Shown here in pieces: positions 1-64,000 of a stretch of 64,000 bases of DNA (position 1 is its first letter; every line of letters begins with the position of its first letter). The DNA comes from an uncultured Saprospiraceae bacterium. Its GTDB lineage: Bacteria > Bacteroidota > Bacteroidia > Chitinophagales > Saprospiraceae. The stretch is from positions 3,529 through 67,528 of the forward strand of contig CALDEM010000026.1 of the NCBI GenBank assembly GCA_937942435.1, given 5' to 3'. The notes beneath the pieces were generated by a model that saw only the letters and a program-made list of their open reading frames with translations, was not told where the DNA came from and did no database searches. Made by a program: the position numbers and the translations under genes.

Positions 1-292
1 CGATAGGATGATCACTAATGACACCATCGATCAAGAAGAATGGGAACAGTTCTCAAAAGAATTCAGCAGTGTCCATGAAGGCTTCATACAAAAAATAACA
101 AAGCAGTTTGGCATGTTCTCACAAAGTGAGATGAGATTGATATCCCTACTAAAAATGAATCTTACATCTAAGGAGATTGCTAACATCCTTCGCATATCCG
201 ATGAAGGAATCAAGAAAGCTAGGTATCGACTGAGAAAGAAGATGGGATTGACAAGCGGTCAAGATCTACAAGGAATTATACTTGCCTTATAA
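1..292 (+). CDS. C-terminal LuxR/GerE-type HTH domain of a larger regulator (5' end cut by the window edge)
   Basis: The frame is open to the window edge. SEMRLISLLKMNLTSKEIANILRISDEGIKKARYRLRKKMGL fits the LuxR_C/GerE helix-turn-helix pattern. Confidence 0.7.
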   Translation, partial: DRMITNDTIDQEEWEQFSKEFSSVHEGFIQKITKQFGMFSQSEMRLISLLKMNLTSKEIANILRISDEGIKKARYRLRKKMGLTSGQDLQGIILAL

Positions 293-570
293 TTTTTCTA
301 GTGTGGTTTCAACCTTGAATGAAAACTGCGTATAACGCTTTGTTTGCTGAAGGCTTCCTCGCCTCAGCATAATCAGTACATCATGGCCCACGACTTCTGA
401 TAACTTTAAGTTTGATGGCGAATACAACAAAAATATGGAAGGCAAAGAGAGCAGCTGATGCTGGGAGCCTACAGCAACACTGGGTCTAATGATTCTGCAG
501 TCGATTATCAACCGACTAATTAACATCTAATTTATTCGTTAAACAACAGTTGCTGTAACAACTAATTTAT

Positions 571-578
571 TATATTTG
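571..578 (+). promoter_or_regulatory. Bacteroidota-type -7 promoter element (TAnnTTTG)
   Basis: TATATTTG matches the TAnnTTTG -7 consensus exactly and lies 19 nt upstream of the ATG at 597. It overlaps the TTG at 576 that the ORF track used as a start, which argues for the ATG. Confidence 0.45.
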
Positions 579-596
579 GATATACAACATCTTGTT

Positions 597-2378
597 ATGC
601 ATCCAGATATCACCTCCAATCCTATCATAGACCGACTACCAGCCAAGCTTAAGCAGTATATCAAGCCCCAAGATTACGAGCGCTATACTGCACAAGATCA
701 TGCACTATGGAGATATGTGATGCGCAAAAACATAAAGCATCTTCAGCATGTCGCCCATGAGTCTTATCTCGAGGGACTCGACAAAACAGGCATAACCATC
801 GAACGCATTCCCAGTATGTATGGCATGAATCGCATCTTGCAAGACATTGGTTGGGCGGCAGTGGCTGTTGATGGGTTGATACCATCTGATGCCTTCATGG
901 AGTTTCAAGCATACAACACCTTAGTAATCGCATCTGATATCAGACAACTCGATCATATAGAATATACACCCACGCCTGACATCATCCATGAGTCAGCAGG
1001 ACATGCGCCTATATTGGCCAATCGAGAGTATGCAGAATACCTCCGTAGATTTGGTCAGATCGGAAGCAAGGCCATCTCATCGGCTTTGGATGATGAACTT
1101 TATGAAGCAGTAAGAACACTGTCCATCCTCAAAGAGCATCCGAGCTCTTCTAGGTCCTCCATCATCGAAGCAGAAGAAAAAGTGACAGCACTCCAAGGGC
1201 AGATCACTACCCTTTCGGAAATGACACAGATGCGCAACCTCCATTGGTGGACTGTAGAGTATGGTCTTATCGGAACCATACAAGATTATAAACAATATGG
1301 TGCAGGGCTACTTTCTTCCATCGGAGAGAGCAAATGGTGCATGACAGACGAGGTGACCAAGATACCTTACACCATAGAGGCAGCTCAACAAAACTTTGAT
1401 GTGACCAAGCCTCAACCCCAACTGTTCGTCACACCTGACTTTGCTCATCTTAATCTTGTCTTAGAAGAATTTGCAGAAAGTCTATCACTTAGAAAAGGTG
1501 GACTTAGCGGTCTAAAAAAACTGATCGCATCAAAAGGTCTTGGAACTATAGAGTTGAGCACAGGTCTCCAGATATCTGGGACATTTACAAAAGTGATAGA
1601 AGACGATAACAGTAGAAACGGTATCGCTTACTTCCAGACTTCTGGTGAGACAGTACTGGCATATCGAGATCAACAAATGACAGGACATGGCCGATTGGAC
1701 CATCCCAATGGCATAGGATCTCCATTGGGTTATCTCAAGGGATACAACCTCGCCATAGAGGACATGTCTCCCAAGGATCTGGCTGCGTATGATATACATG
1801 AAGGTAAGCGGATACTTTTAGAATTTGAAAGTGGTGTCAAAGTAGAAGGTCGCGTCATCACTGGAGCACGCAATATCTTTGGTAAGATCCAAGCTGTATA
1901 TTTTGAAGAGTGCTTAGTCACCTATCAGAGAGAATTGCTCTTCACTCCTGACATGGGTGTCTATTGTATGGCAGTGTGCAAGGACATCACTTCTGCTTAT
2001 GCGGGCCCTGCAGACGATGAGTCGTTTGACTTGATCCATCATCAGGTATCGGATGATTCACCTATCACAGTATCAGATCAAGAGGCTAAGGCTTTAGAAC
2101 TTTTCGGTCGAGCCAAATCTTACATTAAGAAAGACAACATAACTGACGACGAACTTAGCAAATTAGAAAAAGATTATTTATCCACTGAACCAACTAACTG
2201 GTTACTCGGACTTGAGATCATAGAGGTTGCCATAAAGTTCAATAATTATAGTACCATTATTAGATTAAAGGACCATCTCAACCTTCTTGCAAATGATAAC
2301 AAAGAAATCTCCCACCTCATAAACGAAGGTTTAGAGATGATAGAGGGAGAAGCGCTACTTGCAACGAGTCTCGATTAG
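597..2378 (+). CDS. Aromatic amino acid hydroxylase (phenylalanine-4-hydroxylase-like), long form with a ~300-aa C-terminal extension
   Basis: IIHESAGHAPIL (H-x4-H) plus WWTVEYGLIG (Glu) gives the 2-His-1-carboxylate iron site of biopterin-dependent hydroxylases. Start is taken at ATG 597 rather than TTG 576. Confidence 0.8.
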   Translation: MHPDITSNPIIDRLPAKLKQYIKPQDYERYTAQDHALWRYVMRKNIKHLQHVAHESYLEGLDKTGITIERIPSMYGMNRILQDIGWAAVAVDGLIPSDAFMEFQAYNTLVIASDIRQLDHIEYTPTPDIIHESAGHAPILANREYAEYLRRFGQIGSKAISSALDDELYEAVRTLSILKEHPSSSRSSIIEAEEKVTALQGQITTLSEMTQMRNLHWWTVEYGLIGTIQDYKQYGAGLLSSIGESKWCMTDEVTKIPYTIEAAQQNFDVTKPQPQLFVTPDFAHLNLVLEEFAESLSLRKGGLSGLKKLIASKGLGTIELSTGLQISGTFTKVIEDDNSRNGIAYFQTSGETVLAYRDQQMTGHGRLDHPNGIGSPLGYLKGYNLAIEDMSPKDLAAYDIHEGKRILLEFESGVKVEGRVITGARNIFGKIQAVYFEECLVTYQRELLFTPDMGVYCMAVCKDITSAYAGPADDESFDLIHHQVSDDSPITVSDQEAKALELFGRAKSYIKKDNITDDELSKLEKDYLSTEPTNWLLGLEIIEVAIKFNNYSTIIRLKDHLNLLANDNKEISHLINEGLEMIEGEALLATSLD

Positions 2379-3322
2379 AAGCTCCGCTTCATACGCCGCA
2401 ACCATCTCATCCAGGCAGGAAGATGATCTCTAATGACGTGATGATATGTCCTTACTTCAGGCCCATACCCTCTAAAAAACTCAGCAACACTGGGGATCTC
2501 TGATCCTTCAAAGTCAAAAATTAGACCACTACTACTATACTTTTCAATAACTCTATCAATTAGATAGTGCATGGCGTACAGACTCTTGCCCTCCTTTGTA
2601 GCACTCCCTAATAATTGAATCAGCCGCTTTTGGTTTTTTAGAAAAAAGACACTAGCTAAGACCTTACCGCTATCATCGTGCACACTATAGATATCTCCCT
2701 TTTTTTTACGGATAGCAATTGATATCAGATCAATAACATTACCATAATCTCTATCACTCAAATAAACCTTATCATTCAACTCATTTTTATACAATACGAC
2801 AACTTCACTTGGGCTAACAACTCCAGTTTTAAAGACCAATGAACCACTACCCTTTTTTATTCTTTTTTTAAGTGATCTTCTATAGTTTTTTCTAATCTCT
2901 TCATAAGATCGATGAAGATCTAATGTCATATTAGTTCTTGGAAGAGCCCTATATCCAAGTACATCATCTATCGGATTTGTCTCATTGCAACTGTATGCTA
3001 CATATTTGAATTTTGAAGGTATAGCAGAAAGAAAACTCTTGAGTTGTGCTTCACTAACACTTCCAACTCCAAAGACGCCTAGCTGCTGCGTAAAGTGCGG
3101 TTGAAAGATCTGTTTTAGTCCCAACAGCTTAGTGTTATATGGTAGCGGCATCACATAGTCATCATCACCACTGATTAAAGCGTCCCACCCCTTTGCCATC
3201 GTATCAAGATACCAGCTATAGGCGTATGGTAAGCCATTAGAAGCTTGATCGATGGCATCATCCCATCGCGACTTATCTATATCGGCATGCTTGACATATC
3301 TTATAGTTAAGTCGGTCGTCAT
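2375..3322 (-). CDS. Hypothetical protein, possibly a GNAT/FemAB-like acyltransferase fold
   Basis: 315-aa ORF, stop-overlapped with the convergent hydroxylase gene and lying next to rsmD. Only weak resemblance to GNAT-like proteins commonly found at this position in Bacteroidota. Confidence 0.35.
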   Translation of the reverse strand: MTTDLTIRYVKHADIDKSRWDDAIDQASNGLPYAYSWYLDTMAKGWDALISGDDDYVMPLPYNTKLLGLKQIFQPHFTQQLGVFGVGSVSEAQLKSFLSAIPSKFKYVAYSCNETNPIDDVLGYRALPRTNMTLDLHRSYEEIRKNYRRSLKKRIKKGSGSLVFKTGVVSPSEVVVLYKNELNDKVYLSDRDYGNVIDLISIAIRKKKGDIYSVHDDSGKVLASVFFLKNQKRLIQLLGSATKEGKSLYAMHYLIDRVIEKYSSSGLIFDFEGSEIPSVAEFFRGYGPEVRTYHHVIRDHLPAWMRWLRRMKRSF

Positions 3323-3325
3323 CTC

Positions 3326-3877
3326 CTAATTGAAAAAGCTAAATCTTGACTGCCCGTATTTTCGTGACTCAGTACAGCGCGAATGGCTTTCATAATCAAC
3401 ATCACTACCATGCTCGATCACTAACAGTCCATCTTCAGTCAAAAGAGAATTGTCTAACACCATACTGGCTAATTGTGGCAACCATGGCAAGGCATATGGA
3501 GGGTCTGCAAATATGAAGTTGAAAGACGATGAGTCTTCTGAAGCCCCATGTCTTTTTATAAACTTGGCAACATCCATTTTTATAATCTGAGCCTCTTTTT
3601 CTAAGTCTAAAGACTTAATCTGTTGCTTCACCCAAGATACACACTTAGGAAACATATCTACGTAAGTTACATCCGTGCAACCTCTTGATAAAAACTCAAA
3701 CACATGTGCGCCTGTGCCACCAAAAAGGTCCAACATCACGGCATCCTCAAAATCAATTCTGTTTGCTAGGATATTATAAAGTGCTTCTTTAGCGATATCA
3801 GTAGTAGGTCTTGTGGGCCACTTCTTCATAGGTGGCTGCAGCACTCGTCCACCTAATGTCCCGCTGATTATCCGCAT
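3326..3877 (-). CDS. rsmD: 16S rRNA (guanine966-N2)-methyltransferase RsmD
   Basis: MRIISGTLGGRVLQPP N-terminus, LDLFGGTGA SAM motif, and the FADPPY catalytic motif. Confidence 0.85.
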   Translation of the reverse strand: MRIISGTLGGRVLQPPMKKWPTRPTTDIAKEALYNILANRIDFEDAVMLDLFGGTGAHVFEFLSRGCTDVTYVDMFPKCVSWVKQQIKSLDLEKEAQIIKMDVAKFIKRHGASEDSSSFNFIFADPPYALPWLPQLASMVLDNSLLTEDGLLVIEHGSDVDYESHSRCTESRKYGQSRFSFFN

Positions 3878-4659
3878 AGGTATACGCTTTGCAATGGGTA
3901 ATAAAGTGAAGAGTTTTCTAATAACTGATCATCCAGCTTGAGTGATGAAGAACGGTAACTTAGGTTATTATAATATCTGCTCAGTAATCGCTCTGTCTCA
4001 TCTCCTCGGATGAAGGCTCCAGAAAACTCGATGTCAACATCTCGTTTTTTTACACCTATATTTTTCTGGATCAAACTGATGTAATATAGCGTTGTGATAG
4101 GGCTAAGACTGACAAAAGTGTTAGCAATATGAAGTCGTCCATTAACAAAAGCAATGATGATGATGAGATCTTGGTATCGGCTTACATGAATCACTGATCT
4201 TGTATCTTCAGGCTTGACTAGAGGAAGCAAGGTGCCTACTTGGTGATAGATGATCGGTATGGAGGGCAGCTTAAAACAATACTGGTACAACGACTTTGGT
4301 ATCGCGTAGCAGACGTATAAACCAGCGGCTTGGACGTGATCGGCTTGGAAGACATATTGATGTCGTGGCGATGATCCGAGTACTTGATAAACATAGTCCT
4401 CTAATGAACGCTCGTTGTAATCCGCTTCAGGTATGAGGGTGTAATACCTATTAGCAAGGGCTATTTTGGTTGACCTTAATTTAGGGTATTTTTTAAGATC
4501 AATCTCTTCACTCTGTTGAATGAGATGCACTTCTTCTAATTGACCTTCATCATTAGTGATGGCATAAAAAAAACTGTCCACATCTATTAATGCGGACAGT
4601 TTGTATGTCTTTTCAGAATCTGGAGTATGTAGAGAAGTTAAGCTCTTTTTTACTTCCAA
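3868..4659 (-). CDS. DUF3822-like hypothetical protein
   Basis: 263 aa, overlapping rsmD by 10 nt. Its position upstream of rsmD is typical of the Bacteroidota DUF3822 family. The family assignment is from memory. Confidence 0.45.
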   Translation of the reverse strand: MEVKKSLTSLHTPDSEKTYKLSALIDVDSFFYAITNDEGQLEEVHLIQQSEEIDLKKYPKLRSTKIALANRYYTLIPEADYNERSLEDYVYQVLGSSPRHQYVFQADHVQAAGLYVCYAIPKSLYQYCFKLPSIPIIYHQVGTLLPLVKPEDTRSVIHVSRYQDLIIIIAFVNGRLHIANTFVSLSPITTLYYISLIQKNIGVKKRDVDIEFSGAFIRGDETERLLSRYYNNLSYRSSSLKLDDQLLENSSLYYPLQSVYLCG

Positions 4660-5234
4660 TTACCTTCAAGGTTAGGTGAAGACATGCTACCAAAACCAAT
4701 TCTTGCCATAGGGCTATAATCTTTCTGATACATGCTGAACTTTGGATCATTATAGTCGCCCATGAATGTTCCCCACTTAGTCATCACTTCTACTACAGGT
4801 ACGAGAGTAGACTGATATGTCATTGTATCTGCTTGAATCTCAAACTTCGATCCTTTGTTAGTATACGGCACATATGATAGCTCATCTAAGTTGATCCCCA
4901 ACGCTCTAATAGAATCAATCGCACTGTAATTGATGATATTAACCAAGAACTTGTCTGGATTTTCTGGATCCTCCGGATCTGCAATCAACTGGCGAAATGG
5001 TATACTATCTGTCTTTAGAACACTTGATAGTTGCTCGAAAGAAGGAGCAAACTCTCCTTTGATTTCACGATATAACTCTTGGGCTGTACGTATTTTCTGG
5101 AGCTTATCAGTGACTACGATCTTACGCTCGTCTAACTCAGCTCTAAACTTGATAGGCTCATTAATACCGCTATATAGCAAATAAGCAAAAAGAGCTACGG
5201 CACCTACAATGAGTAAATTGATAAGATACTTCAT
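4650..5234 (-). CDS. Membrane-anchored hypothetical protein
   Basis: N-terminal hydrophobic helix LINLLIVGAVALFAYLLY. Overlaps the downstream gene by 10 nt, suggesting an operon. Confidence 0.5.
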   Translation of the reverse strand: MKYLINLLIVGAVALFAYLLYSGINEPIKFRAELDERKIVVTDKLQKIRTAQELYREIKGEFAPSFEQLSSVLKTDSIPFRQLIADPEDPENPDKFLVNIINYSAIDSIRALGINLDELSYVPYTNKGSKFEIQADTMTYQSTLVPVVEVMTKWGTFMGDYNDPKFSMYQKDYSPMARIGFGSMSSPNLEGNWK

Positions 5235-5416
5235 TCAATCTCATGTTTTGATGTCACTTTTCATCATTCGATCAGCGACTATTGGTTAAATTAACTGGAT
5301 GCTAAAGTCAATATTACTAATGTCTCATCATCCGAAACACCCTACCTTAGCAGTTAGGATGAACTCCACAATAATACTATTTTTTAAAAAAATACCGTCT
5401 CATTACATTTAAAAAG

Positions 5417-6445
5417 ATGGCTCACTCTGACAATTCTGTGGTTATACTGGCAATCGAATCTTCCTGCGATGACACATCAGCCGCTGTGATCAAAGATGGA
5501 CAGCTGTTAAGCAACCATATCGCCAATCAAACGGTTCACCAAAAATACGGAGGTGTCGTCCCTGAGCTGGCCTCAAGACAGCATCATCTACAAATCGTCC
5601 CTGTAATAGATGCAGCCATTAAGGATGCTGGTGTGACACTCCCTCAAGTTTCTGCTATAGCTTTTACCCAAGGGCCTGGTTTACTAGGTAGTTTATTGGT
5701 TGGATGCTCATTTGCCAAGGGTCTAGCACTTAGCTTAGACAAGCCGTTGATAGCGGTCAATCACATGGAAGCGCATGTTCTAGCTCACTTTGTAGAAGAG
5801 CCTCGGCCTACTTTCCCTTTCTTATGTCTTACCGTATCTGGAGGGCATACACAGATCGTCAGAGTAGATAGTGTAGATCAACTCACAGTCTTAGGCACAA
5901 CGAGAGATGATGCAGCTGGAGAAGCATTTGATAAGATCGGCAAATACCTCGAACTGGACTATCCCGCAGGGCCGATCATTGATAAGTTAGCAAAGGAAGG
6001 CAAACCAGTGTTCTCGTTTAACAAGCCCAGGATAGAGGGATTGGGTTTTAGCTTCAGCGGCTTAAAGACATCAGTCTTATACTTCTTAAGAGATCGACTT
6101 AAGGAAGATAAGGACTTTATTAAGAACAATCTTCATGATATCTGCGCTTCTGTCCAAGCGACTATCGTAGAGATCTTGATGGATAAGCTGATCAAAGCAA
6201 GTAAGCAAGAAGGCATATCACATATCGGTATCGCAGGAGGCGTATCAGCTAATAGTGCTTTGCGCAAAGCACTACAAGATCAGGCAGCTGTCCACAATTG
6301 GCATACTTATGTGCCTGCGATCCAATATTGCACAGATAACGCTGGCATGATCGCCATGGCTGCACACTACAAGTATCTTAATAAGGTGTTCGTAGATCAA
6401 AACGTAACACCTGAGCCACGACTTAAGATGAAGAGTGTAGTCTAA
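5417..6445 (+). CDS. tsaD: tRNA N6-adenosine threonylcarbamoyltransferase TsaD (Kae1/Gcp)
   Basis: ILAIESSCDDTSAAV, VNHMEAHVLA and GGVSAN motifs characteristic of TsaD. Confidence 0.9.
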   Translation: MAHSDNSVVILAIESSCDDTSAAVIKDGQLLSNHIANQTVHQKYGGVVPELASRQHHLQIVPVIDAAIKDAGVTLPQVSAIAFTQGPGLLGSLLVGCSFAKGLALSLDKPLIAVNHMEAHVLAHFVEEPRPTFPFLCLTVSGGHTQIVRVDSVDQLTVLGTTRDDAAGEAFDKIGKYLELDYPAGPIIDKLAKEGKPVFSFNKPRIEGLGFSFSGLKTSVLYFLRDRLKEDKDFIKNNLHDICASVQATIVEILMDKLIKASKQEGISHIGIAGGVSANSALRKALQDQAAVHNWHTYVPAIQYCTDNAGMIAMAAHYKYLNKVFVDQNVTPEPRLKMKSVV

Positions 6446-6462
6446 CATCCAAAAGGTAAACA

Positions 6463-6834
6463 ATGGCATACGACGAACATCTCGCAGATAGAGTAAGACA
6501 AATCTTTAAAGATCAAAAAGCAGACTTCTACGAAAAGAAAATGTTCGGCGGCTTATGTTTTATGATTGATGAAAAGATGTGCTGTGGCATTCTCTTCAAT
6601 AAAAAGAAAAACACTGACCTCTTGATGGCAAGAATAGGAGAAGACGCTTCATCCTCAGCCATGTCTAAAGAAGGATGCCAGCCTATGGACTTCACAAGGC
6701 GACCCATGAAGGGCTTTGTCTTTGTTACTCCCGATGGATATGACATGGACGATCAGTTATTGTATTGGGTGAAATTATGTCTTGATTTTAATCCATTTGC
6801 GAAAGCGAGTAAAAAGAGAAAAACCAACAAATAG
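6463..6834 (+). CDS. TfoX N-terminal domain-like protein
   Basis: 123 aa. LADRVRQIF...KKMFGGLCFMIDEKMCCGI matches the TfoX_N pattern. Confidence 0.6.
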   Translation: MAYDEHLADRVRQIFKDQKADFYEKKMFGGLCFMIDEKMCCGILFNKKKNTDLLMARIGEDASSSAMSKEGCQPMDFTRRPMKGFVFVTPDGYDMDDQLLYWVKLCLDFNPFAKASKKRKTNK

Positions 6835-6954
6835 CTCCTAATCATCTACTTGGCCTTACTAGCACTAACCCATAGGATCGCTTTATCTTTCAGACATAAT
6901 ATATATCTTACATCACCCAGTATTTTTTAAAAGTATAAATGGATACCGAGTCTA

Positions 6955-7944
6955 ATGAAGTTAACTAATATCAGATTAGAGGTGATGCAGACCATTGAAA
7001 AGTCAATGGATGAGATGCTTGAGAAATATTTGAAGCCAATAGAAACCAATTGGCAACCATCAGACTTTCTTCCAGACTCAAAGGATGATGACTTTTTTGA
7101 TAAGATCAGAGAGTTACAAGGACAGGCGCAAGAGATGAGCTATGATCTACTGGCTGTGCTGATCGGCGATACAATAACAGAAGAGGCACTGCCAACTTAT
7201 GAAGCATGGCTCATGAGTGTAGAAGGTGTAGACAATGATGGGCGCAATGGCTGGTCTCAATGGGTAAGGTCATGGACGGCAGAAGAAAACCGTCACGGCG
7301 ATCTACTCAATAAATATCTATACCTATGCGGTCGCGTGGATATGAGAGAGATGGAGATATCTACTCAGTATCTCATTAGTGATGGATTTGACATAGGTAC
7401 TGGGAGAGATCCATATAAGAACTTCGTCTATACGAGCTTTCAAGAGCTCGCCACTAATGTCTCACATAGAAGAGTGGCTACTTTGGCTCGCAAGGCCAAC
7501 AATCCAGAGCTCGCTAAGATGTGTGCATTTATAGCCGCTGATGAGGCAAGACATGCTAGCGCATACATCCACTTTGTCAATAAAATCATGGAGCTTGATG
7601 CCGATCAGATGATGCTCGCATTTGAAGATATGATGCGTAAGAAGATCGTGATGCCCGCTCATCTCATGAGACAATCAGGAAGTGATCTCGGTCTTGGAGA
7701 ATTGTTTGATCACTTTTCAGATGCGGCGCAACGCATCCAAGTATATACAACACATGACTACATAGACATCTTGCGATCCCTGATTGATCAATGGAACATC
7801 GGTAATATATCTGGCCTCACAGATATAGGTAACAAAGCACGTGATTATATCATGGCTCTGCCGGATAGACTACAACGCATCTCAGAACGAGTGAAGATCC
7901 CTGAGAAGCAATATGAGTTTAATTGGATCGGCAAGATCGCATAA
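6955..7944 (+). CDS. Soluble acyl-ACP desaturase (di-iron, stearoyl-ACP desaturase family)
   Basis: Two E-x-x-H di-iron motifs (TAEENRHGDLL and AADEARHASAY) with spacing typical of plant/actinobacterial acyl-ACP desaturases. Confidence 0.8.
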   Translation: MKLTNIRLEVMQTIEKSMDEMLEKYLKPIETNWQPSDFLPDSKDDDFFDKIRELQGQAQEMSYDLLAVLIGDTITEEALPTYEAWLMSVEGVDNDGRNGWSQWVRSWTAEENRHGDLLNKYLYLCGRVDMREMEISTQYLISDGFDIGTGRDPYKNFVYTSFQELATNVSHRRVATLARKANNPELAKMCAFIAADEARHASAYIHFVNKIMELDADQMMLAFEDMMRKKIVMPAHLMRQSGSDLGLGELFDHFSDAAQRIQVYTTHDYIDILRSLIDQWNIGNISGLTDIGNKARDYIMALPDRLQRISERVKIPEKQYEFNWIGKIA

Positions 7945-8066
7945 GACTCACTAAGAAGCTTAAAGAATCATAAGTTATAATCCACTTAAAGATATTCGCT
8001 GCGTCCTAACAAATTAATGTTCTGCATCAGCTATTCATAGTACCAACTAAACAACTTAAAATTAGA

Positions 8067-8099
8067 AAAGGGTCTTGGCGTTATAGCCAAGACCCTTTG
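8067..8099. terminator. Bidirectional intrinsic terminator between convergent genes
   Basis: A 10-bp GC-rich stem (GGGTCTTGGC / GCCAAGACCC) is flanked by AAAA on one side and TTTGTCATTT on the other. Confidence 0.75.
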
Positions 8100-8129
8100 T
8101 CATTTCAATTAAACTGTAATTAGAAATTT

Positions 8130-11100
8130 CTAATCACAGAAGAACATATAGTTTCCACAAGTTTTCATAAAGTGAACATCACAACCATTGGCTGATTTGA
8201 TTTTAAAGGCTTGTCTATCGCGATCATTAGTATTGAGCGCTGAGTACTCATAGTGGTGTTGCTCTCCAAGTCCCAAGAGTCCCTTCTGTCCTCTGTCTAA
8301 AGTGACATTGGAGAAGAGTCCTGCACTTGCACCGGCAAATCCATTGCTATATCCCATCGATCTAAATACGTAATCCAAGTACTGCTGATCTCCTTGATTA
8401 GTACTATGTCTATCAGATAGCTTCTGATAAAACTGAGCTGGAGTTAAGCTATGACTATTACCAAACTCTGGATATGTACCCAAGCGAGCAACGCTCTTGG
8501 CTGGACCAGACGGAATCGTAAAGATTGCAACATTCCCTTTTTCTCCACAGTTACATCCCGCTACAGCAACTGGCGCTGGCTTAGGTGCTGGAGGGGGTGG
8601 CGTTGCCTTTACAGGTTCTGGTACCGGAGCTGGTTTAGGCGCTGGCGCTGGTGTCTCAACCTTTACTGGAGGCGGTGGTGGAGGTGTTGTCTCTCCTCCA
8701 CATCCTTTCATGCCTAGTAACCACCAAGCCAATAGTAACAACAGTGGTATTAATAACCACCACCATTTGAACCATCCTCCTCCTGATTCGGCAGCAGTCG
8801 CAACAGCTGCTGCTTTCTTCACTGGTGCTGCAGCCACCTTCTTTTTCACTGGCGCTGGCTCAACCTTCTTAGGTTCTACTTTCTTAGGCTCAGGCTTCTT
8901 AGCAACTACTGTAGCTGCTGTCGCAACCGCTGCAGCCGCAGTTGCAACCGGAGCTACTTTCTTTTCTTTCTTCTGTAAGCAAGATCTACCCACCTCGCGG
9001 CCTGTTTTATCAAAGAGGATATCCATGAAGTACTTGCCTTTCTCCTTGCGCTTGTACATGGATTCGTCATTGTGATACTTCAACACTCCTGAGAGTTCTT
9101 CATCTCTTTCTTTACCCGTTCTAAAGCCTTCACTTCTGAGCTTGACATCTCCATCTTTGTCATAAAGGGCAAAGTAGAACTGTCCATCACTATCATGCTT
9201 AAATAGTGCTACGTTGTTCTGCTTATCGTTGACCTTACGACCTTCGTACTCCTTACATGCTAAGTAATCGTCCTCTTTGTCTTTAGGAGGCGCTGGCTTA
9301 GGCGTTGGCGGTTCTGGCACTGCAGCCTTAGGCACCTCTGATACCAAAGGCGCAGCAACAGCAGCAGAGGCCGCAGCAACAGCAGCTCCTGGGAACCATG
9401 CTCTTGCAGCAGATTTTTCCTTATGAGGACAACTTCTTGCTATCTCCTGATGGTTACCTGCCTTGAGTACTGTAAAGAAGTATCCTGCCTTTTCATCTAT
9501 GCTAAATCGCTCTTCGAGCTCTCTATTTTTTATGACCGAAGCGATACCATTATCTCTGGCCTTTTCAGTTGTATAACCTTCACTACGCATCACAATCTTA
9601 CCGTCATCTACCCAAGCAAAGTAGTGTTCTCCTTCATGTGCAAACGTTATAAAGTCTTTATGATCTGCGCTAACGTCACTCATATGAGACTCATACACTC
9701 TGCATGCTAAGTAGTCATCTGATTTAGCCTTCGTCGCAGCAGCAGCCGTAACTGCAGCAGCGGCAGCCGCCGCCGCCTTCTCTTCTTCTGCCTTAGCAGC
9801 AGCTCTACTACTGATCGAACTTGGATACCAATACATCGCAGCTGCCTTATCTTTGTATGGGCAACTTCTGGCTATTTCTTGGTGATTGCCGGCTTTAAGA
9901 ACCGTAAAGAAATGTCCTGCCTTCTCGTCTAAGCTAAAACGCTCTTCTACCTCTCTATTTTTTATAACCGAAGCTATACCATTATCTCTGGCACTTTCAG
10001 ACCCGTATCCTTCACTTCTCATGACAACCTTTCCTTCGGCAATCCAAGCAAAGTAGTGTTCACCATCGTGTGTAAATGTTATAAAGTCGTCATGCTCTTT
10101 AGTAACATCTCCCAGATGAGACTCATACACTCTACATGCTAGGTAATCATCTGACTTTGCTTTCGCTTTTGCTGCAGCGGCAGCAGCAGCGGCCGCAGTT
10201 GCAGCTGCAGCCTCTTCTTCTGCTTTCCTTTTTGCCGCAGCTTCCTCTTCTGCCTTTCTTTTGGCAGCAGCTTCTTCCTCTGCTTTCTTAGCAGCCAATG
10301 CTGCTGCAGCAGCTGCCGCCCTTTTACCTATCTCTCCTGGATGCCAATACATAGCACCCGCATGATCTCCATTAGGGCAACCTCTTCCAATCTCTTGGTG
10401 GTTACCTGCCTTAAGGATTAGAAAATGAGAACCATCCTCTTCAATCACGCTATAGCGCTCCTCTAGATCTCGATTTTTAAGTACTGATTGGATACCATTG
10501 TCTCTTGACTTCTCGGTAGTATATCCTTCACTTCGTAAGATGACTTTACCTTCCCCTACCATAGCGAAGTAAAACTCACCTTCTTCAGAAAAAATGATGA
10601 AGTCATCACTATCAGGGCTCTTACTGCTCATGTGCCCTTCGTATGCACTGCAAGCGAGATATTCATCTTGACCAGCCTTTTTGGCAGCACCAGCACCACC
10701 TGTCGCTAACAGCAGAGAGCCGATAGCCACTTCCATTTCTTCCTCAGTGTTGAAGAAGAAACTCTTAGCTATGTTCTTACCATCTCCATCTTTGAGATAG
10801 TAGTAGAACTTATCATTTTTAGTAGTTTTCGATTCATAGTTGCCTCGGTCGGGGCCAAATTCTAATACCCTCTCTATCTTTGCTTGGCCCTGCTCTTGCG
10901 TCTCAAAACCTCTTACATCACTATTGAGAAGAATCGTCTTCTCTTCTGCATTTCTAAATGTAAAATAGTGTTTGCCATTGCCACTTCTAAATAACTGATA
11001 TGTGATATCCGTATCGTGGTATTTGCCATCAGCGAGATATACTTTATCGGCCTTTGGTTTTTTAGGTCCTGTTCTTTTCTTTCTTTTCTTCTTAGGTGCT

Positions 11101-11966
11101 TCACCACCCGCTGTGGCTCCTGCACTTGCCGTCGTAGTCGCAGCAGTGGCCGTTGAGGTTGAAGCTATACCTTGTGCAGTTGTAGAACCAGCTCCACTAC
11201 CTCCTCCTCTGCCACTCCCGCCGATTAGCGTAGAGATCGCAGCATCTCTTTCAGCTTCGCTATCAAACCAAGCACTTGTTGCTATTTCTTGATGGTTACC
11301 TGCTTTTAGGTTAAAGAAGTACTTACCGTTAGGATGTTGCTTGCGCTCGTATCTTGCTTCAAGGACCATATTTTTAGTAACAGAGTTGACCCCATTGTCA
11401 CGAGAGGTGTCACTAGAATAGCCTTCACTGATCATGTATATACTTCCATCTACTCGATATGAGAAGTAGGATTCTCCCGCTGCCGCAAATGAATCAAATC
11501 CATCTTTGACATCATCAGAACCATTAGTTACATAAAAGTTCAGCGGCTTGTAGTCATCTCCCTTACCGTCAGTATCATACGCTTCTCCACCATCGGGCTG
11601 TGCAGCAGGAGTTGTACTCGCTGAGGATGTCGACTTAGTTGAAGAGGTGCTTGATGATTTGCTACTGGATGAAGATCTACTTCTTTGGGCATAGTCCTTT
11701 GCTTTCTTAAGTGCCACAGCATCAGTATATCCTACCGATCTGGCTATCTCTTGATTGTTGCCTGCTTTTAAGATAAAGAATGTCTCTCCTCCTTCAGTTA
11801 CTTCGCTGTAGCGTTCGACCTTACTGATATTCGTCTTGACGGATTCGATTCCATTGTCCCTTGCATCTTTACCAGTGTAAGCTTGACTTTCAAGGATCGT
11901 GTTCCCATCCTCGTCAAGTATCTGGAAGTAGTAATTTTCTCCTCTTATGAACTTCCTTAGTTTCAT
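8130..11966 (-). CDS. Giant tail-anchored protein with seven double-YegP/DUF1508 modules (about 14 half-repeats), a single C-terminal TM helix, a poly-Pro spacer and a Cys-containing C-terminal domain
   Basis: Recurrent pattern YF..-G..I..SEGY....RDNGI.SV.KN...RY/F...G.YFF.LKAGNHQEIARS. Start is taken at ATG 11966 (MKLRKFIRGENYYFQ), because the first module begins there. The ORF is open to 12041. Confidence 0.8.
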   Translation of the reverse strand: MKLRKFIRGENYYFQILDEDGNTILESQAYTGKDARDNGIESVKTNISKVERYSEVTEGGETFFILKAGNNQEIARSVGYTDAVALKKAKDYAQRSRSSSSSKSSSTSSTKSTSSASTTPAAQPDGGEAYDTDGKGDDYKPLNFYVTNGSDDVKDGFDSFAAAGESYFSYRVDGSIYMISEGYSSDTSRDNGVNSVTKNMVLEARYERKQHPNGKYFFNLKAGNHQEIATSAWFDSEAERDAAISTLIGGSGRGGGSGAGSTTAQGIASTSTATAATTTASAGATAGGEAPKKKRKKRTGPKKPKADKVYLADGKYHDTDITYQLFRSGNGKHYFTFRNAEEKTILLNSDVRGFETQEQGQAKIERVLEFGPDRGNYESKTTKNDKFYYYLKDGDGKNIAKSFFFNTEEEMEVAIGSLLLATGGAGAAKKAGQDEYLACSAYEGHMSSKSPDSDDFIIFSEEGEFYFAMVGEGKVILRSEGYTTEKSRDNGIQSVLKNRDLEERYSVIEEDGSHFLILKAGNHQEIGRGCPNGDHAGAMYWHPGEIGKRAAAAAAALAAKKAEEEAAAKRKAEEEAAAKRKAEEEAAAATAAAAAAAAAKAKAKSDDYLACRVYESHLGDVTKEHDDFITFTHDGEHYFAWIAEGKVVMRSEGYGSESARDNGIASVIKNREVEERFSLDEKAGHFFTVLKAGNHQEIARSCPYKDKAAAMYWYPSSISSRAAAKAEEEKAAAAAAAAVTAAAATKAKSDDYLACRVYESHMSDVSADHKDFITFAHEGEHYFAWVDDGKIVMRSEGYTTEKARDNGIASVIKNRELEERFSIDEKAGYFFTVLKAGNHQEIARSCPHKEKSAARAWFPGAAVAAASAAVAAPLVSEVPKAAVPEPPTPKPAPPKDKEDDYLACKEYEGRKVNDKQNNVALFKHDSDGQFYFALYDKDGDVKLRSEGFRTGKERDEELSGVLKYHNDESMYKRKEKGKYFMDILFDKTGREVGRSCLQKKEKKVAPVATAAAAVATAATVVAKKPEPKKVEPKKVEPAPVKKKVAAAPVKKAAAVATAAESGGGWFKWWWLLIPLLLLLAWWLLGMKGCGGETTPPPPPPVKVETPAPAPKPAPVPEPVKATPPPPAPKPAPVAVAGCNCGEKGNVAIFTIPSGPAKSVARLGTYPEFGNSHSLTPAQFYQKLSDRHSTNQGDQQYLDYVFRSMGYSNGFAGASAGLFSNVTLDRGQKGLLGLGEQHHYEYSALNTNDRDRQAFKIKSANGCDVHFMKTCGNYMFFCD
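9390..10154 (-). repeat. Two adjacent ~432-nt coding repeat units (YegP modules 5 and 6, highly similar at protein level)
   Basis: KSDDYLACRVYESH...FITF.H.GEHYFAW...MRSEGY...ARDNGIASVIKNRE.EERFS.DEKAG.FFTVLKAGNHQEIARSCP occurs twice, 144 codons apart. Confidence 0.85.
10207..10296 (-). repeat. Three tandem 30-nt units encoding (A)EEEAAAKRK
   Basis: Units at 10207-10236, 10237-10266 and 10267-10296 are near-identical. Translation is AEEEAAAKRKAEEEAAAKRKAEEEAAA. Confidence 0.85.
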
Positions 11967-12335
11967 AGTACTTGTGGTTTTAACGTTTAAATAATTAGCC
12001 GGCATCCCATAAATCGTCCGACGTAATAAAAATGATTTCACCCTATATAAACAAGCTTATAATATTGGGCTCAAATCCCCTTTGAACGGAAAAAATAGGG
12101 AAAATATGAATGGATGAAGAATCTTTGGATCACTTTAGAACTTTAACTAATAAGTTCTCGATAAAAAGCCCTAATTCCTTCGGGGAGGAAATGTTAAAAA
12201 CTCGACTATTTGACTCTAATATATCGCCTATAATATCACTAATCTGAAGTCAAGAGCCAGTGTCGCACTTAAAAATCAAGCCTAAGAAACAACAAAGGTG
12301 CACAAGCACATAAACACTTAATCATATGGGACACT

Positions 12336-13700
12336 TTACCCCCTCGACAAGGTCTCAGAAATATCTGTATTGGAGGCTTGGATAGCTGGGAGTAGAGATG
12401 CAAAGAAACCAAGTAAAATAGCTGCGAGAAGAAGCCACCATTCATTGGGCAGCATATATCCTCCTGTGAAGTCATATCGATAGTCTTCCTTCATGACTTT
12501 ACCGATGATGTACATCCCTGTATGGCTCAAGATGATGCCTATGATGTATCCAAGAATCGCTAAGATGATGCCCTCTAAAATAATCAAACTAAACAGGGTT
12601 GACTTACTTCCGCCCATCACCCGCATCAAGGCAAGTTCATACTTGCGATCTTTTAAAGAACTGTAGAGTGATATAAATATGCTTAGGCCCGAGACGAATA
12701 TGATGACCATAGCTAAGATCCTTAATGCATACTCGGCGCTACTCATCATACTAAACAATCGATTGATCTCTATAGCTGGTGTTGCCGCTTGCATCTCGGT
12801 ATTCTCATTGATGCTTCGGCCCATGTTAAGCGCTTGAAAGTTGTTGCCCTTAAACCGAAGTAATAACGAAGTGATGGATCCTTCATCATCTTCTAAACTC
12901 AACGCCTTGGGTGTCTCAGCATGACTATGTCCATGCGCGTCTTGGTGATCATCATGATCATGAGCGGAGTGATCGTGTCCAGCATGATCATGCCCTTCAC
13001 GATCTCGACCATCATTGTCATCACTTTGTTCGATGGATTGTTCGTCTTCAGCAACAGCTTCTGCGCCATGATCATGGTCATGTACATGCCAATAGGTCTG
13101 GGGAGTAGTTAGGATCAACTGATCAACTATCGTCCCTGATGATGCTAAGATGCCAACTACGATAAAGTCAGGTGTCTCATCATGCTCAAGGCCATCATCA
13201 TCGACCAATCCATGAGAACTCTTAAAGTGATCACCTACTTTGAGTTGAAGGTCGCGAGCAGCAGATGCACCAAGCGTCACATCATAGTTATGAATGAACA
13301 TTTCGCCTTGAGCGAGCTGAAGGTTGTACCAATCAGTTATATCTGTAGTCGTACCAACGATACGATATCCTTTGTAAGAATCACCCATCGACAATGGTAA
13401 TGCTGACTTAATCAGAGGATGCTTAGGATTAAGAAAAGGGCGGATCTCTCCAAGTGTTATGTTGCCTGTAGGCGCATCTATGTGATACATACTGCTCAAG
13501 ATCAACTGAAGCGGACTTCCTTTAGATCCAATGACCAAGTCCACCTCGGCTAAGTTCTTCTCAAAGTTTTTCTGAATCTGATCCTCTAACAAAAACAGCA
13601 TAGATATCAATCCAACGCCTAATCCAAATAGCAAGAGGCTAAGCGTCGTATTGAGTGGCTTACTCAGTAGATTCTTCCATGATAACTTCAATAGATTCAT
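12336..13700 (-). CDS. ABC transporter permease, FtsX/MacB-type, with a His/Asp-rich insertion in the large extracytoplasmic loop
   Basis: One N-terminal TM helix, a ~280-aa loop, then three C-terminal TM helices (FtsX architecture). The loop contains HVHDHDHG...GHDHAGHDHSAHDHDDHQDAHGHSHAE. Confidence 0.8.
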   Translation of the reverse strand: MNLLKLSWKNLLSKPLNTTLSLLLFGLGVGLISMLFLLEDQIQKNFEKNLAEVDLVIGSKGSPLQLILSSMYHIDAPTGNITLGEIRPFLNPKHPLIKSALPLSMGDSYKGYRIVGTTTDITDWYNLQLAQGEMFIHNYDVTLGASAARDLQLKVGDHFKSSHGLVDDDGLEHDETPDFIVVGILASSGTIVDQLILTTPQTYWHVHDHDHGAEAVAEDEQSIEQSDDNDGRDREGHDHAGHDHSAHDHDDHQDAHGHSHAETPKALSLEDDEGSITSLLLRFKGNNFQALNMGRSINENTEMQAATPAIEINRLFSMMSSAEYALRILAMVIIFVSGLSIFISLYSSLKDRKYELALMRVMGGSKSTLFSLIILEGIILAILGYIIGIILSHTGMYIIGKVMKEDYRYDFTGGYMLPNEWWLLLAAILLGFFASLLPAIQASNTDISETLSRG

Positions 13701-14323
13701 AAGCTGATCATATTCTTGAAGTTATCCTTTAGGCGTTGATCATGTGTGACAACTATCAGCGTAGCGTCATACTTATCAGCTTGCGTTTTAAGCAGCTCGA
13801 TGACTTGTTCAGTATTAGTATCATCAAGTGCAGATGTTGGCTCGTCGGCAAATATGATTTTTGGCTCATTGACCATCGCTCTCAAGATGGCTACTCTTTG
13901 TTGTTCGCCAAGGCTTAATTGATTGGTCCTTTTGTTGCCCTTGCCATCCAAGTTAAGATCAGAAAGTAATCCTTTTACCTTATCGCGTTGAGCAACACCT
14001 CCTGAAAGAGTCTGAGCCAATGTGATGTTATCAATTACATCAAGTGATCTTAAAAAGTGAGGCACTTGAAAAATCATACCCATATTGCTACCTCTGAACT
14101 TATCGATATCAGAAGATGTCATGGCTGTGATCTCTTTATCAAGAATAGTTATGGAACCAGAAGTTGGCTTTCTTAATCCAGCTAATAGATGAAGCAACGT
14201 AGTCTTGCCACAACCTGAAGCTCCTATAATCAATGTGTGCACTCCTTGTTGTATCTCAATATCCTCAAAAGACAGATTTTGCCCTCCTTCATAAGTATAT
14301 GAAAGTTGTGAAGTACGAATCAT
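13697..14323 (-). CDS. ABC transporter ATP-binding protein (LolD/MacB-like)
   Basis: Walker A GASGCGKTTLL, signature LSLGEQQRVAI, Walker B IIFADEPTSALD. Start is taken at ATG 14323 (MIRTSQL), which avoids overlap with the upstream gene. Overlaps the permease by 4 nt. Confidence 0.85.
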   Translation of the reverse strand: MIRTSQLSYTYEGGQNLSFEDIEIQQGVHTLIIGASGCGKTTLLHLLAGLRKPTSGSITILDKEITAMTSSDIDKFRGSNMGMIFQVPHFLRSLDVIDNITLAQTLSGGVAQRDKVKGLLSDLNLDGKGNKRTNQLSLGEQQRVAILRAMVNEPKIIFADEPTSALDDTNTEQVIELLKTQADKYDATLIVVTHDQRLKDNFKNMISL

Positions 14324-14340
14324 GAAGTGAAGGTAATCTT

Positions 14341-14715
14341 CTATTGCGATTTTCTTGGAGATAAAAGTCTCCAATTAAACCAGTGGCCCATCAACAAGAC
14401 AAATCCACCTATCGCCATCAACGGATGTCCTATGGCTGGCACCAAAAGGCCAAAGACAATAACCAAAGCTCCGCCACCGATCATCAATTGAGGTATAAGC
14501 TTACCATGACCTCTTAATCCGTTGTATATGGACCACAAACCTAAGATGGCAGAAGTTAAGATAACGGCTGCTTCAATGACGCCGTGTGTACCTTCTTGGA
14601 TAGATCCAAGTAAGCCTAAGGAGATCATTAAGGGAAGTGCTGCACAATGCACAGCGCAAAGACCTGAGGTAATTATACCCAATTGATCAATCTTACTTTG
14701 ATTCGTTCTACTCAT
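14341..14715 (-). CDS. MerC-family membrane protein
   Basis: About 125 aa with four hydrophobic helices and GLCAVHCAALPL (the Cys-x-x-His-Cys region typical of MerC-domain proteins). Start is taken at ATG 14715, not the TTG at 14754. Confidence 0.6.
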   Translation of the reverse strand: MSRTNQSKIDQLGIITSGLCAVHCAALPLMISLGLLGSIQEGTHGVIEAAVILTSAILGLWSIYNGLRGHGKLIPQLMIGGGALVIVFGLLVPAIGHPLMAIGGFVLLMGHWFNWRLLSPRKSQ

Positions 14716-14957
14716 GCTTATGCAACAATGCTGCAAATATATAGTTTTTGTCAATAAAGTAAAATTACAATTAGCAACAGTTTATGTAAGCTATCTATAT
14801 ACTTTGATTTAAAATCACCACTTGATATCTGCGCTTGTTTTGCATGTAGGCCATGACATGTTAACCTAACTCATGCTTCTTTATCTTATTTGAGGGCATT
14901 CTTTAGTCTTTGATTTAGCATAGTCCGTCGATTTACTTGGAAAAGATAATTTTTTAC

Positions 14958-14987
14958 TGGAAACTTTGAAACCAATTAGAGTTTCCA
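14958..14987. promoter_or_regulatory. Candidate TetR operator (perfect 8-bp inverted repeat)
   Basis: TGGAAACT-N14-AGTTTCCA sits 18 nt upstream of the TetR ATG at 15005. Confidence 0.5.
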
Positions 14988-15004
14988 ACGTTCTTATAAC
15001 CATT

Positions 15005-15628
15005 ATGATAACGACAACAGATACTGATCTCTATCAAATCTTAGACTTCTCGACAGCTCAATTCATGATGTTTGGCATCAAGTCTGTGAGCATGGATGAC
15101 CTAGCAACCAAACTCGGTATATCCAAAAAGACGCTATACCAGCATTTTACCAACAAACAAGACTTGGTTAAGAAATCACTCTCGAGGCACGTTAGACTTG
15201 AAGAGAATGTCATTGAAGAGATTTCCCATACGGCCAATGATGCCATTGATGAGATGGCTCAAATAGCTGAACATACGGTGATTCACTTTAGACAGATCAA
15301 ACCCATCTTAATCCATGATCTTCAAAAGTACTATCGCGGCATATGGCAGTCTGTAGTCTTACAACAGTCACAGTTCATAAAAACCAAGATCGAGACCAAC
15401 ATCAAAAGAGGCATAACTGAAGGATATTATAGACCGGAGCTCAACTCTGATATCATAGCAAAACTCTATGTCGCTAAGTCTTTTAGCCTTGTAGATGAAA
15501 ATCTATTCTCACTGGTCGACTATCCTCGAGATGTTCTTGTTAGACAACACATTCTATATCATCTCAATGGCATTCTTTCAGATAAAGGAAGAAAGCATGT
15601 ATCTGACTTTAACGCACTAAACTTATAA
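15005..15628 (+). CDS. TetR/AcrR family transcriptional regulator
   Basis: N-terminal HTH MDDLATKLGISKKTLYQHFTNKQDLV. Lies directly upstream of the efflux operon. Start is taken at ATG 15005, not TTG 14966. Confidence 0.85.
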   Translation: MITTTDTDLYQILDFSTAQFMMFGIKSVSMDDLATKLGISKKTLYQHFTNKQDLVKKSLSRHVRLEENVIEEISHTANDAIDEMAQIAEHTVIHFRQIKPILIHDLQKYYRGIWQSVVLQQSQFIKTKIETNIKRGITEGYYRPELNSDIIAKLYVAKSFSLVDENLFSLVDYPRDVLVRQHILYHLNGILSDKGRKHVSDFNALNL

Positions 15629-15629
15629 C

Positions 15630-17018
15630 ATGAGAATCATCGCAACTATACTTCTCATATGCACACTTTATACTGGATATAGTCAGCAATTTTACAGCTT
15701 GACTGATGCCATTGACTATGCACTTACTCATCATCAATCACTAAGGGTATCAGACTTAGATTCAGAGTTTGCAAAATGGCAGTACAGAGAGGCCAAGTCT
15801 ATTGGATTGCCCAATATAAGAGGTAATGCTAACTACACTTTCTATTATAAAAGACCAGTGCAACCTACTGAAGACTTTATATCACCAGCAGTCTATGGAG
15901 TACTCTTCCAAGAAGAAGTACTGCAGCCTAGAGAATTAGGTGATCCAGAAGTTTTCGAATTTTCATTTGTTAGAAAAAATGATTTGTCCTTATCAGTAAG
16001 CGGTGAGGTGCTGGTATTTGATGGTAACTTTCTAAAAGGCCTCAAGGCCGCTCGTTTGTTTATGGACTTAGCTGTAAAGCAAAAAGAGCTAACGCAGCAA
16101 GACATTATCCATAACGTCACTCGAGCTTATCAGTCAGTCTTAGTTGCTGAGCGTAACAAGAGTATCATTCAAGACAACATCAACAACGTCAATACTGCCT
16201 TAAGAGGAGCAACCATCACTTATGAAAACGGATTTATAGAAGAGCTGGATGTCGACAGATTAAAACTCTCTCTTGAAAACCTAAAAATTGAAATGGAGAA
16301 GTTGAAGCAGGTCATCGACATAAGCTACAATGTTTTAAAATTTCAAATGGCTTATCCTGTTGAGGATGGTATAATAGTCTCAGAGGAATTAGAATCCACA
16401 GTAGAAAAGCTCATCATGGATCCCGAAGAATACATAGCAGAGATAGATCCATCACAGAGACCTGAGCATAATCTTCTAATTGATGCTATATCTCTTGATC
16501 ATGCCGATCTGGTAAGGATCAAACAAGGATACTTGCCAAGTGTATCAGCTATAGCAAGTTATGGTCAGTCGCTCCAACGTGATGGATTATTTGATGGAAA
16601 TGAAGCTGGTTTTCTTGCTAATGGCACGGTGGGATTGAGAGCCCGCATACCTATCTACGATGGAGGATTTACAAAGAGCAAGATCGAACAAAAGATGATC
16701 GATATAGAAAAGAAAAACATAGAGCTTTCTGAGTTTGATAGAGCTATGAAACTGCAAGTGATCAATGCGCAAGGAAATTTTGAAAATGCTAAAAGATCTC
16801 TTGAGGCATCTAAAAAAGTACTTGAGCTCAATCAAAAAATATACGACAAATCGCTAATCAAATATCAAGAAGGTGTCGGCAGTAGTGTTGAAGTCGTACA
16901 AGCCGAAAGCTCGCTGTATCAGTCTCAAGGACAATACATCAGCGCTTTGTATGATCTCTTAACTACAAAGACAGAGATCGATATAGCCACTGGAGAAATC
17001 CTTAAGAATTACAATTAA
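15630..17018 (+). CDS. TolC-family outer membrane efflux protein
   Basis: Signal peptide and two repeated coiled-coil/beta-barrel halves. Sits in the TetR-OMF-MFP-RND gene order. Confidence 0.8.
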   Translation: MRIIATILLICTLYTGYSQQFYSLTDAIDYALTHHQSLRVSDLDSEFAKWQYREAKSIGLPNIRGNANYTFYYKRPVQPTEDFISPAVYGVLFQEEVLQPRELGDPEVFEFSFVRKNDLSLSVSGEVLVFDGNFLKGLKAARLFMDLAVKQKELTQQDIIHNVTRAYQSVLVAERNKSIIQDNINNVNTALRGATITYENGFIEELDVDRLKLSLENLKIEMEKLKQVIDISYNVLKFQMAYPVEDGIIVSEELESTVEKLIMDPEEYIAEIDPSQRPEHNLLIDAISLDHADLVRIKQGYLPSVSAIASYGQSLQRDGLFDGNEAGFLANGTVGLRARIPIYDGGFTKSKIEQKMIDIEKKNIELSEFDRAMKLQVINAQGNFENAKRSLEASKKVLELNQKIYDKSLIKYQEGVGSSVEVVQAESSLYQSQGQYISALYDLLTTKTEIDIATGEILKNYN

Positions 17019-17051
17019 TTAGAAACTCACTATCCTTTATAAATAGAGTAA

Positions 17052-18212
17052 ATGAAAAAGTTATTAGCCCTACTTCTTAGTATCACATTACTCAGTGCAT
17101 GTGAACTTTCTCACACAACGACATCAAGTGAAGAGCCAGAGACTTTGGAAGAATTAAAAGCAGCACTTACGAAAAAGAAACAATCGCTCAATGAACTTGA
17201 AGTAGAGATGCAAGCGCTCACTGATAAAATCGCAGTACTTGACCCAAGCTTACAAGAGAAGTCAAAACTTGTCGATACTTCTATGATGAAAACAGAAGAC
17301 TTCGTACGGTACATCAATATCCAAGGAGCAGTCAAAGCTGATGATCCTGTCAATGCTGTAAGTGACATGGGTGGAAGAATCAGTAGGCTCTTTGTAAAAG
17401 AAGGAGACTTCATACGAAAGGGAGCTATGATCGCAAAACTTGATGTTGCCACTATAGAAAGTCAAATCAATGAGATTAACTCATCCTTAGGTTTAGCCAA
17501 GGATGTGTATGAAAGACAAGAAAGGTTATGGAGTAAAAAAATAGGAAGTGAAGTACAATACCTTCAAGCTAAAAACAATGTAGAAAGATTAGAAAAATCA
17601 CTCGAGACTATTAATCTTCAACTTACGAAGGCTAATATCTATGCTCCGATCTCTGGGACTGTAGATATGGTGATGACTAACCAAGGAGAAGTAGCATCAC
17701 CGGGCATGCCTATTGTTCAATTACTCAATACAAGCAAACTTAAGATCGGAACTGATCTACCTGAAAACTATCTCAAGATTGTAAAAAAAGGGATGACGGT
17801 TGATCTCGATTTTCCAAGTATAGACTTCTCAACTTCAGGCAGAGTTTCCTTGTTGGGCAGACAAATCGATCCAGCCAACAGAACCTTAGAGTTAGAGATC
17901 CAACCTAAAAAATCATCTGATCTACTAAAACCAAATCTTTTAGCTGAGATCAAAATCAAAGAGTACAGTACAAAAGATGCTGTCTTCATGCCTCTTGAGT
18001 ATATACTGCAAGAAGTGGATGGGACAGAGTTTGTATATGTAGCCGAAACAGATGAAGAGGGAGCGATGCGCGCAAAGAAAAGATATGTTCAGATCGGTGA
18101 GGCAGCTGAAGGTAACGTTATTATAACTGAAGGGCTTGCTACAGGAGAAGCGGTCATCTTTAGAGGTTCGAGAAATGTGAGTGATGGTGAATTAATCAAT
18201 TTTTCTAAATAG
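17052..18212 (+). CDS. Efflux RND periplasmic adaptor (membrane fusion protein)
   Basis: Lipobox LLSAC, a coiled-coil hairpin, and a beta-barrel/lipoyl-like pattern (IYAPISGTV). Confidence 0.85.
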   Translation: MKKLLALLLSITLLSACELSHTTTSSEEPETLEELKAALTKKKQSLNELEVEMQALTDKIAVLDPSLQEKSKLVDTSMMKTEDFVRYINIQGAVKADDPVNAVSDMGGRISRLFVKEGDFIRKGAMIAKLDVATIESQINEINSSLGLAKDVYERQERLWSKKIGSEVQYLQAKNNVERLEKSLETINLQLTKANIYAPISGTVDMVMTNQGEVASPGMPIVQLLNTSKLKIGTDLPENYLKIVKKGMTVDLDFPSIDFSTSGRVSLLGRQIDPANRTLELEIQPKKSSDLLKPNLLAEIKIKEYSTKDAVFMPLEYILQEVDGTEFVYVAETDEEGAMRAKKRYVQIGEAAEGNVIITEGLATGEAVIFRGSRNVSDGELINFSK

Positions 18213-18217
18213 AAAAT

Positions 18218-21200
18218 ATGGATTTAGAAAATATAAAAAAGAACCTTAGAAGCTTTAGTCTTACTAACTTTGCTGTTCACAACGGGACCAGTATTATCAT
18301 CTTGGCATTGATGATCCTAATCTTTGGATTAAGATCTTATACGACGATGCCTAAAGAGTCTTATCCAGAAGCAAGTTTTCCAACGGTATATATCAATACA
18401 CCTTATTTTGGTAACTCGGCAGCTGATATAGAAAACCTCATCGCTCGTCCCATAGAAAAGGAAATATCCACAGTCAGTGGTGTTAAGAGGATGAACTCTA
18501 CGTCCATCCAAGATTTCTCAGTCATCCTTGTAGAGTTTGATCCAGACCAAGACCAAGATGCAGCCGTTAGGAAAGTAAAGGATGCAGTTGATATGGCGAA
18601 GTCAGAACTGCCAACAGACTTGGATACAGATCCTACTATTCTGGAAGTCAACTTCTCTGAGTTTCCAATTATGACAGTCAATGTCTCTGGAAATTATGGA
18701 ATGGATGAACTGAGAGAAATTGCAGAATATCTACAAGACAAAATAGAAGGCCTCCGAGAGATTAACAAAGTCACCTTAAAGGGAGCGCTTGACCGCGAGG
18801 TAAAAGTAGACATCGATGTAATCAAAATGCAATCGCTTAAAGTATCATTTAATGATGTCGAAGGCGCTATAGCTCAAGAGAACATGTCTATGTCAGCCGG
18901 CGAGATTGTGAGCAATGATTTTAGAAGATCGATCCGTGTAGTTGGCGAATTCACTAATGTAAATGAAATCAAAAATGTAATTGTAAAAAGTGAACGCAAT
19001 CGACCTATCTATCTTAGAGACTTCGCTACAGTCAAGTATGGATATGAAGAGCGTACGAGTTATGCGCGATCTAATAGTCTTCCGGTTATAGCACTCGATG
19101 TTGTAAAAAGAAGGGGTGGCAATGTTATAGATGTAGCAGCTAAAATCAAAAATCTAATCGCTGAAGAACAGTCTAATCTACCACCAGACATCAACATAGC
19201 CATATTCAACGATACCTCTAAGTATACGAAAGAGTCTGTTTCTACCCTTGAGAATAGTGTGATCTCAGGGGTAATCCTTGTCATTGTCGTACTACTTTTC
19301 TTCTTAGGTTTAAGAAATTCATTGTTTGTCGGTATAGCAATACCTCTTTCGATGTTGATGGGTATACTCTTCTTGGATATCACTGGGACTACTATCAATA
19401 TGATCGTTCTATTTGGATTGATCTTAGCACTTGGTCTCCTTGTAGATAATGCCATCGTAGTGGTAGAGAACATTTATCGATATCGACAAAATGGATATAG
19501 TGCTAAAGACTCTGCAAAATATGGAGCAGGGGAAGTCGCCTGGCCAATCATAGCTTCAACAGCTACAACACTTGCCGCCTTTATTCCACTTGCCCTATGG
19601 CCCGGCATCATGGGTGAGTTCATGAGATATTTTCCAATTACATTAATCGCTGTATTGACCGCTTCTTTATTCGTTGCGTTAGTGATCAATCCTGTATTGA
19701 CATCCTACTTAATGAAAGTAGATGTGAAGGCAGAAACTAAGGAAGGAAGAAACCGTAATAGACGTAATGTTCTAATTGGAGCGCTTATCATGACAGGTAT
19801 TGCGATTGCTGGACACTTTGGAGGAAAAGAATGGGTTCGCAATTTATTTGGAATAGCAACCATAGTATCACTTGTCAACTTCTTCCTATTCAGACCAGGT
19901 ACGTTCTTCTTTCAAAATAGAGGCTTACCGTTTTTAGAAAGATTGTATAATAGATTTATAAATGTTGTGCTTTCTGGATTTGGTCCAGGTGTTACTTTTA
20001 TAGGAACTTTATTTTTGTTGATCGCCTCATTCGTGATATTTAGCATCAACACACCAAAAATCGAATACTTTCCTTCGAGTGACCCTCAATATGTCAATGT
20101 CTTTGTAGATCTTCCACTAGGATCTGATATCGAATCTACCAATCGAATCGTTAAAGAGATTGAAGAGGATGTCAAGAAAGGAGTATCAGAATATAACGAT
20201 ATTGTAGAAGAAATTTTAACCCAAATCGGCGAGGAAACCTCAGATCCAAACACTCCGCCTGAACCAGGAGTAACACCACACAAAGGAAGAATCACAGTTT
20301 CTTTTGTTGGATATCAAGACCGTAACGATGTTTCTTCAGCAGACGCGATGATAGCCATTAGAGAAGCAGTTAAAGATAGAGCAGGTGTTTCTGTTGTGAT
20401 TGATAAAGACAATGACGGCCCACCTACTGGTCTCCCTATTAACATAGAAATTGTTGGGGATGATATAGATGAACTGTCAGAGTTATCTACTGACATCAAA
20501 ACTTACTTAAATGGGCTTAAAGTACCTGGAGTAGAAGGATTAAAAACTGATGTTATCCTGGCAAAACCAGAACTTGAGGTAATTATAGATCGTGAGTCGG
20601 CAAGGAGATATGGATTATCTACAGCTCAGATAGCTTTGGCGCTAAGGACTTCAGTCTATGGAAAAGAGGTTTCTAAGTTTAAAGTCGGAGAGGATGAGTA
20701 TCCAATCATGATTAGACTTAATGAAGACTACAGATACAACACTTCTGCACTTATGAATCAGGAGATCACTTTTAGAGACCCTGGATCTGGGCGCATCATT
20801 CAGATACCGATCAGTGCCGTAACTGATTATAAGTACTCTACTAGTTATAATGCGATCAAACGTAAGGATGAAAAACGCATGATCACTATCTACTCCAATG
20901 TACTTGAAGGATACAATGCCAACGAGATCGTTGCTGACTTTAAGGATGCTATGCGCAGATACGAGATGCCAAGAGATTATACTTACTCTTTTACTGGAGA
21001 GCAAGAGCAGCAAGCCGAAGACATGGCCTTTTTGAATGGCGCCTTTATGATTGCACTCTTTTCAATATTTATCATTTTGGTATTACAGTTTAACTCGATC
21101 TACAGTCCATTCATCATCATCTTATCTGTTCTCTTTAGTACCATCGGCGTACTCTTAGGTTATTCTATAACAGGCAGAACGATAGGCGTTGTTTTTACTG

Positions 21201-21697
21201 GCGTTGGGATCATATCGCTAGCAGGTATCGTTGTTAACAATGCCATCGTTCTTGTGGATTATATCAATCTACTGATCCAACGTAAGAGAGAAAGCCTTGA
21301 CATCTCTACTATATTTCATATGGATAAAGATGATGTCCGTCAAGCCATCATCCAAGGTGGAGCTACGAGATTACGACCAGTACTATTGACGGCGATTACA
21401 ACTGTACTTGGGTTGATACCCTTGGCAACAGGTTTTAACATCAATTTTTTTACAATTATCTCTGACTTAGATCCTCAGTTTTACATCGGTGGAAACACCA
21501 CTGCACTGTGGGGTTCTCTTGCATGGACAGTTATCTACGGTTTAGTCTTTGCAACTTTCCTAACTTTGGTCGTAGTACCAGCAATGTATTGGTTGGCATA
21601 TAGATTTAGATATTGGTCTGAAGGATGGAAGAACAAGCAGCCAGAATCATTACGGCCTATCGCTGTAGAACGAGATATCATTGACAACTTTGAATAA
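18218..21697 (+). CDS. RND efflux pump inner-membrane permease (AcrB/HAE1-like)
   Basis: 1159 aa with 12-TM RND topology, two large periplasmic loops, and LGLLVDNAIVVVENI / AGIVVNNAIVLVDY motifs. Confidence 0.9.
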   Translation: MDLENIKKNLRSFSLTNFAVHNGTSIIILALMILIFGLRSYTTMPKESYPEASFPTVYINTPYFGNSAADIENLIARPIEKEISTVSGVKRMNSTSIQDFSVILVEFDPDQDQDAAVRKVKDAVDMAKSELPTDLDTDPTILEVNFSEFPIMTVNVSGNYGMDELREIAEYLQDKIEGLREINKVTLKGALDREVKVDIDVIKMQSLKVSFNDVEGAIAQENMSMSAGEIVSNDFRRSIRVVGEFTNVNEIKNVIVKSERNRPIYLRDFATVKYGYEERTSYARSNSLPVIALDVVKRRGGNVIDVAAKIKNLIAEEQSNLPPDINIAIFNDTSKYTKESVSTLENSVISGVILVIVVLLFFLGLRNSLFVGIAIPLSMLMGILFLDITGTTINMIVLFGLILALGLLVDNAIVVVENIYRYRQNGYSAKDSAKYGAGEVAWPIIASTATTLAAFIPLALWPGIMGEFMRYFPITLIAVLTASLFVALVINPVLTSYLMKVDVKAETKEGRNRNRRNVLIGALIMTGIAIAGHFGGKEWVRNLFGIATIVSLVNFFLFRPGTFFFQNRGLPFLERLYNRFINVVLSGFGPGVTFIGTLFLLIASFVIFSINTPKIEYFPSSDPQYVNVFVDLPLGSDIESTNRIVKEIEEDVKKGVSEYNDIVEEILTQIGEETSDPNTPPEPGVTPHKGRITVSFVGYQDRNDVSSADAMIAIREAVKDRAGVSVVIDKDNDGPPTGLPINIEIVGDDIDELSELSTDIKTYLNGLKVPGVEGLKTDVILAKPELEVIIDRESARRYGLSTAQIALALRTSVYGKEVSKFKVGEDEYPIMIRLNEDYRYNTSALMNQEITFRDPGSGRIIQIPISAVTDYKYSTSYNAIKRKDEKRMITIYSNVLEGYNANEIVADFKDAMRRYEMPRDYTYSFTGEQEQQAEDMAFLNGAFMIALFSIFIILVLQFNSIYSPFIIILSVLFSTIGVLLGYSITGRTIGVVFTGVGIISLAGIVVNNAIVLVDYINLLIQRKRESLDISTIFHMDKDDVRQAIIQGGATRLRPVLLTAITTVLGLIPLATGFNINFFTIISDLDPQFYIGGNTTALWGSLAWTVIYGLVFATFLTLVVVPAMYWLAYRFRYWSEGWKNKQPESLRPIAVERDIIDNFE

Positions 21698-21704
21698 TAA
21701 ATAA

Positions 21705-22352
21705 ATGGAGCGAGAGGAACTGCAGAATATGAGAATGACATATCTAAAGGGAACTTTAGAACGCGAACGTTTAAATAATGATCCTCTCGCCATGTCCAAA
21801 GAATGGTTTCAAATAGCTGTCGACCAAGAGATATATGAAGCTAATGCCATGTCGCTCGCCACTGTCAATGCTGATAAACAACCGACACTAAGAACAGTAT
21901 TGTTAAAAGGAATCGACGATGCTGGATTTATATTCTATTCTAATTATCATAGTCGCAAGGGACGTGAGTTAGAACAAAATCCGCGTGCCTCTATCCTACT
22001 CTTTTGGAAAGAGTTAGAAAGACAGATTAGAATAGAAGGAAAAATAGAAAAGATAACTGATCAAGAGTCTAAAGCGTACTTCAAAAGTAGACCTAAAGGA
22101 AGCCAACTGGGTGCTTGGGCTTCTCCGCAGAGTAAGGTAATCACCGATAGAGCTGAGTTAGATGACCGTTTATTGGAGTTACAAGACATCTACAAAGATC
22201 AAGCTCGCTTACCTAAACCCGCCCATTGGGGTGGATATAGACTCATACCTCACTACTATGAGTTCTGGCAAGGACGAGACAATCGACTACATGATCGATT
22301 TGAATATAAACGAGAAGATGACGGTTGGACCATCAATCGATTAGCTCCTTAG
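21705..22352 (+). CDS. pdxH: Pyridoxamine 5'-phosphate oxidase
   Basis: RTVLLKG...FYSNY.SRKG, RIEG, and the C-terminal FWQGRDNRLHDRFEY motif. Confidence 0.9.
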   Translation: MEREELQNMRMTYLKGTLERERLNNDPLAMSKEWFQIAVDQEIYEANAMSLATVNADKQPTLRTVLLKGIDDAGFIFYSNYHSRKGRELEQNPRASILLFWKELERQIRIEGKIEKITDQESKAYFKSRPKGSQLGAWASPQSKVITDRAELDDRLLELQDIYKDQARLPKPAHWGGYRLIPHYYEFWQGRDNRLHDRFEYKREDDGWTINRLAP

Positions 22353-22720
22353 AAAGGTAGGTCGTCAAAATCTTCTGTCGCTGGGGTCTTCACTTCATCT
22401 TTAGGTGATGGCCAAGAAGAAGGGTCTGATGGAGCGGCTGGTGCAGCAGCTTGAGCTTGCTCTTTCACTACTTTCCAAGCTTTGATGTTAGTGTACCACT
22501 TACCGTTGTATTCTCTACTTTCGATATCGATGCTGGCAGTTACTTCTTCTCCTTCTTTGATTGCGAAGGCATCAATAGTATCTCCCCAAGCGTAAAAGCA
22601 TACTTTCTTTGGGTATTGGCCTGGGATCTCGATTACAAATTCTTGTTTTCTCCAAGTTCCATTTTTCCCTTCGCCTGACTGAACTGGCAGTATCTGAACG
22701 ATCTTTCCTTTGAGCTCCAT
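22349..22720 (-). CDS. DUF3127-like small protein with an SSB-type Pro/Ala linker and acidic tip
   Basis: MELKGKIVQILPVQSGEGKNGTWRKQEFVIE (DUF3127-like, from memory), followed by AQAAAPAAPSDPSSWPSP and the C-terminal EDFDDLPF. Confidence 0.6.
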   Translation of the reverse strand: MELKGKIVQILPVQSGEGKNGTWRKQEFVIEIPGQYPKKVCFYAWGDTIDAFAIKEGEEVTASIDIESREYNGKWYTNIKAWKVVKEQAQAAAPAAPSDPSSWPSPKDEVKTPATEDFDDLPF

Positions 22721-22822
22721 AGTTGGTTATTGAGCTGCAAACATATAGATAAAAGAATTACTATGAAAACGCAGGAGCGTAATCATTGATCTCAAGGAGT
22801 AATCTACGCTGATGCGATTGTA

Positions 22823-24202
22823 CTATGATAATTTATTGAAGTACACCTTAGCCCTTTCTATCACCTTTGGGGCTAATAGCAAAGTTGCAATCATAGTTGG
22901 AAATGCCATCAAAGCATAAAAACCATCTATAAGATTGATCATCATCGATAGAGAGGTTAATGCTCCAAGCAATATACTGATCAGATAGAAGTAATTGTAA
23001 ATGTGAGCCTTATCAGCGCCAAACAAAAAGGATGTACACTTTGTCCCATAATAGGAAAAAGAGAAAAGCGACGAGATACTAAAGATCGCTATACATACCA
23101 AAAGCAAATACTTACCAACACCTGGGATAGACGATCCAAAAGCATTGGCCGTAAGGGTAACGCCATTGGCTTCAGTGGTCTCCCACACACCTGTAACAAG
23201 GATCGCTAGTGCTGTTAGTGTACATACAACTATAGTATCTATAAAAGGCCCCATCATCGCTACAAGTCCTTCTCTGATAGGCTCTGATGTCTTAGACGCA
23301 CCATGTGCCATCGGCGCTGTACCGATACCCGCTTCATTAGAGAATGCTCCTCTTCTAACCCCTAAAAGGATCATGGCGCCTAGAGCGCCGCCCAGAAGAG
23401 AATCACCTTCTATATAATCAGCCGCAAAGGCATCTGAAAATATCAATCCTAAATAATGCGGTACTTGATCGATATGTACCATCAAGATCCCCACAACGCT
23501 TATAAAATATAGAACCACCATCGCAGGTACTAATCTTGATGCTGTCTGAGCGATCCTACTGAGTCCACCCAGAATAACTACTGAGGTAATGATCAATAGC
23601 ACGATGCCGATCATCAGCTCAGAATAACCTGAGCTATACAGTCCTTGTGGTTTGAGCAAAATATCTCTGATCGCTTGGGTCAATTGATTAACGTTAAAAA
23701 CTGGTAATGCCCCGATCAATCCTGCAAGACTGAAGAAGACAGCAAGTGGCTTCCATTTGGCGCCAAGCCCCTCAGTTATAAAATACATAGGTCCGCCCTG
23801 TACCTCTCCTCGACTATCCTTGCCTCGATACATAATCGCTAGTGCACAAGTGAAAAACTTGGTAGACATACCTATGATCCCACTCACCCACATCCAGAAT
23901 ATAGCTCCTGGCCCTCCTATAGAAATAGCTACAGCTACACCTGCGATATTGCCCATACCAACCGTGGATGCCAAAGCGGTTGATAAAGCTTGAAAGTGAG
24001 ATATCTGACCTTTAGCATCAGCTTCATCGTATTTGCCTCTGAGCAAATCAATCGTATGGCCTAGATATCTAAAAGGTAAGAATCTCACTCTGAGCAATAA
24101 ATACAAACCACCTCCGATCAATAATATCAACAGCGGCAGACCCCAAGCAAATGATGCAAACTCAGATATAAATCCGTCTACCTGTCCAAAAATGTCACTC
24201 AT
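22823..24202 (-). CDS. Alanine/glycine:cation symporter (AGCS family)
   Basis: Polytopic protein with typical AGCS motifs (FQALSTALASTVGMGNIAGVA, GAFSNEAGIGTAP). Start is taken at ATG 24202. The ORF is open to a GTG at 24280. Confidence 0.85.
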   Translation of the reverse strand: MSDIFGQVDGFISEFASFAWGLPLLILLIGGGLYLLLRVRFLPFRYLGHTIDLLRGKYDEADAKGQISHFQALSTALASTVGMGNIAGVAVAISIGGPGAIFWMWVSGIIGMSTKFFTCALAIMYRGKDSRGEVQGGPMYFITEGLGAKWKPLAVFFSLAGLIGALPVFNVNQLTQAIRDILLKPQGLYSSGYSELMIGIVLLIITSVVILGGLSRIAQTASRLVPAMVVLYFISVVGILMVHIDQVPHYLGLIFSDAFAADYIEGDSLLGGALGAMILLGVRRGAFSNEAGIGTAPMAHGASKTSEPIREGLVAMMGPFIDTIVVCTLTALAILVTGVWETTEANGVTLTANAFGSSIPGVGKYLLLVCIAIFSISSLFSFSYYGTKCTSFLFGADKAHIYNYFYLISILLGALTSLSMMINLIDGFYALMAFPTMIATLLLAPKVIERAKVYFNKLS

Positions 24203-24349
24203 AGTCAGGGGAAAGATAGAACAGAAAAATTGCATCTCTGTGTAATTGATCGATGAATCAAAGTGTTTAATAATAGACACTTGGTTTATCGGGAGATTTG
24301 CCTAACAACCAAGAAAAGCTCACTTTTGCATCTTTTTTGAAAAGAACAC

Positions 24350-24892
24350 ATGAAGTATATAATCTTTAGCATCATTAGTATCACTCTTTTTGCTTGCGGA
24401 AACAGCAGCACGAAGAGCAAAAAAATGATTGACGATCTACCCTTTCATAAAGCAGAAGACGCTAAGGCTTACGCTGATCTCATATTAAAAGCGATCAAGA
24501 CCAATCGTCATCTTCCAGTCTTTCATGAGTTCTCTGATAAGACCCAGGATGTAGACAGTGTAGACTACTTCGTAAGCATGTATAGCACAGGTATCGGAGG
24601 AAGAGATGACTGGGACTTTATCGACGTATATGGCAATAGTGAAAAAAAGCCAGATACTAATGAGTTCGAATATGCATGGTTAGACCCAAATGGTCGACTG
24701 GGTATACAAGTAAAGATCATCCCAGAGGGGACATCTAACGGGTTCAATCTCAAGAAGATCGAGTTCAGAAGCCGCCTTAACGTGATGCAGAGTCGTTCAT
24801 TTCCAGGAGGTGAGATATCTAACTACGAAAAGATAGAGTATGATTGGGAGGCAGAGATGAAAAGAAAAGTCGAAGCTGCCAAGAAGGGGTAA
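24350..24892 (+). CDS. Hypothetical lipoprotein
   Basis: Signal peptide with lipobox LFACG. Confidence 0.5.
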   Translation: MKYIIFSIISITLFACGNSSTKSKKMIDDLPFHKAEDAKAYADLILKAIKTNRHLPVFHEFSDKTQDVDSVDYFVSMYSTGIGGRDDWDFIDVYGNSEKKPDTNEFEYAWLDPNGRLGIQVKIIPEGTSNGFNLKKIEFRSRLNVMQSRSFPGGEISNYEKIEYDWEAEMKRKVEAAKKG

Positions 24893-24939
24893 CCTTTTAC
24901 GCTCTACATCGTCTCAACATTATACATCAATTGAAAACG

Positions 24940-25431
24940 ATGAAGGGGCTAATCTCAATTTTACTACTTACCATAGCACTTACTATCTCGACAAGCACAA
25001 CTCATGCCCAAGATGAGGGGATACCTAAGTTGGCCCCTGACTTTGCTATGACTATGGAAGATGGCTCTACTAAGATGCTCTCTGATTTTAGAGGAGAGGT
25101 TATATACATCAGTTTTTGGGCCTCTTGGTGCGGGCCGTGTATTTCTAATTTCAAAAAATATGAGGCGATGCGATCACAACTCAGTGACATTGGGATCACT
25201 TTGCTCAATGTATCGATAGACGAGACCTCAGAGGCTTGGACAACATCGATGGACAAGCAGCAACTATCAGGAGTCAATGCTTTATCTACCAAAGGTGACC
25301 TATACCCAGACTATCAGATCAGTTCTATCCCACTCTACGAGATCATTGGTAAGAACGGCTACTTCAAGTATCTGTCGGATGATATGGATAGAGATATTAT
25401 AGAAGAGTTTAGATCTTTTCTTAAAGAATAA
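24940..25431 (+). CDS. TlpA/redoxin-like thiol-disulfide oxidoreductase
   Basis: Signal peptide followed by the FWASWCGPC thioredoxin-fold motif. Start is taken at ATG 24940 (MKGLISILL). Confidence 0.8.
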   Translation: MKGLISILLLTIALTISTSTTHAQDEGIPKLAPDFAMTMEDGSTKMLSDFRGEVIYISFWASWCGPCISNFKKYEAMRSQLSDIGITLLNVSIDETSEAWTTSMDKQQLSGVNALSTKGDLYPDYQISSIPLYEIIGKNGYFKYLSDDMDRDIIEEFRSFLKE

Positions 25432-25530
25432 GTCCAACTTCAGAAAGAGAGGATTGACCCAAATTTCAATTATCTTGCCTAAAGTAAGTCATTCAATCAA
25501 TCGCTTCATACCATACAAATAGACTAAAAC

Positions 25531-26040
25531 ATGGCAAATAATAATGATCAAACGGCATCATTCATGGTGCGCTTCTCACAGAAGATATATGAAGATGGCC
25601 AAGGTGATGCGCAAGTACAATGGCGAGGCAAGATCTCTCATGTACAAGGAGGAGATAGTGAGAACTTTTCAGAATTTTCAGATGCTATCCAGTTTATACA
25701 ATCCAAGTTATCAGAGTTAACAAAACAAGCTACAGTTGATAAGACACCAGAAGAACAAGAAGGTATACTAACCAGAAGTTTTGATATCTGGAAGAAGCTA
25801 TCGACTACAGGAGCTAAGATGGCCATAGAAACTATAAAAGATCCAAGGAAAGGAGTTGCACAACTCCAAGAACAGATCAGCCAAGTAGGCGAAGATATCG
25901 GACAGCGTCTTGAGATAGATGAGTGGCGTGGCGCAAAAAAAGCTGACTATAATGACCTCAAGGACACACTCCAACAAGTCACTAGCCAGCTTGCTAGTCT
26001 CCATGATAAAGTGGATAAACTAAGCAAGAATAAAAAGTAA
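25531..26040 (+). CDS. Hypothetical protein (N-terminal FMVRF...WRGKISHVQGG module plus a coiled-coil tail)
   Basis: 169-aa ORF, 12 nt upstream of the SARP/BTAD regulator gene. No TM segment or signal peptide. Confidence 0.5.
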   Translation: MANNNDQTASFMVRFSQKIYEDGQGDAQVQWRGKISHVQGGDSENFSEFSDAIQFIQSKLSELTKQATVDKTPEEQEGILTRSFDIWKKLSTTGAKMAIETIKDPRKGVAQLQEQISQVGEDIGQRLEIDEWRGAKKADYNDLKDTLQQVTSQLASLHDKVDKLSKNKK

Positions 26041-26052
26041 GACTTTCGATAA

Positions 26053-26859
26053 ATGTCTACGCTCAGTGACCGCCTCTTACAACTTGAAGAAAAGCTGACT
26101 AACGCTTCTCTGCAGATTAGAACTTTAGGTTCTTTTGGTGCTGTAGTTGATGGAGATACTGTCACATCCAAAGCTTGGGGTAGAGATAAGACATTACAGT
26201 TATTTCAGTTTCTAATTACGGCTAGATCGAGAAGTAGTCTGCATAGAGAAAAGATCATCGATCGACTATGGGAAGATGCAGAAAAGGATGAAGGTGATCG
26301 CAACTTTAAGGTAGCACTACACGGCATCAACAAAGCACTCGAACCCAATCGCCCACCACGGACAGATCCAAAGTATATCAACAGACAAGGCATCACATAT
26401 CAACTCAATCAAGAAGAGATGTGGATCGATGCACAGGCGATTGAAGATTATATCGCTATAGCAAATGAAGCTCGCGGTACCGACCATACCACAGCGATCA
26501 GCGCGTATCGATCTGCCTTAGAATGCCACAACGGTCTCTATCTACCTAATCGCATATATGAAGATTGGAGTAGCGAAGAGCGAGAAAGACTCCAAGTATT
26601 GATACTCAGCGCATACATCTCACTTGCAGAGTTGATGCTGGATCAACAACCTTTAGAAACTGTAAGGCTGGCTCAAAAAGCAATCTCGATCGACAGCACT
26701 TGGGAGGATGCCTATCAACTACAGATGAAAGCATACCTCGCACAAGGCAATCGTCCTGCGGCTATAAAGTCATATCAGCAGTGCATCAAAGTACTCGATA
26801 AGGAGTTCGGATTAGATCCACTTCCTGAGACTCAGAAGATCTATGATTCTATAATATAG
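26053..26859 (+). CDS. SARP-like regulator (winged-helix DNA-binding domain plus BTAD domain)
   Basis: LQIRTLGSFGAVVDG...W.RDKTLQLFQFLI...IIDRLWED (OmpR/SARP winged helix), then a TPR-like BTAD region ending QQCIKVLDKEFGLDPLPETQKIY. Confidence 0.7.
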   Translation: MSTLSDRLLQLEEKLTNASLQIRTLGSFGAVVDGDTVTSKAWGRDKTLQLFQFLITARSRSSLHREKIIDRLWEDAEKDEGDRNFKVALHGINKALEPNRPPRTDPKYINRQGITYQLNQEEMWIDAQAIEDYIAIANEARGTDHTTAISAYRSALECHNGLYLPNRIYEDWSSEERERLQVLILSAYISLAELMLDQQPLETVRLAQKAISIDSTWEDAYQLQMKAYLAQGNRPAAIKSYQQCIKVLDKEFGLDPLPETQKIYDSII

Positions 26860-26885
26860 CGTATCGTGTAGCGAGATCAACTCAG

Positions 26886-27608
26886 TTAATCTCTTTTAAT
26901 CCCTAATCCCCTAAGCATAGCTGGATCCATCTCTTTATAATCACCTTTTGGATGTACAAATATGGAAGGATCAACATCTTTGCTGAAGCTTGTTGCTTCA
27001 TAAGTCATCTTCATCAACCCTGCATCTATAGACATAAACAAGGGTGTACCTTGAAATTCTAATCCTTTGAATTCTTTCATTTCAAAATTGTACATCTTGA
27101 TATCATCTGTCAGATAAGCCGTCATCTTAGTCTTTTCCATTCCTTCTTGCATCGAGGGACTATTAGCGAACGCCGACATATCCATGATTATCTCAGCTTT
27201 GTAACAGCTGTGTCCTAAAATTTCTTTGGTATCGGATTTGTCATAAGTCACCTTGAATGCTTCAGCTAACTTATCTAACTCAATCCCATTATGAGTTGTG
27301 TCCTCCATATCGACTGACGTCTTTATTTTTTGTCCCATCATGTCCATATATGAGGTATTCATATTACCCTCGAGGTAATTGCGAGTTATCATATCCATAC
27401 CCATCATTTTCATAGTCATTACAGTTACTTGCTTTTCAGGAGTAAAGTGCATCGACATCTCAGAACCTTTCATCATTTCGACCATTTGCTCGCCTCCGGG
27501 CATAGTGGAACTCACATCAGTTATTTCCATGACTAAGGATCCTGTAGTAATCTGAGCGGTCAAGCCAAATGCTAAAAACAGAATAAATACAGTGTTTAAG
27601 TATTTCAT
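26886..27608 (-). CDS. Secreted Met-rich hypothetical protein
   Basis: Signal peptide, with many Met clusters (MVEMMKGSEMSMH, VMTMKMMGMDMI, YMDMMGQ). Confidence 0.5.
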   Translation of the reverse strand: MKYLNTVFILFLAFGLTAQITTGSLVMEITDVSSTMPGGEQMVEMMKGSEMSMHFTPEKQVTVMTMKMMGMDMITRNYLEGNMNTSYMDMMGQKIKTSVDMEDTTHNGIELDKLAEAFKVTYDKSDTKEILGHSCYKAEIIMDMSAFANSPSMQEGMEKTKMTAYLTDDIKMYNFEMKEFKGLEFQGTPLFMSIDAGLMKMTYEATSFSKDVDPSIFVHPKGDYKEMDPAMLRGLGIKRD

Positions 27609-27742
27609 AGTTGTAGATTTTATAAGATTAAGTTAAACATGGATGATTATGGGTGAGCATCTTTATAGATCAACACTATTATACTTTAGACAAATGACCC
27701 CATAGAAGGTTATAACAATAGCACTTAGAAGTTCTGTATCTG

Positions 27743-27764
27743 ATCTGTAACTCATCTGTAACTC
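27743..27764. repeat. Perfect tandem 11-nt direct repeat (ATCTGTAACTC x2) in the promoter region
   Basis: Read directly. A third degenerate copy (TTCTGTATC) lies immediately upstream. The repeat is 56 nt upstream of the ATG at 27820. Confidence 0.8.
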
Positions 27765-27819
27765 GCTTAATTCATCTTTGTATCATAATTATTAAGAACA
27801 CTTATAAATCATAATATCC

Positions 27820-28542
27820 ATGGCTACAGCAACAGCAACAAAAAGAAGAAAAGCAGCTAAGAAAGTAAATGTAAAGAACACGCTTAACGATCTTAACAGC
27901 GCTCTTATCAACGGTTCAGAAGAACTTATCGACGCAGCAGTAATAACTGGTGAGAAATACCAGAAATTATTTGCTAAAAGCGTAAAAAAATCTACTCCAT
28001 TAGTAGAGAAACAAGTAGATATCGTATTTGAAACGATCGAAAGCTTAAAAGATCAGTTTGACTTCGGTACTGTAAGGTTTAAGAAGTTGATCGGATGGAA
28101 TGACAAAACAATCGCAAAGTTCAGAAAGAACGCTACTAAAAGAGTAGAGACGCTTAAAAAGAACGCTGAGGAAATCATCGATGACGTTCAGACAGAACTC
28201 AATGAGCGTATACCTGCAATCCCAGCACCAACAAAAGCAGTCAAAGAAGTTGAAGTAATAGCTAAAAAGGCTGTTGTAAAAACTAGAAAAGTTGCAGCAA
28301 GAAAGACTAAGGAAGTGGCAAAAACTGCTAAAGCGGTTGTATCTAACACTGATCTTAAAGTAATCGATGGTATCGGACCAAAAATGGAGAAAGTCCTTAA
28401 GGCTGGTGGCATCAAGACTATCAAAGCACTTTCAAGAGCGTCAGCAACTACAGTTGAGAACGCAATAGAAAAGTCAGGAGCTTCACTAAGAGGAGCAAAT
28501 GTTAAGTCTTGGATCTCTCAAGCAAAGAAGATCAACAAGTAA
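27820..28542 (+). CDS. Phasin-like / basic-tract / helix-hairpin-helix protein (hypothetical)
   Basis: Helical, amphipathic N-terminal half. Then a Lys/Ala/Val-rich tract (KKAVVKTRKVAARKTKEVAKTAKAVV). Then a C-terminal HhH motif (IDGIGPKMEKVLKAGGIKTIKAL). Confidence 0.45.
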   Translation: MATATATKRRKAAKKVNVKNTLNDLNSALINGSEELIDAAVITGEKYQKLFAKSVKKSTPLVEKQVDIVFETIESLKDQFDFGTVRFKKLIGWNDKTIAKFRKNATKRVETLKKNAEEIIDDVQTELNERIPAIPAPTKAVKEVEVIAKKAVVKTRKVAARKTKEVAKTAKAVVSNTDLKVIDGIGPKMEKVLKAGGIKTIKALSRASATTVENAIEKSGASLRGANVKSWISQAKKINK

Positions 28543-28579
28543 GACTACTCATTAATTAACAACTTGAAAAAAGAATATC

Positions 28580-28873
28580 ATGGCTAAAAAAGCAAATAGA
28601 ATAAACATCAACGATCAGATCAATAAAGGCATAGCTCAAGTAAAAGAGACTGCCAAAAACACTAACGATTTTGTCTACGAGACTTCAGAAGAAGTAGTTG
28701 ACTTCTCAATCAAAAGAGGAGCAGAATGGCAAAATGTTGCGGATAAGGCAATCAAAGGTGGTCTTAAGTTAGCTGCTAATCAGCAAGATCTAATGTTTGA
28801 TACACTGGAAGTAGTTAAGAAGCAAATTACTAAAAGCGGAAAGCGCTTTTCAGGTCTTTTTAGCAAGAACTAA
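28580..28873 (+). CDS. Small phasin-like helical protein (hypothetical)
   Basis: 97 aa, charged and helical, with no TM segment. Followed by an intrinsic terminator. Confidence 0.4.
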   Translation: MAKKANRININDQINKGIAQVKETAKNTNDFVYETSEEVVDFSIKRGAEWQNVADKAIKGGLKLAANQQDLMFDTLEVVKKQITKSGKRFSGLFSKN

Positions 28874-28896
28874 GATAAAAGACAGGTTAGATTATA

Positions 28897-28930
28897 AACG
28901 GTGGCGCATCTCATGTGTCACCGTTTTTTC
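28897..28930 (+). terminator. Intrinsic terminator
   Basis: AACGGTG-N15-CACCGTT followed by TTTTC. Confidence 0.7.
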
Positions 28931-29173
28931 TATTTGACGAAAGTCAAAATATTAAGTGATAATAAGGGTGTATAGCTGACAAAAGTGTCTTTCAAGTAGA
29001 TGACAATTGAACTTAAATAGGCAACAAGCCATTATTATCATAACAAAACATAGTTAACAAAGGTATTTATAGCTATAAGATTATGTTTGGTTAGCAGTTA
29101 ATTTCTGCTACATTTATATTGCTTAGCGTACATATCTCAGTTTTGTACATATAAGCGAAAAGTTGAACAATCT

Positions 29174-29962
29174 ATGGTAGAAACAGAAGAAATATCTTCT
29201 AGTGAGATAAGCAAACCTTCCTTGTTTTGGTTGGCGACTGAGGGTCATAGAGCACTCTTTGAACTAAGCACATTCCTTCCTTATAAACTCTTCAGAAATA
29301 GCGATAAAAGTGGCGATGGCCATCCTGTTCTCGTATTACCAGGATTTATGGCGACGGACGTCTCAACCGCACCATTGAGGTCATTCTTAAAGAACTTAGG
29401 CTATACGCCATATGGTTGGGGTGCTGGACGTAACTATGCTAATGAAGAGTATCTCGATCTCTTACTCGAACGGGTTGAAGATATATTTCTTACTCATCGA
29501 ACAAAGGTGAGCATCATAGGATGGAGCCTGGGGGGTGTATTTGCCAGAGAAATAGGCAAGCGTAAGGCCAATCTCATCAGACAGATCATCACTTTGGGAT
29601 CTCCATTTGCAGGAGTTAATGAACCCAACAATGCCATGTGGCTGTACGAGCTGTTGACAGATGGTCGAGGTACCGAGGATGTAGACCCCGAGTTGTTAAG
29701 GGGCATACCAGATCCGGCACCAGTCCCGACGACGGCGATATATAGTAAGCAAGATGGCGTTGTGCCTTGGGAGACTTGCATGGAGGCGGTAGAGGATGAG
29801 ATACATCAAAACATACAAGTCAGAGGTAGTCATCTCGGTCTTGGTGTTAATCCAGCTGTACTCGAGATCATAAAAGATCGTCTACAGCTTGATGAGCACA
29901 ATTGGACTCACTTTGAACCTGCTAACAAATTAGAGGACAAGCTCTTTTATCCTTCTTTATAA
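29174..29962 (+). CDS. Alpha/beta hydrolase (lipase/esterase-like)
   Basis: Nucleophile elbow GWSLGG, a candidate acid in SKQDGVVPW, and a candidate His in RGSHLGL. Confidence 0.7.
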   Translation: MVETEEISSSEISKPSLFWLATEGHRALFELSTFLPYKLFRNSDKSGDGHPVLVLPGFMATDVSTAPLRSFLKNLGYTPYGWGAGRNYANEEYLDLLLERVEDIFLTHRTKVSIIGWSLGGVFAREIGKRKANLIRQIITLGSPFAGVNEPNNAMWLYELLTDGRGTEDVDPELLRGIPDPAPVPTTAIYSKQDGVVPWETCMEAVEDEIHQNIQVRGSHLGLGVNPAVLEIIKDRLQLDEHNWTHFEPANKLEDKLFYPSL

Positions 29963-30065
29963 TTATCACAGGAGTTTAGACTTCCTTCATATCAATTACT
30001 ATCTTGATTGTTTTAAGCATGGGCGATTGTCCGCTGCAACAACATCGTAATATCAATAAAAAGAT

Positions 30066-31886
30066 ATGATAGAAAAGTTACTTGATCCATTAGACAATAA
30101 GAATATCACGCCGATAAGTGGGATGGATGCGGCGTTCTTATATGCAGAGACAGATACAAGTCCGATGCACGTAGGAAGCGTTGCTATCATAGAAGGCTCT
30201 TTAGAATTTGATACGTTTAGAAAGGTTTTACTGTCGCGGATCCATCAGATGCCAGCGTTACGCAAGAGATTGATGTTTGTGCCGATGAGCATCGACTACC
30301 CATATTGGGTGGATGATCCAAACTTTAATATAGACCTGCACTTACAGCATGTTGCACTACCTCAACCTGGTGCGTGGAAGCAACTTAGAGCACTTGCTTC
30401 AAGCGTATTTACAGAACCGCTTGACCGGTCGAGGCCCTTATGGTCATTTACCTTTGTTGAAGGGCTTGATGAGATTCCTCAAGTACCTAAAGGATCAGTC
30501 GCGATTATCTCTAAAGTCCATCATGTTGCAATAGATGGGATGGCAGGGGCTGGCATGATGAGTTTGATATTTGACATGTTCCCCAAAGCAAAAGAGATAC
30601 CTACCCCCAAGCCATTCAAACCAAAAAAACTACCAAATGAAATAAACCTTGTTGTCAAGAGTGCCATAGATTTTGCAAAAAATCCTCTTAAACTTCCAAC
30701 AATAGTAGGCAACACAATAGCAGCTTCGGTTAAAACGGGCGTCATCACAAGATCACAGAGCTTAGATCTTCCTACTGCTCCATTTTCTGCTCCTGCTACT
30801 CCACTTAATGGAATCATCTCAGCGCAACGCAAGTGGAACTCTGCCATCCTAGATCTCGCAAGGGTAAAAGCACTTAAGAATGCCATGGGCACCACTCTCA
30901 ATGATGTGATACTCGCGATATGTGCAGGTGCGCTCAGAAAGTATCTCAATGATAAAGATCAACTACCCAAGAAACCTCTGGTCGCTATGGTTCCAGTATC
31001 AACTAGAGCCTCCACCGACACATCTAATAGCGGCAATCAGATATCAGCCATGTTGGTACAGCTACCTACTAACATAGAAGATCCAATAGAGAGGTTAGAA
31101 ACCATCCATGATAACACAACGTTGGGGAAGACATATCAAGGAGCTGCGGGGGCAAAGACGCTTTCTAATCTTGCAGAAGCTGTTCCATTTGGTGTTGCTA
31201 ATCTAGCATCACGCATGTACAGCAGGTTCAACATGTCTAAGATGCACAAGCCCGTTTTCAATGTTGTTATTACAAATGTACCGGGCCCTACAATCCCTAT
31301 CTATCTGCAAGGTCACAAGCTACTCTCTGTGATGGGCACAGCCCCAATCTTAGATGGTATGGGCCTCATCATAACGATACTGAGTTATGATGGCCACATC
31401 ACTATAAGCCCCACATCTGATGTCAAGTCGATGCCTGATATAGATACATTTACTAAGTATATACTTCAATCAGCAAACTACTTGGAGAAGCACGTACTTG
31501 AGCATCAGAAAACTAAAACTGTAAAAAAGAAAAAAATTGAAAAACCCAAGTCTGATAAGCTCTTTAATCATATCAAAAAATACTTAAAGGACAACCCTGA
31601 TTTTCTAAAACCTAATGCTGGCCTATTTCAGATTAATATAACTGGAAAAGCAAAGTCTGCATGGCAATTGAACTTAAACAAACCTCCAGGCACAATTAAA
31701 AAAGGGACTATGAAAAGTCCAGATGTTACTTTAACAGTAAATGATGAACACCTTTATAAAATCGGTACGGGAGAATTAAACTTTCAAACAGCTTTCATAC
31801 AAGGGAGATTAAAAATACAGGGAGATATGAAAACAGGTATGAAGCTGGCAAAGATCTTGTCTCTAATACCTAAGATGAAAGCATAG
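30066..31886 (+). CDS. Wax ester synthase/diacylglycerol acyltransferase (WS/DGAT) fused to a C-terminal SCP2 sterol/lipid-carrier domain
   Basis: Catalytic HHxxxDG motif (KVHHVAIDGMAG, nt 30519-30539), the NDVILA motif, and an SCP2-like C-terminus (ELNFQTAFIQGRLKIQGDMKTGMKLAKIL). Confidence 0.85.
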   Translation: MIEKLLDPLDNKNITPISGMDAAFLYAETDTSPMHVGSVAIIEGSLEFDTFRKVLLSRIHQMPALRKRLMFVPMSIDYPYWVDDPNFNIDLHLQHVALPQPGAWKQLRALASSVFTEPLDRSRPLWSFTFVEGLDEIPQVPKGSVAIISKVHHVAIDGMAGAGMMSLIFDMFPKAKEIPTPKPFKPKKLPNEINLVVKSAIDFAKNPLKLPTIVGNTIAASVKTGVITRSQSLDLPTAPFSAPATPLNGIISAQRKWNSAILDLARVKALKNAMGTTLNDVILAICAGALRKYLNDKDQLPKKPLVAMVPVSTRASTDTSNSGNQISAMLVQLPTNIEDPIERLETIHDNTTLGKTYQGAAGAKTLSNLAEAVPFGVANLASRMYSRFNMSKMHKPVFNVVITNVPGPTIPIYLQGHKLLSVMGTAPILDGMGLIITILSYDGHITISPTSDVKSMPDIDTFTKYILQSANYLEKHVLEHQKTKTVKKKKIEKPKSDKLFNHIKKYLKDNPDFLKPNAGLFQINITGKAKSAWQLNLNKPPGTIKKGTMKSPDVTLTVNDEHLYKIGTGELNFQTAFIQGRLKIQGDMKTGMKLAKILSLIPKMKA

Positions 31887-31967
31887 AGATGTAAATCTGA
31901 ACTTGTTCGGATCATAGTAGTACTTCTTTCTATGGCTATGCAGCCAAACAAGTTTAGCTGCCCTTTA

Positions 31968-34900
31968 CTACTTCGCTTTTGTTTTGGATTTTGGTGCGGG
32001 TAGTTTTTTAACTTCTTGACCAAGCTCTTTTAGATACAGATTTCTTACTGCCTCTATCTTTTTATCCATATTACGTTTTGTCCATCCTTCTGTAGAGATG
32101 GGAGGAAGTATGACTACTTCAACTTGTCCAGGTTGTATCATAGCTGATCCTCTCGCCATAATATCATGAGCGTTCTTAATAACCAAAGGAACAACAGGCA
32201 CACCTGCTTCCATCGCTAAATGAAAGGCACCCTTTTTAAATGAACCCAAATTGTAATCATGGCTTCGTGTTCCCTCAGGAGCTATAGCCACTGAGGTACC
32301 ACTCTTGAGCGTATCAACTGCAGGCTTCATGGCCGCTATAGCTTTGTCTTTGTTCTTGCGGTCTATAAAAATGACACCGGCTGCTTTGAAGAATGGTCCA
32401 ATGGGCGTTTTTTCTAACTCCTTCTTCGCTACCGCAACTACATCTTTTTTCAAAAGTTTAGCTACAATTAGAAAATCAGAGTTGCTCTGATGATTAAACA
32501 GAAAGACTGCTGGGCGCTGAGACCAGATATGCTCTTCTCCTTTAACAACGACATTCATCCCCGCAATCTTAGTACCAATATCGCCTACTGTACCAATCAT
32601 GGAGTTAACACCATCACGCCATGACATAGACGAAGCACCTGAGAGTGCGCCAATCATAGCTGCTGGTATGATACTACCAAAAGCAAGTACCGTTCTTGCT
32701 ATATTAGAAATGACAGGTCGCTTCTCATCATTAAATCTATAGACTGGCCAGTTGTTTTTATAAGCTAATGACGATAGTTCATTGTCAGGGTTAACTGGTC
32801 TTGGATGGCCCACTATCTCCAGTAACGGTAAGTCTTCGGCACTATCTGTATAAAAGTAACTTTTGTCAAGATCAAGATTATGCTTTTCAGCAAGCTCCTT
32901 AGCTGCCATAGACTTGCCTTCTCCCCAGCATGCTGGCTCTATAATGTCTCCTGTGAATTTTCCATTTTTGACTTCCATCCGAGTGCACATGACGTGCTCC
33001 ACTCCGAGATCTCGCGCTATCGGATTCACCTGATAGGGTGTGGCTGCAGAGATGATTGCTACCGTATGTCCCTTAGCAAGATGGGCATCAACGAGTGCTC
33101 TCGACTCCGGAAATATCTCTTTAGCTAGGTGTTTATAATAAACCTCCTCTCCTACCTCTATGAACACTTGTTCATTGGTGCCTTTAACTCCTTTTGCACT
33201 GATCGCAGCAAGTCCAGCAAAGTTTTTGTTACCTATAGCGTACACCATTACACCACTAAACTGCGCAACCACTTCTTTAGTGGACATCTTCCCACTCAGT
33301 AATCTTGATTGGAAAAACTGTTTAGCAGAAAAACCTTTGATCAATGTTCGATCCAAATCAAAGAAAGCGCCAATATGGGCGCCAGACTCTCCCTCCACGA
33401 CCATCGAGGTCATGGCCTCAGTCTTGGATCCGGGTACGAGCTTCTTTTCTATAGGAATAACCTTGGCACCAGTATTTTTTGAAATTATAATTTCTTGTAG
33501 CTCTTGTATGCTTCTTGAGAGGTTTCTTAGTCTTTCTATAAATGCCTCTATTTCTTCTGCTTTATCATTCTCCTCTGTTGGTATCAGATTCAAGTTTTTA
33601 ACTAATCTTATACCATTTAAGATAAGCGGTTTGGATACAGATTCTATCCTATGGATCCTACCTTGCCAATGAAGCTCATCTCCTAAGAACATACAAGCAT
33701 GAAGTAGATTTTGCTTAGTGATCTCAACATCTTTGTCTATAGATTGTAATGCCCTTCCAACAACTTGATATGCTTCTAAGTAAATCGACAAAACTGCCTG
33801 GGCGACTAGGACACCTTGATCAGAAAGTAATCTTGTAACTTCTGATTCTGATCCTTCCAATATTTTACGCCAGTTGGGATTGAGATAATCTAAGTCTTGT
33901 TCTATCTCATCACTAAAAACAGCTTTTTTAGAAAAGAAAAATTCAAATTTGAAAAGATCTCTTAATGACATCATTTCCTCCCAGAACTTTAATGTTCTCT
34001 CTGTTTTGGGAAGACTCCTAACATTGATCAATGCTAACTCTATAAAGGCTCCCCTATACAGGTGATGAGCGGCCATATTAGCATAGTACGTAGCAGATAA
34101 GAAGTTACGTGTTACTATGGCATACTTTGCTTTGACACCTTCTCCAAGTTGTTGGATCAACTCGGCATTTTTCAACAGGTTGACTGCTTGCTGTACAGAA
34201 GAACCTATCTGCTTACCTCTATCGACAAGTATATCTGGCTTATGGTTTTCAATAAGATGCATGAGTGCTACAACATCACGTTCTAACTCTCTCTTTGTCA
34301 GTGCAAACTTGCTGAGCAACGTTGTACAAATCAGAGATGCAGTAGTAACAGGCGTCACTTGGTTGATGCCGTGGATTAACTCAAATGCGAAATGAGGAAG
34401 CTTATACTTTACATCAGGGTTATTGTCTTCGTCATCCGGTATTTGCGCTTGACGCTCATCGTTCATCTTGATCGGGTCACCGAAACGGATAGATATCTTC
34501 CCAAAGTTATCTCCCATCTTTCTGATGTAGTTTAAAAACCATAGTAAGTTCTCCGGTTTCTTATCCTTACCACGACCCTCACTTGTCATGTCCTCTACAT
34601 CAGGTATGAGATCATAGACCACAGAAACTGGGACATACTTTACTTCATCTTTTGATTGCTTTTCTGCCTCCACTATATACTTCAATATGCCCATCTTAGG
34701 CCATACCAACTTACCGGTGCGAGATCGAGTACCTTCTATCGCCCACATAAAGTGTGCTTTCTCATTAACTCGAGAAGAGATAAAATGTCTCAGCGCTGCT
34801 TTATAGATAACATTGTCTTTGAAAGATCTTCTGATAAATATAACTCCCGCTTTACGGCCTATGTCTCCAACACCTAAAAAGGCCATATTGATACCTGCGA

Positions 34901-35246
34901 ATATGTGTGGTATAGGTAAGCCATGACGAGCTAATACTAAGCCCAAAACCATCATGTCGATATAAGTCTTATGAGTCATGACAAAGGCCACCGAATGTCG
35001 TCGCATCAGCTTGGCCAACGCCTTCATCTCATTAGGATTGACATCTATTGTTTTGTCATAAGCCCGACCTAATATATACTGAGAAGCTTCAACAACCATG
35101 GCATCAATGAGCGGTGTCTGTGTAGTATATAATTCCTTTATATACTTCTCAGCATCCTCTCTGACCTCATCAATAGAAAGGTGTAGTTGATCTGCGATCT
35201 CGACTAACTTATTCTGAAAGTCATCATCATTGACTATGTGATCCAT
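31968..35246 (-). CDS. Triple-fusion acyltransferase: PlsB-like GPAT, HAD-superfamily phosphatase, and PlsC-like LPAAT
   Basis: N-terminal H-x4-D (THKTYID), FIRR and EGTRSRTGKL (PlsB motifs). Central FFDLDRTL (DxDxT), GEGKS and TDSAEDLP (HAD). C-terminal NHQSNSD (H-x4-D) and APEGTRS (PlsC). Confidence 0.8.
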   Translation of the reverse strand: MDHIVNDDDFQNKLVEIADQLHLSIDEVREDAEKYIKELYTTQTPLIDAMVVEASQYILGRAYDKTIDVNPNEMKALAKLMRRHSVAFVMTHKTYIDMMVLGLVLARHGLPIPHIFAGINMAFLGVGDIGRKAGVIFIRRSFKDNVIYKAALRHFISSRVNEKAHFMWAIEGTRSRTGKLVWPKMGILKYIVEAEKQSKDEVKYVPVSVVYDLIPDVEDMTSEGRGKDKKPENLLWFLNYIRKMGDNFGKISIRFGDPIKMNDERQAQIPDDEDNNPDVKYKLPHFAFELIHGINQVTPVTTASLICTTLLSKFALTKRELERDVVALMHLIENHKPDILVDRGKQIGSSVQQAVNLLKNAELIQQLGEGVKAKYAIVTRNFLSATYYANMAAHHLYRGAFIELALINVRSLPKTERTLKFWEEMMSLRDLFKFEFFFSKKAVFSDEIEQDLDYLNPNWRKILEGSESEVTRLLSDQGVLVAQAVLSIYLEAYQVVGRALQSIDKDVEITKQNLLHACMFLGDELHWQGRIHRIESVSKPLILNGIRLVKNLNLIPTEENDKAEEIEAFIERLRNLSRSIQELQEIIISKNTGAKVIPIEKKLVPGSKTEAMTSMVVEGESGAHIGAFFDLDRTLIKGFSAKQFFQSRLLSGKMSTKEVVAQFSGVMVYAIGNKNFAGLAAISAKGVKGTNEQVFIEVGEEVYYKHLAKEIFPESRALVDAHLAKGHTVAIISAATPYQVNPIARDLGVEHVMCTRMEVKNGKFTGDIIEPACWGEGKSMAAKELAEKHNLDLDKSYFYTDSAEDLPLLEIVGHPRPVNPDNELSSLAYKNNWPVYRFNDEKRPVISNIARTVLAFGSIIPAAMIGALSGASSMSWRDGVNSMIGTVGDIGTKIAGMNVVVKGEEHIWSQRPAVFLFNHQSNSDFLIVAKLLKKDVVAVAKKELEKTPIGPFFKAAGVIFIDRKNKDKAIAAMKPAVDTLKSGTSVAIAPEGTRSHDYNLGSFKKGAFHLAMEAGVPVVPLVIKNAHDIMARGSAMIQPGQVEVVILPPISTEGWTKRNMDKKIEAVRNLYLKELGQEVKKLPAPKSKTKAK

Positions 35247-35423
35247 ATAACTGGTACTTATGGCTTTAAGATAATCAGATGCAATAGATTATACCAGCAA
35301 AGACTCAGGATATTCTGAATAGCAGTAGGCATGCATCAAGTGACTCGTCCGTAATAGACGTGCTGACCTTACAATTTGAACCTTCAAATTAGTAGACTTG
35401 CATTTTTCATTGTGTATGAGTAC

Positions 35424-35437
35424 ATTAGTACACTAAT
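35424..35437. promoter_or_regulatory. Candidate GntR/YtrA operator palindrome
   Basis: ATTAGT-AC-ACTAAT lies 10 nt upstream of the ABC gene start. AGTACA also occurs twice in tandem (GAGTACATTAGTACAC). Confidence 0.4.
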
Positions 35438-35446
35438 TTTCTATAG

Positions 35447-36277
35447 ATGATAGATATCAACGGATTGTCATTTGGGTATAGCCATAGTGGAAATCTCTTC
35501 AAAAGTCTAGACCTCAGCATTGTACCTGGAAAGATCCATGGCCTATTGGGTCTGAATGGTGCAGGAAAATCTTCTCTCCTTCATCTGATCCAAGGATTGC
35601 GATTCGCAAATGAGGGAAGCATCAAAGTGTTTGGCCTCTCTCCTATGCAGAGAGATATAAAGCATTTGCAACAATCTTTTTTATTGCCCGAGGAAGTGTA
35701 TACACCGGACATCGCCTTGAAGCAATACATAGATATGTATAGTCCCTTCTACCCTTTGTTTTCATTAGAGTCATTTTTACAATTTCTCAACGAATTTGAA
35801 TTAGAAGGATCAGCACATCTCGGACAGATGTCGATGGGTCAAAAGAAGAAAGCAATCATTGCATTTGCACTTGCAACTAATACTAAGATTTTGTTGATGG
35901 ATGAGCCGACTAATGGACTCGATATACCCTCTAAAAAACAGTTTAGAAAGATTCTCTCTCACATCATTGCTGATGATCGCACTTTTCTAATATCTACTCA
36001 TCAGATCAGAGACTTACATAGTCTCATAGACAATGTTATAGCCATCAGTGACGGGCGGATCATATTTAATCAGAGTATCAATGAGATTGTAGATAAACTA
36101 CAATTTTCCTTGGACGGCCAGCCCAGTACTGAAGAAGATCTTATCTATCACGAGCGGGTACCTGGAGGATATCTCAACATTAGGCCTTCAACAGGCGTAC
36201 CGTCGTTTGAACCTGACTTAGAAGTTCTTTTTAATGCTATCATGACCAACAACACTGCTATAAACCAAGTATTCTAA
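35447..36277 (+). CDS. ABC transporter ATP-binding protein
   Basis: Walker A GLNGAGKSS, signature MSMGQKKKA, Walker B LLMDEP. Confidence 0.85.
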   Translation: MIDINGLSFGYSHSGNLFKSLDLSIVPGKIHGLLGLNGAGKSSLLHLIQGLRFANEGSIKVFGLSPMQRDIKHLQQSFLLPEEVYTPDIALKQYIDMYSPFYPLFSLESFLQFLNEFELEGSAHLGQMSMGQKKKAIIAFALATNTKILLMDEPTNGLDIPSKKQFRKILSHIIADDRTFLISTHQIRDLHSLIDNVIAISDGRIIFNQSINEIVDKLQFSLDGQPSTEEDLIYHERVPGGYLNIRPSTGVPSFEPDLEVLFNAIMTNNTAINQVF

Positions 36278-36290
36278 CTCTGCCAAGATT

Positions 36291-37130
36291 ATGACCTACA
36301 GTATAAAGCGCGTACAGTTTCTTATAAAAAATGAGATAAAACAAAAATGGAGAATATTCTTGATTGTAATTGCTATATCTTTTGCAATCGCGATGTTTTA
36401 TTATTTCAATAAAGGCTTTAGTATTGCTTCACTCATAAGCTCACCTTCATTCCCTACGTTTGGTAATTCAGGATTTTCTTTATCAGATTCTACTGGATTC
36501 AAATTTCACTTGAACTGGCTCCCACAGGTCATGCTATATGCTGCATCCATACTAACGAGTTTGGCATTCTCAGAATATCATGAAAGAGAAAGTGCCACGT
36601 TCAACTTAGTTACGCCCGCTACGCAGATAGAAAAGTGGTCTGCTAAAGCTTTCTTATTTATAATTATATTCCCTATTCTACTAATCGTTTTCTATCAGGT
36701 CTTTATATGGTTCACTAATATCTGGGGTACTCCTGATGGTATGACGCAAGTGAGCGTCAATATCTTTGACCCTTATTTCTATGGCTTTTATAAAGACACT
36801 ATACTCATGCAGTGCTTGATTTTTGCCGGAGCGATCCTCTACAAAAAATACAGCATCCTAAAAATATTGCTCTCATTGATGGGGCTATATATGCTTTATA
36901 ATTTCTTCACGATCGTGAGCTTGGCTGTTATCAACGATAAGATTGACCTATTTGGAGATGGCAGTGTCTTAGACCTCTTTTCATTAGAAAAAGCCATCAC
37001 GAATAGTAAGTTTCGAATTAATAATGATGAGTCGACGTTCATGGGTATACCATATCAATTATTCATGTATCTAATGGCCTTCATTAGTATTGTATTTAGT
37101 TATCTGAGATTCAAAGAGATAGAAGCTTAA
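36291..37130 (+). CDS. Polytopic membrane protein (probable ABC-2-type permease partner)
   Basis: Multiple hydrophobic helices, positioned between the ABC ATPase and the GntR regulator. Confidence 0.5.
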   Translation: MTYSIKRVQFLIKNEIKQKWRIFLIVIAISFAIAMFYYFNKGFSIASLISSPSFPTFGNSGFSLSDSTGFKFHLNWLPQVMLYAASILTSLAFSEYHERESATFNLVTPATQIEKWSAKAFLFIIIFPILLIVFYQVFIWFTNIWGTPDGMTQVSVNIFDPYFYGFYKDTILMQCLIFAGAILYKKYSILKILLSLMGLYMLYNFFTIVSLAVINDKIDLFGDGSVLDLFSLEKAITNSKFRINNDESTFMGIPYQLFMYLMAFISIVFSYLRFKEIEA

Positions 37131-37132
37131 CC

Positions 37133-37489
37133 ATGAATTTTAGAGCTCCGATACCCATATTTCTTCAGATTGCTGAGCACATCATCCAGCTCATTATATC
37201 TGAAAACTGGAAAGAAGGTGATAGGATACCATCTGTCAGAGACTTTGCCGCAGATGTAGAAGTCAACCCCAATACTGTCGTACGCACATACAACCTACTT
37301 AGTCAAGAAGGTATCATCAGTAATAAAAGAGGTGTAGGATATTTTCTAAATAAGAATGCCAAAAAACTATCAACGGTATATCTTAAAAAACAATTTGTAA
37401 ACAAAGAGCTGCCGTATCTTATCAAAATGATGAAGACACTGGATATTAATTTTGAAGACCTTAAAAAGAAATACAATGAGAAAATATAA
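37133..37489 (+). CDS. GntR family (YtrA-like) transcriptional regulator
   Basis: 118 aa. The winged helix (IPSVRDFAADVEVNPNTVVRTYNLLSQEGIISNKRGVGYFL) and the short effector part are typical of the YtrA subfamily. Confidence 0.85.
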   Translation: MNFRAPIPIFLQIAEHIIQLIISENWKEGDRIPSVRDFAADVEVNPNTVVRTYNLLSQEGIISNKRGVGYFLNKNAKKLSTVYLKKQFVNKELPYLIKMMKTLDINFEDLKKKYNEKI

Positions 37490-38444
37490 GCCTAGTCACA
37501 TACTCATTGCACTTATATCTTGCTTAGCATTGATCATGACTGTGTCATATGCATTTACGCTAAGTGATCAACTAAGAGAGCCTCGCCCATTTCAAGGCAA
37601 CAAGTGGCTTCTTGGTTCAGGCCCTTACTTTAAGGATACGCTCGTGGAGCCTTTTCATCATCTGGCATCAGATTTTACACTTTTAGAACTGGAACCAAGG
37701 CTAGAAAACATTGTGATTGTAGAGGGTTATGAAAACTCGAAAAAATACTTAGACCTAACTATACGAAATGATACGTTATACGTAAGTCTCACCAAGCCAG
37801 ATTCTGACACAACACTTGTAGCCGCCAATGGCGACTATCCCATCTTGGTATCTGTTGGCTCAAGTCAATTAGAATCTATAAAGATGCATGGTCCTGGAAG
37901 AATAGATATCCCTGCAAAACCATATGGCTCTAATCCTGATGGAGAACAAGTGTACAAACCTGAAGATTGGGAACGCTTTGTAACAAGAACTAACAAACTT
38001 GATCTATATCTAATCAATGGAGGGAGTGCAGAACTATTCGTCGAAGTTGATACACTTAACATCATTAGTAAAAATTGGGCTAAGGCATCCAATTACTCAA
38101 CTTCAGTATCCTCATTTAATGGTATCACGAACACTACTATCTCAGGCGCTACAAGCCAAACATATATCAAGGGTAAGGTAAAAAAAGTGAAGTTGCTTGA
38201 TCCATTAGGAGGAGTCAATATCAATGGAACCAATCTCTATACAGATACCCTCATTGTAAAGTCTAGCAACAAAGCAGATAGCGAAGACTTCGGCTCCATC
38301 ATCGCTAACTGCAATGATTACCTAGAAGCAGATCTCAGATACTTGCTCGATGTAAAATATCTGGGTGAACCCAAAGTTGTAAAAAAAGAACGCGACTACG
38401 GACGGGTCATCAACTTTAATACGGCTTTTACAACTAAAATATAG
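37476..38444 (+). CDS. Membrane-anchored/secreted hypothetical protein
   Basis: N-terminal hydrophobic helix ILIALISCLALIMTV. Start is taken at ATG 37476, overlapping the GntR stop. Confidence 0.45.
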   Translation: MRKYKPSHILIALISCLALIMTVSYAFTLSDQLREPRPFQGNKWLLGSGPYFKDTLVEPFHHLASDFTLLELEPRLENIVIVEGYENSKKYLDLTIRNDTLYVSLTKPDSDTTLVAANGDYPILVSVGSSQLESIKMHGPGRIDIPAKPYGSNPDGEQVYKPEDWERFVTRTNKLDLYLINGGSAELFVEVDTLNIISKNWAKASNYSTSVSSFNGITNTTISGATSQTYIKGKVKKVKLLDPLGGVNINGTNLYTDTLIVKSSNKADSEDFGSIIANCNDYLEADLRYLLDVKYLGEPKVVKKERDYGRVINFNTAFTTKI

Positions 38445-38449
38445 AGTGA

Positions 38450-39442
38450 TCAACCCTTACGCCGAAGTTGAGCATAATCTTTAGCAAAATAACTGATGAG
38501 CACATCCGCTCCTGCTCTTTTGATAGACAACAAAGTCTCTGGCATGATCTGATTATAATCTAACCATCCTTTCTGGCTAGCCGCAAGGACCATCGCGCAC
38601 TCACCGCTGACATGATAAGCAGCTATCGGGAGATTATAATTGTCTTTTAAAAGATGGATTATATCAAGATAGTGTAATGCTGGCTTAACCATTAAAAAAT
38701 CAGCTCCTTCAACCATATCAAGTTCTGCTTCGCGCAGCGCCTCTGTTTTGTTGGCGGGGTCCATCTGATATGTCTTTTTATCCTTAGGCACATCACTACG
38801 ATCGACAGGTGCACTATCAAGCGCATCTCTAAATGGTCCGTATAAGGCACTTGCATATTTGGCAGTGTAGGACATGATACTTGTATCAGCAAAGCCTTCT
38901 TCATCTAGTGCTTCGCGGATAGCACCTATCCTACCATCCATCATATCAGAGGGCCCGAGAATATCAAAGCCAGCTTCAGCTTGAAGCACTGACATCTGTT
39001 GGAGTAAGGCTACAGAAGCATCATTGTCAACTCTTCCATCTACTACGATACCATCATGGCCATCACTGCTGTAAGGGTCGAGCGCGACATCGCTAATCAA
39101 AGTGATATGTGGATGTGCTTTTTTAATCTCTCTCGCCACCTTTAGGTAGTAATTGTCTCGATTAGTGCCATAGCTGCCTAATCCATCTTTAAGCGCATCA
39201 TCAACCTTTGGAAAGACCATAAAGGACTTCAGCCCTAGGTCTACACAAGCACCTATCTCCTTTATGAGGGTGTCTAGTGACCAGCGAAAATTTCCCGGAA
39301 GGGAAGCTATCTCATCCTTAACCCCCTTACCTTCTTGCACAAACAGTGGATATACAAGGTCGTCAACAGTCACTTTAGTCTCTCTAATCAAACCTCTGAT
39401 TGCTGCACTCTTTCGATTGCGTCTGGGTCGCTCTAACATCAT
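38450..39442 (-). CDS. hemB: Porphobilinogen synthase (delta-aminolevulinate dehydratase), Asp-rich (non-zinc) metal-site type
   Basis: RPRRNR N-terminus, DVALDPYSSDGHDG in place of the Cys-rich zinc site, and MVKPA containing the active-site Lys. Confidence 0.9.
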   Translation of the reverse strand: MMLERPRRNRKSAAIRGLIRETKVTVDDLVYPLFVQEGKGVKDEIASLPGNFRWSLDTLIKEIGACVDLGLKSFMVFPKVDDALKDGLGSYGTNRDNYYLKVAREIKKAHPHITLISDVALDPYSSDGHDGIVVDGRVDNDASVALLQQMSVLQAEAGFDILGPSDMMDGRIGAIREALDEEGFADTSIMSYTAKYASALYGPFRDALDSAPVDRSDVPKDKKTYQMDPANKTEALREAELDMVEGADFLMVKPALHYLDIIHLLKDNYNLPIAAYHVSGECAMVLAASQKGWLDYNQIMPETLLSIKRAGADVLISYFAKDYAQLRRKG

Positions 39443-39458
39443 ATATATCTACTTAAAT

Positions 39459-39731
39459 TCAAGTTATCTTTGATCGAGAAGATTTCTTCTTTGGATTGAG
39501 AGGCACTGGGTCATCGCCCCATCCACCCCAAGGGCCACAACTCGCCAAGCGCTTTGTACCCAACCATAGACCTCTAAATGGGCCCCACTCCAAGAGTGCG
39601 CCTATCATATAATGAGAACATGATGGTTCATACCTGCACCTCATACCAAATACGCCACTCAGTATAGGTGACAAAAGCCACTGGTAAATCTTAATCGGTA
39701 AGATGAGCACGTATGATAGCAGTCTGAGCAT
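39459..39731 (-). CDS. yidD: Membrane protein insertion efficiency factor YidD
   Basis: IKIYQWLLSPIL...CRYEPSCSHY motif. Confidence 0.85.
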   Translation of the reverse strand: MLRLLSYVLILPIKIYQWLLSPILSGVFGMRCRYEPSCSHYMIGALLEWGPFRGLWLGTKRLASCGPWGGWGDDPVPLNPKKKSSRSKIT

Positions 39732-39734
39732 CTT

Positions 39735-40250
39735 TTACAAATTGAGCGTTCCGGCAAATTCCTTTCGGTCAAATAGGAAAAAAGACTTGCGATGCTTATC
39801 CATCGTTAGCTTGACTACATTCTGCTGGTCATCAAAAGAAGCCATCAGGATATCATTAGTTACTGCTATGGACTCCTTAGGGTCGACATTGTCGATCTGA
39901 AGGTAAGACCATACAGCGGCTAGGTCTTCTGAAACCTCCTTACCTACCCATGTGAGTTGTGCTGGTTTGCCATCTACTTCGATCACTAAGTGCTCTTGTA
40001 TGTATCCGAAGATGAGCGACTCCGCATGAGGAGCTTCTGATTGGGTACATATCTTTAGACTGTCATGTCCTTGTTCTTTCAAGGTCATCTCCAGATCGTC
40101 GATAAAAATACTAATCGAGATCTGTAGTGTTGACTCCTCTTTACTATAGTCTATATCACATTTGCTCAGGTGAAACTCATGGTATGCTTCGCGACTCACG
40201 TCCTCCTGTCCTACCAAAGTCATTAAAACCATGAAAAGCGTATAAATCAT
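39735..40250 (-). CDS. Hypothetical protein (signal-anchored; possibly the DUF6702 family)
   Basis: N-terminal hydrophobic segment, then HEFHLSKCDIDY. The family assignment is from memory only. Confidence 0.4.
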   Translation of the reverse strand: MIYTLFMVLMTLVGQEDVSREAYHEFHLSKCDIDYSKEESTLQISISIFIDDLEMTLKEQGHDSLKICTQSEAPHAESLIFGYIQEHLVIEVDGKPAQLTWVGKEVSEDLAAVWSYLQIDNVDPKESIAVTNDILMASFDDQQNVVKLTMDKHRKSFFLFDRKEFAGTLNL

Positions 40251-40486
40251 GATTCAAAGCTAATACTATAGTGTGAGACTTGCTTTTTTAAGTGTTTACC
40301 CATGAAAATAAGCGGCTTACGTACCTCCGATAAAAATTTTGGTTGACCAAATATTCACTTTACGAAAAAATTCTTTATTGTTGTGAGAACATTGATTGGC
40401 AGACAAGCGATGTTTTAAAGCGTAGAGAAGTGCACTTTAATAAAGAAAAAATTTTTAAGAGTTATTTTTTGGTTGATGCAGTGAAA

Positions 40487-40522
40487 GGAAGTCGGTTCGT
40501 CTGAATCGACTTCTCTTTTTTT
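40487..40522 (+). terminator. Orphan plus-strand intrinsic terminator (no annotated upstream plus-strand gene)
   Basis: GAAGTCG-N12-CGACTTC followed by TCTTTTTTTAT. Confidence 0.6.
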
Positions 40523-40538
40523 ATCAACTACTGATCAC

Positions 40539-40590
40539 AAAAAAAATAAGCAGGGCTGATAGATAACTATCAGCCCTGCTTATTTTTTTT
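40539..40590. terminator. Bidirectional intrinsic terminator (serves the sigma-factor gene on the minus strand)
   Basis: A perfect 16-bp stem (ATAAGCAGGGCTGATA / TATCAGCCCTGCTTAT) is flanked by A8 on one side and T8 on the other. Confidence 0.85.
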
Positions 40591-40619
40591 AACTCGAAAA
40601 ACTTATGTTCCAGTCAGTC

Positions 40620-41213
40620 TTATGACTGCAACTTTATGTGGTGCTCTTCAACTAACTTACGTATGTTGATTAGTGCATATCTCATACGTCCTAGAGCAGT
40701 ATTGATACTTACGCGAGTTAGCGCTGCAATCTCCTTAAAGCTCATATCTGCATAGTGACGCAGTATAACAACTTCTCTCTGCTCCGGTGGTAACAAGTCA
40801 ACCAGTTCTCTAACCTTACCGTAAGTCTGATTTTTAATCATACTCGTCTCCATATTATCATCTTTGACCTCTAAGACATCAAATATGTCAAATGTCTCCG
40901 ACGGAGAAACCTTAGTACGTCTCTTTGATCTACGGAAGTAATCTACACAGAGGTTATAGGAGATTCTCATCGCCCACTGTAAGAACTTGCCTTCGTGATT
41001 ATATTTCCCTTTTCTAAGGGTATCAATTATCTTAATAAATACCTCTTGAAAGATATCTTCAGCCAAGTCGTGATCCTTGACGAATAAGTAAATTGAAGTA
41101 TAAATCTTGTTCTTGTGACGGGTAAGTAGAACTTCGAAGGCTTTTTGGTTGCCTTCTAAATAAAGAATAATAAGTTCTTTGTCACCTAATGCTTTAATCG
41201 CTTTTACGTTCAT
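40620..41213 (-). CDS. RNA polymerase sigma-70 family factor (ECF-like)
   Basis: Region 2 (EDIFQEVFIKI, FLQWAMRISYNLCVDYFRR) and region 4 (LPPEQREVVILRHYADMSFKEIAALTRVSINTALGRMRYA). Start is taken at ATG 41213, not TTG 41237. Confidence 0.85.
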   Translation of the reverse strand: MNVKAIKALGDKELIILYLEGNQKAFEVLLTRHKNKIYTSIYLFVKDHDLAEDIFQEVFIKIIDTLRKGKYNHEGKFLQWAMRISYNLCVDYFRRSKRRTKVSPSETFDIFDVLEVKDDNMETSMIKNQTYGKVRELVDLLPPEQREVVILRHYADMSFKEIAALTRVSINTALGRMRYALINIRKLVEEHHIKLQS

Positions 41214-41498
41214 AACTCTAATCAGTTTGTGATCCAAAGTGGGTTTTAAAATCAGTCTATCAGTTAGAGTAAATGTTGTAGCGTATAGGCGTTCTTATTT
41301 ATTACGAAGGTATGATAAAAAATTCATATTAGTAAAACACCAAATATGTTTTTTCTAATACACGTCAAAGTAAAGCTTGTTTTTCTTACAAATCAACCCC
41401 TACGGCAAAAAAAGTTATTTAAAGTTTTTTTGATGGCTCTTAATAAGCAAGATGTCCAAACACTCACAAAGCCAAGGACTAACCTATGTCAACAGCTC

Positions 41499-42287
41499 CT
41501 AATATGTCTCTGGGACTAACTGTTGCGCCAACTTCTGAACTTCATCTTGAAGCTCCTTGACCCTACTCATCACGCCCTCAGCAAACGAGTTATCACCGGC
41601 ATCACTAAAGGATAAAGCTGCCACAAACTCCCAGATCTCCTGTACTTCCTGTAGATGCATGGTAAACGGCTTATACTTAGGATTGTCAGAATGACAATGT
41701 AAAATCCCCTGGGCCTTATCATCTCGATAGACGCGCTTAAAGACGATACCCTCATCTCGAGAAAGCAGGATATATCGCTTACCTTTTTGGATATCCCTAC
41801 TGGATGTAATCAAACGCCCGATCACGTAGCTGCCATCACCATAAGGAGGCATAGAGTCCCCCTCTATGGGAAATGCTCTACACTTACCATGTAACTCTTG
41901 AAATGGTAAGGCCATCTGATCTAAGGATTCTATAAAGCCAGGATCGCTATACTGGCCCATATATCCAGCTTGAGCTGTATGTGGTACGACCTCGATCATA
42001 TTATCACCATTCTTATCTACTTGGATAGGCATGATCAAGCCCGCAGACTTGTCATCCTTCATCAACTCTGCCAGACGGGTCTTCTCAAGATCTACTGTCA
42101 ATAACGTATCAACGGATATACCGAAGTAGCGTGAGATTTTAACAGTCAAGTCAAGCGAAGGGTCATTAACACCACCTTCATACTTGGCCAGACATGCTCT
42201 GCTGATATACAATTTGTTAGCTAAGACCTGCTGAGATAGGCGCTGTTCCTTTCTAAGGACCTTAAGATTATGGGGTAATTGGATCAT
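41499..42287 (-). CDS. XRE-family HTH plus S24 peptidase (LexA/CI-like) repressor
   Basis: N-terminal HTH (LSQQVLANKLYISRACLAKYEGG). C-terminal S24-like region with GDSM (Ser nucleophile) and VFKRV (Lys). Confidence 0.75.
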   Translation of the reverse strand: MIQLPHNLKVLRKEQRLSQQVLANKLYISRACLAKYEGGVNDPSLDLTVKISRYFGISVDTLLTVDLEKTRLAELMKDDKSAGLIMPIQVDKNGDNMIEVVPHTAQAGYMGQYSDPGFIESLDQMALPFQELHGKCRAFPIEGDSMPPYGDGSYVIGRLITSSRDIQKGKRYILLSRDEGIVFKRVYRDDKAQGILHCHSDNPKYKPFTMHLQEVQEIWEFVAALSFSDAGDNSFAEGVMSRVKELQDEVQKLAQQLVPETY

Positions 42288-42294
42288 TGTTCGG

Positions 42295-42331
42295 ATTTGT
42301 CACACAAATAAATTGTCTTTTTGTGACAAAT
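42295..42331. promoter_or_regulatory. Candidate operator of the XRE-S24 repressor (perfect 10-bp inverted repeat)
   Basis: ATTTGTCACA-N17-TGTGACAAAT begins 8 nt upstream of the repressor ATG. A third half-site-like AATTGTC lies in the spacer. Confidence 0.55.
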
Positions 42332-42607
42332 GCTACCATATTTGAAAATAATTGTTGTGATCAATTGGAACAACGACCTGAGAAAACCTAAACCAACTGA
42401 TCGATCTTACTCTCCATCCATTAGAACATATCTACTTATAAAGATAAGTAGGTTCAACCCTCGCCCTACTATCACAGGTTAATTAGGAAGGCGAGGGTTG
42501 ACGGAGAGAGCGTCTAGTAAAAACCCTGAGTTAACAATTCAGCGTTTGTACTCATAGATTAATGTTCAGTCCGATTGATATTTATACTAAACCAAAACCC
42601 AAGTATT

Positions 42608-43042
42608 ATGACCCAGTTACAACACCCACATCAGCAAGTACAGATGCTCATCCCAGATCTACTACCACCAGATCATATATCACTCAACACCAAGCGATTA
42701 AGATTTATCAAAGGTCAAGGCGTGCTGATCTATGACGACCACTACGTAGTTGAGATATATGTACCTTATTCTAGAACTGATGACTTAGAGTTCTTTGGCG
42801 TACAGCGTCATCACGGTAAGATCGAAAACATGAGAACTTATTATCAGAGACTTCCTATCCTAAAGTACGACGATGTAAGAGTCAATAGCTCTATGAAAGC
42901 CATGTTTGACGAAGCTATGTTTCACTATTTGCCGACAGAGCAGATACCTTCTCTCCAAAGCATGTCAGAGAAAAAACAATCAGAGACTGTAGAGGTATTC
43001 ATGCATAGTACTCGACATGAAGAGTTAAGTGGGGCTGCATAA
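42608..43042 (+). CDS. Hypothetical protein
   Basis: About 144 aa from ATG 42608, divergent from the XRE-S24 repressor. No recognisable motifs. Confidence 0.4.
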   Translation: MTQLQHPHQQVQMLIPDLLPPDHISLNTKRLRFIKGQGVLIYDDHYVVEIYVPYSRTDDLEFFGVQRHHGKIENMRTYYQRLPILKYDDVRVNSSMKAMFDEAMFHYLPTEQIPSLQSMSEKKQSETVEVFMHSTRHEELSGAA

Positions 43043-43076
43043 GACCATACCTATAGCTAAATGACTCAATGTTGAT

Positions 43077-44174
43077 CTAAACAAATGTCAATAACCAACC
43101 GATCAGACCACCACCTATGATGATAAAGAAAGGACTAAGCCCCTTCCAGTAAAAGTAGATGGCAAAGCTTAGGATAGCTATCACTGCTGCTTTCCAATCT
43201 ATGATGATTGATCTGGTCATCTCATAAGTGACATAGATCATGACTGCGACGGCTGCTATATTGACAAAATCAAGAAAGGACCTTAGTGGTGGTGAGGATC
43301 TCATCTTGTGAACGATGGGATTTAATAGCCATACAAATAGAAAGGCCGGCAGAAATATCCCAAAAGTAGCTGCCATACCGCCGCTGATGCCACCTAGTTG
43401 ATAACCAATGAATGTCGCCGTACTGAGCACTGGACCAGGGGTCATCTGCCCTACGGCGACCGCTTCAACAAGGTCACTGTGGGTCAACCAACCCAAGTTA
43501 TCGATGAGCTCACCATCTAGATATGCAAATAGTACATATCCACTACCAAACAATACTGAGCCGATCTTTAAGAAGATGAGAAAGATCTTAGAAGTCTTGC
43601 CCATCGCAAAAGCCATAATTACCATGGGCAAAGCTGCCCAAAATCCCATCGTGTCCGGCTTCTTGCCGATAGCAATCAGTAACCCTAGTAGGCCTGCACC
43701 AAGGATGACTAAGATCTCATTGATACCAAACCAACAAGCTACAATCGCTAATGCTCCAACTATTATTAAGATACCACTCTTAGCGGCCTTTTTCCCTAAT
43801 TTGATAATCGCAGCAGCTATAAATGAAAGTACAGCTGCCTTGATTCCTGTTATAATCGGTTGTGCACCCTCAAGGTCTCTGATCTGATCATAAAAAATAG
43901 CAACTCCAAGGGTGATAAGTACTGCTGGAAAGATAAATCCGATACCCGCCAAAAATAGTCCTTTCACTCCCCCACGATGATAGCCCATATGCATAGTCAT
44001 CTCAGTTGAGTTAGGCCCAGGGATCAGGTTAGTCATACCCATGTAGTCAAGAAACTCTTGCTCTGAAAGCCACTTACGCTTTCTGACCAACTCCTCTTCC
44101 ATGAGTGCTATATGGGCCGCTGGTCCACCAAATGCAACCCATCCAAACTTAAAAAAGAACAAAAATATCTCCAT
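43077..44174 (-). CDS. chrA: Chromate ion transporter (CHR family)
   Basis: FGGPAAHIALMEEELV... and a second half with the GPG pattern. About 10 TM helices; a two-CHR-domain protein. Confidence 0.8.
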   Translation of the reverse strand: MEIFLFFFKFGWVAFGGPAAHIALMEEELVRKRKWLSEQEFLDYMGMTNLIPGPNSTEMTMHMGYHRGGVKGLFLAGIGFIFPAVLITLGVAIFYDQIRDLEGAQPIITGIKAAVLSFIAAAIIKLGKKAAKSGILIIVGALAIVACWFGINEILVILGAGLLGLLIAIGKKPDTMGFWAALPMVIMAFAMGKTSKIFLIFLKIGSVLFGSGYVLFAYLDGELIDNLGWLTHSDLVEAVAVGQMTPGPVLSTATFIGYQLGGISGGMAATFGIFLPAFLFVWLLNPIVHKMRSSPPLRSFLDFVNIAAVAVMIYVTYEMTRSIIIDWKAAVIAILSFAIYFYWKGLSPFFIIIGGGLIGWLLTFV

Positions 44175-44312
44175 GAAACTCCTTTACAATGATCTCTCAA
44201 ATATAGTTTGCTTACGGATATTTCAAGAGCAAATAAGGAGTTAAGAAATCAATAGGTCTTAGTTTGCGTGTCACGGTATTCGTGATAACTTTACTTATCT
44301 AATCACAACTGC

Positions 44313-45371
44313 ATGGCCATACGTAGAAACAGAAAAACCGGTCTTCCTCCTGGTTCCATAGTATATACAGGCAATCACAATGTTGAGAAGGTCTATGTAC
44401 ATCATCTTCGCTTTAATGAAGAGCAGATAGAAGATACCATCTTGGATACGCATGATCAGATCGTTTTTGAAAAAGAGAATAGGGATTATATCGACTGGTA
44501 TGATGTACGAGGTCTACAAAACACCGATCTCATTAAGGCTATAGGAGATATATTAAACATCCATGATCTCATATTAGAAGATGCGGCGGATATCAACCGT
44601 CGAGCGAAATATGAGGAGTTTCCCAATGGAAATTATCTTATAATTAAAGCGCTTAGTTTTGATAAAGAAGATTGTGATATCGATACGGAGCAGGTGACTA
44701 TCTATTTTAGAAAAGGGCTGGTGATCACCTTTCAAGAAAACAAAACAGATCTCTTTAGTGAGATGAGAAAACGCATCCACGAGTCAACTGGTAAAATAAG
44801 AAGTAGCGGGGCGGACTATCTCACCTTTGCTCTCTCTGATCATGTTGTTGATCATTACTTTACCGTACTTGATGACATAGAAGATCGCATCGAGTGGATG
44901 GAAGAGCAACTTTCTAATCAGCACCATGATAACATCAAAGAAGAAGTACACAAGACCAAACGCACACTGATCAAACTGAGAAAAACAATCAGTCCACTAA
45001 GAGAAGCGCTCAACAAATTTGCAAAATCAGAGAGTCCTTTTGTAGAAGAGACTTCGCTCAACTACATACGTGATGTCAACAACCACACCTTCCAAGTGAT
45101 GGATACTGTAGATACCTTTCGTGATGTACTCAATGGTATCCAAGACCTGTATCTGTCAGAGATCAGCATGAAGATGAATCAGATCATGAAGGTGCTCACT
45201 ATGATCACAACCATCTTTGTTCCACTGTCATTCATGGCCGCACTATATGGGATGAACTTTGAAAACATGCCAGAGCTTACTTATCGTTATGGATACTTTG
45301 CTGTGCTATTCTTTATGTTTTTGATTTTCGCAATATCACTTTTCTACTTTAAGAGGAAGAAGTGGTTTTGA
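44313..45371 (+). CDS. corA: Magnesium/cobalt transporter CorA
   Basis: YGMNF (GMN) motif between two C-terminal TM helices, with a large N-terminal cytoplasmic domain. Confidence 0.9.
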   Translation: MAIRRNRKTGLPPGSIVYTGNHNVEKVYVHHLRFNEEQIEDTILDTHDQIVFEKENRDYIDWYDVRGLQNTDLIKAIGDILNIHDLILEDAADINRRAKYEEFPNGNYLIIKALSFDKEDCDIDTEQVTIYFRKGLVITFQENKTDLFSEMRKRIHESTGKIRSSGADYLTFALSDHVVDHYFTVLDDIEDRIEWMEEQLSNQHHDNIKEEVHKTKRTLIKLRKTISPLREALNKFAKSESPFVEETSLNYIRDVNNHTFQVMDTVDTFRDVLNGIQDLYLSEISMKMNQIMKVLTMITTIFVPLSFMAALYGMNFENMPELTYRYGYFAVLFFMFLIFAISLFYFKRKKWF

Positions 45372-45512
45372 TTGAAAATATTATTGAGAAGCAAGATTCA
45401 TTTACTTCAAAGACAACTCGATGTTGCAGGGTTACGACCTACAAATTATCCCAACTAAGACCTCTACAGCATCGTGCAGATAAGTAAAATTGGCTACTAA
45501 AAAAGTTGAAAT

Positions 45513-46358
45513 TTAAGCCTTCTCCTTAGACCAGAATAAGAAGATGCGTTCAGAACTATGATCTATCAACACCTTAGCTGCATCAAGAGAAGACACACTT
45601 AAGATACCATCTACCGTAGTATGTGATTTAGCAGTGAGCTCAGAAAGATCCTTAGAGCAAAAGGGAGCGCTCTCTATTTTGATATTATTGATTGAGATCG
45701 TCTTCGAAGTATTTAGCTCCATATCGGATTGATCAAGCACAGACACAGCAGCACCCGTATCAAACACTAACTTCTTTGTCACACCCTCTATATCCAACTC
45801 TACTATCGGCAAATGATCAGCATAACTTGAGATAGACATCGATGTTATATTATAATCCGTCGAAGAGACTGTGTATGCACTTCGATCCACTATAAGAATG
45901 ATCTCATTCTTTTGATAGTCAATCTCTATGCTGTATTCTTTCAATAAGTCATGACCCAAAATCCCAGCTATAGGCCTCCCTATAACATCCTCTATATAAG
46001 TAAGATCCATCGCCCAAGCTTCTATATCTTGTCTTAAGATGCTACCATACTCAAAAGTAGTAATATCGATTTTTTCTCCTTTCTGAGATCCTTTAACAGT
46101 CCACAACTGAAAGTCTTCCATTTCAACCTTTTGATTGACCATTAAGTGAGGCGCACCTGTGTCTAAGATATAGTTGCCAGCATGTCCATCTTTGGATGCT
46201 TGGACAACTATGAGACCATCTACTAATTCGAACTCCAGGGTTATGCTAACAGCAACTTCTTCTTTCTCTAACTCCGTCCCCCAAGAGACAATGGAAAAGG
46301 CCATGAAGATAGCCAAGAGAACTGTTCGAATTATATATTTATTAAATATGTATATCAT
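45513..46358 (-). CDS. Secreted retropepsin-like aspartyl protease with two DTG lobes
   Basis: Signal peptide, then ILDTGAP and VFDTGAAVS motifs about 125 residues apart. Confidence 0.65.
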   Translation of the reverse strand: MIYIFNKYIIRTVLLAIFMAFSIVSWGTELEKEEVAVSITLEFELVDGLIVVQASKDGHAGNYILDTGAPHLMVNQKVEMEDFQLWTVKGSQKGEKIDITTFEYGSILRQDIEAWAMDLTYIEDVIGRPIAGILGHDLLKEYSIEIDYQKNEIILIVDRSAYTVSSTDYNITSMSISSYADHLPIVELDIEGVTKKLVFDTGAAVSVLDQSDMELNTSKTISINNIKIESAPFCSKDLSELTAKSHTTVDGILSVSSLDAAKVLIDHSSERIFLFWSKEKA

Positions 46359-46552
46359 TGCTAATCAACAGCATACAATCGTATGTAAACTGTATGTTAC
46401 CAAATATATCACATTTATATCAATGAGTTTACATTAAATTAACATTAGCGTGATAAATAGTTTACTTATGAATGGGCAAAATATCTTCAGGAGTCCCCTG
46501 AGACATGTTGTGATAACATAACAATCTTGGTACAACCCATCAAGCGAAGGCA

Positions 46553-46588
46553 TAAAAAAGGGGCTTATCAACTTAATTGATAAACCCC
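46553..46588 (-). terminator. Intrinsic terminator downstream of the TonB-dependent receptor gene
   Basis: Stem GGGGCTTATCAA / TTGATAAACCCC (11 of 12 bp paired), with a T6 tract on the minus strand. Confidence 0.7.
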
Positions 46589-46655
46589 TATGACGTGTTA
46601 TGATAATCCTTTAGACTTGGATATTACATCTGTCGCATACTATCTATAGAGTCTC

Positions 46656-49475
46656 TTAAAAGTCATATCCTACGCTGAAACCAAAACTTCTTGCAGGTCT
46701 GAACAATTCAAATATTTCTGAGTCAGCGTTGAAGCTTTCGTACAACTTTTGATTTTTACTATCTAAGATATTGTTGACTGATAAGCTCAACTTCACTGCT
46801 CCAATTCTTTTAGATGCCTTGAATGAAAGGTTGTGAAATGGTTGCTCATATACGTCAGGTACTCTTCCTATACCAACTACTGATAATCTCTTACCCTGTA
46901 CGTTATAGCTTAAGTTAGCTTCTAATCCCTTCTCAATACCTCTATAGCTTAAGAAAGCATTGATGATATAAGGTGATTGTCCTTGTAGGCTTCTTGTTGG
47001 CAGAATCTCTTCGCCAGGTCTAGCATTGCTTAATCTTGATTCATACTCTCCTCCTATTGATCGATCCATCTCGACCTTCGACTGGATGAATGATACGTTG
47101 GCTCCGATATTGAAAGCAGAAAGATTTTCATTTAAAAACGATAGGTTCTTACGTGCCTCCAACTCTAATCCAAGTACTTCTGCATCTCCAACATTACGAG
47201 GTTGAAACTGATTAGGAGTAGCTTCACTAAATGCAACTACTTCGATAGGATTAGCAAACTGCTTATAAAAGCCACTAACTGCAAACATCTGTCCCCCTGT
47301 CATAAAGTACTCTACCCTTGCATCAAAGTTGTTGATTTTCGTCTCTACAAGATTGATATTACCGATATATGTTCTATCTGAGAATGGATCATATATCTGA
47401 CCGATAGATGCTTCTTTAAATGAAGGTCTCGCTAATGTCTTAGTAAATGATGTTCTTACATTGATGTTATCATTGACTCCATATATCAAGTTAATTGATG
47501 GAAGGACATCTGTCACAGCGATGATCTTTTCGTCATTATAAACGACATCTCCCAAGTTGTTTTGCCCTGTGTATGTGTGATCAAATTTTTCAACTCTTAC
47601 ACCATAGACTGCCTTCAACTTGTCACTTACTTCATGCTCATTCATGGCGTATGCAGAAAGTATAGATTGAGTAGCTTCGTAAGTATTAGCTGGTTCAAAG
47701 TTTCCTACTAAGAAAGAACCTCTATCACTTCCGATCGTCCAAATATTTTCAGGAGCTAAGATTCTATTAGGATCACCATTGATGTCCAGTGAGTTTTGGC
47801 CACGTACATTGATACGGTAAGCTATGATGCTGTAATCTCTGTTTTTGATAGTATTGCTTACGCCAAATTTTACTTTAGCATCACGCTCTCCAATCAACAA
47901 CTTTTTAGAGACATCTACTTTGCCAGTATAGTTTACTTCTTCCAAGTTTCTCCATATTCTTCTTGGCTCTGCACCCTCACTTGGCTCTATTGTCAACTCA
48001 CCATCATCTAATCTAAAAGGCACTACTCTTGAATCCTTATCTTCGATTCTTGAGTAAGTTGGAGAGAGTTTCCAATCTATATCTAATCCACTTTCGAACG
48101 TATGCTTACCTGAAAGAAGCACATTACCAATTGTTCTTTCTGCATACTCTGCGTTGTCACGGATCAAAGTGTTAGATGTCCTGAGAAATGAGTTTTGCTC
48201 AAAAAGACCAGCCTTTGATTGTCCGTTCTGGATGGCAATGACATTTAAGTTAAACTTATGATTACCAAACTTTATAGCACCTCCTGCAAGTCCACTGATC
48301 AATACATTGTTAGATCCTTGCTGCCCTGCTTGAGTTCTATCTTTTTCTAATGAGAATGGAGACTCGCTATTTAAGTTTTGCTTTCTGTACGTATTGAACT
48401 GTACGTCATCGTAGAATGTCGTGTTGTTTCTATAGTTCAGTGCAAAGTTATATCCGATCGTTGCTTTTTCTTTATTGATCTGGTTACCACCAGAAAAACC
48501 AAAGCTTGTATTGGGTGCGCTCTTCTCACGCATCGTCCCTAAGTTAGAAGTAAAGCTTCTGGTTACATCTGTCAAGAAAGAGTTGTACTTATTAGAAGCA
48601 ATCGGGTCTGGGATGACCGTTGTTGATCTGATGGGAAGGCTTCGCGTACCGTTATCGAAACCTAACCAGTCAGTTGAACTTCCTGCTGCAGTGATGTAAT
48701 CATTCTTGAAGTGCATAGTAGGATTATAAGTTAATCCTGCAGATACACTAAACTTCTTCTCTTCTGGAAAATCCTTTGTAATAATATTTACAATGCCCCC
48801 TGTGAAATCAGCAGGCAAGTCTGGTGTAAAAGATTTTAAAACGATGATGTTATCTATCAAGTTAGTTGGAAAGATATCCATCTGAAGCGTATTGCGATCT
48901 GGATCTAGTCCTGGCACATCCATACCATTGAGAATCGACTTCGTATAACGATCTCCAAGTCCTCTTACAAATACATACTTTCCTCCTTCTACAGATACTC
49001 CTGTTACTCTTTTGATTGCAGAAGCTGCATTGTTATCTCCGATCTTTTTAAATGTCTGAGATGAGATACCATCTAAGAGCTGTGGTGCTTTCTTTTGGAT
49101 GGTAAGGATCGCAGCTTCGGTATTTCTAATTTGCTTAGCAGTTACAACTACTTCTTCAAGAAGTGCAGTTTCTTCTGCCATTCTTACATCCAATGGAGTT
49201 ACCTCATCAGCTGCAACGATAATATCATTTACGGTAAGTGAAGTATAACCTATAAATGAAAACTCCACAGAATAAGTACCTGGCGCTAAGCTTAATGAAA
49301 AAGATCCATCAAGATCTGAAGTGGTACCTGTCTGCGTCTGTGTCACAAAGACATTGGCAAAAGGAACAGTCTCCCCAGTACCGTCATCGATGATTGTACC
49401 TCTGATCGTTCCATTCTGGCTAACTAAAGCAAATGAAAAAAATAAAAAGAAAATAGTAATTACGTTTTTTATCAC
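46656..49475 (-). CDS. TonB-dependent outer membrane receptor with a CarboxypepD_reg N-terminal domain
   Basis: NGTIRGTIIDDGTGETVPFANVFV (CarboxypepD_reg), a plug region, a long beta-barrel, and the C-terminal ...FSVGYDF. Confidence 0.85.
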   Translation of the reverse strand: MIKNVITIFFLFFSFALVSQNGTIRGTIIDDGTGETVPFANVFVTQTQTGTTSDLDGSFSLSLAPGTYSVEFSFIGYTSLTVNDIIVAADEVTPLDVRMAEETALLEEVVVTAKQIRNTEAAILTIQKKAPQLLDGISSQTFKKIGDNNAASAIKRVTGVSVEGGKYVFVRGLGDRYTKSILNGMDVPGLDPDRNTLQMDIFPTNLIDNIIVLKSFTPDLPADFTGGIVNIITKDFPEEKKFSVSAGLTYNPTMHFKNDYITAAGSSTDWLGFDNGTRSLPIRSTTVIPDPIASNKYNSFLTDVTRSFTSNLGTMREKSAPNTSFGFSGGNQINKEKATIGYNFALNYRNNTTFYDDVQFNTYRKQNLNSESPFSLEKDRTQAGQQGSNNVLISGLAGGAIKFGNHKFNLNVIAIQNGQSKAGLFEQNSFLRTSNTLIRDNAEYAERTIGNVLLSGKHTFESGLDIDWKLSPTYSRIEDKDSRVVPFRLDDGELTIEPSEGAEPRRIWRNLEEVNYTGKVDVSKKLLIGERDAKVKFGVSNTIKNRDYSIIAYRINVRGQNSLDINGDPNRILAPENIWTIGSDRGSFLVGNFEPANTYEATQSILSAYAMNEHEVSDKLKAVYGVRVEKFDHTYTGQNNLGDVVYNDEKIIAVTDVLPSINLIYGVNDNINVRTSFTKTLARPSFKEASIGQIYDPFSDRTYIGNINLVETKINNFDARVEYFMTGGQMFAVSGFYKQFANPIEVVAFSEATPNQFQPRNVGDAEVLGLELEARKNLSFLNENLSAFNIGANVSFIQSKVEMDRSIGGEYESRLSNARPGEEILPTRSLQGQSPYIINAFLSYRGIEKGLEANLSYNVQGKRLSVVGIGRVPDVYEQPFHNLSFKASKRIGAVKLSLSVNNILDSKNQKLYESFNADSEIFELFRPARSFGFSVGYDF

Positions 49476-49494
49476 AACACTTAGTTTTTACAAT

Positions 49495-49540
49495 TTTATA
49501 AAAAGCTCATCCTGACCACGTCAATCATCAGGATGAGCTT
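49495..49540 (-). terminator. Intercistronic hairpin / partial terminator between the lipoprotein and TonB receptor genes
   Basis: A perfect 13-bp stem (AAGCTCATCCTGA / TCAGGATGAGCTT) is followed on the minus strand by TTTTAT. Confidence 0.55.
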
Positions 49541-49554
49541 ACTCTATATTTTAA

Positions 49555-50985
49555 TTAGTTACTGATAGCTCCTTTACTCATGGCATATGTCCACCCGAAT
49601 ACTGAAGCATCAGCTCCAATAGTAGCTTCTGTTACGATGCTATTGTCAGCCGCCATCTGTGTGTCAAAAGCAGCTGCATCACCTGCCTCGGCTTTATCAG
49701 CTGCTATGTCTTCAATCGTTCTATTACCATCCATCAAGTGGCTTGTATTGAACTCATTGCCTTTGATGACAAGCGCACCTGAGAAGTAGTTAGCTGATGA
49801 AGCATTATCATCTAATTCTAAATCAGCATTAGCTGGAAAATTGAAGAAGTATGAGTTCTCGATTGTACCTCTTGCTCCATCTCTAAAGTCTGCATACTCT
49901 GATGCCATGCCTTTTAACCAACCATTCTTAAGCGTGAAGGCACCTGTCGCATTAGCAGCACCTTCTGGCCCATCTATCTCCATACCGTGATCAGAATCTG
50001 GGCCTGCGATATATATGTAGTTATCTATTGTACCGGAGTAAGCTTGGTCTATGTCGAAAGCATCATCACCTTGCGCCCATACCAAGGCGTTGGTAACATT
50101 GACTGTTCCTCCAAACCACTCTAATCCATCATCTTGGTTTCCAATGACTTCTACGTGGTCCACTACTGTGCCAGATCCAACACCGCCGAAGGTGATGCCG
50201 TTGATTTCATTACCCTCTCCGATCGTAGCTCCTCCATGTCTTACAGATACGTATCTGATGATACCTGAGTTGTCAGCCGCATCATCTCCTCCATAAGCGC
50301 CAAAGTCGTCACTCGCTGGGATACCTTCTATCTGAGAAGTCAATCCCGTTTCAACTGAAATAGGTGCATAACCCAAGATGATTAATCCACCCCAAAGGCC
50401 CACTTGCGTTTCGTCCAGATTACTACCTGCGATCTGACCGCTTTGTATATTATCTCTTGCAGAAGTAAATATAATCGGCTGTTCAGCTGTTCCTTCTGCC
50501 ATCAACTTACCGCCTCTTGCTACAACAAGAGCAGAAGCTAATGTACCTTCTCCTTCAGCTCCTTTAATAATCGTTCCTGGTTCTATCGTAAGTGTAGCAC
50601 CTTGAGGAACAACTACCTTGCCTGTCATGACATATATATTGTCTGCTGTCCAAGTATCACCATCTGTGATAAAACCAGCAACCGTTACTTCTCCTACTGC
50701 ATTCGGATCTTTTATACAATTTCCATCTTCACATATCTCTCCTGATGCACAAGTGACTCCTGCACAAGGATCCTGAGTAACACATTGGCAATCAGCAGTT
50801 TTGATCTCACCTGAAGCACAAGTCACGCTCTCACATGGATCAAGACTTACACAAACGCAAGATGCTGCATCTAATATTTGTCCTGCCTCACAGACCTTGT
50901 TATCACAAGGATCATCTTCTCCACAAGAAGAAAAACCTATCGCCAATGTGGCCAGTAAAATCAAAGTTGTCAGTGTTCTTATCAT
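49555..50985 (-). CDS. Lipoprotein with three N-terminal Cys-rich repeats and a beta-helix-like Gly/Asp-rich body
   Basis: Lipobox GFSSC. DPC..V.C..G......C.C occurs three times. Then GG/DD-rich repeats (LWGGLIILG, GITFGGVGSGT, DDGLEWFGG, GDDAFDIDQ). Confidence 0.6.
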   Translation of the reverse strand: MIRTLTTLILLATLAIGFSSCGEDDPCDNKVCEAGQILDAASCVCVSLDPCESVTCASGEIKTADCQCVTQDPCAGVTCASGEICEDGNCIKDPNAVGEVTVAGFITDGDTWTADNIYVMTGKVVVPQGATLTIEPGTIIKGAEGEGTLASALVVARGGKLMAEGTAEQPIIFTSARDNIQSGQIAGSNLDETQVGLWGGLIILGYAPISVETGLTSQIEGIPASDDFGAYGGDDAADNSGIIRYVSVRHGGATIGEGNEINGITFGGVGSGTVVDHVEVIGNQDDGLEWFGGTVNVTNALVWAQGDDAFDIDQAYSGTIDNYIYIAGPDSDHGMEIDGPEGAANATGAFTLKNGWLKGMASEYADFRDGARGTIENSYFFNFPANADLELDDNASSANYFSGALVIKGNEFNTSHLMDGNRTIEDIAADKAEAGDAAAFDTQMAADNSIVTEATIGADASVFGWTYAMSKGAISN

Positions 50986-51462
50986 AATTCTTTATCTAAA
51001 AATTTAAAAGTCTGTACTGTTTCAATTCTATTACAAATGTAAAGTCGGACCGTAGCCCCAACATTACGCCAAGGTTATGTAATCGTTAAGCTCAGAAAGA
51101 CAGTGTTTACACTGGCTTAACATTGGAGAAAAGTGTGATATGTGCGGATCACATTTTGATTTGGCGCGGGACTATGAGGACAGAATATTTACCAACAAAA
51201 GATGGGAAAGGTGTGTTTTGTATGTGATTTTGGAGCTCGGGCGTTATGGCCGGGTGATGGGAGAAGAATAGGAATAAGAGAACTAAGTTGTCATAGTATT
51301 GCTTTCTCTTGATCTTTCTATTTCCTTCTTTTTGAACTATCAAGTAATCCTTGATAGTTGCCTTTTCAATAACTCACCTCAATAACAATTATTGATGTAA
51401 AGACCCATGTCGTGTTTTGCATTTTTCAAACGAATAAAAACATGCCAAAACAAAAAACCACA

Positions 51463-52161
51463 TCACATCCCAAAATAAGCCTCCAACTCCTTCAGTGTCT
51501 CCTCTGTCTTGATAAGATCTTTAACAATCACTCCTTTTTCAAGAAGGACTATTCTGTCAGATACTTCCGTTACTTGAGATAGATCATGACTTGATACTAA
51601 GATCGTCTTGTCGGCAGACTTGAGATCGGATAGTATGTTTCTTAATCTGATCTGAGTAGTAGGATCGAGATTAGCAAATGGCTCATCCAATATAATGACG
51701 TCAGGATCTCCTATCAATGCGGCTACTATACCTGCTTTTTTCTGATTGCCTTTTGAAAGATCTCTGATGTACTTCTGGACTCCACGGATCTCTCCATTGA
51801 AGAGGTCATCATAGCTACTCAGGAAAGTATTGAGATCGGCGGCATTAACTTGATTGAGCTCTGCGATAAACTTGAAGTATTCATCTGGCGTCAGAAAATC
51901 CAAAAGAAAATTTTCTGAGATATATGATCCAGTATATGACTTCCAGTGTTCTGATAAAGCGATTGCCTCATCTCCAGAATAAGAGTGACCCGTATCTGGC
52001 TGAATCAGATCAAGAATAATACTAAACATAGTTGTCTTACCTGCTCCATTGTTGCCTAACAGCCCAACGACCTCACCCGGGTTAAAGGTTAGACCGGGCA
52101 CATCTAACACCAGACTACCATCATACTTCTTTGATATCCCTTCTAATCTAATTTCTGCCAT
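51463..52161 (-). CDS. ABC transporter ATP-binding protein
   Basis: Walker A GNNGAGKTT, signature LSKGNQKKAG, Walker B IILDEP. Confidence 0.85.
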   Translation of the reverse strand: MAEIRLEGISKKYDGSLVLDVPGLTFNPGEVVGLLGNNGAGKTTMFSIILDLIQPDTGHSYSGDEAIALSEHWKSYTGSYISENFLLDFLTPDEYFKFIAELNQVNAADLNTFLSSYDDLFNGEIRGVQKYIRDLSKGNQKKAGIVAALIGDPDVIILDEPFANLDPTTQIRLRNILSDLKSADKTILVSSHDLSQVTEVSDRIVLLEKGVIVKDLIKTEETLKELEAYFGM

Positions 52162-53627
52162 TACTTTGTGAATTTGCTATGAAGAGAATACTTTTTCTTA
52201 TTAAAATACGCTGATGCCTTTTCTATAATCTTAGTATTAAAGACTACACCGAGCAAACCAATAATACCTAAAATTAGCAAGCCTAAATTTTCAAAATCCA
52301 ATGCATCAAATATTGCGTAGAATCCAAGAGGCACACCTATGATTGGAATACCAATTAGAAAGTGAGCAGCAGAGATACCTTCGTAATTAAACATAGCACC
52401 TTTGGACACATCCATCTTCTTAGAATTGCTCATTGAAAACCACAATAGAAAATATGACACCACACCTGCATTGAAAAATAAGATGGCAAAATTAACCAAA
52501 ACAATCTTGGGCTGAAAAAACACATATGGCGTTGATAGAATAAAGAAGATCAAGTTAGAGCCCGCAATCAAAGCATACTTTGATTTTAGAAAGTTAGTGA
52601 TGCCTATGTTTTGGGTGATGATGAAATCAAAGTGAGCACTATTCCAAGAAAAAAGAAGTTGTCCATAGTTCATCATAAAAGCACCGACCATCATGATGGC
52701 AAAGATCAACAGCATATAAGTGTTATCAAACAAATCAACACCCATGATCAACGGATAAACCAAAAAGAAAAAGCTCATAAACATATATGACTTAGACTTC
52801 TTATTACGCATGATCATCTTTGACTCAATCTTCATCCACCTGCCGATGTCTCCAAAAAAATCAAACAAACCAAAGTCGTATCCATCTGCAATGTGTTTTT
52901 TCGGACCAGAACCTGCAATATCAATGTAAGCATTGCTTCTCAAGTGTTTGAAAATCAAGTGGCAAAGACCTGCTAACAATAGAACAGGCAAGGCAATCAA
53001 AACACTACTATGAAGCGCTGTAATAACCGGTGCCAGCAGATCACTCAAACTATAAAATCCCTTAAAGTCCAAGTAAATCAAAACCACCAATGATGCCAGT
53101 ATAAAAAAGACAGGAAGAGGCTTCTTACTTAAACTTCGATCCAAAAAGAAGCTCAAATAATTATTGAAGAGAATCAAGCTAAAACCCAAAAGCAACCAGA
53201 CTAAAGCTTGCGGCTGACCTAAGGCTGAACTCACATAAGTGAGATAAAAAGGAATGATAATGAATAAGGGCAAGAGATTAAAAATACTCAACAAAGACTT
53301 AACCATTAAGTATCTGGTGATAGTTGACTTCTTGACATTGATAGTGAGATACTTGCTTAGTGAAAACGAGGGAAACTTCTGCAACATAAACCGCATACAG
53401 ATATCTGCTATCAGATAGATAGCAAAGTACCCATTGAATTTTTGCAGGACATCGGCTCCAGGGAATGCTTCTTTGATTATAAAACTCGCCATATAGCCAA
53501 GTCCCAAAGCACTTATGAGCATATACAAGCCAAATAAGCCTAAGAAAACATTGGCCGTCATACTTTGCGCCCAGTGAGGAGCACGTCTAAATCCTATCCA
53601 ATCAAGTTTTAACAGTTTACCCAGCAT
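52161..53627 (-). CDS. Polytopic membrane protein, probable ABC partner (DUF5687-like)
   Basis: 488 aa with at least 10 hydrophobic helices. Its stop overlaps the ATPase start by 1 nt. Confidence 0.5.
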   Translation of the reverse strand: MLGKLLKLDWIGFRRAPHWAQSMTANVFLGLFGLYMLISALGLGYMASFIIKEAFPGADVLQKFNGYFAIYLIADICMRFMLQKFPSFSLSKYLTINVKKSTITRYLMVKSLLSIFNLLPLFIIIPFYLTYVSSALGQPQALVWLLLGFSLILFNNYLSFFLDRSLSKKPLPVFFILASLVVLIYLDFKGFYSLSDLLAPVITALHSSVLIALPVLLLAGLCHLIFKHLRSNAYIDIAGSGPKKHIADGYDFGLFDFFGDIGRWMKIESKMIMRNKKSKSYMFMSFFFLVYPLIMGVDLFDNTYMLLIFAIMMVGAFMMNYGQLLFSWNSAHFDFIITQNIGITNFLKSKYALIAGSNLIFFILSTPYVFFQPKIVLVNFAILFFNAGVVSYFLLWFSMSNSKKMDVSKGAMFNYEGISAAHFLIGIPIIGVPLGFYAIFDALDFENLGLLILGIIGLLGVVFNTKIIEKASAYFNKKKYSLHSKFTK

Positions 53628-53784
53628 GCTATAAGTTACATTCTAAAGATAGCAAATTTTAGAAGTTCTTCAATTGAGAGCATAAATCATCATAATTGGT
53701 TGCTTGGCCCAAATACCAATTTTTGGGGATCTAGGTCTCGCAAGCTCCAAGTACCTTTATCCTTTCATTCACTACACCGCATCT

Positions 53785-54468
53785 ATGAGATTTCTTTTGA
53801 TATTATCTTTTCTAATTGGTACTCTTTCTTTATCAGCACAAGCAACTATCTTTTATAGCAAAGCTCCAAGTGCCAGTAACGTCTGGAATGATACTCGTAA
53901 TTGGAATCCCAATCGACTGCCTAATGCTAATGACATAGTTGAAGTTGGCAATGGTCATACAGTAATTTTATCTGGAGATAATGTTGTCATCAAGGCGTTG
54001 GAGATCAGAGCTCAAGCAAAACTAATTATTGATGATGTTGATGTGCGATTAGACATTCAAGGTTCTGACACGGATGGACTAAGGATGACTTTAAGGGGAG
54101 AGCTGGATATCCAAGAAGGAACCGTAGCGATCAGAGATGCTCAACGAGATGGAATCTATATGGAAAACTTTTCTAAGATAAGTAACTCAGGTTCCTTATT
54201 GGTCGCCTCTTATAATGACGAAGGCCTATACTTTGAATCTAACTCCGCAATCACTAATCATGGAAATCTATTCATTGACCAATTAAACAATGGAAGTTCG
54301 CCTACATGTCTTTATGCTGTTGATGGGACATTTACGAATAGTGCGATGGGCGTACTTGTTGTTAGCAAATGTCAAGATAGCCCTGATACTGATCTTATCA
54401 AGATAGATAATGGTGTGTTATACGAAGATAACGGTGAGACTATAATACAATCTATCAACTGCAATTGA
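53785..54468 (+). CDS. Secreted hypothetical protein (beta-helix-like)
   Basis: Signal peptide MRFLLILSFLIGTLSLSAQA. WNDTRNWNPNRLPNANDIVEVGNGHTV is typical of secreted adhesin-like proteins. Confidence 0.5.
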   Translation: MRFLLILSFLIGTLSLSAQATIFYSKAPSASNVWNDTRNWNPNRLPNANDIVEVGNGHTVILSGDNVVIKALEIRAQAKLIIDDVDVRLDIQGSDTDGLRMTLRGELDIQEGTVAIRDAQRDGIYMENFSKISNSGSLLVASYNDEGLYFESNSAITNHGNLFIDQLNNGSSPTCLYAVDGTFTNSAMGVLVVSKCQDSPDTDLIKIDNGVLYEDNGETIIQSINCN

Positions 54469-54492
54469 GGTAACGACAACGTAGACTATCCG

Positions 54493-54942
54493 TCACATCT
54501 CTCTTCTGATATACTGCACCAACTGCCCACTGTGGTATATATCATGATCGATAACACCTTGCACCAAATCAAGGCAAGTATACTTAGTATCTCCAAGTAG
54601 GTCGTACCACTCATCTCCATTGAAGTGATCTATCGCTAAGATCAACTCGTTTTGTGATTGCTCTAAGACATTTAAGATATCCTCTTGTGACTGTGTCACT
54701 GGAGGCCAGTCTTCTGGTGTGTTAAGTTCGATTCTATATCGAGCGCCATTGAGTATCTCAGATACATATGTGCGCCAAGCGATCATATGGTTTAAAAGCT
54801 CCAGCACCTTCATAGGTAGTGGAGCATCCGAGAGTTGAAGAATCGCCTTGATGCTCTTCCCATGCCAAGGATCTCCCTCATAAGAGACCTTAAGACGCTG
54901 TACTAACGTTTTATTAATAGATTCTGAGGGCGCATTTATCAT
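54493..54942 (-). CDS. DinB-family protein
   Basis: 149 aa. Four-helix DinB pattern with conserved His residues (LLNHMIAWR, IDHDIYHSGQL). Confidence 0.6.
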   Translation of the reverse strand: MINAPSESINKTLVQRLKVSYEGDPWHGKSIKAILQLSDAPLPMKVLELLNHMIAWRTYVSEILNGARYRIELNTPEDWPPVTQSQEDILNVLEQSQNELILAIDHFNGDEWYDLLGDTKYTCLDLVQGVIDHDIYHSGQLVQYIRREM

Positions 54943-55018
54943 ATTCTTAACCTATAGGTTGATGGATAATAAGTAATATTGAAAAGAGTCCTATTATTGA
55001 CAATCAAATATCAAAGAA

Positions 55019-55585
55019 ATGAAGAACAAATTCCTTTTTATAATATTGCTCGCTGGATTTTTGGTGTCATGTGGCGATGATCAGGGCCCCGAAATACCGG
55101 AAGAAGCGGTAGTATTAAGTTACGATGGAGAAAATCTTACTGCTCCAACTTTGCCAGCAGGTTTATACGAGTTTGCCGTGAGGTTTCCTACAACGCTAAC
55201 GCGCAACGTCGTAGATAGATCCATCACTCAAGTAAGCTTCTACTTGTACAATGCTCCTGCTCAAATGTATCTCAAGATATCTCGCGATGTCAGCCCAACG
55301 GAGCCTGGCGCTATAGAAAATACACAGATGATTAATAATCCAACTCCCAATAGTTGGAATACGATCACTCTAGACACTCCTTATCTAATGGATGGTTCAG
55401 CGGTCTGGGTCGGCATAGAGGTAACTCAAGATGATCAAATACAAACTGTAGGTTGTGATGCAGGTCCCGCAAATGCAAACGGTGATTGGCTATATGACGA
55501 AGCCACTATGACTTGGGAAACTTTTATAAATAGAACCAATCAAAGCGAAAGTGTAAACTGGAATATAAAAGCGATAATTAATTAG
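55019..55585 (+). CDS. Hypothetical lipoprotein
   Basis: Lipobox FLVSCG. Confidence 0.5.
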   Translation: MKNKFLFIILLAGFLVSCGDDQGPEIPEEAVVLSYDGENLTAPTLPAGLYEFAVRFPTTLTRNVVDRSITQVSFYLYNAPAQMYLKISRDVSPTEPGAIENTQMINNPTPNSWNTITLDTPYLMDGSAVWVGIEVTQDDQIQTVGCDAGPANANGDWLYDEATMTWETFINRTNQSESVNWNIKAIIN

Positions 55586-55615
55586 AAATATATAGTTGTT
55601 AGAAACAAACTTACT

Positions 55616-55685
55616 GAGGCTGGACGCCTACATGAATCCATGCAAAATCGTCGCCTAACTATTGTTGCTGTAGGCGTCCAGCTTC
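55616..55685. repeat. Long inverted repeat between convergent genes
   Basis: Perfect 14-bp arms (GCTGGACGCCTACA / TGTAGGCGTCCAGC), extendable to 17 of 18 bp, with a 36-nt spacer. No flanking T-tract. Confidence 0.7.
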
Positions 55686-55724
55686 AGTCTTATCTTAACT
55701 TGATATTACAATCTTTTAGTTTAT

Positions 55725-56165
55725 CTACTTTTTTATATTCTTTTCATACAACCTTATCCAATCGTCTGGAGTCATTTTTTGCGTCAACTCTGCAATGAGA
55801 TCATAAGGTATATCTTCCATCTTCTTAAAGCGCACACAGCTCTTCCCCATATCCAACTTATACTTACAGTGCCTCGGGTATTCTTTGACAAACCAGTCTA
55901 AAAGTTTTGGTTGAGCATAGATACCCATGTGATACAACCCTATAAACCCCTTTTGATTGGCCAGATTCATAAATGGGAGCGGCAACTTAGGGTCACAGTG
56001 ATAACCATCCGGATAGACTGACTTAGGAACAACGTAACCGAGCATTTTATAATTGATACATTCCTTAAATCCCTTTGGTAGATTGTTCTTTATAGTCTCA
56101 CGTATCTTTTTGAATGGCACACTCCTATCTGCTGGAAGCGTTTTGATATATTCTTGTACAGTCAT
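55725..56165 (-). CDS. DUF1801 (YdhG-like) domain protein
   Basis: 146 aa. The overall pattern resembles DUF1801 proteins (from memory). Confidence 0.45.
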   Translation of the reverse strand: MTVQEYIKTLPADRSVPFKKIRETIKNNLPKGFKECINYKMLGYVVPKSVYPDGYHCDPKLPLPFMNLANQKGFIGLYHMGIYAQPKLLDWFVKEYPRHCKYKLDMGKSCVRFKKMEDIPYDLIAELTQKMTPDDWIRLYEKNIKK

Positions 56166-56243
56166 AGTAGTTTGTTTTTCAATTTGATATAATATACATC
56201 AGTTCATAGAGATGGCAAAATCACTTTGTAATCTTGAAAGTAA

Positions 56244-58508
56244 CTATGGTTCCCTTGGTCTGAGTATTTCAATATTTCTATAGGCCCGATTGCCATGATC
56301 GTCAATGATCGTGATCTTATGATGTCCTTCTTTAGGAGCAAAAGCAAATGAATGGAAGTCTTGACTCTCTCCGAGGTACTGGTCATCGAGATACCAGAAG
56401 AGTTTACTATCTGAACGACTGTGTGATACCCGCGCCACAACGGATTGCTCTGATTGATCAAAGTCTCTCGCCAGATAGATAACATCGTCTTTCAAAGGAT
56501 ATACGATCTCCATAACTCTTTCGGCTTCATCCACATCACAAGCCGGATGCAAAGGAGGAGGCGATAGCCATTCTGGATGGCTTCTTTTATAATATTGAGC
56601 AACTGTTGGAGGAAGCATTAAGAACGAACTGTTTTTATAATCAAGATCTCCTTTACATGATCCATCTATGCGATAACTCCCATCAGTTGTAATCGATACA
56701 GGCAGATGATACTTGCACACACTTGATCGCTCTGAGATAGCCGGCCACAGCACTGTTTCTACTTGAGGACAGTTAACACTCGCCAACATACCTGAGTGAT
56801 GACACTTTCGTAAATGAGACATCTCTTCATAAGGAGCATTAAACCAAGTACCACTGAGATTCATGAGACCCGCTGCCGTAAATAATAATCTCCCAGCCGT
56901 AGTTGTACCAACGATACCATCTCTGCCTTCTCCATCAGCATTGCCTACCCAAGCAGCAATAGTTACATCGGGTGACACTCCGACAGCCCAAGCATCTCGA
57001 TGACCATAACTTGTACCTGTCTTCCAAGCCATCGTTGCACGGCTATCCATCAACTGCCAATTGCCTTCTTCATCAGGTCTTGACAAATCTTTCAATACTT
57101 CTAAAGTTTGAAAAGTAGCACTTTTAGAAAGTATGCTTTTACTTCCAGCTTTATCATCATTTTCTAAAAGTGAAGCACCCATCTGTCTATACGCATGTGC
57201 CAGCTCCCATAGGGTTACTTCTCCTCCGCCTAAGATTAAAGACAGACCATAGTGATCACCATCATGAGGTAGTGTTGAGATGTTATGTCCTTTTAACTGA
57301 TGCAAGAACTTATCGATACCATAAGATTGTAACATACGCACGGCTGGCACATTAAGCGATCGCTGTAAGGCTTCATCAGCACCAACAGCTCCGTTATAGG
57401 TACGATTATAATTACTCGGATTGAAACCTGCTATGTAAGTAGGTACATCTTTTAGAAGTTCTGAAGGAGTTATGAGTCCCTCATCAACCATATGTGCATA
57501 TAGGAATGGCTTGAGGATAGATCCAGAACTTCTACGTGCTTGGATCATGTCAACAGCTTGCTCATGATTAGTCTTCGGCACATTACCTTGATAAGCCAAT
57601 AAATTCCCAGATTTTGTATCGAGGATCAGGCAACCTGCATTATTCACCTCATTTTCGCTCCACTCATCATATAGTTGATTCATAAGATCTCCCAGCGACT
57701 GTTGTAGGGTAGAGTTGATAGAGACATGCGCCTTGGTCAACATTTTACTTTTCAGGTTTTGCAATAAGTGAGGAGCATAATTGGGCAAGTTGTAAAAGCG
57801 ATCAGGAAGTGGCTCTAAGAGCGACGCCTCCAAGTCAATGTCATCTATGATAGACTTGTCATGTAGACTCTGCAACAGCCTATTTCTTTTTTTCAATAAT
57901 CGTACTCTGTTTTTATTGATGTGAATCAACGATGGCGCATTGGGCAGTACAGCCATGGTCGCTGACTCGGCCCATGATAATTGATTTGGGCGCTTTTGAA
58001 AGTATCGCCAACATGCTGCTTCTAAACCTACAACATTGCCGCCAAATGGCGCCAAGGAAGTATACCATCTCAGTATATCTCGCTTGCCATACCAAAGTTC
58101 TAATCTAAGTGCTAAACGGATCTCTTTCAATTTATTGAGAAGAGACCGCTCTTTGTGATTAGAAACAAGTCGCGCCACTTGCATCGTCAGCGTGCTGGCT
58201 CCGCTCACGATTCTTTTTTGGGTAAGATTTTGCTGTACAGCCCTACCAAATGCCAGAGGATCAACACCAAAGTGATTGTAAAATCGCTTGTCTTCAAACG
58301 TTAATAATGACTTTTCAAATCGCTCTGGCACCTCTTCAATCACCGGAAATCTCCATTGGTGATCTTCAGCTATCTGAGCAGATAATAATCCACCATCGAC
58401 ATCATTGACAACTGTACTATATGGCAATTGCAAAAAAGAATCAGACACTGGCCATAAAAGCCATGACATCATGATCACTAATACCGATATGTAGGTTTTT
58501 CTCTTCAA
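56244..58508 (-). CDS. pbpC: Penicillin-binding protein 1C (bifunctional glycosyltransferase/transpeptidase)
   Basis: GT51 motif (EDKRFYNHFGVD). Transpeptidase motifs SxxK (SGSILKP), SxN (RSLNVPA) and KTG (WKTGTSYG). The start is uncertain: TTG 58508 gives a 34-nt gap after the A2M stop, while ATGs at 58604 and 58619 would overlap it by more than 60 nt. Confidence 0.85.
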   Translation of the reverse strand: MKRKTYISVLVIMMSWLLWPVSDSFLQLPYSTVVNDVDGGLLSAQIAEDHQWRFPVIEEVPERFEKSLLTFEDKRFYNHFGVDPLAFGRAVQQNLTQKRIVSGASTLTMQVARLVSNHKERSLLNKLKEIRLALRLELWYGKRDILRWYTSLAPFGGNVVGLEAACWRYFQKRPNQLSWAESATMAVLPNAPSLIHINKNRVRLLKKRNRLLQSLHDKSIIDDIDLEASLLEPLPDRFYNLPNYAPHLLQNLKSKMLTKAHVSINSTLQQSLGDLMNQLYDEWSENEVNNAGCLILDTKSGNLLAYQGNVPKTNHEQAVDMIQARRSSGSILKPFLYAHMVDEGLITPSELLKDVPTYIAGFNPSNYNRTYNGAVGADEALQRSLNVPAVRMLQSYGIDKFLHQLKGHNISTLPHDGDHYGLSLILGGGEVTLWELAHAYRQMGASLLENDDKAGSKSILSKSATFQTLEVLKDLSRPDEEGNWQLMDSRATMAWKTGTSYGHRDAWAVGVSPDVTIAAWVGNADGEGRDGIVGTTTAGRLLFTAAGLMNLSGTWFNAPYEEMSHLRKCHHSGMLASVNCPQVETVLWPAISERSSVCKYHLPVSITTDGSYRIDGSCKGDLDYKNSSFLMLPPTVAQYYKRSHPEWLSPPPLHPACDVDEAERVMEIVYPLKDDVIYLARDFDQSEQSVVARVSHSRSDSKLFWYLDDQYLGESQDFHSFAFAPKEGHHKITIIDDHGNRAYRNIEILRPREP

Positions 58509-58542
58509 GCTTTTACAAGCACATTTATAATTACCATTTTGA

Positions 58543-61500
58543 CTACTTATTAGACACAACTCTAATCTTACGACCTTTCGTTCTGGCTTGCACGCCGTTA
58601 TCATACATTGCCTCAACACTTACAGGAGGAAGAAAGTACTCACCTTCATATGTAGCATTCATAAGTAAGACATATTTTTTCTTAGAAGTTAGATCAAAGA
58701 AAGTATGGACTCTATCATCTCTGATATCTCTATAGTCATAACTGTCCTCGCTAAATCCATCAAGGTTACTCAACCTTCCACTTCTGATCTCCCAGCCACT
58801 CGGTATGATCTGCGTCAGTGCCATCTCATCGATAGATGTAGCAGAAGTGTTGGTATTGACAATTTCAATCTCAGCTATAAAGTCTGTGCCTTGCTTTAGG
58901 CTGGATACATCGATAGACTTACCGTCTAAGCTTTTATAATTTACTTTGAGCGATACGTTCTTACTTACGGCCGGATCTGTCAACATATTGGCTGTCGACT
59001 TTTGTCCTTTCAATTGGACTGAAGCAAAGAGAACCTTATCGCTATTATTCTTGATGACAAGCCTGTGATCCGTTGCATCATCTGGATCAACACCCATTGT
59101 AAATATTGTCTTATTATATTCTACATCTATAGGCGAGTCTGATCCTGTCGTAACTGTAGCATCTATAGTGCTGCGACGATACTCTTCAGACAACTCCCCG
59201 ATTGTCATTAGTCCAAAAGCTATGGACTGTGTGCTATACCATCTACCACCATTCAACTTCTCAACGACATTCTTGATGACTTCAAGGGATTGAGACGTTC
59301 TGTCTAGGTGTCTCAATGTCTGTGCAATTAGTGACATATCCCTTACCTCACTGCCATAGGTCCAGCCAGAGGACCTATAAGTGGCGATGTCATTACTGGC
59401 ACCTTTTATGAGATCAAGTGCGATGTTAGACTTCCCATTGATCGCATATGACGCAGCTAATAAAAACTTGGCCGTCGCAGGTAAGTCTCCGTAACCCCTA
59501 AGATTATTCATAGCACTTAGATCAGGCTGTCCATACATCGCTAAAGTATACAAGCGATATCCTTGGTTGATCATGTCACTTTTTCTTCTGTACATGTTAG
59601 AAGATGGCGTCCAACGTGATGCTCGTGATTTTTGATCGCTGGCCCAATTGTCAATGACACTATTAGCAACGTAATATCCTTTTTCTTTGGCCTTAATTAG
59701 AAAGTGTCCTGCGTAGGAAGATGACCACTCGCTGATCTTACTCCGAGAAGATGGCCAATACTTAAATCCACCTCTACCATTTTGTAATTTCAAAATACGT
59801 TTTATCCCTGCTTTTATATTTCTGTCGATCTCCGCATCAGATACATAATCTGTAAGTTCTTTCAAGTAGAGCTGTGCAAATGCAGATGACGTTGTTTGTT
59901 CTAAACAACCATAAGGATAGTTAACAAGATAGTCTACCCTATCTGCAAGCCGTACTGATGGCATCAAGCTCAGTTCTATGGTTGCATCATTAGTGCCAGC
60001 GACACCAAATGGATTATAATCAGTAGTCCATGTCTCTCCTGCTTCTAAGGTATGAGAATTGACCTCTGAAACAACAGGGTTAGGGTTGCGAACATCCACT
60101 TCGATCTGTTGACTTGCTTTATATCTTCCACTCGTAGCACTTACATCTATCTTTGCAATCCCAAGCTCCTCTCCTACTGATGCATCAAAATATGTCACTT
60201 GCTCACCTTGCTGTCTAAAGCTCAATGCTTGTGTTCTATCTGGCGAACTAAGATGTCCTGAGGTCGCCAAGTCAACTTGAACATTCTTGATATCGTCTTG
60301 CATACCAAAAACAGAAACTGGAATCTTTATCTTCTCTCCTTGTGATATCACTCTTGGCACTGTAGGCAATAACATCAGTGGTGTCTTCACAGGTGTAGCT
60401 TCATCTGCCCTACCATATGAGTGTCCAGATCGAGCGACAACCATGGTTCTCACTGAACCGATATAATTAGGCATTGTAAATGAGTGAGTGGCATCAGCTC
60501 CCGATTTTAGAAAAAATGGGCCCGCAGAAAAAACAACTGGCTTAAATCTAATCGCTTTCTTCTTGCCATCTCCTGCCTCATTCTCACCGTCACCTCCAAC
60601 ACTGATGATTTTATCAGGCGTTCCATTAAGCCCATACAGCACGTCATCATAGACATCCCAAGTTTTCACACCCAAGGATCTTTTTGCAAAAAAGTGACCA
60701 TGAGGACTTGGTGTTTTATAATTAGTAAGATCTAATAATCCTTCATCTACGACCGCTAAAGTATACGTCATCGCTTTACCATCGGCCTCACTTACGGATA
60801 TTGAGAAAGGTTGCTCTGGTTTAAAAGAATCAGCAACTTTAATCTCTGGGTCTAACTTACTCTCAGGGTCTTCTATCATAATCGGTATCACGCCGTACAT
60901 TCTAATTGGAAGATCATTGGTCACTTGATCGTAGGGTTGTATCAAGCTGACATGGGCATATACATTGGGGGCCATCAACTTGTCTGTGCGAAACTTGTAA
61001 GTAGATGAACCTTTAGTACCTGTGATCCAATCTTGTAAGACGACTTCATTTTCACTTTCGATAGACACCAAGATTTTAGATCCTGCTTCGGACGGTATGC
61101 TCAGTGTTACTTCGTCTCCAGAAGTATAGGACTCGCTATCTGCTGTAAAAGCCAATCTACTCAAGCTACTTCTCTCTTCTGATGTCATTGACGACCGCCA
61201 ACCCGAAGCGTAGAAAAACTCTCCTGTACAATGTCCAGACTCTACATCGCATATCCTGATCAACTTCCTTCCATACTCAAACTCATCCGTACTAAATGGA
61301 ATCTCAACCTTTCCATTCGCTCCTGAGATAGCATCTGCTTTTATAATTGCCTTGGTATGTTGATCACTATTCAACTCATAGATATTGTTTCTTTCACCTC
61401 GGTAGTACCACCATCTCCAGTTGATATCATAGACACCGATTGACAAGCGTCGATTAACTGCTGGGCTTCCATTTTCATTGACTACTATCGCAGTAGCCTT

Positions 61501-64000
61501 TCCAGGACCTCCGATTTTTACTGACTTATATCCCCAACTGTTCTCAGGCATCGAGACACCAACATAGGTTGCATATGGGCTCACTTCTATTGAACTATAA
61601 TTTTCAGAAAAGTCGCCGCCTTTTTCAAAAACTCTGCTCGTGATATTTGCTCTGAGCATTGCCGGGTATTTAGAATTTTTATCCAACTGCAACTCAAATG
61701 ATCGTTCTCCCGTATCGTTGAGTGCACCTTCAAAAAGTGTGACTTGTCCTCCATTGATTTTTCTCGCTGGGTCGCTAAATATATAGTCCCTAAATCCTTC
61801 AAATCTTGGACTCATAACAGACCACTGACCGTCTATTTTAACTTTAAGCCCTGAAGCAGGAGCGCCATGAAGCCATGATGACACTATATCAATCATACGA
61901 CTATCTTTCTTGACATAGCTGATGCGATCATCCTTCTCAAGAGCGATGCGCAATCTGTTGGGCTTTACTGTTTCTACATTGATGCGTTTAGAAAACGAAA
62001 CACTACCGACACCTAAAGATGCACTCCAAGCTCCAGTCCCATCGTCCATATCTGTAGGTATCGCAAACGAATAAATGTGATCCATATGCGTCGTTGTACT
62101 ATGACGATACTTCACTTGGCTCTGGGCATCCTTAACAACAAGAGTTACAGGATGATCATCAGGCAAGTCCATCTCACCATCCTCGATCATCGCATGAAGA
62201 TAAATAGAGTCTCCTGGACGATAGACACCACGATCCGTATAGAGATAAGCATCGATACCCTTCTTAGATTTCTTCCCACCTGTATTAAAGTCCGTTATAC
62301 TCTTAGTATTGGCGTCTCGCAAATTGACATAAGCTACACCTTCACTATGTTTTATAATTGCAAACGCGGCTGTCTTTTCTAATTTCACCTCTGCCATGCC
62401 TACACTAGAAGTTGAGGTGTTTCCAAGTGACTTTTTTTGAAAATCATAAAAGGACACATCAGCCCCACTCAAGCTTTGTCCATCGCTGATTTTATTGGCC
62501 ACAACATAGTACTTGTTGTGACCATCTCTTTTTATAATTGCAGCAACATTCGATATCAAGACATTTCTACTGACAAACTTGTCCGTTGTGTAGTAGGCCT
62601 TACTACATGGATCTTCGTATCCTTCATATCCATAATATCTATACTCCATGATAGATCGGCCTTTTTTAAAGGATGGATAATCAGCTATACCACTTGCGCA
62701 TTCATAATTGACATAAGATGGTCTATATCCTAATCTCACTTGATAAACTGCATCTTGATCTTTCATCATAAAATCTCTGAGATCAAGAGCTATAGACATC
62801 CATGTATTGATTGGTTGACCTTCTGTCTTTATACTTTTCTTTTCTTGATGAACTATAACGCCTACTTGATCAAGACTATATCCTCCACTCAGATCATTCT
62901 CTTGCATAAACTGCAGAACATTCTGATCGTATATCTTGAATATTTCAATGTCAACTGTGTCTATGTTGATAGCTTCAAATGGAAAAGTTATATCTCCAAT
63001 AGAAGGGACAATGACGCCAGATTCGGCTAGCCTCAAAGCAGGTTTCGCAGGTTCAATATTGAGACCCCGTGTCACATTCTGAGCTAAGGTTTTGCCTGCA
63101 TAGGACTTTATACTTTTAGATAATTCTAATTGTATCGTCCTTTCTATATTGCCATCTGGATAGATTTTTAGCTCGTTTCCTTCGATCAGTGTTTTAATGT
63201 TTTTATTATTATCGTTGATTTTAATGAGCCCGTTTAAGTTTTGGTCAGTATCTATAGGTTGACTAAAAAGAATAGTTATATATCTACTTGGCTCATTCTG
63301 TATAATCACATCATCTACCGCAAAGGACTTTTCTCCAGAGATAACAATCGTCTTCCTTCCTTCAAATCCATCGACTAATACCTCTCCATCCCACACTACT
63401 TCAAGTTCTTGTTGTTTTGATTGTTGAGATAAACCAGTGATAGTGAAGTCATGTACTTTACCTGATGCATTGTGATCCCATGTTATATTACTTAGTTGAC
63501 CGACACCTCTGACTGACAGCATCTTTTCAATAAGTGATGACTCCACTTGTTGATTAGATAGTATGGCCCCTTTGATCACCACATCAACTGATGTACCGTT
63601 AGCTTCTAACTTTTGATAGATGGCATTCATACTTAGATGCAGTGCACGAGTTTTAAAATTCACAATCAAAGCAAACGGTTCAGTTACAGTCGTGTCTATA
63701 GCTTGGACATCTACAAACATAGAATAGCCTTGATCAAACTCAAGATACTCATTAGGATGGAACACAACGGTGTAAGCATCGATCCAACTGAACTTGCCAT
63801 CTACATGCGGAGAAAACCTAATCTGATTATAAGCATCAAATGATGATTGATTGACCTCTTTTTTAAATCTTAAAACAATGTCCTCGTCTATATTAATGTA
63901 AGGAGCAACTCTTTCATTTAAGTACTTAGAAATGAGGTCATGAGATTCTGGTAGCACGATGGGTCGCTTGTCTTGACAGGAACTGATCGTAAGCAAGAAA
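58543..64000 (-). CDS. Bacterial alpha-2-macroglobulin family lipoprotein (YfhM-like); N-terminus runs off the window
   Basis: More than 1800 aa. Thioester motif YPYGCLEQT (CLEQ at nt 59896-59907). The lipobox-like LLTISSC sits at the window edge. Lies immediately upstream of pbpC. Confidence 0.9.
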   Translation of the reverse strand, partial: FLLTISSCQDKRPIVLPESHDLISKYLNERVAPYINIDEDIVLRFKKEVNQSSFDAYNQIRFSPHVDGKFSWIDAYTVVFHPNEYLEFDQGYSMFVDVQAIDTTVTEPFALIVNFKTRALHLSMNAIYQKLEANGTSVDVVIKGAILSNQQVESSLIEKMLSVRGVGQLSNITWDHNASGKVHDFTITGLSQQSKQQELEVVWDGEVLVDGFEGRKTIVISGEKSFAVDDVIIQNEPSRYITILFSQPIDTDQNLNGLIKINDNNKNIKTLIEGNELKIYPDGNIERTIQLELSKSIKSYAGKTLAQNVTRGLNIEPAKPALRLAESGVIVPSIGDITFPFEAINIDTVDIEIFKIYDQNVLQFMQENDLSGGYSLDQVGVIVHQEKKSIKTEGQPINTWMSIALDLRDFMMKDQDAVYQVRLGYRPSYVNYECASGIADYPSFKKGRSIMEYRYYGYEGYEDPCSKAYYTTDKFVSRNVLISNVAAIIKRDGHNKYYVVANKISDGQSLSGADVSFYDFQKKSLGNTSTSSVGMAEVKLEKTAAFAIIKHSEGVAYVNLRDANTKSITDFNTGGKKSKKGIDAYLYTDRGVYRPGDSIYLHAMIEDGEMDLPDDHPVTLVVKDAQSQVKYRHSTTTHMDHIYSFAIPTDMDDGTGAWSASLGVGSVSFSKRINVETVKPNRLRIALEKDDRISYVKKDSRMIDIVSSWLHGAPASGLKVKIDGQWSVMSPRFEGFRDYIFSDPARKINGGQVTLFEGALNDTGERSFELQLDKNSKYPAMLRANITSRVFEKGGDFSENYSSIEVSPYATYVGVSMPENSWGYKSVKIGGPGKATAIVVNENGSPAVNRRLSIGVYDINWRWWYYRGERNNIYELNSDQHTKAIIKADAISGANGKVEIPFSTDEFEYGRKLIRICDVESGHCTGEFFYASGWRSSMTSEERSSLSRLAFTADSESYTSGDEVTLSIPSEAGSKILVSIESENEVVLQDWITGTKGSSTYKFRTDKLMAPNVYAHVSLIQPYDQVTNDLPIRMYGVIPIMIEDPESKLDPEIKVADSFKPEQPFSISVSEADGKAMTYTLAVVDEGLLDLTNYKTPSPHGHFFAKRSLGVKTWDVYDDVLYGLNGTPDKIISVGGDGENEAGDGKKKAIRFKPVVFSAGPFFLKSGADATHSFTMPNYIGSVRTMVVARSGHSYGRADEATPVKTPLMLLPTVPRVISQGEKIKIPVSVFGMQDDIKNVQVDLATSGHLSSPDRTQALSFRQQGEQVTYFDASVGEELGIAKIDVSATSGRYKASQQIEVDVRNPNPVVSEVNSHTLEAGETWTTDYNPFGVAGTNDATIELSLMPSVRLADRVDYLVNYPYGCLEQTTSSAFAQLYLKELTDYVSDAEIDRNIKAGIKRILKLQNGRGGFKYWPSSRSKISEWSSSYAGHFLIKAKEKGYYVANSVIDNWASDQKSRASRWTPSSNMYRRKSDMINQGYRLYTLAMYGQPDLSAMNNLRGYGDLPATAKFLLAASYAINGKSNIALDLIKGASNDIATYRSSGWTYGSEVRDMSLIAQTLRHLDRTSQSLEVIKNVVEKLNGGRWYSTQSIAFGLMTIGELSEEYRRSTIDATVTTGSDSPIDVEYNKTIFTMGVDPDDATDHRLVIKNNSDKVLFASVQLKGQKSTANMLTDPAVSKNVSLKVNYKSLDGKSIDVSSLKQGTDFIAEIEIVNTNTSATSIDEMALTQIIPSGWEIRSGRLSNLDGFSEDSYDYRDIRDDRVHTFFDLTSKKKYVLLMNATYEGEYFLPPVSVEAMYDNGVQARTKGRKIRVVSNK

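Follow-up and report, generated by a model that had tools for sequence, protein, structure and literature searches.

An array of seven YegP (DUF1508) modules with a transmembrane helix and a conserved C-terminal Cys/His domain in a Saprospiraceae bacterium

The locus and the authenticity of the gene

The window analysed here is a stretch of 64,000 nucleotides from an uncultured Saprospiraceae bacterium. Positions 8130..12041 of its minus strand form one open reading frame, in which the ATG at 11966 is the likely start and gives a protein of 1278 aa, identical to the database protein P0001. In a close relative (L001), the frame opens just nine codons before the same MKLRKF start, without a start codon in between. 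The locus comprises:

8130..11966, minus strand: whole gene, 1278 aa plus stop (ORF list, translation); predicted bitopic protein with seven YegP modules, a transmembrane (TM) helix, a Pro-rich linker and a C-terminal domain (CTD)
11967..12335, minus strand: upstream intergenic region, 369 bp, presumed location of the gene's own promoter (ORF map)
8067..8098, minus strand: terminator-like hairpin with a 13-bp stem and a T-rich tail (consensus scan, pattern match only)

The hairpin lies 32 nt past the stop codon, between convergent genes. The consensus scan gave one sigma-70-like match in the upstream region (12086-12059), which is a pattern only and not evidence of function; the Bacteroidota-type TAnnTTTG promoter motif was looked for upstream of the gene and was not found.

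The initial annotation of this DNA had described a poly-YegP array whose one polypeptide chain is anchored in the membrane at a single site, and the translation agrees. The concern that it might be a misassembled repeat region is removed by the low DNA identity between modules (65-78%), which rules out an assembly artefact, by the existence of at least 351 homologues, and by a dN/dS of 0.05 for the whole protein compared to the L001 orthologue (0.02-0.07 for the YegP modules and 0.01 for the CTD). The gene encodes a genuine, strongly conserved 1278-residue bacterial membrane protein. It is not a rarity: the homologues are found in Saprospiraceae, other Bacteroidota and some marine Caulobacterales, and the architecture represents a widespread family already annotated as "DUF1508 domain-containing protein". 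The survey of homologues detected no conserved gene neighbours, so that gene context lends no functional support, and a PADLOC scan for defence systems gave no match. As noted at the outset, no function has been described; YegP arrays are mentioned merely in passing in the literature (bioRxiv 10.1101/2024.11.21.623966).

YegP modules

The Pfam DUF1508 model (PF07411) matches the whole protein with E = 5.6e-85 (279.5 bits, 11 significant stretches), and the seven double modules proposed initially were recovered with limits that agree to within a few codons:

11682-11966, minus strand: M1, aa 1-95, canonical YegP double half-domain from residue 1 (DUF1508 67.9 bits, 2 stretches)
11217-11564, minus strand: M2, aa 135-250, with a DDYKPLNFY N-terminal extension and without the Cys pair (61.7 bits)
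10692-11054, minus strand: M3, aa 305-425, divergent YegP double module (32.6 bits, 2 stretches)
10332-10673, minus strand: M4, aa 432-545, type B, with the DEYLAC..YEGH extension and the RGC Cys (53.6 bits)
9807-10157, minus strand: M5, aa 604-720, type B (67.1 bits)
9387-9728, minus strand: M6, aa 747-860, type B (57.9 bits)
8967-9278, minus strand: M7, aa 897-1000, membrane-proximal, distinct subtype (RSEGFRT..ERD.ELSGVLK .. GREVGRSC; 21.1 bits alone)

Scanned singly, all seven modules match DUF1508, M1-M6 with 32.6-67.9 bits and M7 with 21.1 bits (E 2.8e-4), slightly below the gathering cut-off of 22 bits; 12 of the 14 half-domains pass individually. Structure prediction agrees with this assignment. 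The AF2 model of M5 (pLDDT 94.6) was matched by Foldseek to the YegP NMR structures 2k8e (TM 0.65) and 2k49 (TM 0.69) at an rmsd of 2.4 Å, and the profile of type-B modules matches 2K49 at E 1.5e-19 and 2K8E at E 1.4e-18.

Each module therefore contains the same tandem pair of DUF1508 half-domains as E. coli YegP (2K8E) and Shewanella SO_3888 (2K49) of the YegP/UPF0339/DUF1508 family. Whereas those proteins have one module per chain, the window protein has seven, together with a membrane anchor and a probably periplasmic domain. A further distinction is the additional N-terminal extension of about 25 residues, DDY(L/K)xCxxY, which is found on five of the seven modules; in four of these five, the second half is shortened and a covarying pair of Cys is present as well. 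The Cys pair of type-B modules is strictly co-occurring (both residues in 459 modules, neither in 121, one only in 5). Such co-occurrence is seen more typically in extracytoplasmic domains with disulfide bonds, and counts against a cytoplasmic array.

The initial picture of beads on a string implied equivalent units. Judged from sequence comparison, the module subtypes are instead individually orthologous, with an order broadly kept across homologues, and are not interchangeable. M1, M2, M3 and M7 most often best match the first, second, third, and last or second-to-last modules of homologues, respectively, with exceptions; for example, the best match of M1 is the first module in many homologues, not in all, and the orthologue of M2 is usually second. 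M3 and the third module of homologues share 50-69% identity, M3 and its own paralogues 25-30%. M7 commonly shows 59-78% identity (range about 30-78%) to its best-matching module, versus 35-39% to paralogues. M4 is 58-61% identical to M5 and M6, and M6 is 77% identical to M5 (78% at the DNA level), which points to a recent duplicate.

The second half of the type-B modules also bears on a reading in which the array would tether hibernating ribosomes to the membrane via RMF-like motifs. The Pfam RMF model (PF04957) gives sub-threshold scores on the RSCPY...W tail (12.9 bits in M6 and 24.3 bits in P0003), and it appears among the precomputed Pfam domains of three homologues. However, every score is under the gathering cut-off of 27.9, and in alignments the RMF-like stretch coincides with the S-x-G-Y motif that ordinary YegP half-domains have; the likeness is thus most simply a diverged repeat, and we consider ribosome tethering extremely improbable.

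Linkers and polybasic segments

The spacers have the compositions given in the initial annotation (Ser/Thr-rich, Gly-rich, KKKRKKR basic, Ala/Glu/Lys and Pro-rich):

11565..11681, minus strand: L1, aa 96-134, Ser/Thr-rich (composition)
11052..11096, minus strand: conserved polybasic motif PKKKRKKRTGPKKPK, aa 291-305, directly before M3 (recurrence across homologues)
10158..10331, minus strand: L4, aa 546-603, Ala/Glu/Lys repeats (AEEEAAAKRK x3; 33 Ala, 9 Glu, 9 Lys)
9279..9386, minus strand: L6, aa 861-896, Pro/Ala-rich (composition)
8775..8966, minus strand: juxtamembrane basic segment, aa 1001-1064, Lys/Pro/Ala/Val-rich (net charge +8, pI 10.1)

L1 is the least constrained segment (dN/dS 0.27 compared to L001). 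The linker at aa 251-304 is Gly/Thr-rich and includes PKKKRKKR, and the motif PKKKRKKR..KPKxEKV recurs ahead of M3-type modules across homologues; in 42 of 56 cases, the 35 residues upstream of M3-type matches have a net charge of at least +6. L4, which probably forms a single helix, has a dN/dS of 0.03 compared to L001 and differs in length in P0002, where an additional M7-type module is inserted at the L6 site. A second Ala/Glu/Lys helical linker spans aa 721-746.

Membrane anchor and C-terminal domain

Three features follow the juxtamembrane segment:

8709..8774, minus strand: TM helix, aa 1065-1086, WFKWWWLLIPLLLLLAWWLLGM (hydropathy)
8559..8708, minus strand: Pro-rich linker, aa 1087-1136, 20 Pro in 50 residues, putatively periplasmic (composition)
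8133..8558, minus strand: CTD, aa 1137-1278, a 142-aa Cys/His domain with motifs LGTxPEFGNSH, MGYxNGF and HFMKTCGN (alignment A1)

Since the TM helix is followed by 192 residues, made up of the 50-aa Pro-rich linker (dN/dS 0.01 compared to L001) and a conserved 142-aa domain, the protein is not tail-anchored, as had been supposed. The helix is part of a conserved cassette, GGG-W/F-x-WWWLLPLLLL...[KR]GC, common to OmpA-type arrays and to CTD-bearing EAD11 and HhH proteins.

The CTD is a previously undescribed conserved domain, present in 89 of the 120 top homologues and rare overall, with only 245 cluster representatives among 1.84 billion proteins. Scans against Pfam and NCBIfam gave no match, nor did a fold search of its AF2 model (pLDDT 88.9) against PDB and BFVD; no similarity to peptidoglycan-binding domains was detectable by sequence or by fold.

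Its position is that of an OmpA_C/MotB-like domain in at least three architectures: (i) YegP arrays with the TM helix; (ii) signal-peptide outer-membrane beta-barrels of Caulobacterales (PF13505); (iii) signal-peptide barrels of Bacteroidota (DUF6089 with TSP_3). More distant homologues of these barrel proteins bear OmpA_C in its stead. Likewise, 20 of the 120 top homologues list OmpA_C (PF00691) instead of the CTD in precomputed Pfam lists. The OmpA-type YegP arrays of Bacteroidota (P0045, P0076, P0095, P0106) belong to the same family and share the multiple YegP modules, the GGG-WWWLLPLLLL-[KR]GC cassette and the linker; they end in OmpA_C, whereas the window protein ends in the unclassified CTD. 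OmpA_C was C-terminal to the same cassette in all four arrays scanned (in P0045, TM about 1136-1153 and OmpA 1226-1309). It should be noted that the two domains have no sequence or fold similarity. P0171 consists of a signal peptide and the CTD, and nothing else. Other N-termini preceding the CTD are a J-domain (P0200, N-terminal of the TM helix), EAD11 (P0177, P0224), CHAT (P0246) and an array of four HhH modules on the same TM cassette (P0232). We infer that the CTD is periplasmic and serves as an envelope anchor.

The OmpA_C-like positions of the CTD and its J-domain, EAD11 and HhH-array partners suggest an N-in/C-out topology, with a cytoplasmic array and a periplasmic anchor. J-domains act in the cytoplasm together with DnaK. 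The net charge of +8 in the Lys-rich segment preceding the helix is a positive-inside signal that places the N-side in the cytoplasm. As originally noted, there is no signal peptide: the N-terminus has no hydrophobic run and the DUF1508 match begins at residue 11. The YegP array is most probably cytoplasmic, in agreement with the initial annotation. The reverse arrangement, in which a repeat protein stabilised by disulfides would face the cell surface or the periplasm and the C-terminal domain the cytoplasm, would account for the all-or-none Cys pair, the usual signature of a disulfide, and for Ser/Thr-rich and Pro-rich linkers, which are common in exported proteins. It conflicts with the missing signal peptide (the first YegP strand starts at residue 7-11), the positive-inside rule, the J-domain fused on the N-side in P0200, and the occurrence of the CTD directly after signal peptides, outer-membrane barrels and OmpA_C; no export route, Sec/YidC included, is known for an N-terminal tail of 1000 residues that lacks a signal. 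We regard it as very improbable.

The conservation of the CTD raises a different alternative, in which this periplasmic domain would be the working part, with enzyme or effector activity directed at the envelope through a Cys/His site, and the array its sensor or regulator, e.g., for stress or infection input. Constraint on the protein is strongest in the CTD (99% identity, dN/dS 0.01 compared to L001). Of 254 CTD sequences, 249 retain the Cys of HFMKTCGN, among them four of the five that lack the other four Cys, and 248 retain one particular His; these near-invariant residues resemble a catalytic or metal site more than they do a surface for passive binding. EAD11 and CHAT domains, to which the CTD is fused, accompany effector modules in conflict systems. 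In P0180, the CTD (588-731) follows OmpA_C (469-563) rather than substituting for it, and may therefore do something other than anchoring. Conversely, the CTD resembles no enzyme by fold or sequence, PADLOC gave no match, neither defence-island nor other conserved neighbours were found, the CTD was absent from viral contigs, and in most architectures it fills the exact OmpA_C slot. An effector role is, in our view, rather unlikely.

Proposed role

We favour, with moderate confidence, an envelope-anchored, multivalent cytoplasmic tether on a bitopic inner-membrane protein. The analysis shows which domains the protein contains, the order of its modules, the selection on it and the pattern of domain swaps, and gives confident fold models; the topology, the envelope binding of the CTD and the scaffold role are derived from the comparisons above.

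Known systems offer partial parallels. The polar hubs HubP, FimV and TspA are fixed scaffolds in which a single TM helix links a peptidoglycan-binding domain in the periplasm to a very long cytoplasmic region with repeats, a layout that resembles the one proposed for the window protein. However, their orientation is reversed, with an N-terminal LysM exported by a signal or anchor; the window protein has no LysM, and their cytoplasmic repeats are unrelated and acidic, not folded YegP modules, with no known sequence relationship to it. DjlA-like membrane-anchored J-domain proteins, P0200 and P0232 also place a cytoplasmic module on the inner membrane via one TM helix. In DjlA, this helix is at the N-terminus and no periplasmic domain is known, whereas P0200 and P0232 carry the CTD of the window protein behind the helix (P0232 with the same cassette as well) and differ from it in cytoplasmic cargo.

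As to the ligand, our preferred guess, a tentative one, is a polyanion, for instance nucleoid DNA or RNA. It is hinted at by PKKKRKKR before M3, by the HhH array of P0232, and by the comparison of DUF1508 pseudo-dimers to the PC4/Whirly ssDNA-binding topology (PMC12065111). That the modules themselves are acidic (pI 4.7-6.3) argues against their binding nucleic acid directly. A more specific version, in which the polybasic segments and perhaps PC4/Whirly-like modules hold DNA or RNA at a wall-fixed site, draws on the same hints and on the +8 juxtamembrane tail; it is weakened by the acidic modules, by the absence of PC4/Whirly folds from the top 50 Foldseek matches for a YegP module, by the lack of nucleic-acid-related neighbours, and because membrane-adjacent polybasic stretches can equally bind acidic phospholipids. 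We consider this version unlikely.

In the envelope-anchored tether that we favour, the first 1064 residues would stay in the cytoplasm. They comprise seven YegP pseudo-dimers that belong to distinct subtypes, follow a broadly conserved order and are connected by flexible or helical linkers, as well as two polybasic segments that are likewise conserved. The chain would cross the membrane once, as the TM helix, and the stiff Pro-rich linker would then carry the CTD into the periplasm, where it may engage a peptidoglycan or outer-membrane-associated structure of the cell envelope, the place where OmpA_C-like domains normally sit. The cytoplasmic array of about 1000 residues would thereby be fixed at one cell-wall location, and each type of module would offer a surface to which a cytoplasmic ligand could bind.

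Reading frame, authenticity and selective constraint

The array protein is encoded by a single long ORF on the minus strand (8130-12041 in the ORF listing), in which the ATG at 11966 is the likely start, giving a protein of 1278 aa. The following features are used in the analysis.

11052-11096, minus strand: polybasic motif PKKKRKKRTGPKKPK, in front of module M3
10158-10331, minus strand: inter-module linker L4
8709-8774, minus strand: transmembrane (TM) cassette
8133-8558, minus strand: Cys/His C-terminal domain (CTD)

The orthologue P0002, encoded at locus L001 of an uncultured Saprospiraceae MAG, opens with the identical MKLRKF; the frame begins nine codons further upstream, with no start codon there. 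The window protein is identical to the database entry P0001. The DNA copies of modules M4, M5 and M6 are only 65-78% identical, and the array is therefore not a collapsed or misassembled repeat, an explanation that is also ruled out by the intact ORF of P0002. Substitution rates against this orthologue are as follows.

dN/dS of the array gene and its parts against P0002 (L001)
Whole gene: 0.05 (dS about 1.15)
YegP modules: 0.02-0.07
Ser/Thr, Gly and Pro/Ala linkers: 0.12-0.27
Pro-rich linker, putatively periplasmic: 0.01
CTD: 0.01

The array gene is real and strongly constrained. A strong hairpin followed by a T-tract was found, by pattern match only, 32 nt past the stop codon. The intergenic region upstream of the gene comprises 369 bp, and the Bacteroidota-type promoter motif TAnnTTTG is absent from the upstream sequence. 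Further YegP modules or CTD copies were looked for elsewhere in the window, and none were found.

YegP modules and their order

The initial annotation described seven YegP/DUF1508 double modules (M1-M7) in this protein, and the profile searches confirmed them: the Pfam DUF1508 model matched with E 5.6e-85 and 279.5 bits in 11 significant stretches, and 12 of the 14 half-domains passed individually. When the modules were scanned singly, M1-M6 scored 32.6-67.9 bits each and M7 scored 21.1 bits (E 2.8e-4), against a gathering score of 22. The earlier module coordinates match independently set limits, with deviations of no more than a few codons, and the composition of the linkers is as first described. 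The reported lack of an N-terminal signal peptide also holds, in that the N-terminus is free of hydrophobic runs and the first DUF1508 match begins as early as residue 11.

Structure prediction of a single module (M5; AF2 model, pLDDT 94.6) gave a YegP-like fold with the element order E25-30, E33-40, E43-47, H54-67, E74-79, E82-88, E94-97, i.e., two beta-beta-beta-alpha half-domains that form a pseudo-dimer. This model resembles the structures of E. coli YegP (2K8E; Foldseek TM 0.65) and SO_3888 (2K49; TM 0.69), with probability 1.00. The second helix is shortened in the type-B modules (M4, M5 and M6), and five modules (M2 and M4-M7) carry an N-terminal extension of ~25 residues, DDY(L/K)xCxxY, that lies outside the region covered by YegP structures. 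Foldseek also aligned the M5 model to a YegP-like domain in chain AD of PDB 7b5h (probability 1.00, TMq 0.53, 88 aligned columns), which belongs to a baseplate component, 1109 residues long, of the contractile injection system of Anabaena. Each module of the array is a genuine YegP/DUF1508 domain; however, the whole chain is not a usual YegP protein, which is a small stand-alone soluble protein of about 60-120 aa, whereas the window protein combines seven modules, a TM segment and the CTD in 1278 aa.

An HMM built from the window modules and run on the collected proteins detected 846 modules, with a maximum of 10 per protein. For every window module, we then sought the best-matching module in each homologue. 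M1, M2 and M3 most often matched modules one, two and three, respectively, and M7 most often matched the final or penultimate module, commonly at 59-78% identity, compared to only 35-39% identity between M7 and its own paralogues. This order has exceptions, as the best match lies elsewhere in the array in several homologues. The view of the modules as equivalent beads on a string is thus not supported: the module subtypes keep a broadly conserved order. M4-M6 are recent duplicates, with 58-77% identity to each other. P0002 holds eight modules, the additional one being of the M7 type; therefore, the copy number shifts between close relatives.

Linkers and the polybasic motif

The KKKRKKR stretch had been listed among the spacers, but it is not low-complexity filler: PKKKRKKR..KPKxEKV recurs directly ahead of M3-type modules, even where the M3 of a homologue is no more than about 50% identical, and a motif of the PKKKRKKRTGPKKPK type is kept in this position in most of the 56 M3-type matches examined. 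The motif shares its opening residues with PKKKRKV, which we take to be the nuclear localisation signal of SV40 large T. The YegP modules are acidic (pI 4.7-6.3), with the exception of M7 (pI 7.9), and linker L2 and the juxtamembrane segment are strongly basic.

Linker L4 consists of three AEEEAAAKRK repeats between poly-Ala stretches and, unlike other linkers, is under tight constraint (dN/dS 0.03); it is longer in P0002. L4 looks like an ER/K-type single alpha-helix and may act as a rigid spacer.

A coupled pair of cysteines in M4-M7

Modules M4-M7 each contain two cysteines, one in the DDYLAC extension and the other in an RSC motif beyond the last strand, at the following positions.

M4: aa 439 and 531
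M5: aa 611 and 703
M6: aa 754 and 846
M7: aa 904 and 996

Across 585 modules, both cysteines are present in 459, neither in 121, and a single one in 5; it should be noted that these counts do not translate into a probability because the modules are kin. This pattern of co-occurrence indicates that the two residues are coupled, through a disulfide or a shared ligand. A redox switch, a metal site that both residues share and a stable disulfide are all conceivable, and the pair is odd in a domain for which we infer a cytoplasmic location.

The C-terminal domain

The sole strongly hydrophobic segment of the window protein is aa 1065-1086 (WFKWWWLLIPLLLLLAWWLLGM); the remaining hydropathy peaks in homologues are poly-Ala linkers. 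Beyond this segment lie 192 residues, in which a 50-residue linker that contains 20 Pro precedes a 142-aa domain; 89 of the 120 best homologues share this domain, with identities of 40-99%. Therefore, contrary to the initial annotation, the protein is not tail-anchored. The conserved motifs of the CTD are LGTxPEFGNSH, MGYxNGF and HFMKTCGN.

The CTD matched no Pfam or NCBIfam model, and a Pfam scan of aa 1087-1278 at E <= 1 returned only one chance match (0.27). Its AF2 model, built from a 22-sequence alignment (pLDDT 88.9, pTM 0.85), has two helices on a six-stranded sheet; Foldseek searches with this model found nothing significant in the PDB (best E 0.14, TM 0.22) or in BFVD, and the sequence profile found nothing below E 0.39 among PDB sequences. 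With the CTD alone as query, a word-indexed search returned only 21 short fragments, and the CTD profile recovered only 245 proteins from 1.84 billion cluster representatives, in which the domain is almost always at the extreme C-terminus. It was not found in IMG/VR viral contigs. A scan of one genome per species yielded 218 CTD-encoding loci; among the best 80 of these, the carriers outside Saprospiraceae are mostly marine Caulobacterales (Hellea, Litorimonas, Algimonas, Robiginitomaculum), and cultured carriers include Hellea balneolensis DSM 19091 and Litorimonas strains. These cultured strains encode the CTD in barrel or DUF11 proteins only, and the YegP-array loci (L059 and L072, for example) come from MAGs. 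The family also occurs at loci L030, L031, L036 and L054 and in the proteins P0142-P0269.

In Caulobacterales, the CTD usually terminates a protein of ~500 aa that comprises a signal peptide and an outer membrane beta-barrel (PF13505), an OmpA-like layout in which the CTD fills the slot of OmpA_C. In Bacteroidota, it terminates DUF6089/OMP_b-brl + TSP_3 proteins, the distant homologues of which are alike in the N-terminal part and end in OmpA_C. Another protein, P0171, consists of a signal peptide and the CTD, with nothing else. The CTD is not OmpA_C-like (PF00691) in sequence or fold, according to Pfam, Foldseek against the PDB, and the profile search of PDB sequences; the two domains have the periplasmic C-terminal position in common, and the analogy is functional only. 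The CTD also ends DUF11 giants and PD40/CarboxypepD_reg proteins, and it follows several cytoplasmic cargos that are anchored by a TM helix.

We counted the co-occurrence of the five CTD cysteines (C1-C5) over 254 distinct CTD sequences, as follows.

All five cysteines: 132 sequences
C1 and C3 jointly missing: 82 sequences
C4 (HFMKTCGN) alone kept: 4 sequences

C4 is kept in 249 and one His in 248 of the 254 sequences, and the Glu/His of PEFGNSH are nearly invariant. From this conservation pattern, we predict that C1-C3 and C2-C5 form disulfides and that a functional Cys stays free near conserved His residues. Such a pattern would suit a reactive site or a metal centre better than a surface that only binds, and for this reason we keep the alternative that the CTD is an enzyme or effector, not an anchor. 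Fusions of the CTD to EAD11 and CHAT proteins (the CHAT-PKD protein P0246 ends in the CTD) are in line with this alternative, as is P0180, in which OmpA_C (469-563) and the CTD (588-731) stand in tandem; the replacement of OmpA_C by the CTD in barrel proteins accords with the anchor.

Membrane topology

The TM cassette has the form GGG-[FW]-x-WWWLLPLLLL...-[KR]-G-C-x-G-C, with a Pro within the helix. It is also found in P0003, P0033, P0045, P0076, P0177, P0232 and P0252, and is common to CTD-type and OmpA-type proteins with unrelated N-termini. One or two cysteines sit just outside the helix; they do not form a canonical lipobox, and this juxtamembrane Cys may be a disulfide partner. In P0102 and P0112, the same cassette leads into a short coiled stretch, and the chain ends in a conserved GGNKNSGY/F sequence, a third type of tail in place of the CTD or OmpA_C.

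The Lys-rich segment on the N-side of the helix has a net charge of +8, and the C-side is about zero. OmpA_C (PF00691), a periplasmic peptidoglycan-binding domain, is listed instead of the CTD in 20 of the 120 top homologues (precomputed Pfam lists), and it was located C-terminal to the same cassette in all four OmpA-type homologues that were scanned (in P0045, for example, TM about 1136-1153 and OmpA_C 1226-1309). On the N-side of the helix, CTD proteins carry a DnaJ J-domain (P0200), which works in the cytoplasm, and, with the same cassette, EAD11 (P0177, P0224) or four HhH modules (P0232). The absence of a signal peptide, the charge of the N-side, the occurrence of the CTD in OmpA_C, barrel and signal-peptide contexts, and the J-domain fusion therefore argue strongly for an N-in/C-out protein, with the CTD in the periplasm and the YegP array in the cytoplasm. 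Of the scaffold first proposed, a cytoplasmic, membrane-anchored array is probable on these several lines of topology evidence; its tail anchor and its equivalent beads have to be given up.

The array family and its gene neighbourhood

Among 8000 candidates scored, at least 351 array homologues were found at E <= 1e-5; those that bear a name are annotated as "DUF1508 domain-containing protein" or "YegP family". The array family is neither rare nor confined to this genome. It should be added that the precomputed Pfam lists of P0014, P0016, P0034, P0043 and P0006 carry the newer accessions PF27293, PF27151 and PF25941, which our local copy of Pfam did not report.

The array gene behaves as a stand-alone unit. 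In a survey of 14 BLAST-clustered loci, no neighbour was conserved beyond close relatives, and three more distant genomes, for which precomputed Pfam annotation was used, have no conserved neighbour of the array gene either; the neighbours differ, and no conserved operon was found in this set. The flanking genes look like housekeeping genes: by eye, 5417-7944 (plus strand) encodes TsaD/Kae1-like, small TfoX-N-like and acyl-ACP-desaturase-like proteins, and 12336-14754 (minus strand) encodes an FtsX-like ABC permease that contains a His/Asp-rich insert, along with an ABC ATPase and a small membrane protein. Neither of these groups is kept beside homologues of the array gene.

Several other identities were rejected. 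Membership in a defence system has no support from PADLOC-DB, where the only two matches (PtuB) have E about 1e-3 and no stretch passes alone; the only phage-family match is one YegP-like PHROG with no assigned function. Ribosome modulation factor (PF04957) scored 12.9 bits on M6 and 24.3 bits on the homologue P0003, below the cut-off of 27.9, and the motif can be explained as a diverged S-x-G-Y half-domain motif. HNH-like matches (TIGR02646, PtuB) on the DDYLAC..YESH extension are not significant (E about 1e-3 to 7e-3), and the NCBIfam matches to TrpRS PRK12284, TolA, SrfA and invert_tail fall on YegP or low-complexity stretches, far under their cut-offs. A T9SS cargo is excluded by the absence of a signal peptide and of PF18962 (Por_Secre_tail), and the CTD is also common in Caulobacterales, which are not known to have a T9SS.

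HubP and FimV are wall-anchored cytoplasmic hubs and, by layout, the closest functional analogues of the window protein; however, they are not homologous to it, and their orientation is the opposite one. Pfam and NCBIfam scans of the window protein found no LysM or FimV match.

Candidate ligand and implications

YegP/DUF1508 proteins are widespread and stress-linked, their structures have been solved, and the domain is now emerging in settings that involve Bub, Menshen and capK/capS. A preprint (10.1101/2024.11.21.623966) gives a single sentence to extended arrays of DUF1508, and our full-text literature searches returned no study of them. What is new here is the architecture in which a known domain is found: it is ordered and envelope-anchored, has not been described before, and is coupled to an unclassified periplasmic domain. 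The function of the protein as a whole is one that we infer.

The metagenomic protein P0232 (963 aa) has the same design as the window protein with a different cargo, HhH instead of YegP: four tandem HhH domains (HHH_5) and an Ala/Glu/Lys helix of ~150 aa are followed by a basic patch, then by the same TM cassette and the CTD. HhH motifs bind DNA. The DUF1508 pseudo-dimer has been likened to the ssDNA-binding topology of PC4/Whirly (PMC12065111); in our Foldseek search of the PDB with the M5 model, PC4/Whirly was not among the 50 best matches, a result to be read with the provision that topology-level likeness can evade Foldseek. Given the PKKKRKKR motif, the basic segments, the parallel with P0232 and the PC4/Whirly analogy, our first candidate for the ligand of the array is a polyanion, most plausibly nucleic acid, a tentative assignment in which our confidence is low. 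Acidic phospholipid is the obvious alternative ligand for the basic patches.

A more inclusive reading, which we regard as improbable as a whole, combines this candidate with the CTD. The CTD would be a periplasmic envelope module of a new fold with a reactive Cys/His centre; the module would attach to peptidoglycan or remodel it, rather than merely bind it, and would have been recruited instead of OmpA_C by outer membrane barrels and by a whole class of "inside-out anchors". The YegP array would be a wall-fixed cytoplasmic hub, where ordered modules and the SV40-NLS-like PKKKRKKR patch trap nucleic acid or nucleoprotein in defined places.

Arrays of 4 to 10 modules in a broadly fixed order, anchored in the membrane, present the YegP fold as a multivalent modular binding unit, and the array family is a system in which the YegP ligand could be sought. 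The CTD is an unclassified, highly conserved periplasmic domain that alternates with OmpA_C in envelope proteins of Bacteroidota and marine Caulobacterales. If the proposed topology is true, the TM cassette with its periplasmic anchor would be a general device that fixes cytoplasmic modules to the cell wall, with YegP arrays, HhH arrays, J-domains and EAD11 as its cargos; and if the reading that joins a nucleic-acid hub to a reactive CTD is true, this would be the first cellular role for the YegP/DUF1508 fold.

What the first reader, a model, noticed from the sequence alone, without database searches (positions are those of the whole stretch)
27820..35246. Compact neutral-lipid (triacylglycerol/wax ester) storage island
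Five consecutive genes together encode everything expected for making, coating and remobilising lipid bodies. There are two small helical phasin-like proteins, an alpha/beta-hydrolase (candidate lipase), a WS/DGAT with the HHxxxDG active site fused to a lipid-carrier SCP2 domain, and a convergent GPAT-HAD-LPAAT fusion. Bacterial TAG/wax-ester storage is well studied in Actinobacteria and in Acinetobacter and Marinobacter. I am not aware of a dedicated, clustered system having been characterised in Bacteroidota.
Basis: partly seen in the sequence, partly recalled or inferred. Interest (0 to 1): 0.7.

Follow-up and report, generated by a model that had tools for sequence, protein, structure and literature searches.

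The report
Bacteroidota storage-fat gene cluster with regulator
This Saprospiraceae genome carries a gene cluster, conserved across several Bacteroidota lineages, that most likely makes, coats and remobilises storage fat (triacylglycerol); its enzyme core had been noticed by computer analysis in 2023, but its regulator, promoter element and coat proteins had not.

Summary
The five ORFs exist exactly as described, and their domain calls hold. They are two paralogous small helical proteins, a Ser-Asp-His alpha/beta hydrolase, a WS/DGAT with HHVAIDG fused to SCP2, and a convergent GPAT-HAD-LPAAT fusion with all three catalytic motifs.

Comparative genomics shows they are functionally linked. The same families recur around WS/DGAT-SCP2 in Saprospiraceae, Cytophagales, Chitinophagales and cultured Flavobacteriaceae.

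The unit is larger than flagged. The two neighbours of WS/DGAT that recur most often lie just upstream at 25531-26859. They are a 169-aa protein with no known family and a small SARP-type (BTAD) regulator.

I also found a conserved promoter element upstream of the coat genes. It consists of 2-4 TGTAACTY repeats at 11-bp spacing, placed 8 bp before a TAnnTTTG box. This is the geometry described for SARP activators.

The 240-aa protein has the architecture of Caulobacter PhaH: a helical N-terminus, a basic linker and a helix-hairpin-helix domain. That suggests it tethers lipid bodies to the nucleoid.

A 2023 paper already reported the Bacteroidota WS/DGAT-SCP2 fusion and its AGPAT/hydrolase neighbour. 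The analogous actinobacterial atf9-plsB-plsC operon is also known. I found no experimental study.

Verdict: a real, new variant of a known kind, of moderate interest.

The parts
25531..26040 (+). g-3: a 169-aa protein of no known family. It has an N-terminal beta-rich domain with the motif SFMVRF..VQWRGKISHVQGG, followed by amphipathic helices. It is the first gene of a two-gene unit with the regulator (12-bp gap).
   Evidence: It is found next to WS/DGAT-SCP2 in 28 of 31 loci with full flanks, and is adjacent and divergent in 50 of 57. The homolog search gave 414 hits, with no Pfam domain among the 120 listed. Invariant residues include W31, R32, G33, H37, Q39 and G41. The model has pLDDT 59, with about 73 for residues 11-67. 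Foldseek found no match. The N-terminal domain also occurs as stand-alone 70-75-aa proteins.
26053..26859 (+). g-2: a small SARP-type transcriptional activator (winged-helix DNA-binding domain plus BTAD)
   Evidence: Pfam BTAD E 5.5e-18 and a weak Trans_reg_C hit at E 0.006. The NCBIfam AfsR model aligns over residues 18-267 (E 0.002). A family profile aligns collinearly with the AfsR SARP structure 8hvr_I, positions 17-268 to 42-283 (E 0.02). The gene is present in 28 of 31 full-flank loci and shows 56-60% identity in Flavobacteriaceae.
27735..27764 (+). Tandem direct repeats TGTAACTC with an 11-bp period. Exact copies lie at 27746-27753 and 27757-27764, and a degenerate copy at 27735-27742. 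This is the candidate SARP box.
   Evidence: It is the only occurrence in the 64-kb window (0.14 expected). TGTAACT is found in 37 of 61 upstream regions of A/B-family genes, against 1.2 expected. Thirty-four regions carry 2-4 copies, and 44 of 46 spacings are 11 bp, always in the forward orientation. The motif is also upstream of the A homolog in Winogradskyella.
27773..27780 (+). CATCTTTG, a likely Bacteroidota -7 promoter box (consensus TAnnTTTG). It lies 8 bp after the last repeat and 39 nt before the ATG of A.
   Evidence: The gap between the 3' repeat and (T/C)AnnTTTG is 8 bp in 29 of 34 regions and 7 bp in 2. The sequence was read directly. The consensus itself is from my own knowledge of Bacteroides and Flavobacterium promoters.
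27820..28542 (+). A: a 240-aa protein. It has an N-terminal helical domain paralogous to B, a basic K/A-rich linker (131-178) and a C-terminal helix-hairpin-helix/DUF4332 domain (179-240). It is the candidate lipid-body-to-nucleoid tether.
   Evidence: DUF4332 scores 31.5 bits against a cut-off of 23.2. The PhaH phasin model matches residues 110-238 (E 3.6e-5, far below its cut-off). In the model the C-terminal domain has pLDDT about 83. Foldseek matches it to RadA/Rad51, Pol iota and NusA helix-hairpin-helix domains (prob up to 1.0, rmsd about 2.5 A over about 60 columns; all E-values 0.06 or weaker). Net charge is +24. Flavobacterial homologs keep the same three-part architecture.
28580..28873 (+). 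B: a 97-aa protein consisting only of the A-type N-terminal helical domain. It is the candidate lipid-body coat protein.
   Evidence: B is a paralog of A. It matches no Pfam or NCBIfam family. Mean helical hydrophobic moment is 0.37, against 0.23 +/- 0.04 for shuffles. Flavobacteriaceae carry 2-3 short copies per cluster plus the long A-type homolog. Saprospiraceae loci with full flanks mostly carry two members, counting A and B together.
28896..28926 (+). Intrinsic-terminator-like hairpin (14-bp stem plus a T tract) that ends the A-B transcription unit
   Evidence: It is the best terminator-like site in the region.
29174..29962 (+). C: a cytoplasmic alpha/beta hydrolase, candidate lipase, with catalytic Ser118, Asp194 and His220
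   Evidence: Pfam PGAP1, LCAT, DUF676 and Abhydrolase hits around the nucleophile elbow. The nearest solved sequences are Bacillus EstA/LipA-type and Burkholderia or Pseudomonas lipases, with the triad aligned (weak, E 0.005-0.1). Ser118, Asp194 and His220 are invariant in 45 of 45 homologs. The gene is present in 19 of 31 full-flank loci. In Flavobacteriaceae it forms the C-terminal part of a 390-aa protein.
30066..31886 (+). D: WS/DGAT acyltransferase (residues 17-475) fused to a C-terminal SCP2 lipid-binding domain (about 495-600)
   Evidence: PDB sequence matches: 7nxg E 6e-55, 6chj E 5e-50 and SCP2 1c44 E 1e-11. HHxxxDG is present in 80 of 80 homologs, and 78 of 80 are at least 590 aa long.
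31968..35246 (-). E: a triple fusion of a PlsB-type GPAT (about 1-590), a HAD-IB phosphatase-like domain (about 627-840) and an LPAAT/PlsC (about 895-1080)
   Evidence: PDB sequence matches to GPAT 9vuq, PlsC 5kym and HAD-IB 3fvv. All 120 listed full-length homologs (1036-1266 aa) carry all three catalytic motifs. The gene is present in 17 of 31 full-flank loci and shows 55% identity in Flavobacteriaceae.

Best explanation
The region 25531-35246 is one copy of a Bacteroidota gene module for making and storing neutral lipid, most likely triacylglycerol.

Proposed mechanism (only the sequence features and their conservation are shown; every function below is inferred):
1. E is a single polypeptide that carries out the Kennedy pathway from glycerol-3-phosphate. 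Its GPAT domain makes lysophosphatidate and its LPAAT domain makes phosphatidate. The intervening HAD-IB domain is proposed to remove the phosphate and give diacylglycerol.
2. D (WS/DGAT) adds the third acyl chain. Its fused SCP2 domain is proposed to hold the hydrophobic substrate or product, or to dock the enzyme on the growing lipid body.
3. B, and the N-terminal domain of A, are amphipathic helical coat proteins. A additionally carries a basic linker and a helix-hairpin-helix domain, and would tie lipid bodies to the nucleoid. PhaH, PhaF and PhaM do this for PHB granules, and MLDS does it for Rhodococcus lipid droplets.
4. C is a cytoplasmic Ser-Asp-His hydrolase that would remobilise the stored lipid.
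5. The small SARP-type regulator g-2, always paired with the unknown protein g-3, activates the A-B promoter. It would bind the tandem TGTAACTY repeats that replace the -33 region, 8 bp upstream of the -7 box.
For: - Domains and motifs are intact.
- The motifs are conserved in relatives. HHxxxDG is in 80 of 80 D homologs. The GPAT HX4D, HAD DxDxT and LPAAT HX4D motifs are in 120 of 120 E homologs. The Ser/Asp/His triad is in 45 of 45 C homologs.
- Co-conservation. Of 31 loci with at least 8 kb on both sides of D, 28 carry g-3, 28 carry the regulator, 19 carry C, 17 carry A/B (a lower bound), 17 carry E, and 10 carry all five.
- All seven families recur, collinear, in cultured Winogradskyella ursingii and Ulvibacter antarcticus.
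- Relatives add a G3P dehydrogenase-like ORF (called GpsA by eye, not scanned) next to E in 13 of 31 loci. Ulvibacter has a glycerol kinase-G3P dehydrogenase fusion. Both point to a glycerolipid product.
- The SARP-box geometry matches the published rule: repeats spaced 11 or 22 bp, with the 3' repeat 8 bp from the -10 element (PMC10936776).
- A shares its C-terminal module with PhaH. PhaH is described as binding PHB granules with its N-terminus and DNA with a helix-hairpin-helix domain (PMC13052382).
- MLDS and MLDSR in Rhodococcus are a precedent for a DNA-binding lipid-droplet protein encoded next to its regulator (PMC5504291).
- The HAD domains of AGPAT-HAD fusions have been proposed as the phosphatidate phosphatase in Rhodococcus (PMC4850399).
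Against: - There is no lipid, localisation or expression data for any carrier of this cluster.
- A and B fail every phasin family test, and the models of their helical parts are of low confidence.
- The HAD-IB domain has no characterised phosphatidate phosphatase relative. It is not a lipin-type or PAP2-type enzyme.
- C is only weakly similar to true lipases and could be an esterase or an acyltransferase.
- The repeat element was found upstream of A/B genes and, in about 12 of 59 loci, upstream of g-3. It was not found upstream of C or E, so co-regulation of the enzymes is not shown.
- The winged-helix part of g-2 is detected only weakly.
- In Rhodococcus the analogous atf9 operon behaves as a 'house-keeping' set that is repressed during storage.
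- E, C and A/B are each missing from the +/-10 kb neighbourhood in about 40-45% of loci.
Confidence: 0.68

Rival explanations
1. The main product is not triacylglycerol but another ester made by a promiscuous WS/DGAT. Candidates are wax esters, or steryl or isoprenoid esters held by the SCP2 'sterol carrier' domain. In this reading E serves general glycerolipid supply.
For: WS/DGAT enzymes are bifunctional by family definition (TIGR02946). SCP2 domains bind sterols and acyl-CoAs, and D matches sterol carrier protein structures. In one screen, lipid droplets of a Bacteroidetes isolate (Sphingobacterium) held mainly wax ester and PHA.
Against: No fatty acyl-CoA reductase or sterol gene is among the families recurring in the 80 loci or in the parts of the window I scanned. 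The recurring partners are glycerolipid enzymes instead: GPAT-HAD-LPAAT, a G3P dehydrogenase-like ORF, and a glycerol kinase/G3P dehydrogenase fusion.
Confidence: 0.15
2. The enzymes form a 'house-keeping' Kennedy-pathway set, like the Rhodococcus atf9-plsB-plsC operon. They would serve membrane lipid homeostasis or fatty-acid detoxification rather than a storage organelle. A, B and g-3 would be nucleoid-associated or stress proteins unrelated to lipid bodies.
For: The closest characterised analogue, the atf9 operon, is most expressed under nitrogen excess and repressed during triacylglycerol accumulation (PMC4850399). A carries a bona fide DNA-binding-type domain and a net charge of +24. A and B match no phasin family.
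Against: WS/DGAT homologs occur in only about 3% of Bacteroidota genomes (PMC10351704), so the module is accessory and not essential. A/B genes recur with D across several Bacteroidota lineages in multiple paralogous copies, under a dedicated activator-type promoter next to the cluster's own regulator. B has no DNA-binding part at all.
Confidence: 0.13
3. The five genes are adjacent by chance and are not a functional unit.
For: Gene order and orientation are shuffled between genomes. D and E are convergent here, so they cannot share a transcript. A non-conserved gene (26886-27608-) sits inside the cluster.
Against: Seven families recur within 10 kb of each other in Saprospiraceae, Cytophagales, Chitinophagales and Flavobacteriaceae at 37-60% protein identity, while the flanking genes differ.
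Confidence: 0.02

Closest known systems
Bacteroidota WS/DGAT-SCP2 homologs described in silico from Antarctic and Subantarctic sediment metagenomes (PMC10351704, PLoS One 2023)
   Same: The protein type is the same: about 613 aa with a C-terminal PF02036 domain. [quoted passage not shown] Two of those genera were re-found here.
   Different: The passages I read describe only the WS/DGAT and the AGPAT/hydrolase neighbour. They do not mention the GPAT part of the fusion, the g-3/SARP pair, the A/B coat family, the C hydrolase or the repeat element. That work did not mention Saprospiraceae (0 occurrences). It includes no experiments.
Actinobacterial Kennedy-pathway operon atf9-plsB-plsC of Rhodococcus jostii RHA1, conserved in rhodococci and mycobacteria (PMC4850399)
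   Same: A WS/DGAT is clustered with a PlsB-type GPAT and an AGPAT-HAD fusion, and the HAD domain is proposed as the phosphatidate phosphatase. The best NCBIfam match for the GPAT part of E is NF002886, a glycerol-3-phosphate 1-O-acyltransferase model (511 bits), which I take, from my own knowledge, to be the actinobacterial PlsB type.
   Different: Here GPAT, HAD and LPAAT are one 1092-aa polypeptide, and the WS/DGAT carries SCP2. D and E are convergent rather than co-transcribed. The cluster also includes coat or tether proteins, a hydrolase and a SARP-type regulator. The host phylum differs. The RHA1 operon is regarded as house-keeping.
PhaH of Caulobacter crescentus (helix-hairpin-helix phasin), and functionally PhaF, PhaM and AlgP (PMC13052382)
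   Same: The layout is the same: an N-terminal part that binds the granule and a C-terminal part that binds DNA non-specifically. The linker and helix-hairpin-helix region of A matches the C-terminal half of the PhaH model (E 3.6e-5).
   Different: The score is far below the PhaH cut-off (24 against 250 bits). The N-terminal domain is unrelated to any phasin family. The proposed cargo is a neutral-lipid body, not PHB. Neither binding activity has been tested.
MLDS and MLDSR of Rhodococcus jostii (PMC5504291)
   Same: A major lipid-droplet protein binds DNA, and its dedicated regulator is encoded beside it.
   Different: I made no sequence comparison with MLDS or MLDSR, so homology was not tested. 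The comparison is by analogy of function only.
Small SARP activators of Streptomyces (AfsR SARP domain, ActII-ORF4, RedD, DnrI; PMC10936776)
   Same: The architecture is winged helix plus BTAD, at about 270 aa. The target site consists of direct repeats one helical turn apart, with the 3' repeat 8 bp from the downstream promoter element.
   Different: The host is Bacteroidota, whose promoters use a -7 TAnnTTTG box (my own knowledge). The repeat unit is TGTAACTY. The targets are lipid-body coat genes and not antibiotic clusters. The regulator is always paired with the unknown protein g-3. Binding has not been tested.

Membership tests
WS/DGAT (TIGR02946; PF03007 + PF06974) | Whole-protein score above the curated cut-off, with both the catalytic and the C-terminal domain present | tested here: met
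   435.7 bits against a cut-off of 309.95. PF03007 E 1.3e-56 and PF06974 E 7.9e-30. Solved WS/DGATs 7nxg and 6chj match at E 6e-55 and 5e-50.
WS/DGAT (TIGR02946; PF03007 + PF06974) | Active-site motif HHxxxDG | tested here: met
   HHVAIDG at residue 152. The motif is conserved in 80 of 80 homologs.
WS/DGAT (TIGR02946; PF03007 + PF06974) | Acyl-CoA:diacylglycerol or fatty-alcohol acyltransferase activity | not testable with these tools
   This needs an enzyme assay or heterologous expression.
SCP2 lipid-binding domain (PF02036) | Domain score above the gathering threshold | tested here: met
   73.2 bits against 21.3, residues 500-598. Rabbit and human SCP2 structures match at E 1e-11.
PlsB-type glycerol-3-phosphate acyltransferase | Acyltransferase domain with HX4D plus the GPAT_C region | tested here: met
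   THKTYID at residue 92 and GPAT_C at E 8.6e-64. The motif is present in 120 of 120 homologs.
PlsB-type glycerol-3-phosphate acyltransferase | Full-length equivalog score (NF002886 or TIGR03703) | tested here: not met
   511 bits against a cut-off of 721, and 207 against 618. The match starts at model position 187-222, so the N-terminal ~190-220 residues of the model are absent and the protein is fused to other domains.
LPAAT / PlsC (TIGR00530) | Domain score above the cut-off, with HX4D | tested here: met
   128.9 bits against 102.95. NHQSNSD at residue 919. PlsC structure 5kym matches at E 1.9e-24.
HAD-IB hydrolase (TIGR01490) | Subfamily score above the cut-off, with an intact DxDxT nucleophile motif | tested here: met
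   173.9 bits against 98.3. FFDLDRTLI at residue 630, with DxDxT conserved in 120 of 120 homologs.
Phosphatidate phosphatase (lipin/Pah1 LNS2 type, or PAP2 type) | Membership of a family with demonstrated phosphatidate phosphatase activity | tested here: not met
   The Pfam and NCBIfam scans of E return only generic HAD, HAD-IB and SerB-like models, with no LNS2 or PAP2. Phosphatase activity towards phosphatidate is an inference from gene fusion and from the suggestion in PMC4850399.
Phasins (Pfam Phasin PF05597 and related families) | Significant match to a phasin family model | tested here: not met
   The best hits are PF05597 at E 0.086 and 0.67, against a cut-off of 28.8 bits. B-type proteins give no hit at all.
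PhaH-type helix-hairpin-helix phasin (NF045508) | Equivalog-level match over the whole protein | tested here: not met
   24 bits against a cut-off of 250. Only residues 110-238 align.
PhaH-type helix-hairpin-helix phasin (NF045508) | Architecture: helical N-terminus, basic linker and C-terminal helix-hairpin-helix domain | tested here: met
   DUF4332/HHH_5 hits. The model shows helices 4-130, a disordered linker 131-178 and a confident C-terminal domain. Foldseek matches that domain to helix-hairpin-helix domains of DNA-binding proteins, though all E-values are 0.06 or weaker. The architecture is conserved in 31 homologs and in Flavobacteriaceae.
PhaH-type helix-hairpin-helix phasin (NF045508) | Binding to storage granules and to DNA | not testable with these tools
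   This needs localisation and EMSA experiments.
SARP (Streptomyces antibiotic regulatory protein) family | BTAD domain | tested here: met
   PF03704 at 66.2 bits against 22.1.
SARP (Streptomyces antibiotic regulatory protein) family | N-terminal OmpR-type winged-helix DNA-binding domain | tested here: inconclusive
   Trans_reg_C scores E 0.006, below its cut-off. The AfsR model and structure align collinearly over the whole protein, but weakly (E 0.002; E 0.02).
SARP (Streptomyces antibiotic regulatory protein) family | Target promoters with direct repeats spaced 11 or 22 bp, the 3' repeat lying 8 bp from the -10-type element | tested here: met
   44 of 46 spacings are 11 bp. The gap is 8 bp in 29 of 34 regions. 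The rule is quoted from PMC10936776. That g-2 is the protein binding these repeats is inferred from co-location only.
Alpha/beta-hydrolase lipases (minimal Bacillus LipA/EstA-like, family I) | GxSxG nucleophile elbow with a conserved Asp and His in the canonical order | tested here: met
   GWSLG at residue 116. Ser118, Asp194 and His220 are invariant in 45 of 45 homologs. They align with the EstA triad region.
Alpha/beta-hydrolase lipases (minimal Bacillus LipA/EstA-like, family I) | Significant sequence similarity to characterised lipases | tested here: inconclusive
   The best PDB E-values are 0.005-0.1. Pfam PGAP1 scores 25.5 against 24.3, and LCAT 20.9 against 21.
Actinobacterial atf9-plsB-plsC type Kennedy cluster | WS/DGAT clustered with a GPAT and an AGPAT-HAD | tested here: met
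   D and E are adjacent, and this recurs in 17 of 31 full-flank loci.
Actinobacterial atf9-plsB-plsC type Kennedy cluster | Single operon (co-transcription) | tested here: not met
   D and E are convergent in the window and in most loci. They are co-directional in the flavobacterial loci.

The most novel reading that the evidence does not exclude
This would be a self-contained lipid-droplet module of Bacteroidota in which:
(i) one polypeptide channels glycerol-3-phosphate to diacylglycerol, using a HAD-IB domain as a previously uncharacterised bacterial phosphatidate phosphatase;
(ii) an SCP2-assisted WS/DGAT completes triacylglycerol;
(iii) a new coat-protein family, including a PhaH-like helix-hairpin-helix member, covers the droplets and ties them to the nucleoid;
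(iv) a SARP-type activator, partnered with a new small protein (g-3) that may sense droplet status, drives the coat promoter by sigma adaptation on a Bacteroidota -7/-33 promoter.
As far as I know, this would be the first SARP regulon defined outside Actinobacteria.
Probability: 0.3. Interest if true: 0.72.

Novelty: new variant of a known kind. Interest (0 to 1): 0.55.

Why it matters
Triacylglycerol and wax-ester storage in bacteria is understood almost entirely from Actinobacteria and a few Gammaproteobacteria. Saprospiraceae and marine Flavobacteriaceae are abundant degraders of algal and particulate organic matter. A dedicated fat-storage module in them would bear on marine and wastewater carbon budgets and on how these bacteria survive feast and famine.

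The cluster also provides clean test cases for three open points:
- whether the HAD domains fused to acyltransferases are the missing bacterial phosphatidate phosphatases;
- what an SCP2 domain contributes to a WS/DGAT;
- whether nucleoid tethering, known for PHB and polyphosphate granules and for Rhodococcus droplets, is a general rule for bacterial storage bodies.

The repeat element gives a directly testable SARP-type regulon in a phylum with an unusual promoter architecture. Cultured carriers exist (Winogradskyella ursingii, Ulvibacter antarcticus), so all of this can be tested.

Tried and rejected
- Rfam scan of the window at gathering thresholds: no RNA family.
- Structure of g-3: the model is of low confidence (pLDDT 59), and Foldseek against PDB gave nothing below E 0.1. 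Its fold and function remain unknown.
- Profile search of 1.84 billion representatives with the g-3 family. It found only a small family (223 clusters) plus stand-alone 70-75-aa versions of the N-terminal domain, and no informative multidomain relative.
- Structure of A: the helical N-terminal half is of low confidence. Foldseek matched only the C-terminal helix-hairpin-helix domain, so no structural test of 'phasin-like' was possible.
- Pfam at permissive thresholds for A/B-type proteins gave only sub-threshold Phasin and PspA hits. I therefore did not file them as phasins.
- The sigma-70 consensus promoter scan was uninformative: 29 sites against 27.9 expected. Bacteroidota promoters are not covered by it.
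- K-mer enrichment upstream of C, D and E gave no comparably strong shared motif. I do not claim a common regulon for the enzymes.
- GpsA and the ArsA-like ATPase, which are present in relatives, were searched for in the window and are absent.
- Literature searches for Saprospiraceae with wax ester (0 papers), an SCP2/WS fusion (nothing relevant) and Rv2484c with plsB2 (one off-topic paper). My recollection that M. tuberculosis Rv2482c-Rv2485c is an analogous cluster could not be verified in the library, so it is not used as evidence. The Rhodococcus paper's statement that the operon is conserved in mycobacteria is used instead.
- The chance-adjacency explanation is rejected on the synteny data.

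Full report
**1. Observation**

The five ORFs are at the coordinates given. They are A 27820-28542+ (240 aa), B 28580-28873+ (97 aa), C 29174-29962+ (262 aa), D 30066-31886+ (606 aa) and E 31968-35246- (1092 aa, convergent with D).

Pfam and NCBIfam confirm the domain calls:
- D has WS_DGAT_cat, WS_DGAT_C and SCP2. It scores 435.7 bits against TIGR02946 (cut-off 309.95).
- E has a PlsB-type acyltransferase with GPAT_C, then HAD-IB (TIGR01490, 173.9 bits against 98.3), then an LPAAT (TIGR00530, 128.9 against 102.95).
- C is an alpha/beta hydrolase with weak PGAP1, LCAT and DUF676 hits around the nucleophile elbow.
- A carries a C-terminal DUF4332/helix-hairpin-helix domain.
- B matches no family.

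The catalytic motifs are present: HHVAIDG in D, HX4D at residues 92 and 919 and DxDxT at 630 in E, and GWSLG in C. D matches the solved WS/DGAT structures 7nxg and 6chj and mammalian SCP2. E matches solved GPAT, PlsC and HAD-IB structures.

**2. Source and distribution**

The identical D protein lies on an ENA metagenome contig. The closest species representatives are uncultured Saprospiraceae, at 85-89% identity, so the window is Bacteroidota, family Saprospiraceae.

The genome-collection scan found at least 411 relatives of D. The best 80 all cover the query through the SCP2 region. Most are Saprospiraceae. Others are assigned to Spirosomataceae, Runella, Leadbetterella, Microscillaceae and Chitinophagales.

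**3. The cluster is real and larger than flagged**

I compared the window's proteins with the 80 loci by tblastn and clustered all ORFs of at least 90 aa.

The families that travel with D are:
- a 169-aa protein (g-3, window 25531-26040), in 59 loci;
- a BTAD-domain protein (g-2, window 26053-26859), in 57 loci;
- C, in 37 loci;
- the A/B family, in 34 loci with 61 copies;
- E, in 30 loci.

In the 31 loci with at least 8 kb on both sides of D the counts are g-3 28, g-2 28, C 19, A/B 17 (a lower bound, because of the 90-aa ORF limit) and E 17. All five are present in 10 loci. g-3 is adjacent to and divergent from D in 50 of 57 loci.

The window's own flanking genes are not conserved with the cluster: 26886-27608- inside it, and the ABC transporter and GntR-like genes downstream.

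Relatives add two further families:
- an ORF that I read by eye as a GpsA-type G3P dehydrogenase (not scanned against any library), next to E in 13 of 31 loci;
- an ArsA/Get3-like ATPase with an HSP20-like domain, in 9 of 31 loci, inside the A/B operon.

Neither is in this window.

**4. Cultured carriers**

Homologs of g-3 led to Winogradskyella ursingii and Ulvibacter antarcticus. There the cluster is collinear on one strand, in this order:
1. g-3
2. the BTAD regulator
3. three to four A/B-type proteins
4. TetR
5. an ABC1/UbiB kinase
6. WS/DGAT-SCP2
7. a Hydrolase_4 protein
8. a 390-aa protein whose C-terminal part is a C homolog
9. the GPAT-HAD-LPAAT fusion

All seven window families are present, at 37-60% identity. 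Ulvibacter also has a divergent glycerol kinase-G3P dehydrogenase fusion.

Co-conservation across three Bacteroidota lineages, with shuffled order but constant content, is strong evidence of a functional unit.

**5. Conservation of catalytic residues**

- HHxxxDG is present in 80 of 80 D homologs.
- The three motifs of E are present in all 120 listed homologs (1036-1266 aa). Sources name these only 'HAD-IB family hydrolase' or 'phosphoserine phosphatase/AGPAT'.
- Ser118, Asp194 and His220 of C are invariant in 45 of 45 homologs. They align with the triad region of Bacillus EstA-type lipases, although overall similarity is weak.
- By eye, the N-terminus of C shows no signal-peptide-like hydrophobic stretch (read; no predictor was run). 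I therefore treat it as cytoplasmic.

**6. The small proteins**

A and B share a helical domain of about 75 residues (31% identity, E 1e-9). Their mean helical hydrophobic moments lie about 4 SD above shuffled sequences.

A continues with a K/A-rich linker, which is disordered in the model, and then a confidently modelled domain of about 60 residues (pLDDT about 83). Foldseek matches that domain to the helix-hairpin-helix domains of RadA/Rad51, Pol iota/Dpo4 and NusA (prob up to 1.0; all E-values are 0.06 or weaker). This three-part layout is kept in 31 homologs and in the 352-371-aa flavobacterial versions, where the basic linker is much longer.

NCBIfam's PhaH model matches residues 110-238 of A (E 3.6e-5, 24 bits against a cut-off of 250). 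PhaH of Caulobacter is described as a phasin that binds PHB granules with its N-terminus and DNA with a helix-hairpin-helix domain. PhaF, PhaM and AlgP do the same with histone-like tails (PMC13052382). In Rhodococcus the droplet protein MLDS binds DNA and is encoded next to its regulator (PMC5504291).

A therefore works like a PhaH-type tether. Neither A nor B is a member of any phasin family (best Pfam Phasin E 0.09).

**7. A conserved promoter element**

Upstream of A the window reads TGTAtCTg-atc-TGTAACTC-atc-TGTAACTC-gcttaatt-CAtcTTTG, and the ATG follows 39 nt later.

Across the loci:
- TGTAACT occurs in 37 of 61 upstream regions of A/B-family genes, against 1.2 expected.
- Thirty-four regions carry 2-4 copies. 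Forty-four of 46 spacings are exactly 11 bp, and all copies are in the forward orientation.
- The gap from the last repeat to (T/C)AnnTTTG is 8 bp in 29 of 34 regions and 7 bp in 2.
- In the whole 64-kb window the tandem motif occurs only here (0.14 expected).
- It also precedes the A homolog of Winogradskyella.

TAnnTTTG is the Bacteroidota -7 promoter box (my own knowledge).

The geometry matches that quoted for SARP activators: direct repeats spaced 11 or 22 bp, with the 3' repeat 8 bp from the -10 element (PMC10936776).

g-2 has the small-SARP architecture. BTAD scores E 5.5e-18, and the winged helix is weak. It aligns collinearly but weakly with AfsR.

I infer that g-2 activates the A-B promoter. 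A strong terminator-like hairpin after B (28896-28926) makes A-B a separate unit.

The motif also occurs upstream of g-3 in about 12 of 59 loci. It does not occur upstream of C or E, so co-regulation of the enzymes is not shown.

**8. g-3**

Together with the regulator it is paired with, g-3 is the partner of D that recurs most often, and it has no known family. Among the 120 listed homologs there is no Pfam domain, and any source names are only 'hypothetical' or chance coiled-coil labels.

Its N-terminal residues 5-65 are highly conserved (W31, R32, G33, H37, Q39 and G41 are invariant). They are modelled as three strands and a helix. The rest is amphipathic helix.

The same N-terminal domain exists as stand-alone 70-75-aa proteins elsewhere. 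Foldseek found nothing.

Because it is always encoded 5' of the regulator, I suggest it modulates g-2 or links it to droplet status. This is speculation.

**9. Mechanism proposed**

1. G3P is acylated twice by E, and the HAD domain is proposed to dephosphorylate the product to diacylglycerol. In some relatives G3P would be supplied by a clustered G3P dehydrogenase-like gene.
2. D makes triacylglycerol, with the SCP2 domain handling the hydrophobic ligand or docking the enzyme on the droplet.
3. B and A coat the droplet, and A tethers it to DNA.
4. C remobilises the lipid.
5. g-2, with g-3, switches on the coat genes.

What is shown: the domains, the motifs, their conservation, the co-location and the promoter architecture. 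Every biochemical and cell-biological step is inferred.

Triacylglycerol is preferred over wax ester because the recurring partners are glycerolipid enzymes, and no fatty acyl-CoA reductase recurs.

**10. What is known**

PMC10351704 (2023) reported that Bacteroidota WS/DGAT homologs are about 613 aa long with a C-terminal SCP-2 domain. It listed several flavobacterial genera and MAGs, noted a neighbouring AGPAT/hydrolase gene, and found WS/DGAT in only about 3% of Bacteroidota genomes.

[quoted passage not shown] It is conserved in rhodococci and mycobacteria, and is considered house-keeping (PMC4850399).

Lipid-droplet-like bodies have been seen in a few Bacteroidetes isolates, such as Sphingobacterium.

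I found no experimental study of this cluster. The enzyme core is thus a known kind that was already noted in silico.

The passages I read did not mention the following:
- the explicit GPAT-HAD-LPAAT triple fusion;
- the g-3/SARP pair;
- the A/B family with its PhaH-like member;
- the C hydrolase;
- the SARP-box promoter.

**11. Verdict**

The boundaries were incomplete and the novelty was overstated. I classify it as a new variant of a known kind, with interest 0.55.

Noticed in passing
window 6955-7944 (+): A 329-aa FA_desaturase_2 protein (PF03405, 460 bits). This is the soluble acyl-ACP desaturase type, which as far as I know is typical of plants and Actinobacteria. It lies about 20 kb from the lipid cluster. 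It may be another actinobacterial-style lipid gene in this genome.
   Followed up: no
window 8130-12041 (-): A 1303-aa ORF built from at least five DUF1508 (YegP-like) repeats, with no other domain. This is an unusually large array of a domain that normally occurs once or twice.
   Followed up: no
L034 16107-19575 (-), and similar positions in L018, L042, L050, L058, L062 and L070: In about 9 of 31 relatives the A/B operon continues with a 107-aa protein of no family, an ArsA/Get3-like ATPase carrying an HSP20-like domain (PF02374 + PF17886), and a second C-family hydrolase. A Get3-type ATPase in a putative lipid-droplet coat operon suggests a targeting or chaperone step. It is absent from the window.
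   Followed up: partly
L082 13384-15429 and L083 14030-16027; L083 6628-9795: The flavobacterial versions of the cluster add a TetR regulator, an ABC1/UbiB-type kinase and a Hydrolase_4 enzyme. Ulvibacter has a 1055-aa glycerol kinase (FGGY) - G3P dehydrogenase (DAO) fusion divergent from g-3.
   Followed up: partly
window 25531-25730 (N-terminal domain of g-3); proteins P0393-P0429: The conserved motif SF[VIM]xRFxQ...WRGxIxHVQ also defines stand-alone 70-75-aa proteins and a few longer ones in unrelated metagenomic sequences. g-3 itself matches no Pfam family beyond weak coiled-coil hits; the stand-alone proteins were not scanned. The domain appears to be undescribed.
   Followed up: partly
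window 56244-63996 (-): A bacterial alpha-2-macroglobulin (1817 aa, running to the window end) lies next to a PBP1C-type transglycosylase/transpeptidase. As far as I know this is the usual A2M-PbpC pair. It is ordinary.
   Followed up: no
window 576-2378 (+): A 600-aa protein in which only residues of about 215-304 match the biopterin-dependent aromatic amino acid hydroxylase family. Most of the protein is unassigned.
   Followed up: no
window 26886-27608 (-): A 240-aa Met-rich protein with an N-terminal hydrophobic segment and a weak GLPGLI-family hit. It sits between the regulator and the A promoter. It is found in none of the 80 genome-collection loci and looks like a lineage-specific insertion into the cluster.
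   Followed up: partly

Follow-up and report, generated by a model that had tools for sequence, protein, structure and literature searches.

This work describes a single polypeptide of 1092 aa that carries, in this order, a PlsB-type acyltransferase, a HAD-IB phosphatase and a PlsC-type acyltransferase (Pfam, NCBIfam). It is encoded in the window, i.e. the whole stretch of 64,000 nucleotides from an uncultured Saprospiraceae bacterium that was analysed. The fusion is genuine and conserved, and is probably a membrane-peripheral multi-enzyme of neutral-lipid synthesis, which would lead from glycerol-3-phosphate (G3P) to diacylglycerol (DAG) and feed a neighbouring WS/DGAT. There is about an even chance that this one polypeptide performs three consecutive Kennedy reactions at the membrane and that its HAD-IB module belongs to a third class of phosphatidate phosphatase (PAP), of independent origin and distinct from both PAP2 and lipin.

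The phosphatidate-phosphatase step of bacterial triacylglycerol (TAG) synthesis is poorly defined, and only PAP2 enzymes have been tested; every bacterial PAP with a demonstrated part in TAG synthesis is of the PAP2 type (PMC8401914). Transcript data from Rhodococcus pointed to HAD-type proteins instead (PMC4850399, PMC10351704). In 2016, the HAD domain of the HAD-PlsC proteins of Rhodococcus and M. tuberculosis was proposed as the missing PAP (PMC4850399), an idea that was repeated for marine bacteria (PMC10351704); no test of this proposal was found in the literature searched. The triple fusion, which offers a convenient one-gene system for such a test, and fusions between HAD-PlsC and WS/DGAT add genomic evidence that places the HAD module between phosphatidate (PA) synthesis and DAG use.

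The gene and the modules of its product are located in the window as follows.

31968..35246, minus strand: whole gene, 1092-aa GPAT-HAD-LPAAT fusion with ATG start (ORF list and translation)
34590..35246, minus strand: residues 1-219, N-terminal helices and PlsB-type acyltransferase core (N-terminal PF01553 stretch, BLASTP, Foldseek)
34956..34973, minus strand: first HX4D catalytic motif, H92-D97 (direct translation)
33579..34589, minus strand: residues 220-556, GPAT_C helical domain (PF19277, E 8.6e-64, profile positions 1-342 of 344)
33369..33578, minus strand: residues 557-626, long helix and flexible linker forming the fusion junction (pLDDT, alignment)
32727..33368, minus strand: residues 627-840, HAD-IB phosphatase module (TIGR01490, PF12710, Foldseek)
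32562..32726, minus strand: residues 841-895, hydrophobic/amphipathic helices ahead of the PlsC core (hydropathy, model)
32013..32561, minus strand: residues 896-1078, PlsC-type 1-acylglycerol-3-phosphate acyltransferase (TIGR00530; PF01553 at 899-1024)

The initial annotation had read the chain as PlsB-like, HAD and PlsC-like modules and had suggested delineation by HMM and structure prediction. Its domain reading is borne out by Pfam, NCBIfam and Foldseek, and the three modules are separated by these methods and AlphaFold2. Each motif it quoted was located by translation: HKTYID, FIRR (from residue 137), EGTRSRTG (from residue 171), FFDLDRT (carrying D630 and D632), GEGKS (K778), TDSAEDLP (D801 and D805), NHQSNSD and APEGTRS. 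Pfam detects the Acyltransferase domain PF01553 twice (combined E 2e-50), and the AlphaFold2 model of the entire chain has a mean pLDDT of 79.8 and a pTM of 0.73. Catalytic motifs are intact in all three modules and nearly all are invariant in relatives down to 37% identity (alignments). The possibility of a catalytically dead acyltransferase module, raised earlier, thus does not hold for this protein, as the catalytic residues are kept in both acyltransferase modules and in the HAD module. NCBI names the protein only 'HAD-IB family hydrolase', a label that conceals two of the three modules and can be improved.

The N-terminal core displays acyltransferase blocks I-IV (HKTYID 92-97, GVIFIRR 134-140, EGTRSR 171-176 and VPVSVVYD 205-212), and therefore the HX4D, GxxFIRR, EGTRSR and Pro-containing hydrophobic blocks of PlsB/GPAT. 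These blocks are conserved among the aligned relatives in two alignments, with H92 and D97 kept save for an H to P exchange in the P0122 clade. The GPAT C-terminal helical domain follows at nearly full length. Models of full-length enzymes score below their cutoffs: PRK03355 (NCBI: glycerol-3-phosphate 1-O-acyltransferase; profile positions 187-773 of 787) reaches 511 of 721 bits, PRK11915 301 of 698 bits, and the PlsB equivalog models PRK04974 and TIGR03703 211 of 610 and 207.5 of 618.5 bits, respectively. Since the matches start only at profile positions 187 (PRK03355) and 222 of 823 (PlsB), the N-terminal PlsB domain of ~190-220 residues is absent. The GPAT part can hence be classed as a short-form PlsB type, comprising core and GPAT_C without the N-terminal domain of PlsB/PlsB2. 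In the junction, pLDDT drops at about residues 590-610 (AlphaFold2); it contains the segment VPGSKTE, with which the stand-alone mycobacterial HAD-PlsC also begins.

The central module matches subfamily HAD-IB (TIGR01490, 174 bits versus a cutoff of 98.3; NCBIfam) and PF12710 (residues 627-810, E 1.3e-34; Pfam). Motif I is D630-x-D632-x-T634, motif II S733, motif III K778 and motif IV D801/D805; D630, D632, S733, K778, D801 and D805 are invariant in 13 aligned sequences of 37-82% identity. The closest solved fold is 3fvv (TM(target) 0.80), whose function is unassigned, followed by phosphoserine phosphatases (Foldseek); the cap region (residues 640-674) is modelled with the least confidence. 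By sequence and predicted fold, the module is phosphoserine-phosphatase-like (HAD-IB) and not lipin-like. The initial annotation had drawn an analogy with lipin/Pah1. Lipin is also built on a DxDxT HAD catalytic core, and the analogy holds at this superfamily level only: Pfam gives no Lipin/LNS2 match to the fusion protein at E<=0.01, and no lipin or Pah structure is among the 50 Foldseek matches listed. Likewise, the PAP2 domain PF01569 has no match in the fusion protein or the neighbours scanned (Pfam).

The C-terminal module belongs to the PlsC family (TIGR00530 AGP_acyltrn, 129 bits versus a cutoff of 103; NCBIfam). It carries NHQSNSD at 918-924 (H919, D924), FIDR at 960-963 and PEGTRS at 990-995, and H919, D924 and P990-S995 are invariant among the aligned relatives. 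In front of it lies the hydropathy maximum of the whole protein (residues 853-871, Kyte-Doolittle 1.82), with modelled helices at 845-857, 859-873 and 876-894 (AlphaFold2). Residues 841-895 are likely a membrane-association element, by analogy with T. maritima PlsC (5kym) and the two-helix motif at its N-terminus.

A database search retrieved the same architecture in at least 120 full-length relatives, mostly Bacteroidota. The best 120 relatives are 60-94% identical, measure about 1080-1100 aa and all have the triple architecture, which also occurs in 38 loci of independent genomes, including complete chromosomes (one of 8 Mb). No description of the triple fusion was found in the literature searched, in agreement with the first impression that it was undescribed. 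Separately, a diverged copy of the triple fusion was observed on a contig resembling a giant-virus genome; if this origin holds, the module has also been transferred to viruses of eukaryotes.

Unfused counterparts are found in other phyla. The initial annotation had mentioned two-domain HAD-PlsC proteins of actinobacteria; the literature describes them from Rhodococcus and M. tuberculosis (PMC4850399), and we observed one in Mycobacterium vicinigordonae. Residues 598-1083 align end to end with the latter, across both HAD-IB and PlsC (38% identity, 490 columns, E 1e-112), and residues 30-586 align with residues 211-766 of M. vicinigordonae PlsB2 (29% identity, E 3e-75; BLASTP). The gene order there is esterase, WS/DGAT, HAD-PlsC, PlsB2, a context like that of the fusion gene and one that matches the Rv2485c-Rv2482c cluster (PMC10699116). 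From this published synteny, we infer that the M. vicinigordonae HAD-PlsC is the Rv2483c ortholog (PMC10699116). Judged by these alignments, the fusion protein corresponds to the joined plsB2 and HAD-PlsC genes that are neighbours in mycobacteria (Rv2482c/Rv2483c). In a gammaproteobacterial MAG, separate genes encode HAD-PlsC, a long-form GPAT and GpsA, in that order. The HAD-PlsC gene thus precedes the GPAT gene in the unfused operons, so that simple read-through does not account for the fusion.

At lower window coordinates than the fusion gene, three further features are relevant.

30066..31886, plus strand: 606-aa WS/DGAT with C-terminal SCP2 lipid-binding domain (PF03007, PF06974, PF02036; TIGR02946)
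29174..29962, plus strand: 262-aa alpha/beta hydrolase with GWSLG nucleophile elbow, PGAP1/LCAT/lipase-like (weak Pfam matches: PGAP1, LCAT, DUF676)
27820..28542, plus strand: Lys/Ala-rich 240-aa protein with C-terminal DUF4332 (PF14229, E 2e-7)

The WS/DGAT scores 436 bits with TIGR02946 (cutoff 310), has HHVAIDG at residue 152 and is transcribed convergently with the fusion gene, with 81 bp between the two stop codons. Synteny was counted over 41 related loci. In 23 of these, a WS/DGAT-SCP2 gene is found no more than about 2.2 kb away from the fusion gene; two gene orders occur, convergent in Saprospiraceae and co-directional in Flavobacteriaceae. An alpha/beta hydrolase gene is also found near the fusion gene in loci of both families, and the Flavobacteriaceae cluster includes a Hydrolase_4 (monoacylglycerol-lipase-like) gene. 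In lineages other than these two families, gpsA (NF009098, 508 bits) lies directly downstream (18/41 loci). Most loci with neither WS/DGAT nor gpsA have short flanks, whereas L001 and L033 have neither within 10 kb; given such relatives, the fusion product may serve other lipids too. The DUF4332 protein weakly matches phasin PhaH (NF045508, E 3.6e-5), and many loci have a homolog of it at a distance of 1.8-7 kb from the fusion gene; it is possibly a cluster member, and any role is speculative. Independent fusions join HAD-PlsC to WS/DGAT in both orders (HAD-PlsC-WS/DGAT, P0148; WS/DGAT-HAD-PlsC, P0149) and an esterase to GPAT (P0208). The link to the adjacent WS/DGAT, already drawn in the initial annotation, appears strengthened by the synteny, the HAD-PlsC/WS/DGAT fusions and the parallel mycobacterial cluster.

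In the proposed mechanism, the two HX4D modules would acylate G3P at sn-1 and sn-2 from acyl-CoA or acyl-ACP, in either order, to yield PA. Mycobacterial PlsB2 also acylates 2-acyl-G3P (PMC10593935). The Mg2+-dependent DxDxT phosphatase, tethered to the membrane by the helices before the PlsC core, would then convert PA to 1,2-diacylglycerol, possibly with channelling between modules. The neighbouring WS/DGAT-SCP2 would form TAG from DAG, and the lipase-like hydrolase would probably remobilise stored fat. The sequence G3P -> LPA -> PA -> DAG -> TAG is supported by the domains, the mycobacterial pair, the conserved neighbourhood and the HAD-PlsC/WS/DGAT fusions. The substrate specificity of the HAD module cannot be deduced from sequence; the substrates of all three modules, and above all the PA-phosphatase role of the HAD module, are our inference. 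Lipid-phosphate substrates have precedent in PF12710, to which E. coli PgpC belongs, and in plant GPAT4/6/8 of cutin synthesis, which carry an active HAD-like phosphatase domain in front of the acyltransferase domain; their proven bifunctionality shows that a glycerolipid phosphate can be the substrate of such a HAD (PMC8155372). If the HAD module is a PAP, it would have been recruited independently from within the HAD superfamily and would explain the DAG supply for WS/DGAT-dependent bacterial TAG, including that of the M. tuberculosis Rv2483c cluster. The result would then extend to Rv2483c itself, in a species where TAG storage is tied to persistence, and be useful in engineering oil production.

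The plant enzymes also suggest a different, rather unlikely reading, in which the HAD module dephosphorylates LPA (1- or 2-acyl-G3P) to monoacylglycerol, which is then acylated by the WS/DGAT or one of the fused acyltransferases. The HAD-then-acyltransferase order and the DXD and GDXXXD motifs are as in the GPAT4/6/8 that make 2-monoacylglycerol (PMC8155372), a monoacylglycerol-lipase-like gene lies in the Flavobacteriaceae cluster, and the mycobacterial PlsC-type PlsM acylates G3P at sn-2 first (PMC10593935). The PlsB-type partner is nevertheless constant, being fused here and encoded next door in mycobacteria and in the gammaproteobacterial MAG, which is most economical if both acylations precede dephosphorylation; moreover, an LPA phosphatase and an LPA acyltransferase in one chain would compete for substrate.

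It is less probable again that the fusion is a housekeeping PlsB/PlsC for membrane PA, with the HAD module serving another membrane-lipid step (e.g. as a PGP phosphatase like PgpC) or having a regulatory or structural function. Some loci indeed have no nearby WS/DGAT and only gpsA, a general glycerolipid gene, and PgpC shares PF12710. Most loci, however, co-locate WS/DGAT-SCP2 and lipase-like genes, and HAD-PlsC fusions to WS/DGAT exist. Similarity to PgpC is marginal (BLASTP E 4e-5 over 70 residues, motifs III-IV), and no PgpC model is among the NCBIfam matches. Membrane lipids of Bacteroidota are generally made by PlsX/PlsY/PlsC, which also counts against this reading. Only about 3% of Bacteroidota genomes carry a WS/DGAT gene (PMC10351704), and the fusion gene was located next to such genes.

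Slightly more improbable still is a HAD phosphatase of a soluble metabolite (phosphoserine or histidinol phosphate) in a fusion unrelated to lipids, or a silent HAD module. The JGI name of relatives, 'putative phosphoserine phosphatase/1-acylglycerol-3-phosphate O-acyltransferase', and the phosphoserine phosphatases as nearest structures of known function (Foldseek) favour it, as do sub-threshold NCBIfam matches to the HAD-IB histidinol-phosphatase models NF052360 and NF052359. The latter, however, remain far below their cutoffs (117 versus 280 and 104 versus 400 bits), as does SerB (TIGR00338, 36 versus 144 bits). The phmmer alignment to phosphoserine phosphatase in the PDB spans only residues 724-812 (motifs II-IV), leaving motif I and the cap outside, and the module is always set among glycerolipid enzymes. 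As none of the four catalytic motifs varies among relatives of 37-94% identity, it is not silent. An assembly or frameshift artefact joining separate genes, to which the unfused modules of other phyla might point, is refuted by the identical architecture, with conserved linker, in the best 120 relatives and the 38 independent loci with their complete chromosomes, and its probability is practically nil.

Returning to the G3P-to-DAG multi-enzyme, several known systems can be compared with it. Plant sn-2 GPAT4/6/8, compared by domain order and motifs alone, share a HAD-like domain (DXD, GDXXXD), N-terminal in the plant proteins, that precedes a PlsC-superfamily acyltransferase containing blocks I-IV (PMC8155372), but convert LPA to 2-monoacylglycerol for polyester synthesis and have no PlsB-type module. 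Lipin/Pah1 and PAP2 share the proposed reaction from PA to DAG, whereas the window protein lacks LNS2/Lipin and PAP2 Pfam matches and its fold is nearest to HAD-IB/phosphoserine phosphatases. E. coli PgpC (YfhB), also of PF12710, acts on a phospholipid phosphomonoester, but its substrate is PGP and it is a stand-alone protein.

E. coli PlsB and human GPAT1 share acyltransferase blocks I-IV and GPAT_C (human GPAT1 8e4y, TM(target) 0.68 over 603 columns, Foldseek; PDB 9vuq, sequence E 3.7e-29); unlike E. coli PlsB, the window protein lacks the N-terminal residues and scores far below the equivalog cutoffs. T. maritima PlsC (5kym; sequence E 1.9e-24, fold TM(target) 0.76, Foldseek) and E. coli PlsC (equivalog model at 79.5 versus 501 bits) share the HX4D, FxxR and EGTR motifs and hydrophobic helices in front, whereas here the module is the C-terminal part of a 1092-aa chain.

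A further close likeness is the mycobacterial cluster Rv2485c (lipQ)/Rv2484c (tgs)/Rv2483c (HAD-PlsC)/Rv2482c (plsB2), which holds the same four functions as the window cluster; the R. jostii atf9-plsB-plsC operon is similar, and the proposal of the HAD as the Kennedy-pathway PAP has already been published (PMC4850399, PMC10699116). The window differs in phylum (Bacteroidota), in having one GPAT-HAD-PlsC chain where mycobacterial operons run HAD-PlsC then PlsB2, in a GPAT part without the ~190-residue N-terminal domain, in a WS/DGAT that bears an SCP2 domain and in a PGAP1/LCAT-like hydrolase instead of a BD-FAE/Abhydrolase_3 esterase.

The fusion gene is a single ORF with an ATG start in the ORF listing, and all motifs quoted in the initial annotation are present in its translation:

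31968..35246, minus strand: fusion gene, 1092 aa
First acyltransferase motifs: HKTYID (residues 92-97), FIRR (at 137) and EGTRSRTG (at 171)
HAD motifs: FFDLDRT (D630, D632), GEGKS (K778) and TDSAEDLP (D801, D805)
PlsC motifs: NHQSNSD (H919, D924) and APEGTRS (at 990)

The proposed reading as PlsB-like, HAD and PlsC-like domains was borne out, as the three modules were recovered by HMM, PDB sequence search and Foldseek. Pfam assigns two acyltransferase domains (PF01553), a GPAT_C domain (PF19277, residues 220-556, E 8.6e-64) and a HAD domain (PF12710, residues 627-810, E 1.3e-34). In NCBIfam, the curated cutoffs of HAD-IB TIGR01490 (174 bits vs 98) and of the 1-acylglycerol-3-phosphate acyltransferase domain TIGR00530 (129 vs 103) are passed. 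The N-terminal part scores 511 bits against PRK03355, named glycerol-3-phosphate 1-O-acyltransferase by NCBI; with only positions 187-773 of the 787-position profile aligned, this falls short of the 721-bit equivalog cutoff. The first ~190 residues of PlsB and PlsB2 have no counterpart in the fusion protein.

The PDB sequence search returned 9vuq (glycerol-3-phosphate acyltransferase) and 8e4y (human GPAT1) for the GPAT module, 3fvv (a HAD-IB protein of unknown function) for the HAD module and 5kym (T. maritima PlsC) for the PlsC module. An AlphaFold2 model built with 63 homologs as input (mean pLDDT 79.8, pTM 0.73) matched 8e4y (TM 0.68 over 603 columns), 3fvv (TM 0.80) and 5kym (TM 0.76) in Foldseek; model quality is poor over the HAD cap (residues 640-674). 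Three helices at residues 841-895 lie between the HAD and PlsC cores and contain the hydropathy maximum of the protein (residues 853-871, Kyte-Doolittle 1.82). PlsC associates with the membrane monotopically, and these hydrophobic helices are consistent with a similar association here. A 170-aa ORF (33160-33672, plus strand) runs antisense within the fusion gene, spanning the linker and HAD region, and is assumed to be a by-product of the coding frame. Promoter and terminator scans of the locus gave counts no different from shuffled sequence.

Judged by their motifs, all modules of the window protein appear catalytically competent. The four GPAT blocks, the HAD residues D630, D632, S733, K778, D801 and D805, and the PlsC HX4D and PEGTRS motifs are invariant or nearly so, both among 13 fusions of 37-82% identity and in a 63-sequence alignment. 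Only one small clade, made up of 1014-aa proteins (P0122, P0271, P0272), departs from this: the first HX4D His is replaced by Pro (TPKSYLD), EGTRS reads DGTRS and GPAT_C is shortened. Its members may have lost N-terminal acyltransferase activity, a concern that does not extend to the window protein.

The 120 best database relatives share 60-94% identity, a length of about 1080-1100 aa and, in 120/120, the same Pfam set. Scanning GTDB with one genome per species yielded 38 loci with the fusion, mostly from Saprospiraceae (one encoding a protein 94% identical to the window protein, which places the window itself in this family), with further carriers in Chitinophagales, Cytophagaceae, Microscillaceae and Flavobacteriaceae (Muricauda and Croceivirga, about 49% identity). 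The recurrence of the architecture in both sets rules out an assembly artefact, and the three-module chain is common in Bacteroidota metagenomes. When the protein library is clustered at 50% identity, ~5 clusters (38-61% identity) represent the full-length fusion; ranked below them are HAD-PlsC proteins of two domains (about 475-510 aa, 35-51% identity) and separate GPATs (short form ~600 aa, long form ~790 aa). Proteins 58-66% identical to the Saprospiraceae protein also occur in MAGs labelled Chloroflexota (L015, L023, L033) and in one locus labelled Verrucomicrobiales (L036). These are probably mis-binned Bacteroidota contigs, the alternative being recent transfer.

Two genes adjoin the fusion gene in the window:

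30066-31886, plus strand: WS/DGAT-SCP2 with an HHVAIDG motif, convergent with the fusion gene (81 bp stop to stop)
29174-29962, plus strand: lipase-like alpha/beta hydrolase of 262 aa with a GWSLG motif, upstream of WS/DGAT-SCP2

No terminator was called in the 81-bp gap. The SCP2 sterol/lipid-carrier domain occupies residues 500-598 of the WS/DGAT (E 2.5e-20); such a C-terminal extension has been reported for Bacteroidota WS/DGATs (PMC10351704), and the Bacteroidota gene context was seen in the same 2023 survey. The outer window genes are unrelated (RND pump, PNP oxidase, ABC transporter, GntR, HemB).

To assess synteny, the window neighbours served as tblastn queries against the window itself and 41 related loci. 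Of those 41, 23 have WS/DGAT-SCP2 no more than about 2.2 kb from the fusion gene, usually together with the lipase-like hydrolase, and 18 have gpsA as the next gene downstream of the fusion. The pair is convergent in Saprospiraceae. In Flavobacteriaceae the order is co-directional: ABC1 kinase, WS/DGAT-SCP2, Hydrolase_4, lipase-like hydrolase, fusion, GpsA. A Bacteroidota MAG (L025, 4255-13849) has the same co-directional set, in a cluster that corresponds to the loci of Muricauda and Croceivirga (L026, L031); it includes a PGAP1-like hydrolase of 384 aa, a monoacylglycerol-lipase-like Hydrolase_4 and an atypical ABC1 kinase. The ABC1 kinase and Hydrolase_4 are absent from the window. Loci L001 and L033, both with full 10-kb flanks, have neither WS/DGAT-SCP2 nor gpsA near the fusion gene. 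Because the linkage outlasts gene rearrangement, occurring in two gene orders, it argues for a functional connection and strengthens the suggested tie to the adjacent WS/DGAT.

Further plus-strand genes lie upstream of the lipid cluster:

27820-28542, plus strand: Lys/Ala-rich 240-aa protein with a C-terminal DUF4332 and a weak phasin PhaH match
26053-26859, plus strand: BTAD-domain (SARP-like) transcriptional activator, a few kb upstream
25531-26040, plus strand: coiled-coil protein, a few kb upstream

The DUF4332 protein could be a lipid-droplet coat protein; in many loci from Saprospiraceae and Flavobacteriaceae, a homolog lies 1.8-7 kb from the fusion/WS/DGAT cluster.

The window protein is almost certainly a genuine glycerolipid enzyme of three modules with a connection to neutral-lipid metabolism. 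Two acyltransferases of phosphatidate (PA)-making classes and a phosphatase with intact motifs on one chain would convert glycerol-3-phosphate (G3P) via lysophosphatidate (LPA) and PA to DAG, which WS/DGAT would then turn into TAG or wax ester. A one-chain route from G3P to DAG is the most economical reading because a DAG-using enzyme adjoins and a G3P-making enzyme often adjoins; we consider the full three-step mechanism somewhat better than an even bet. Its weak link is the specificity of the HAD module, for which PA is the predicted substrate: the cap is among the poorly modelled parts and the nearest solved structure, 3fvv, has no assigned function. HAD-like domains acting on glycerolipid phosphates have precedents in E. 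coli PgpC, itself a member of PF12710, and in plant GPAT4/6/8, where an active HAD-like domain precedes the acyltransferase domain (PMC8155372). In Rhodococcus, the HAD of PlsC was proposed as an alternative phosphatidate phosphatase (PAP), PAP2 transcripts being low, and further work was called for (PMC4850399); a 2023 survey states that the function 'remains to be elucidated' (PMC10351704). Either acylation may come first: in mycobacteria, PlsB2 uses G3P as well as 2-acyl-G3P for acylation at sn-1, and PlsM, a PlsC-type enzyme, can act first at sn-2 (PMC10593935). A literature search found nothing on Caulobacter CicA as a HAD protein beside plsC, and it is not counted as a precedent here.

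Less probably, the HAD module dephosphorylates LPA to give monoacylglycerol, as in plants, a route in which the PlsB-type module would have no evident purpose. A role in housekeeping PA synthesis, with the HAD module acting like PgpC, is disfavoured, since the WS/DGAT linkage speaks against it and the BLASTP match of the module to E. coli PgpC is marginal; PgpC is therefore not taken as an ortholog. Identity as a phosphatase of phosphoserine or histidinol phosphate is unlikely: scores fall short of the equivalog cutoffs (36 vs 144 and 117 vs 280 bits, respectively), and the match to phosphoserine phosphatases covers motifs II-IV only. The lipin analogy of the initial annotation stands insofar as the module is a DxDxT HAD, but lipin-type membership was found neither by Pfam nor among the Foldseek matches listed; Pfam likewise gave no PAP2-type assignment. 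If the module is a PAP, as the three-step route predicts, it would be an independent invention within the HAD superfamily.

Distant representatives include a HAD-PlsC-WS/DGAT fusion (P0148, 969 aa), a WS/DGAT-HAD-PlsC fusion (P0149, 975 aa) and a carboxylesterase-GPAT fusion (P0208, 1045 aa); P0152 is a probable fragment of the WS/DGAT-HAD-PlsC type. These Rosetta-stone fusions independently tie HAD-PlsC to a DAG-consuming enzyme. P0128 is a diverged triple fusion (38% identity) whose N-terminal part carries a KKSDENE repeat; it is encoded at 10001-13126 of a 136-kb contig (L043, JGI 3300056788 Ga0558717_00732). The contig has 26-33% GC, densely packed ORFans, a eukaryote-type RPB1 C-terminal fragment (best PDB matches Pol II RPB1, E 1e-37), Fasciclin and EGF_3 proteins, an ACBP gene directly beside the fusion and another acyltransferase, and looks like a giant virus or AT-rich eukaryote, not Bacteroidota. 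Since IMG/VR scans with a single protein and with an alignment returned PlsC-like fragments only and no triple fusion, gene content is what points to a viral origin.

The individual modules, the gene cluster and the idea of HAD-PlsC as a PAP were known before. In databases, the relatives go by no name other than 'HAD-IB family hydrolase' or 'phosphoserine phosphatase/AGPAT'. In the full-text literature outside most subscription journals, we found neither a description of the triple fusion nor an experimental test of HAD-PlsC as a PAP. The value of the fusion protein lies in the comparative evidence it gives and in its practical use as a reagent to decide the bacterial PAP question.

In mycobacteria and a gammaproteobacterium, the GPAT and HAD-PlsC parts are separate genes. 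The M. vicinigordonae locus encodes, in order, a carboxylesterase (BD-FAE/Abhydrolase_3), WS/DGAT, HAD-PlsC (603 aa) and PlsB2 (787 aa; P0301), an arrangement described before for Rv2485c-Rv2482c of M. tuberculosis (PMC10699116) and for the atf9-plsB-plsC operon of R. jostii (PMC4850399). By BLASTP, mycobacterial HAD-PlsC aligns end to end with residues 598-1083 of the window protein (38% identity, E 1e-112) and PlsB2 residues 211-766 align with residues 30-586 (29% identity, E 3e-75); the two WS/DGATs are 28% identical. In a gammaproteobacterial MAG (L041, 9965-15173), HAD-PlsC (601 aa), a long-form GPAT (797 aa) and GpsA are likewise separate, the GPAT start codon abutting the HAD-PlsC stop. 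From the two matches and this unfused state, we conclude that the window protein unites the products of two genes from the middle of a cluster conserved across phyla. Both unfused loci place HAD-PlsC before GPAT, whereas the window protein runs GPAT-HAD-PlsC; with module order opposite to operon order, the fusion did not originate by simple stop-codon loss.
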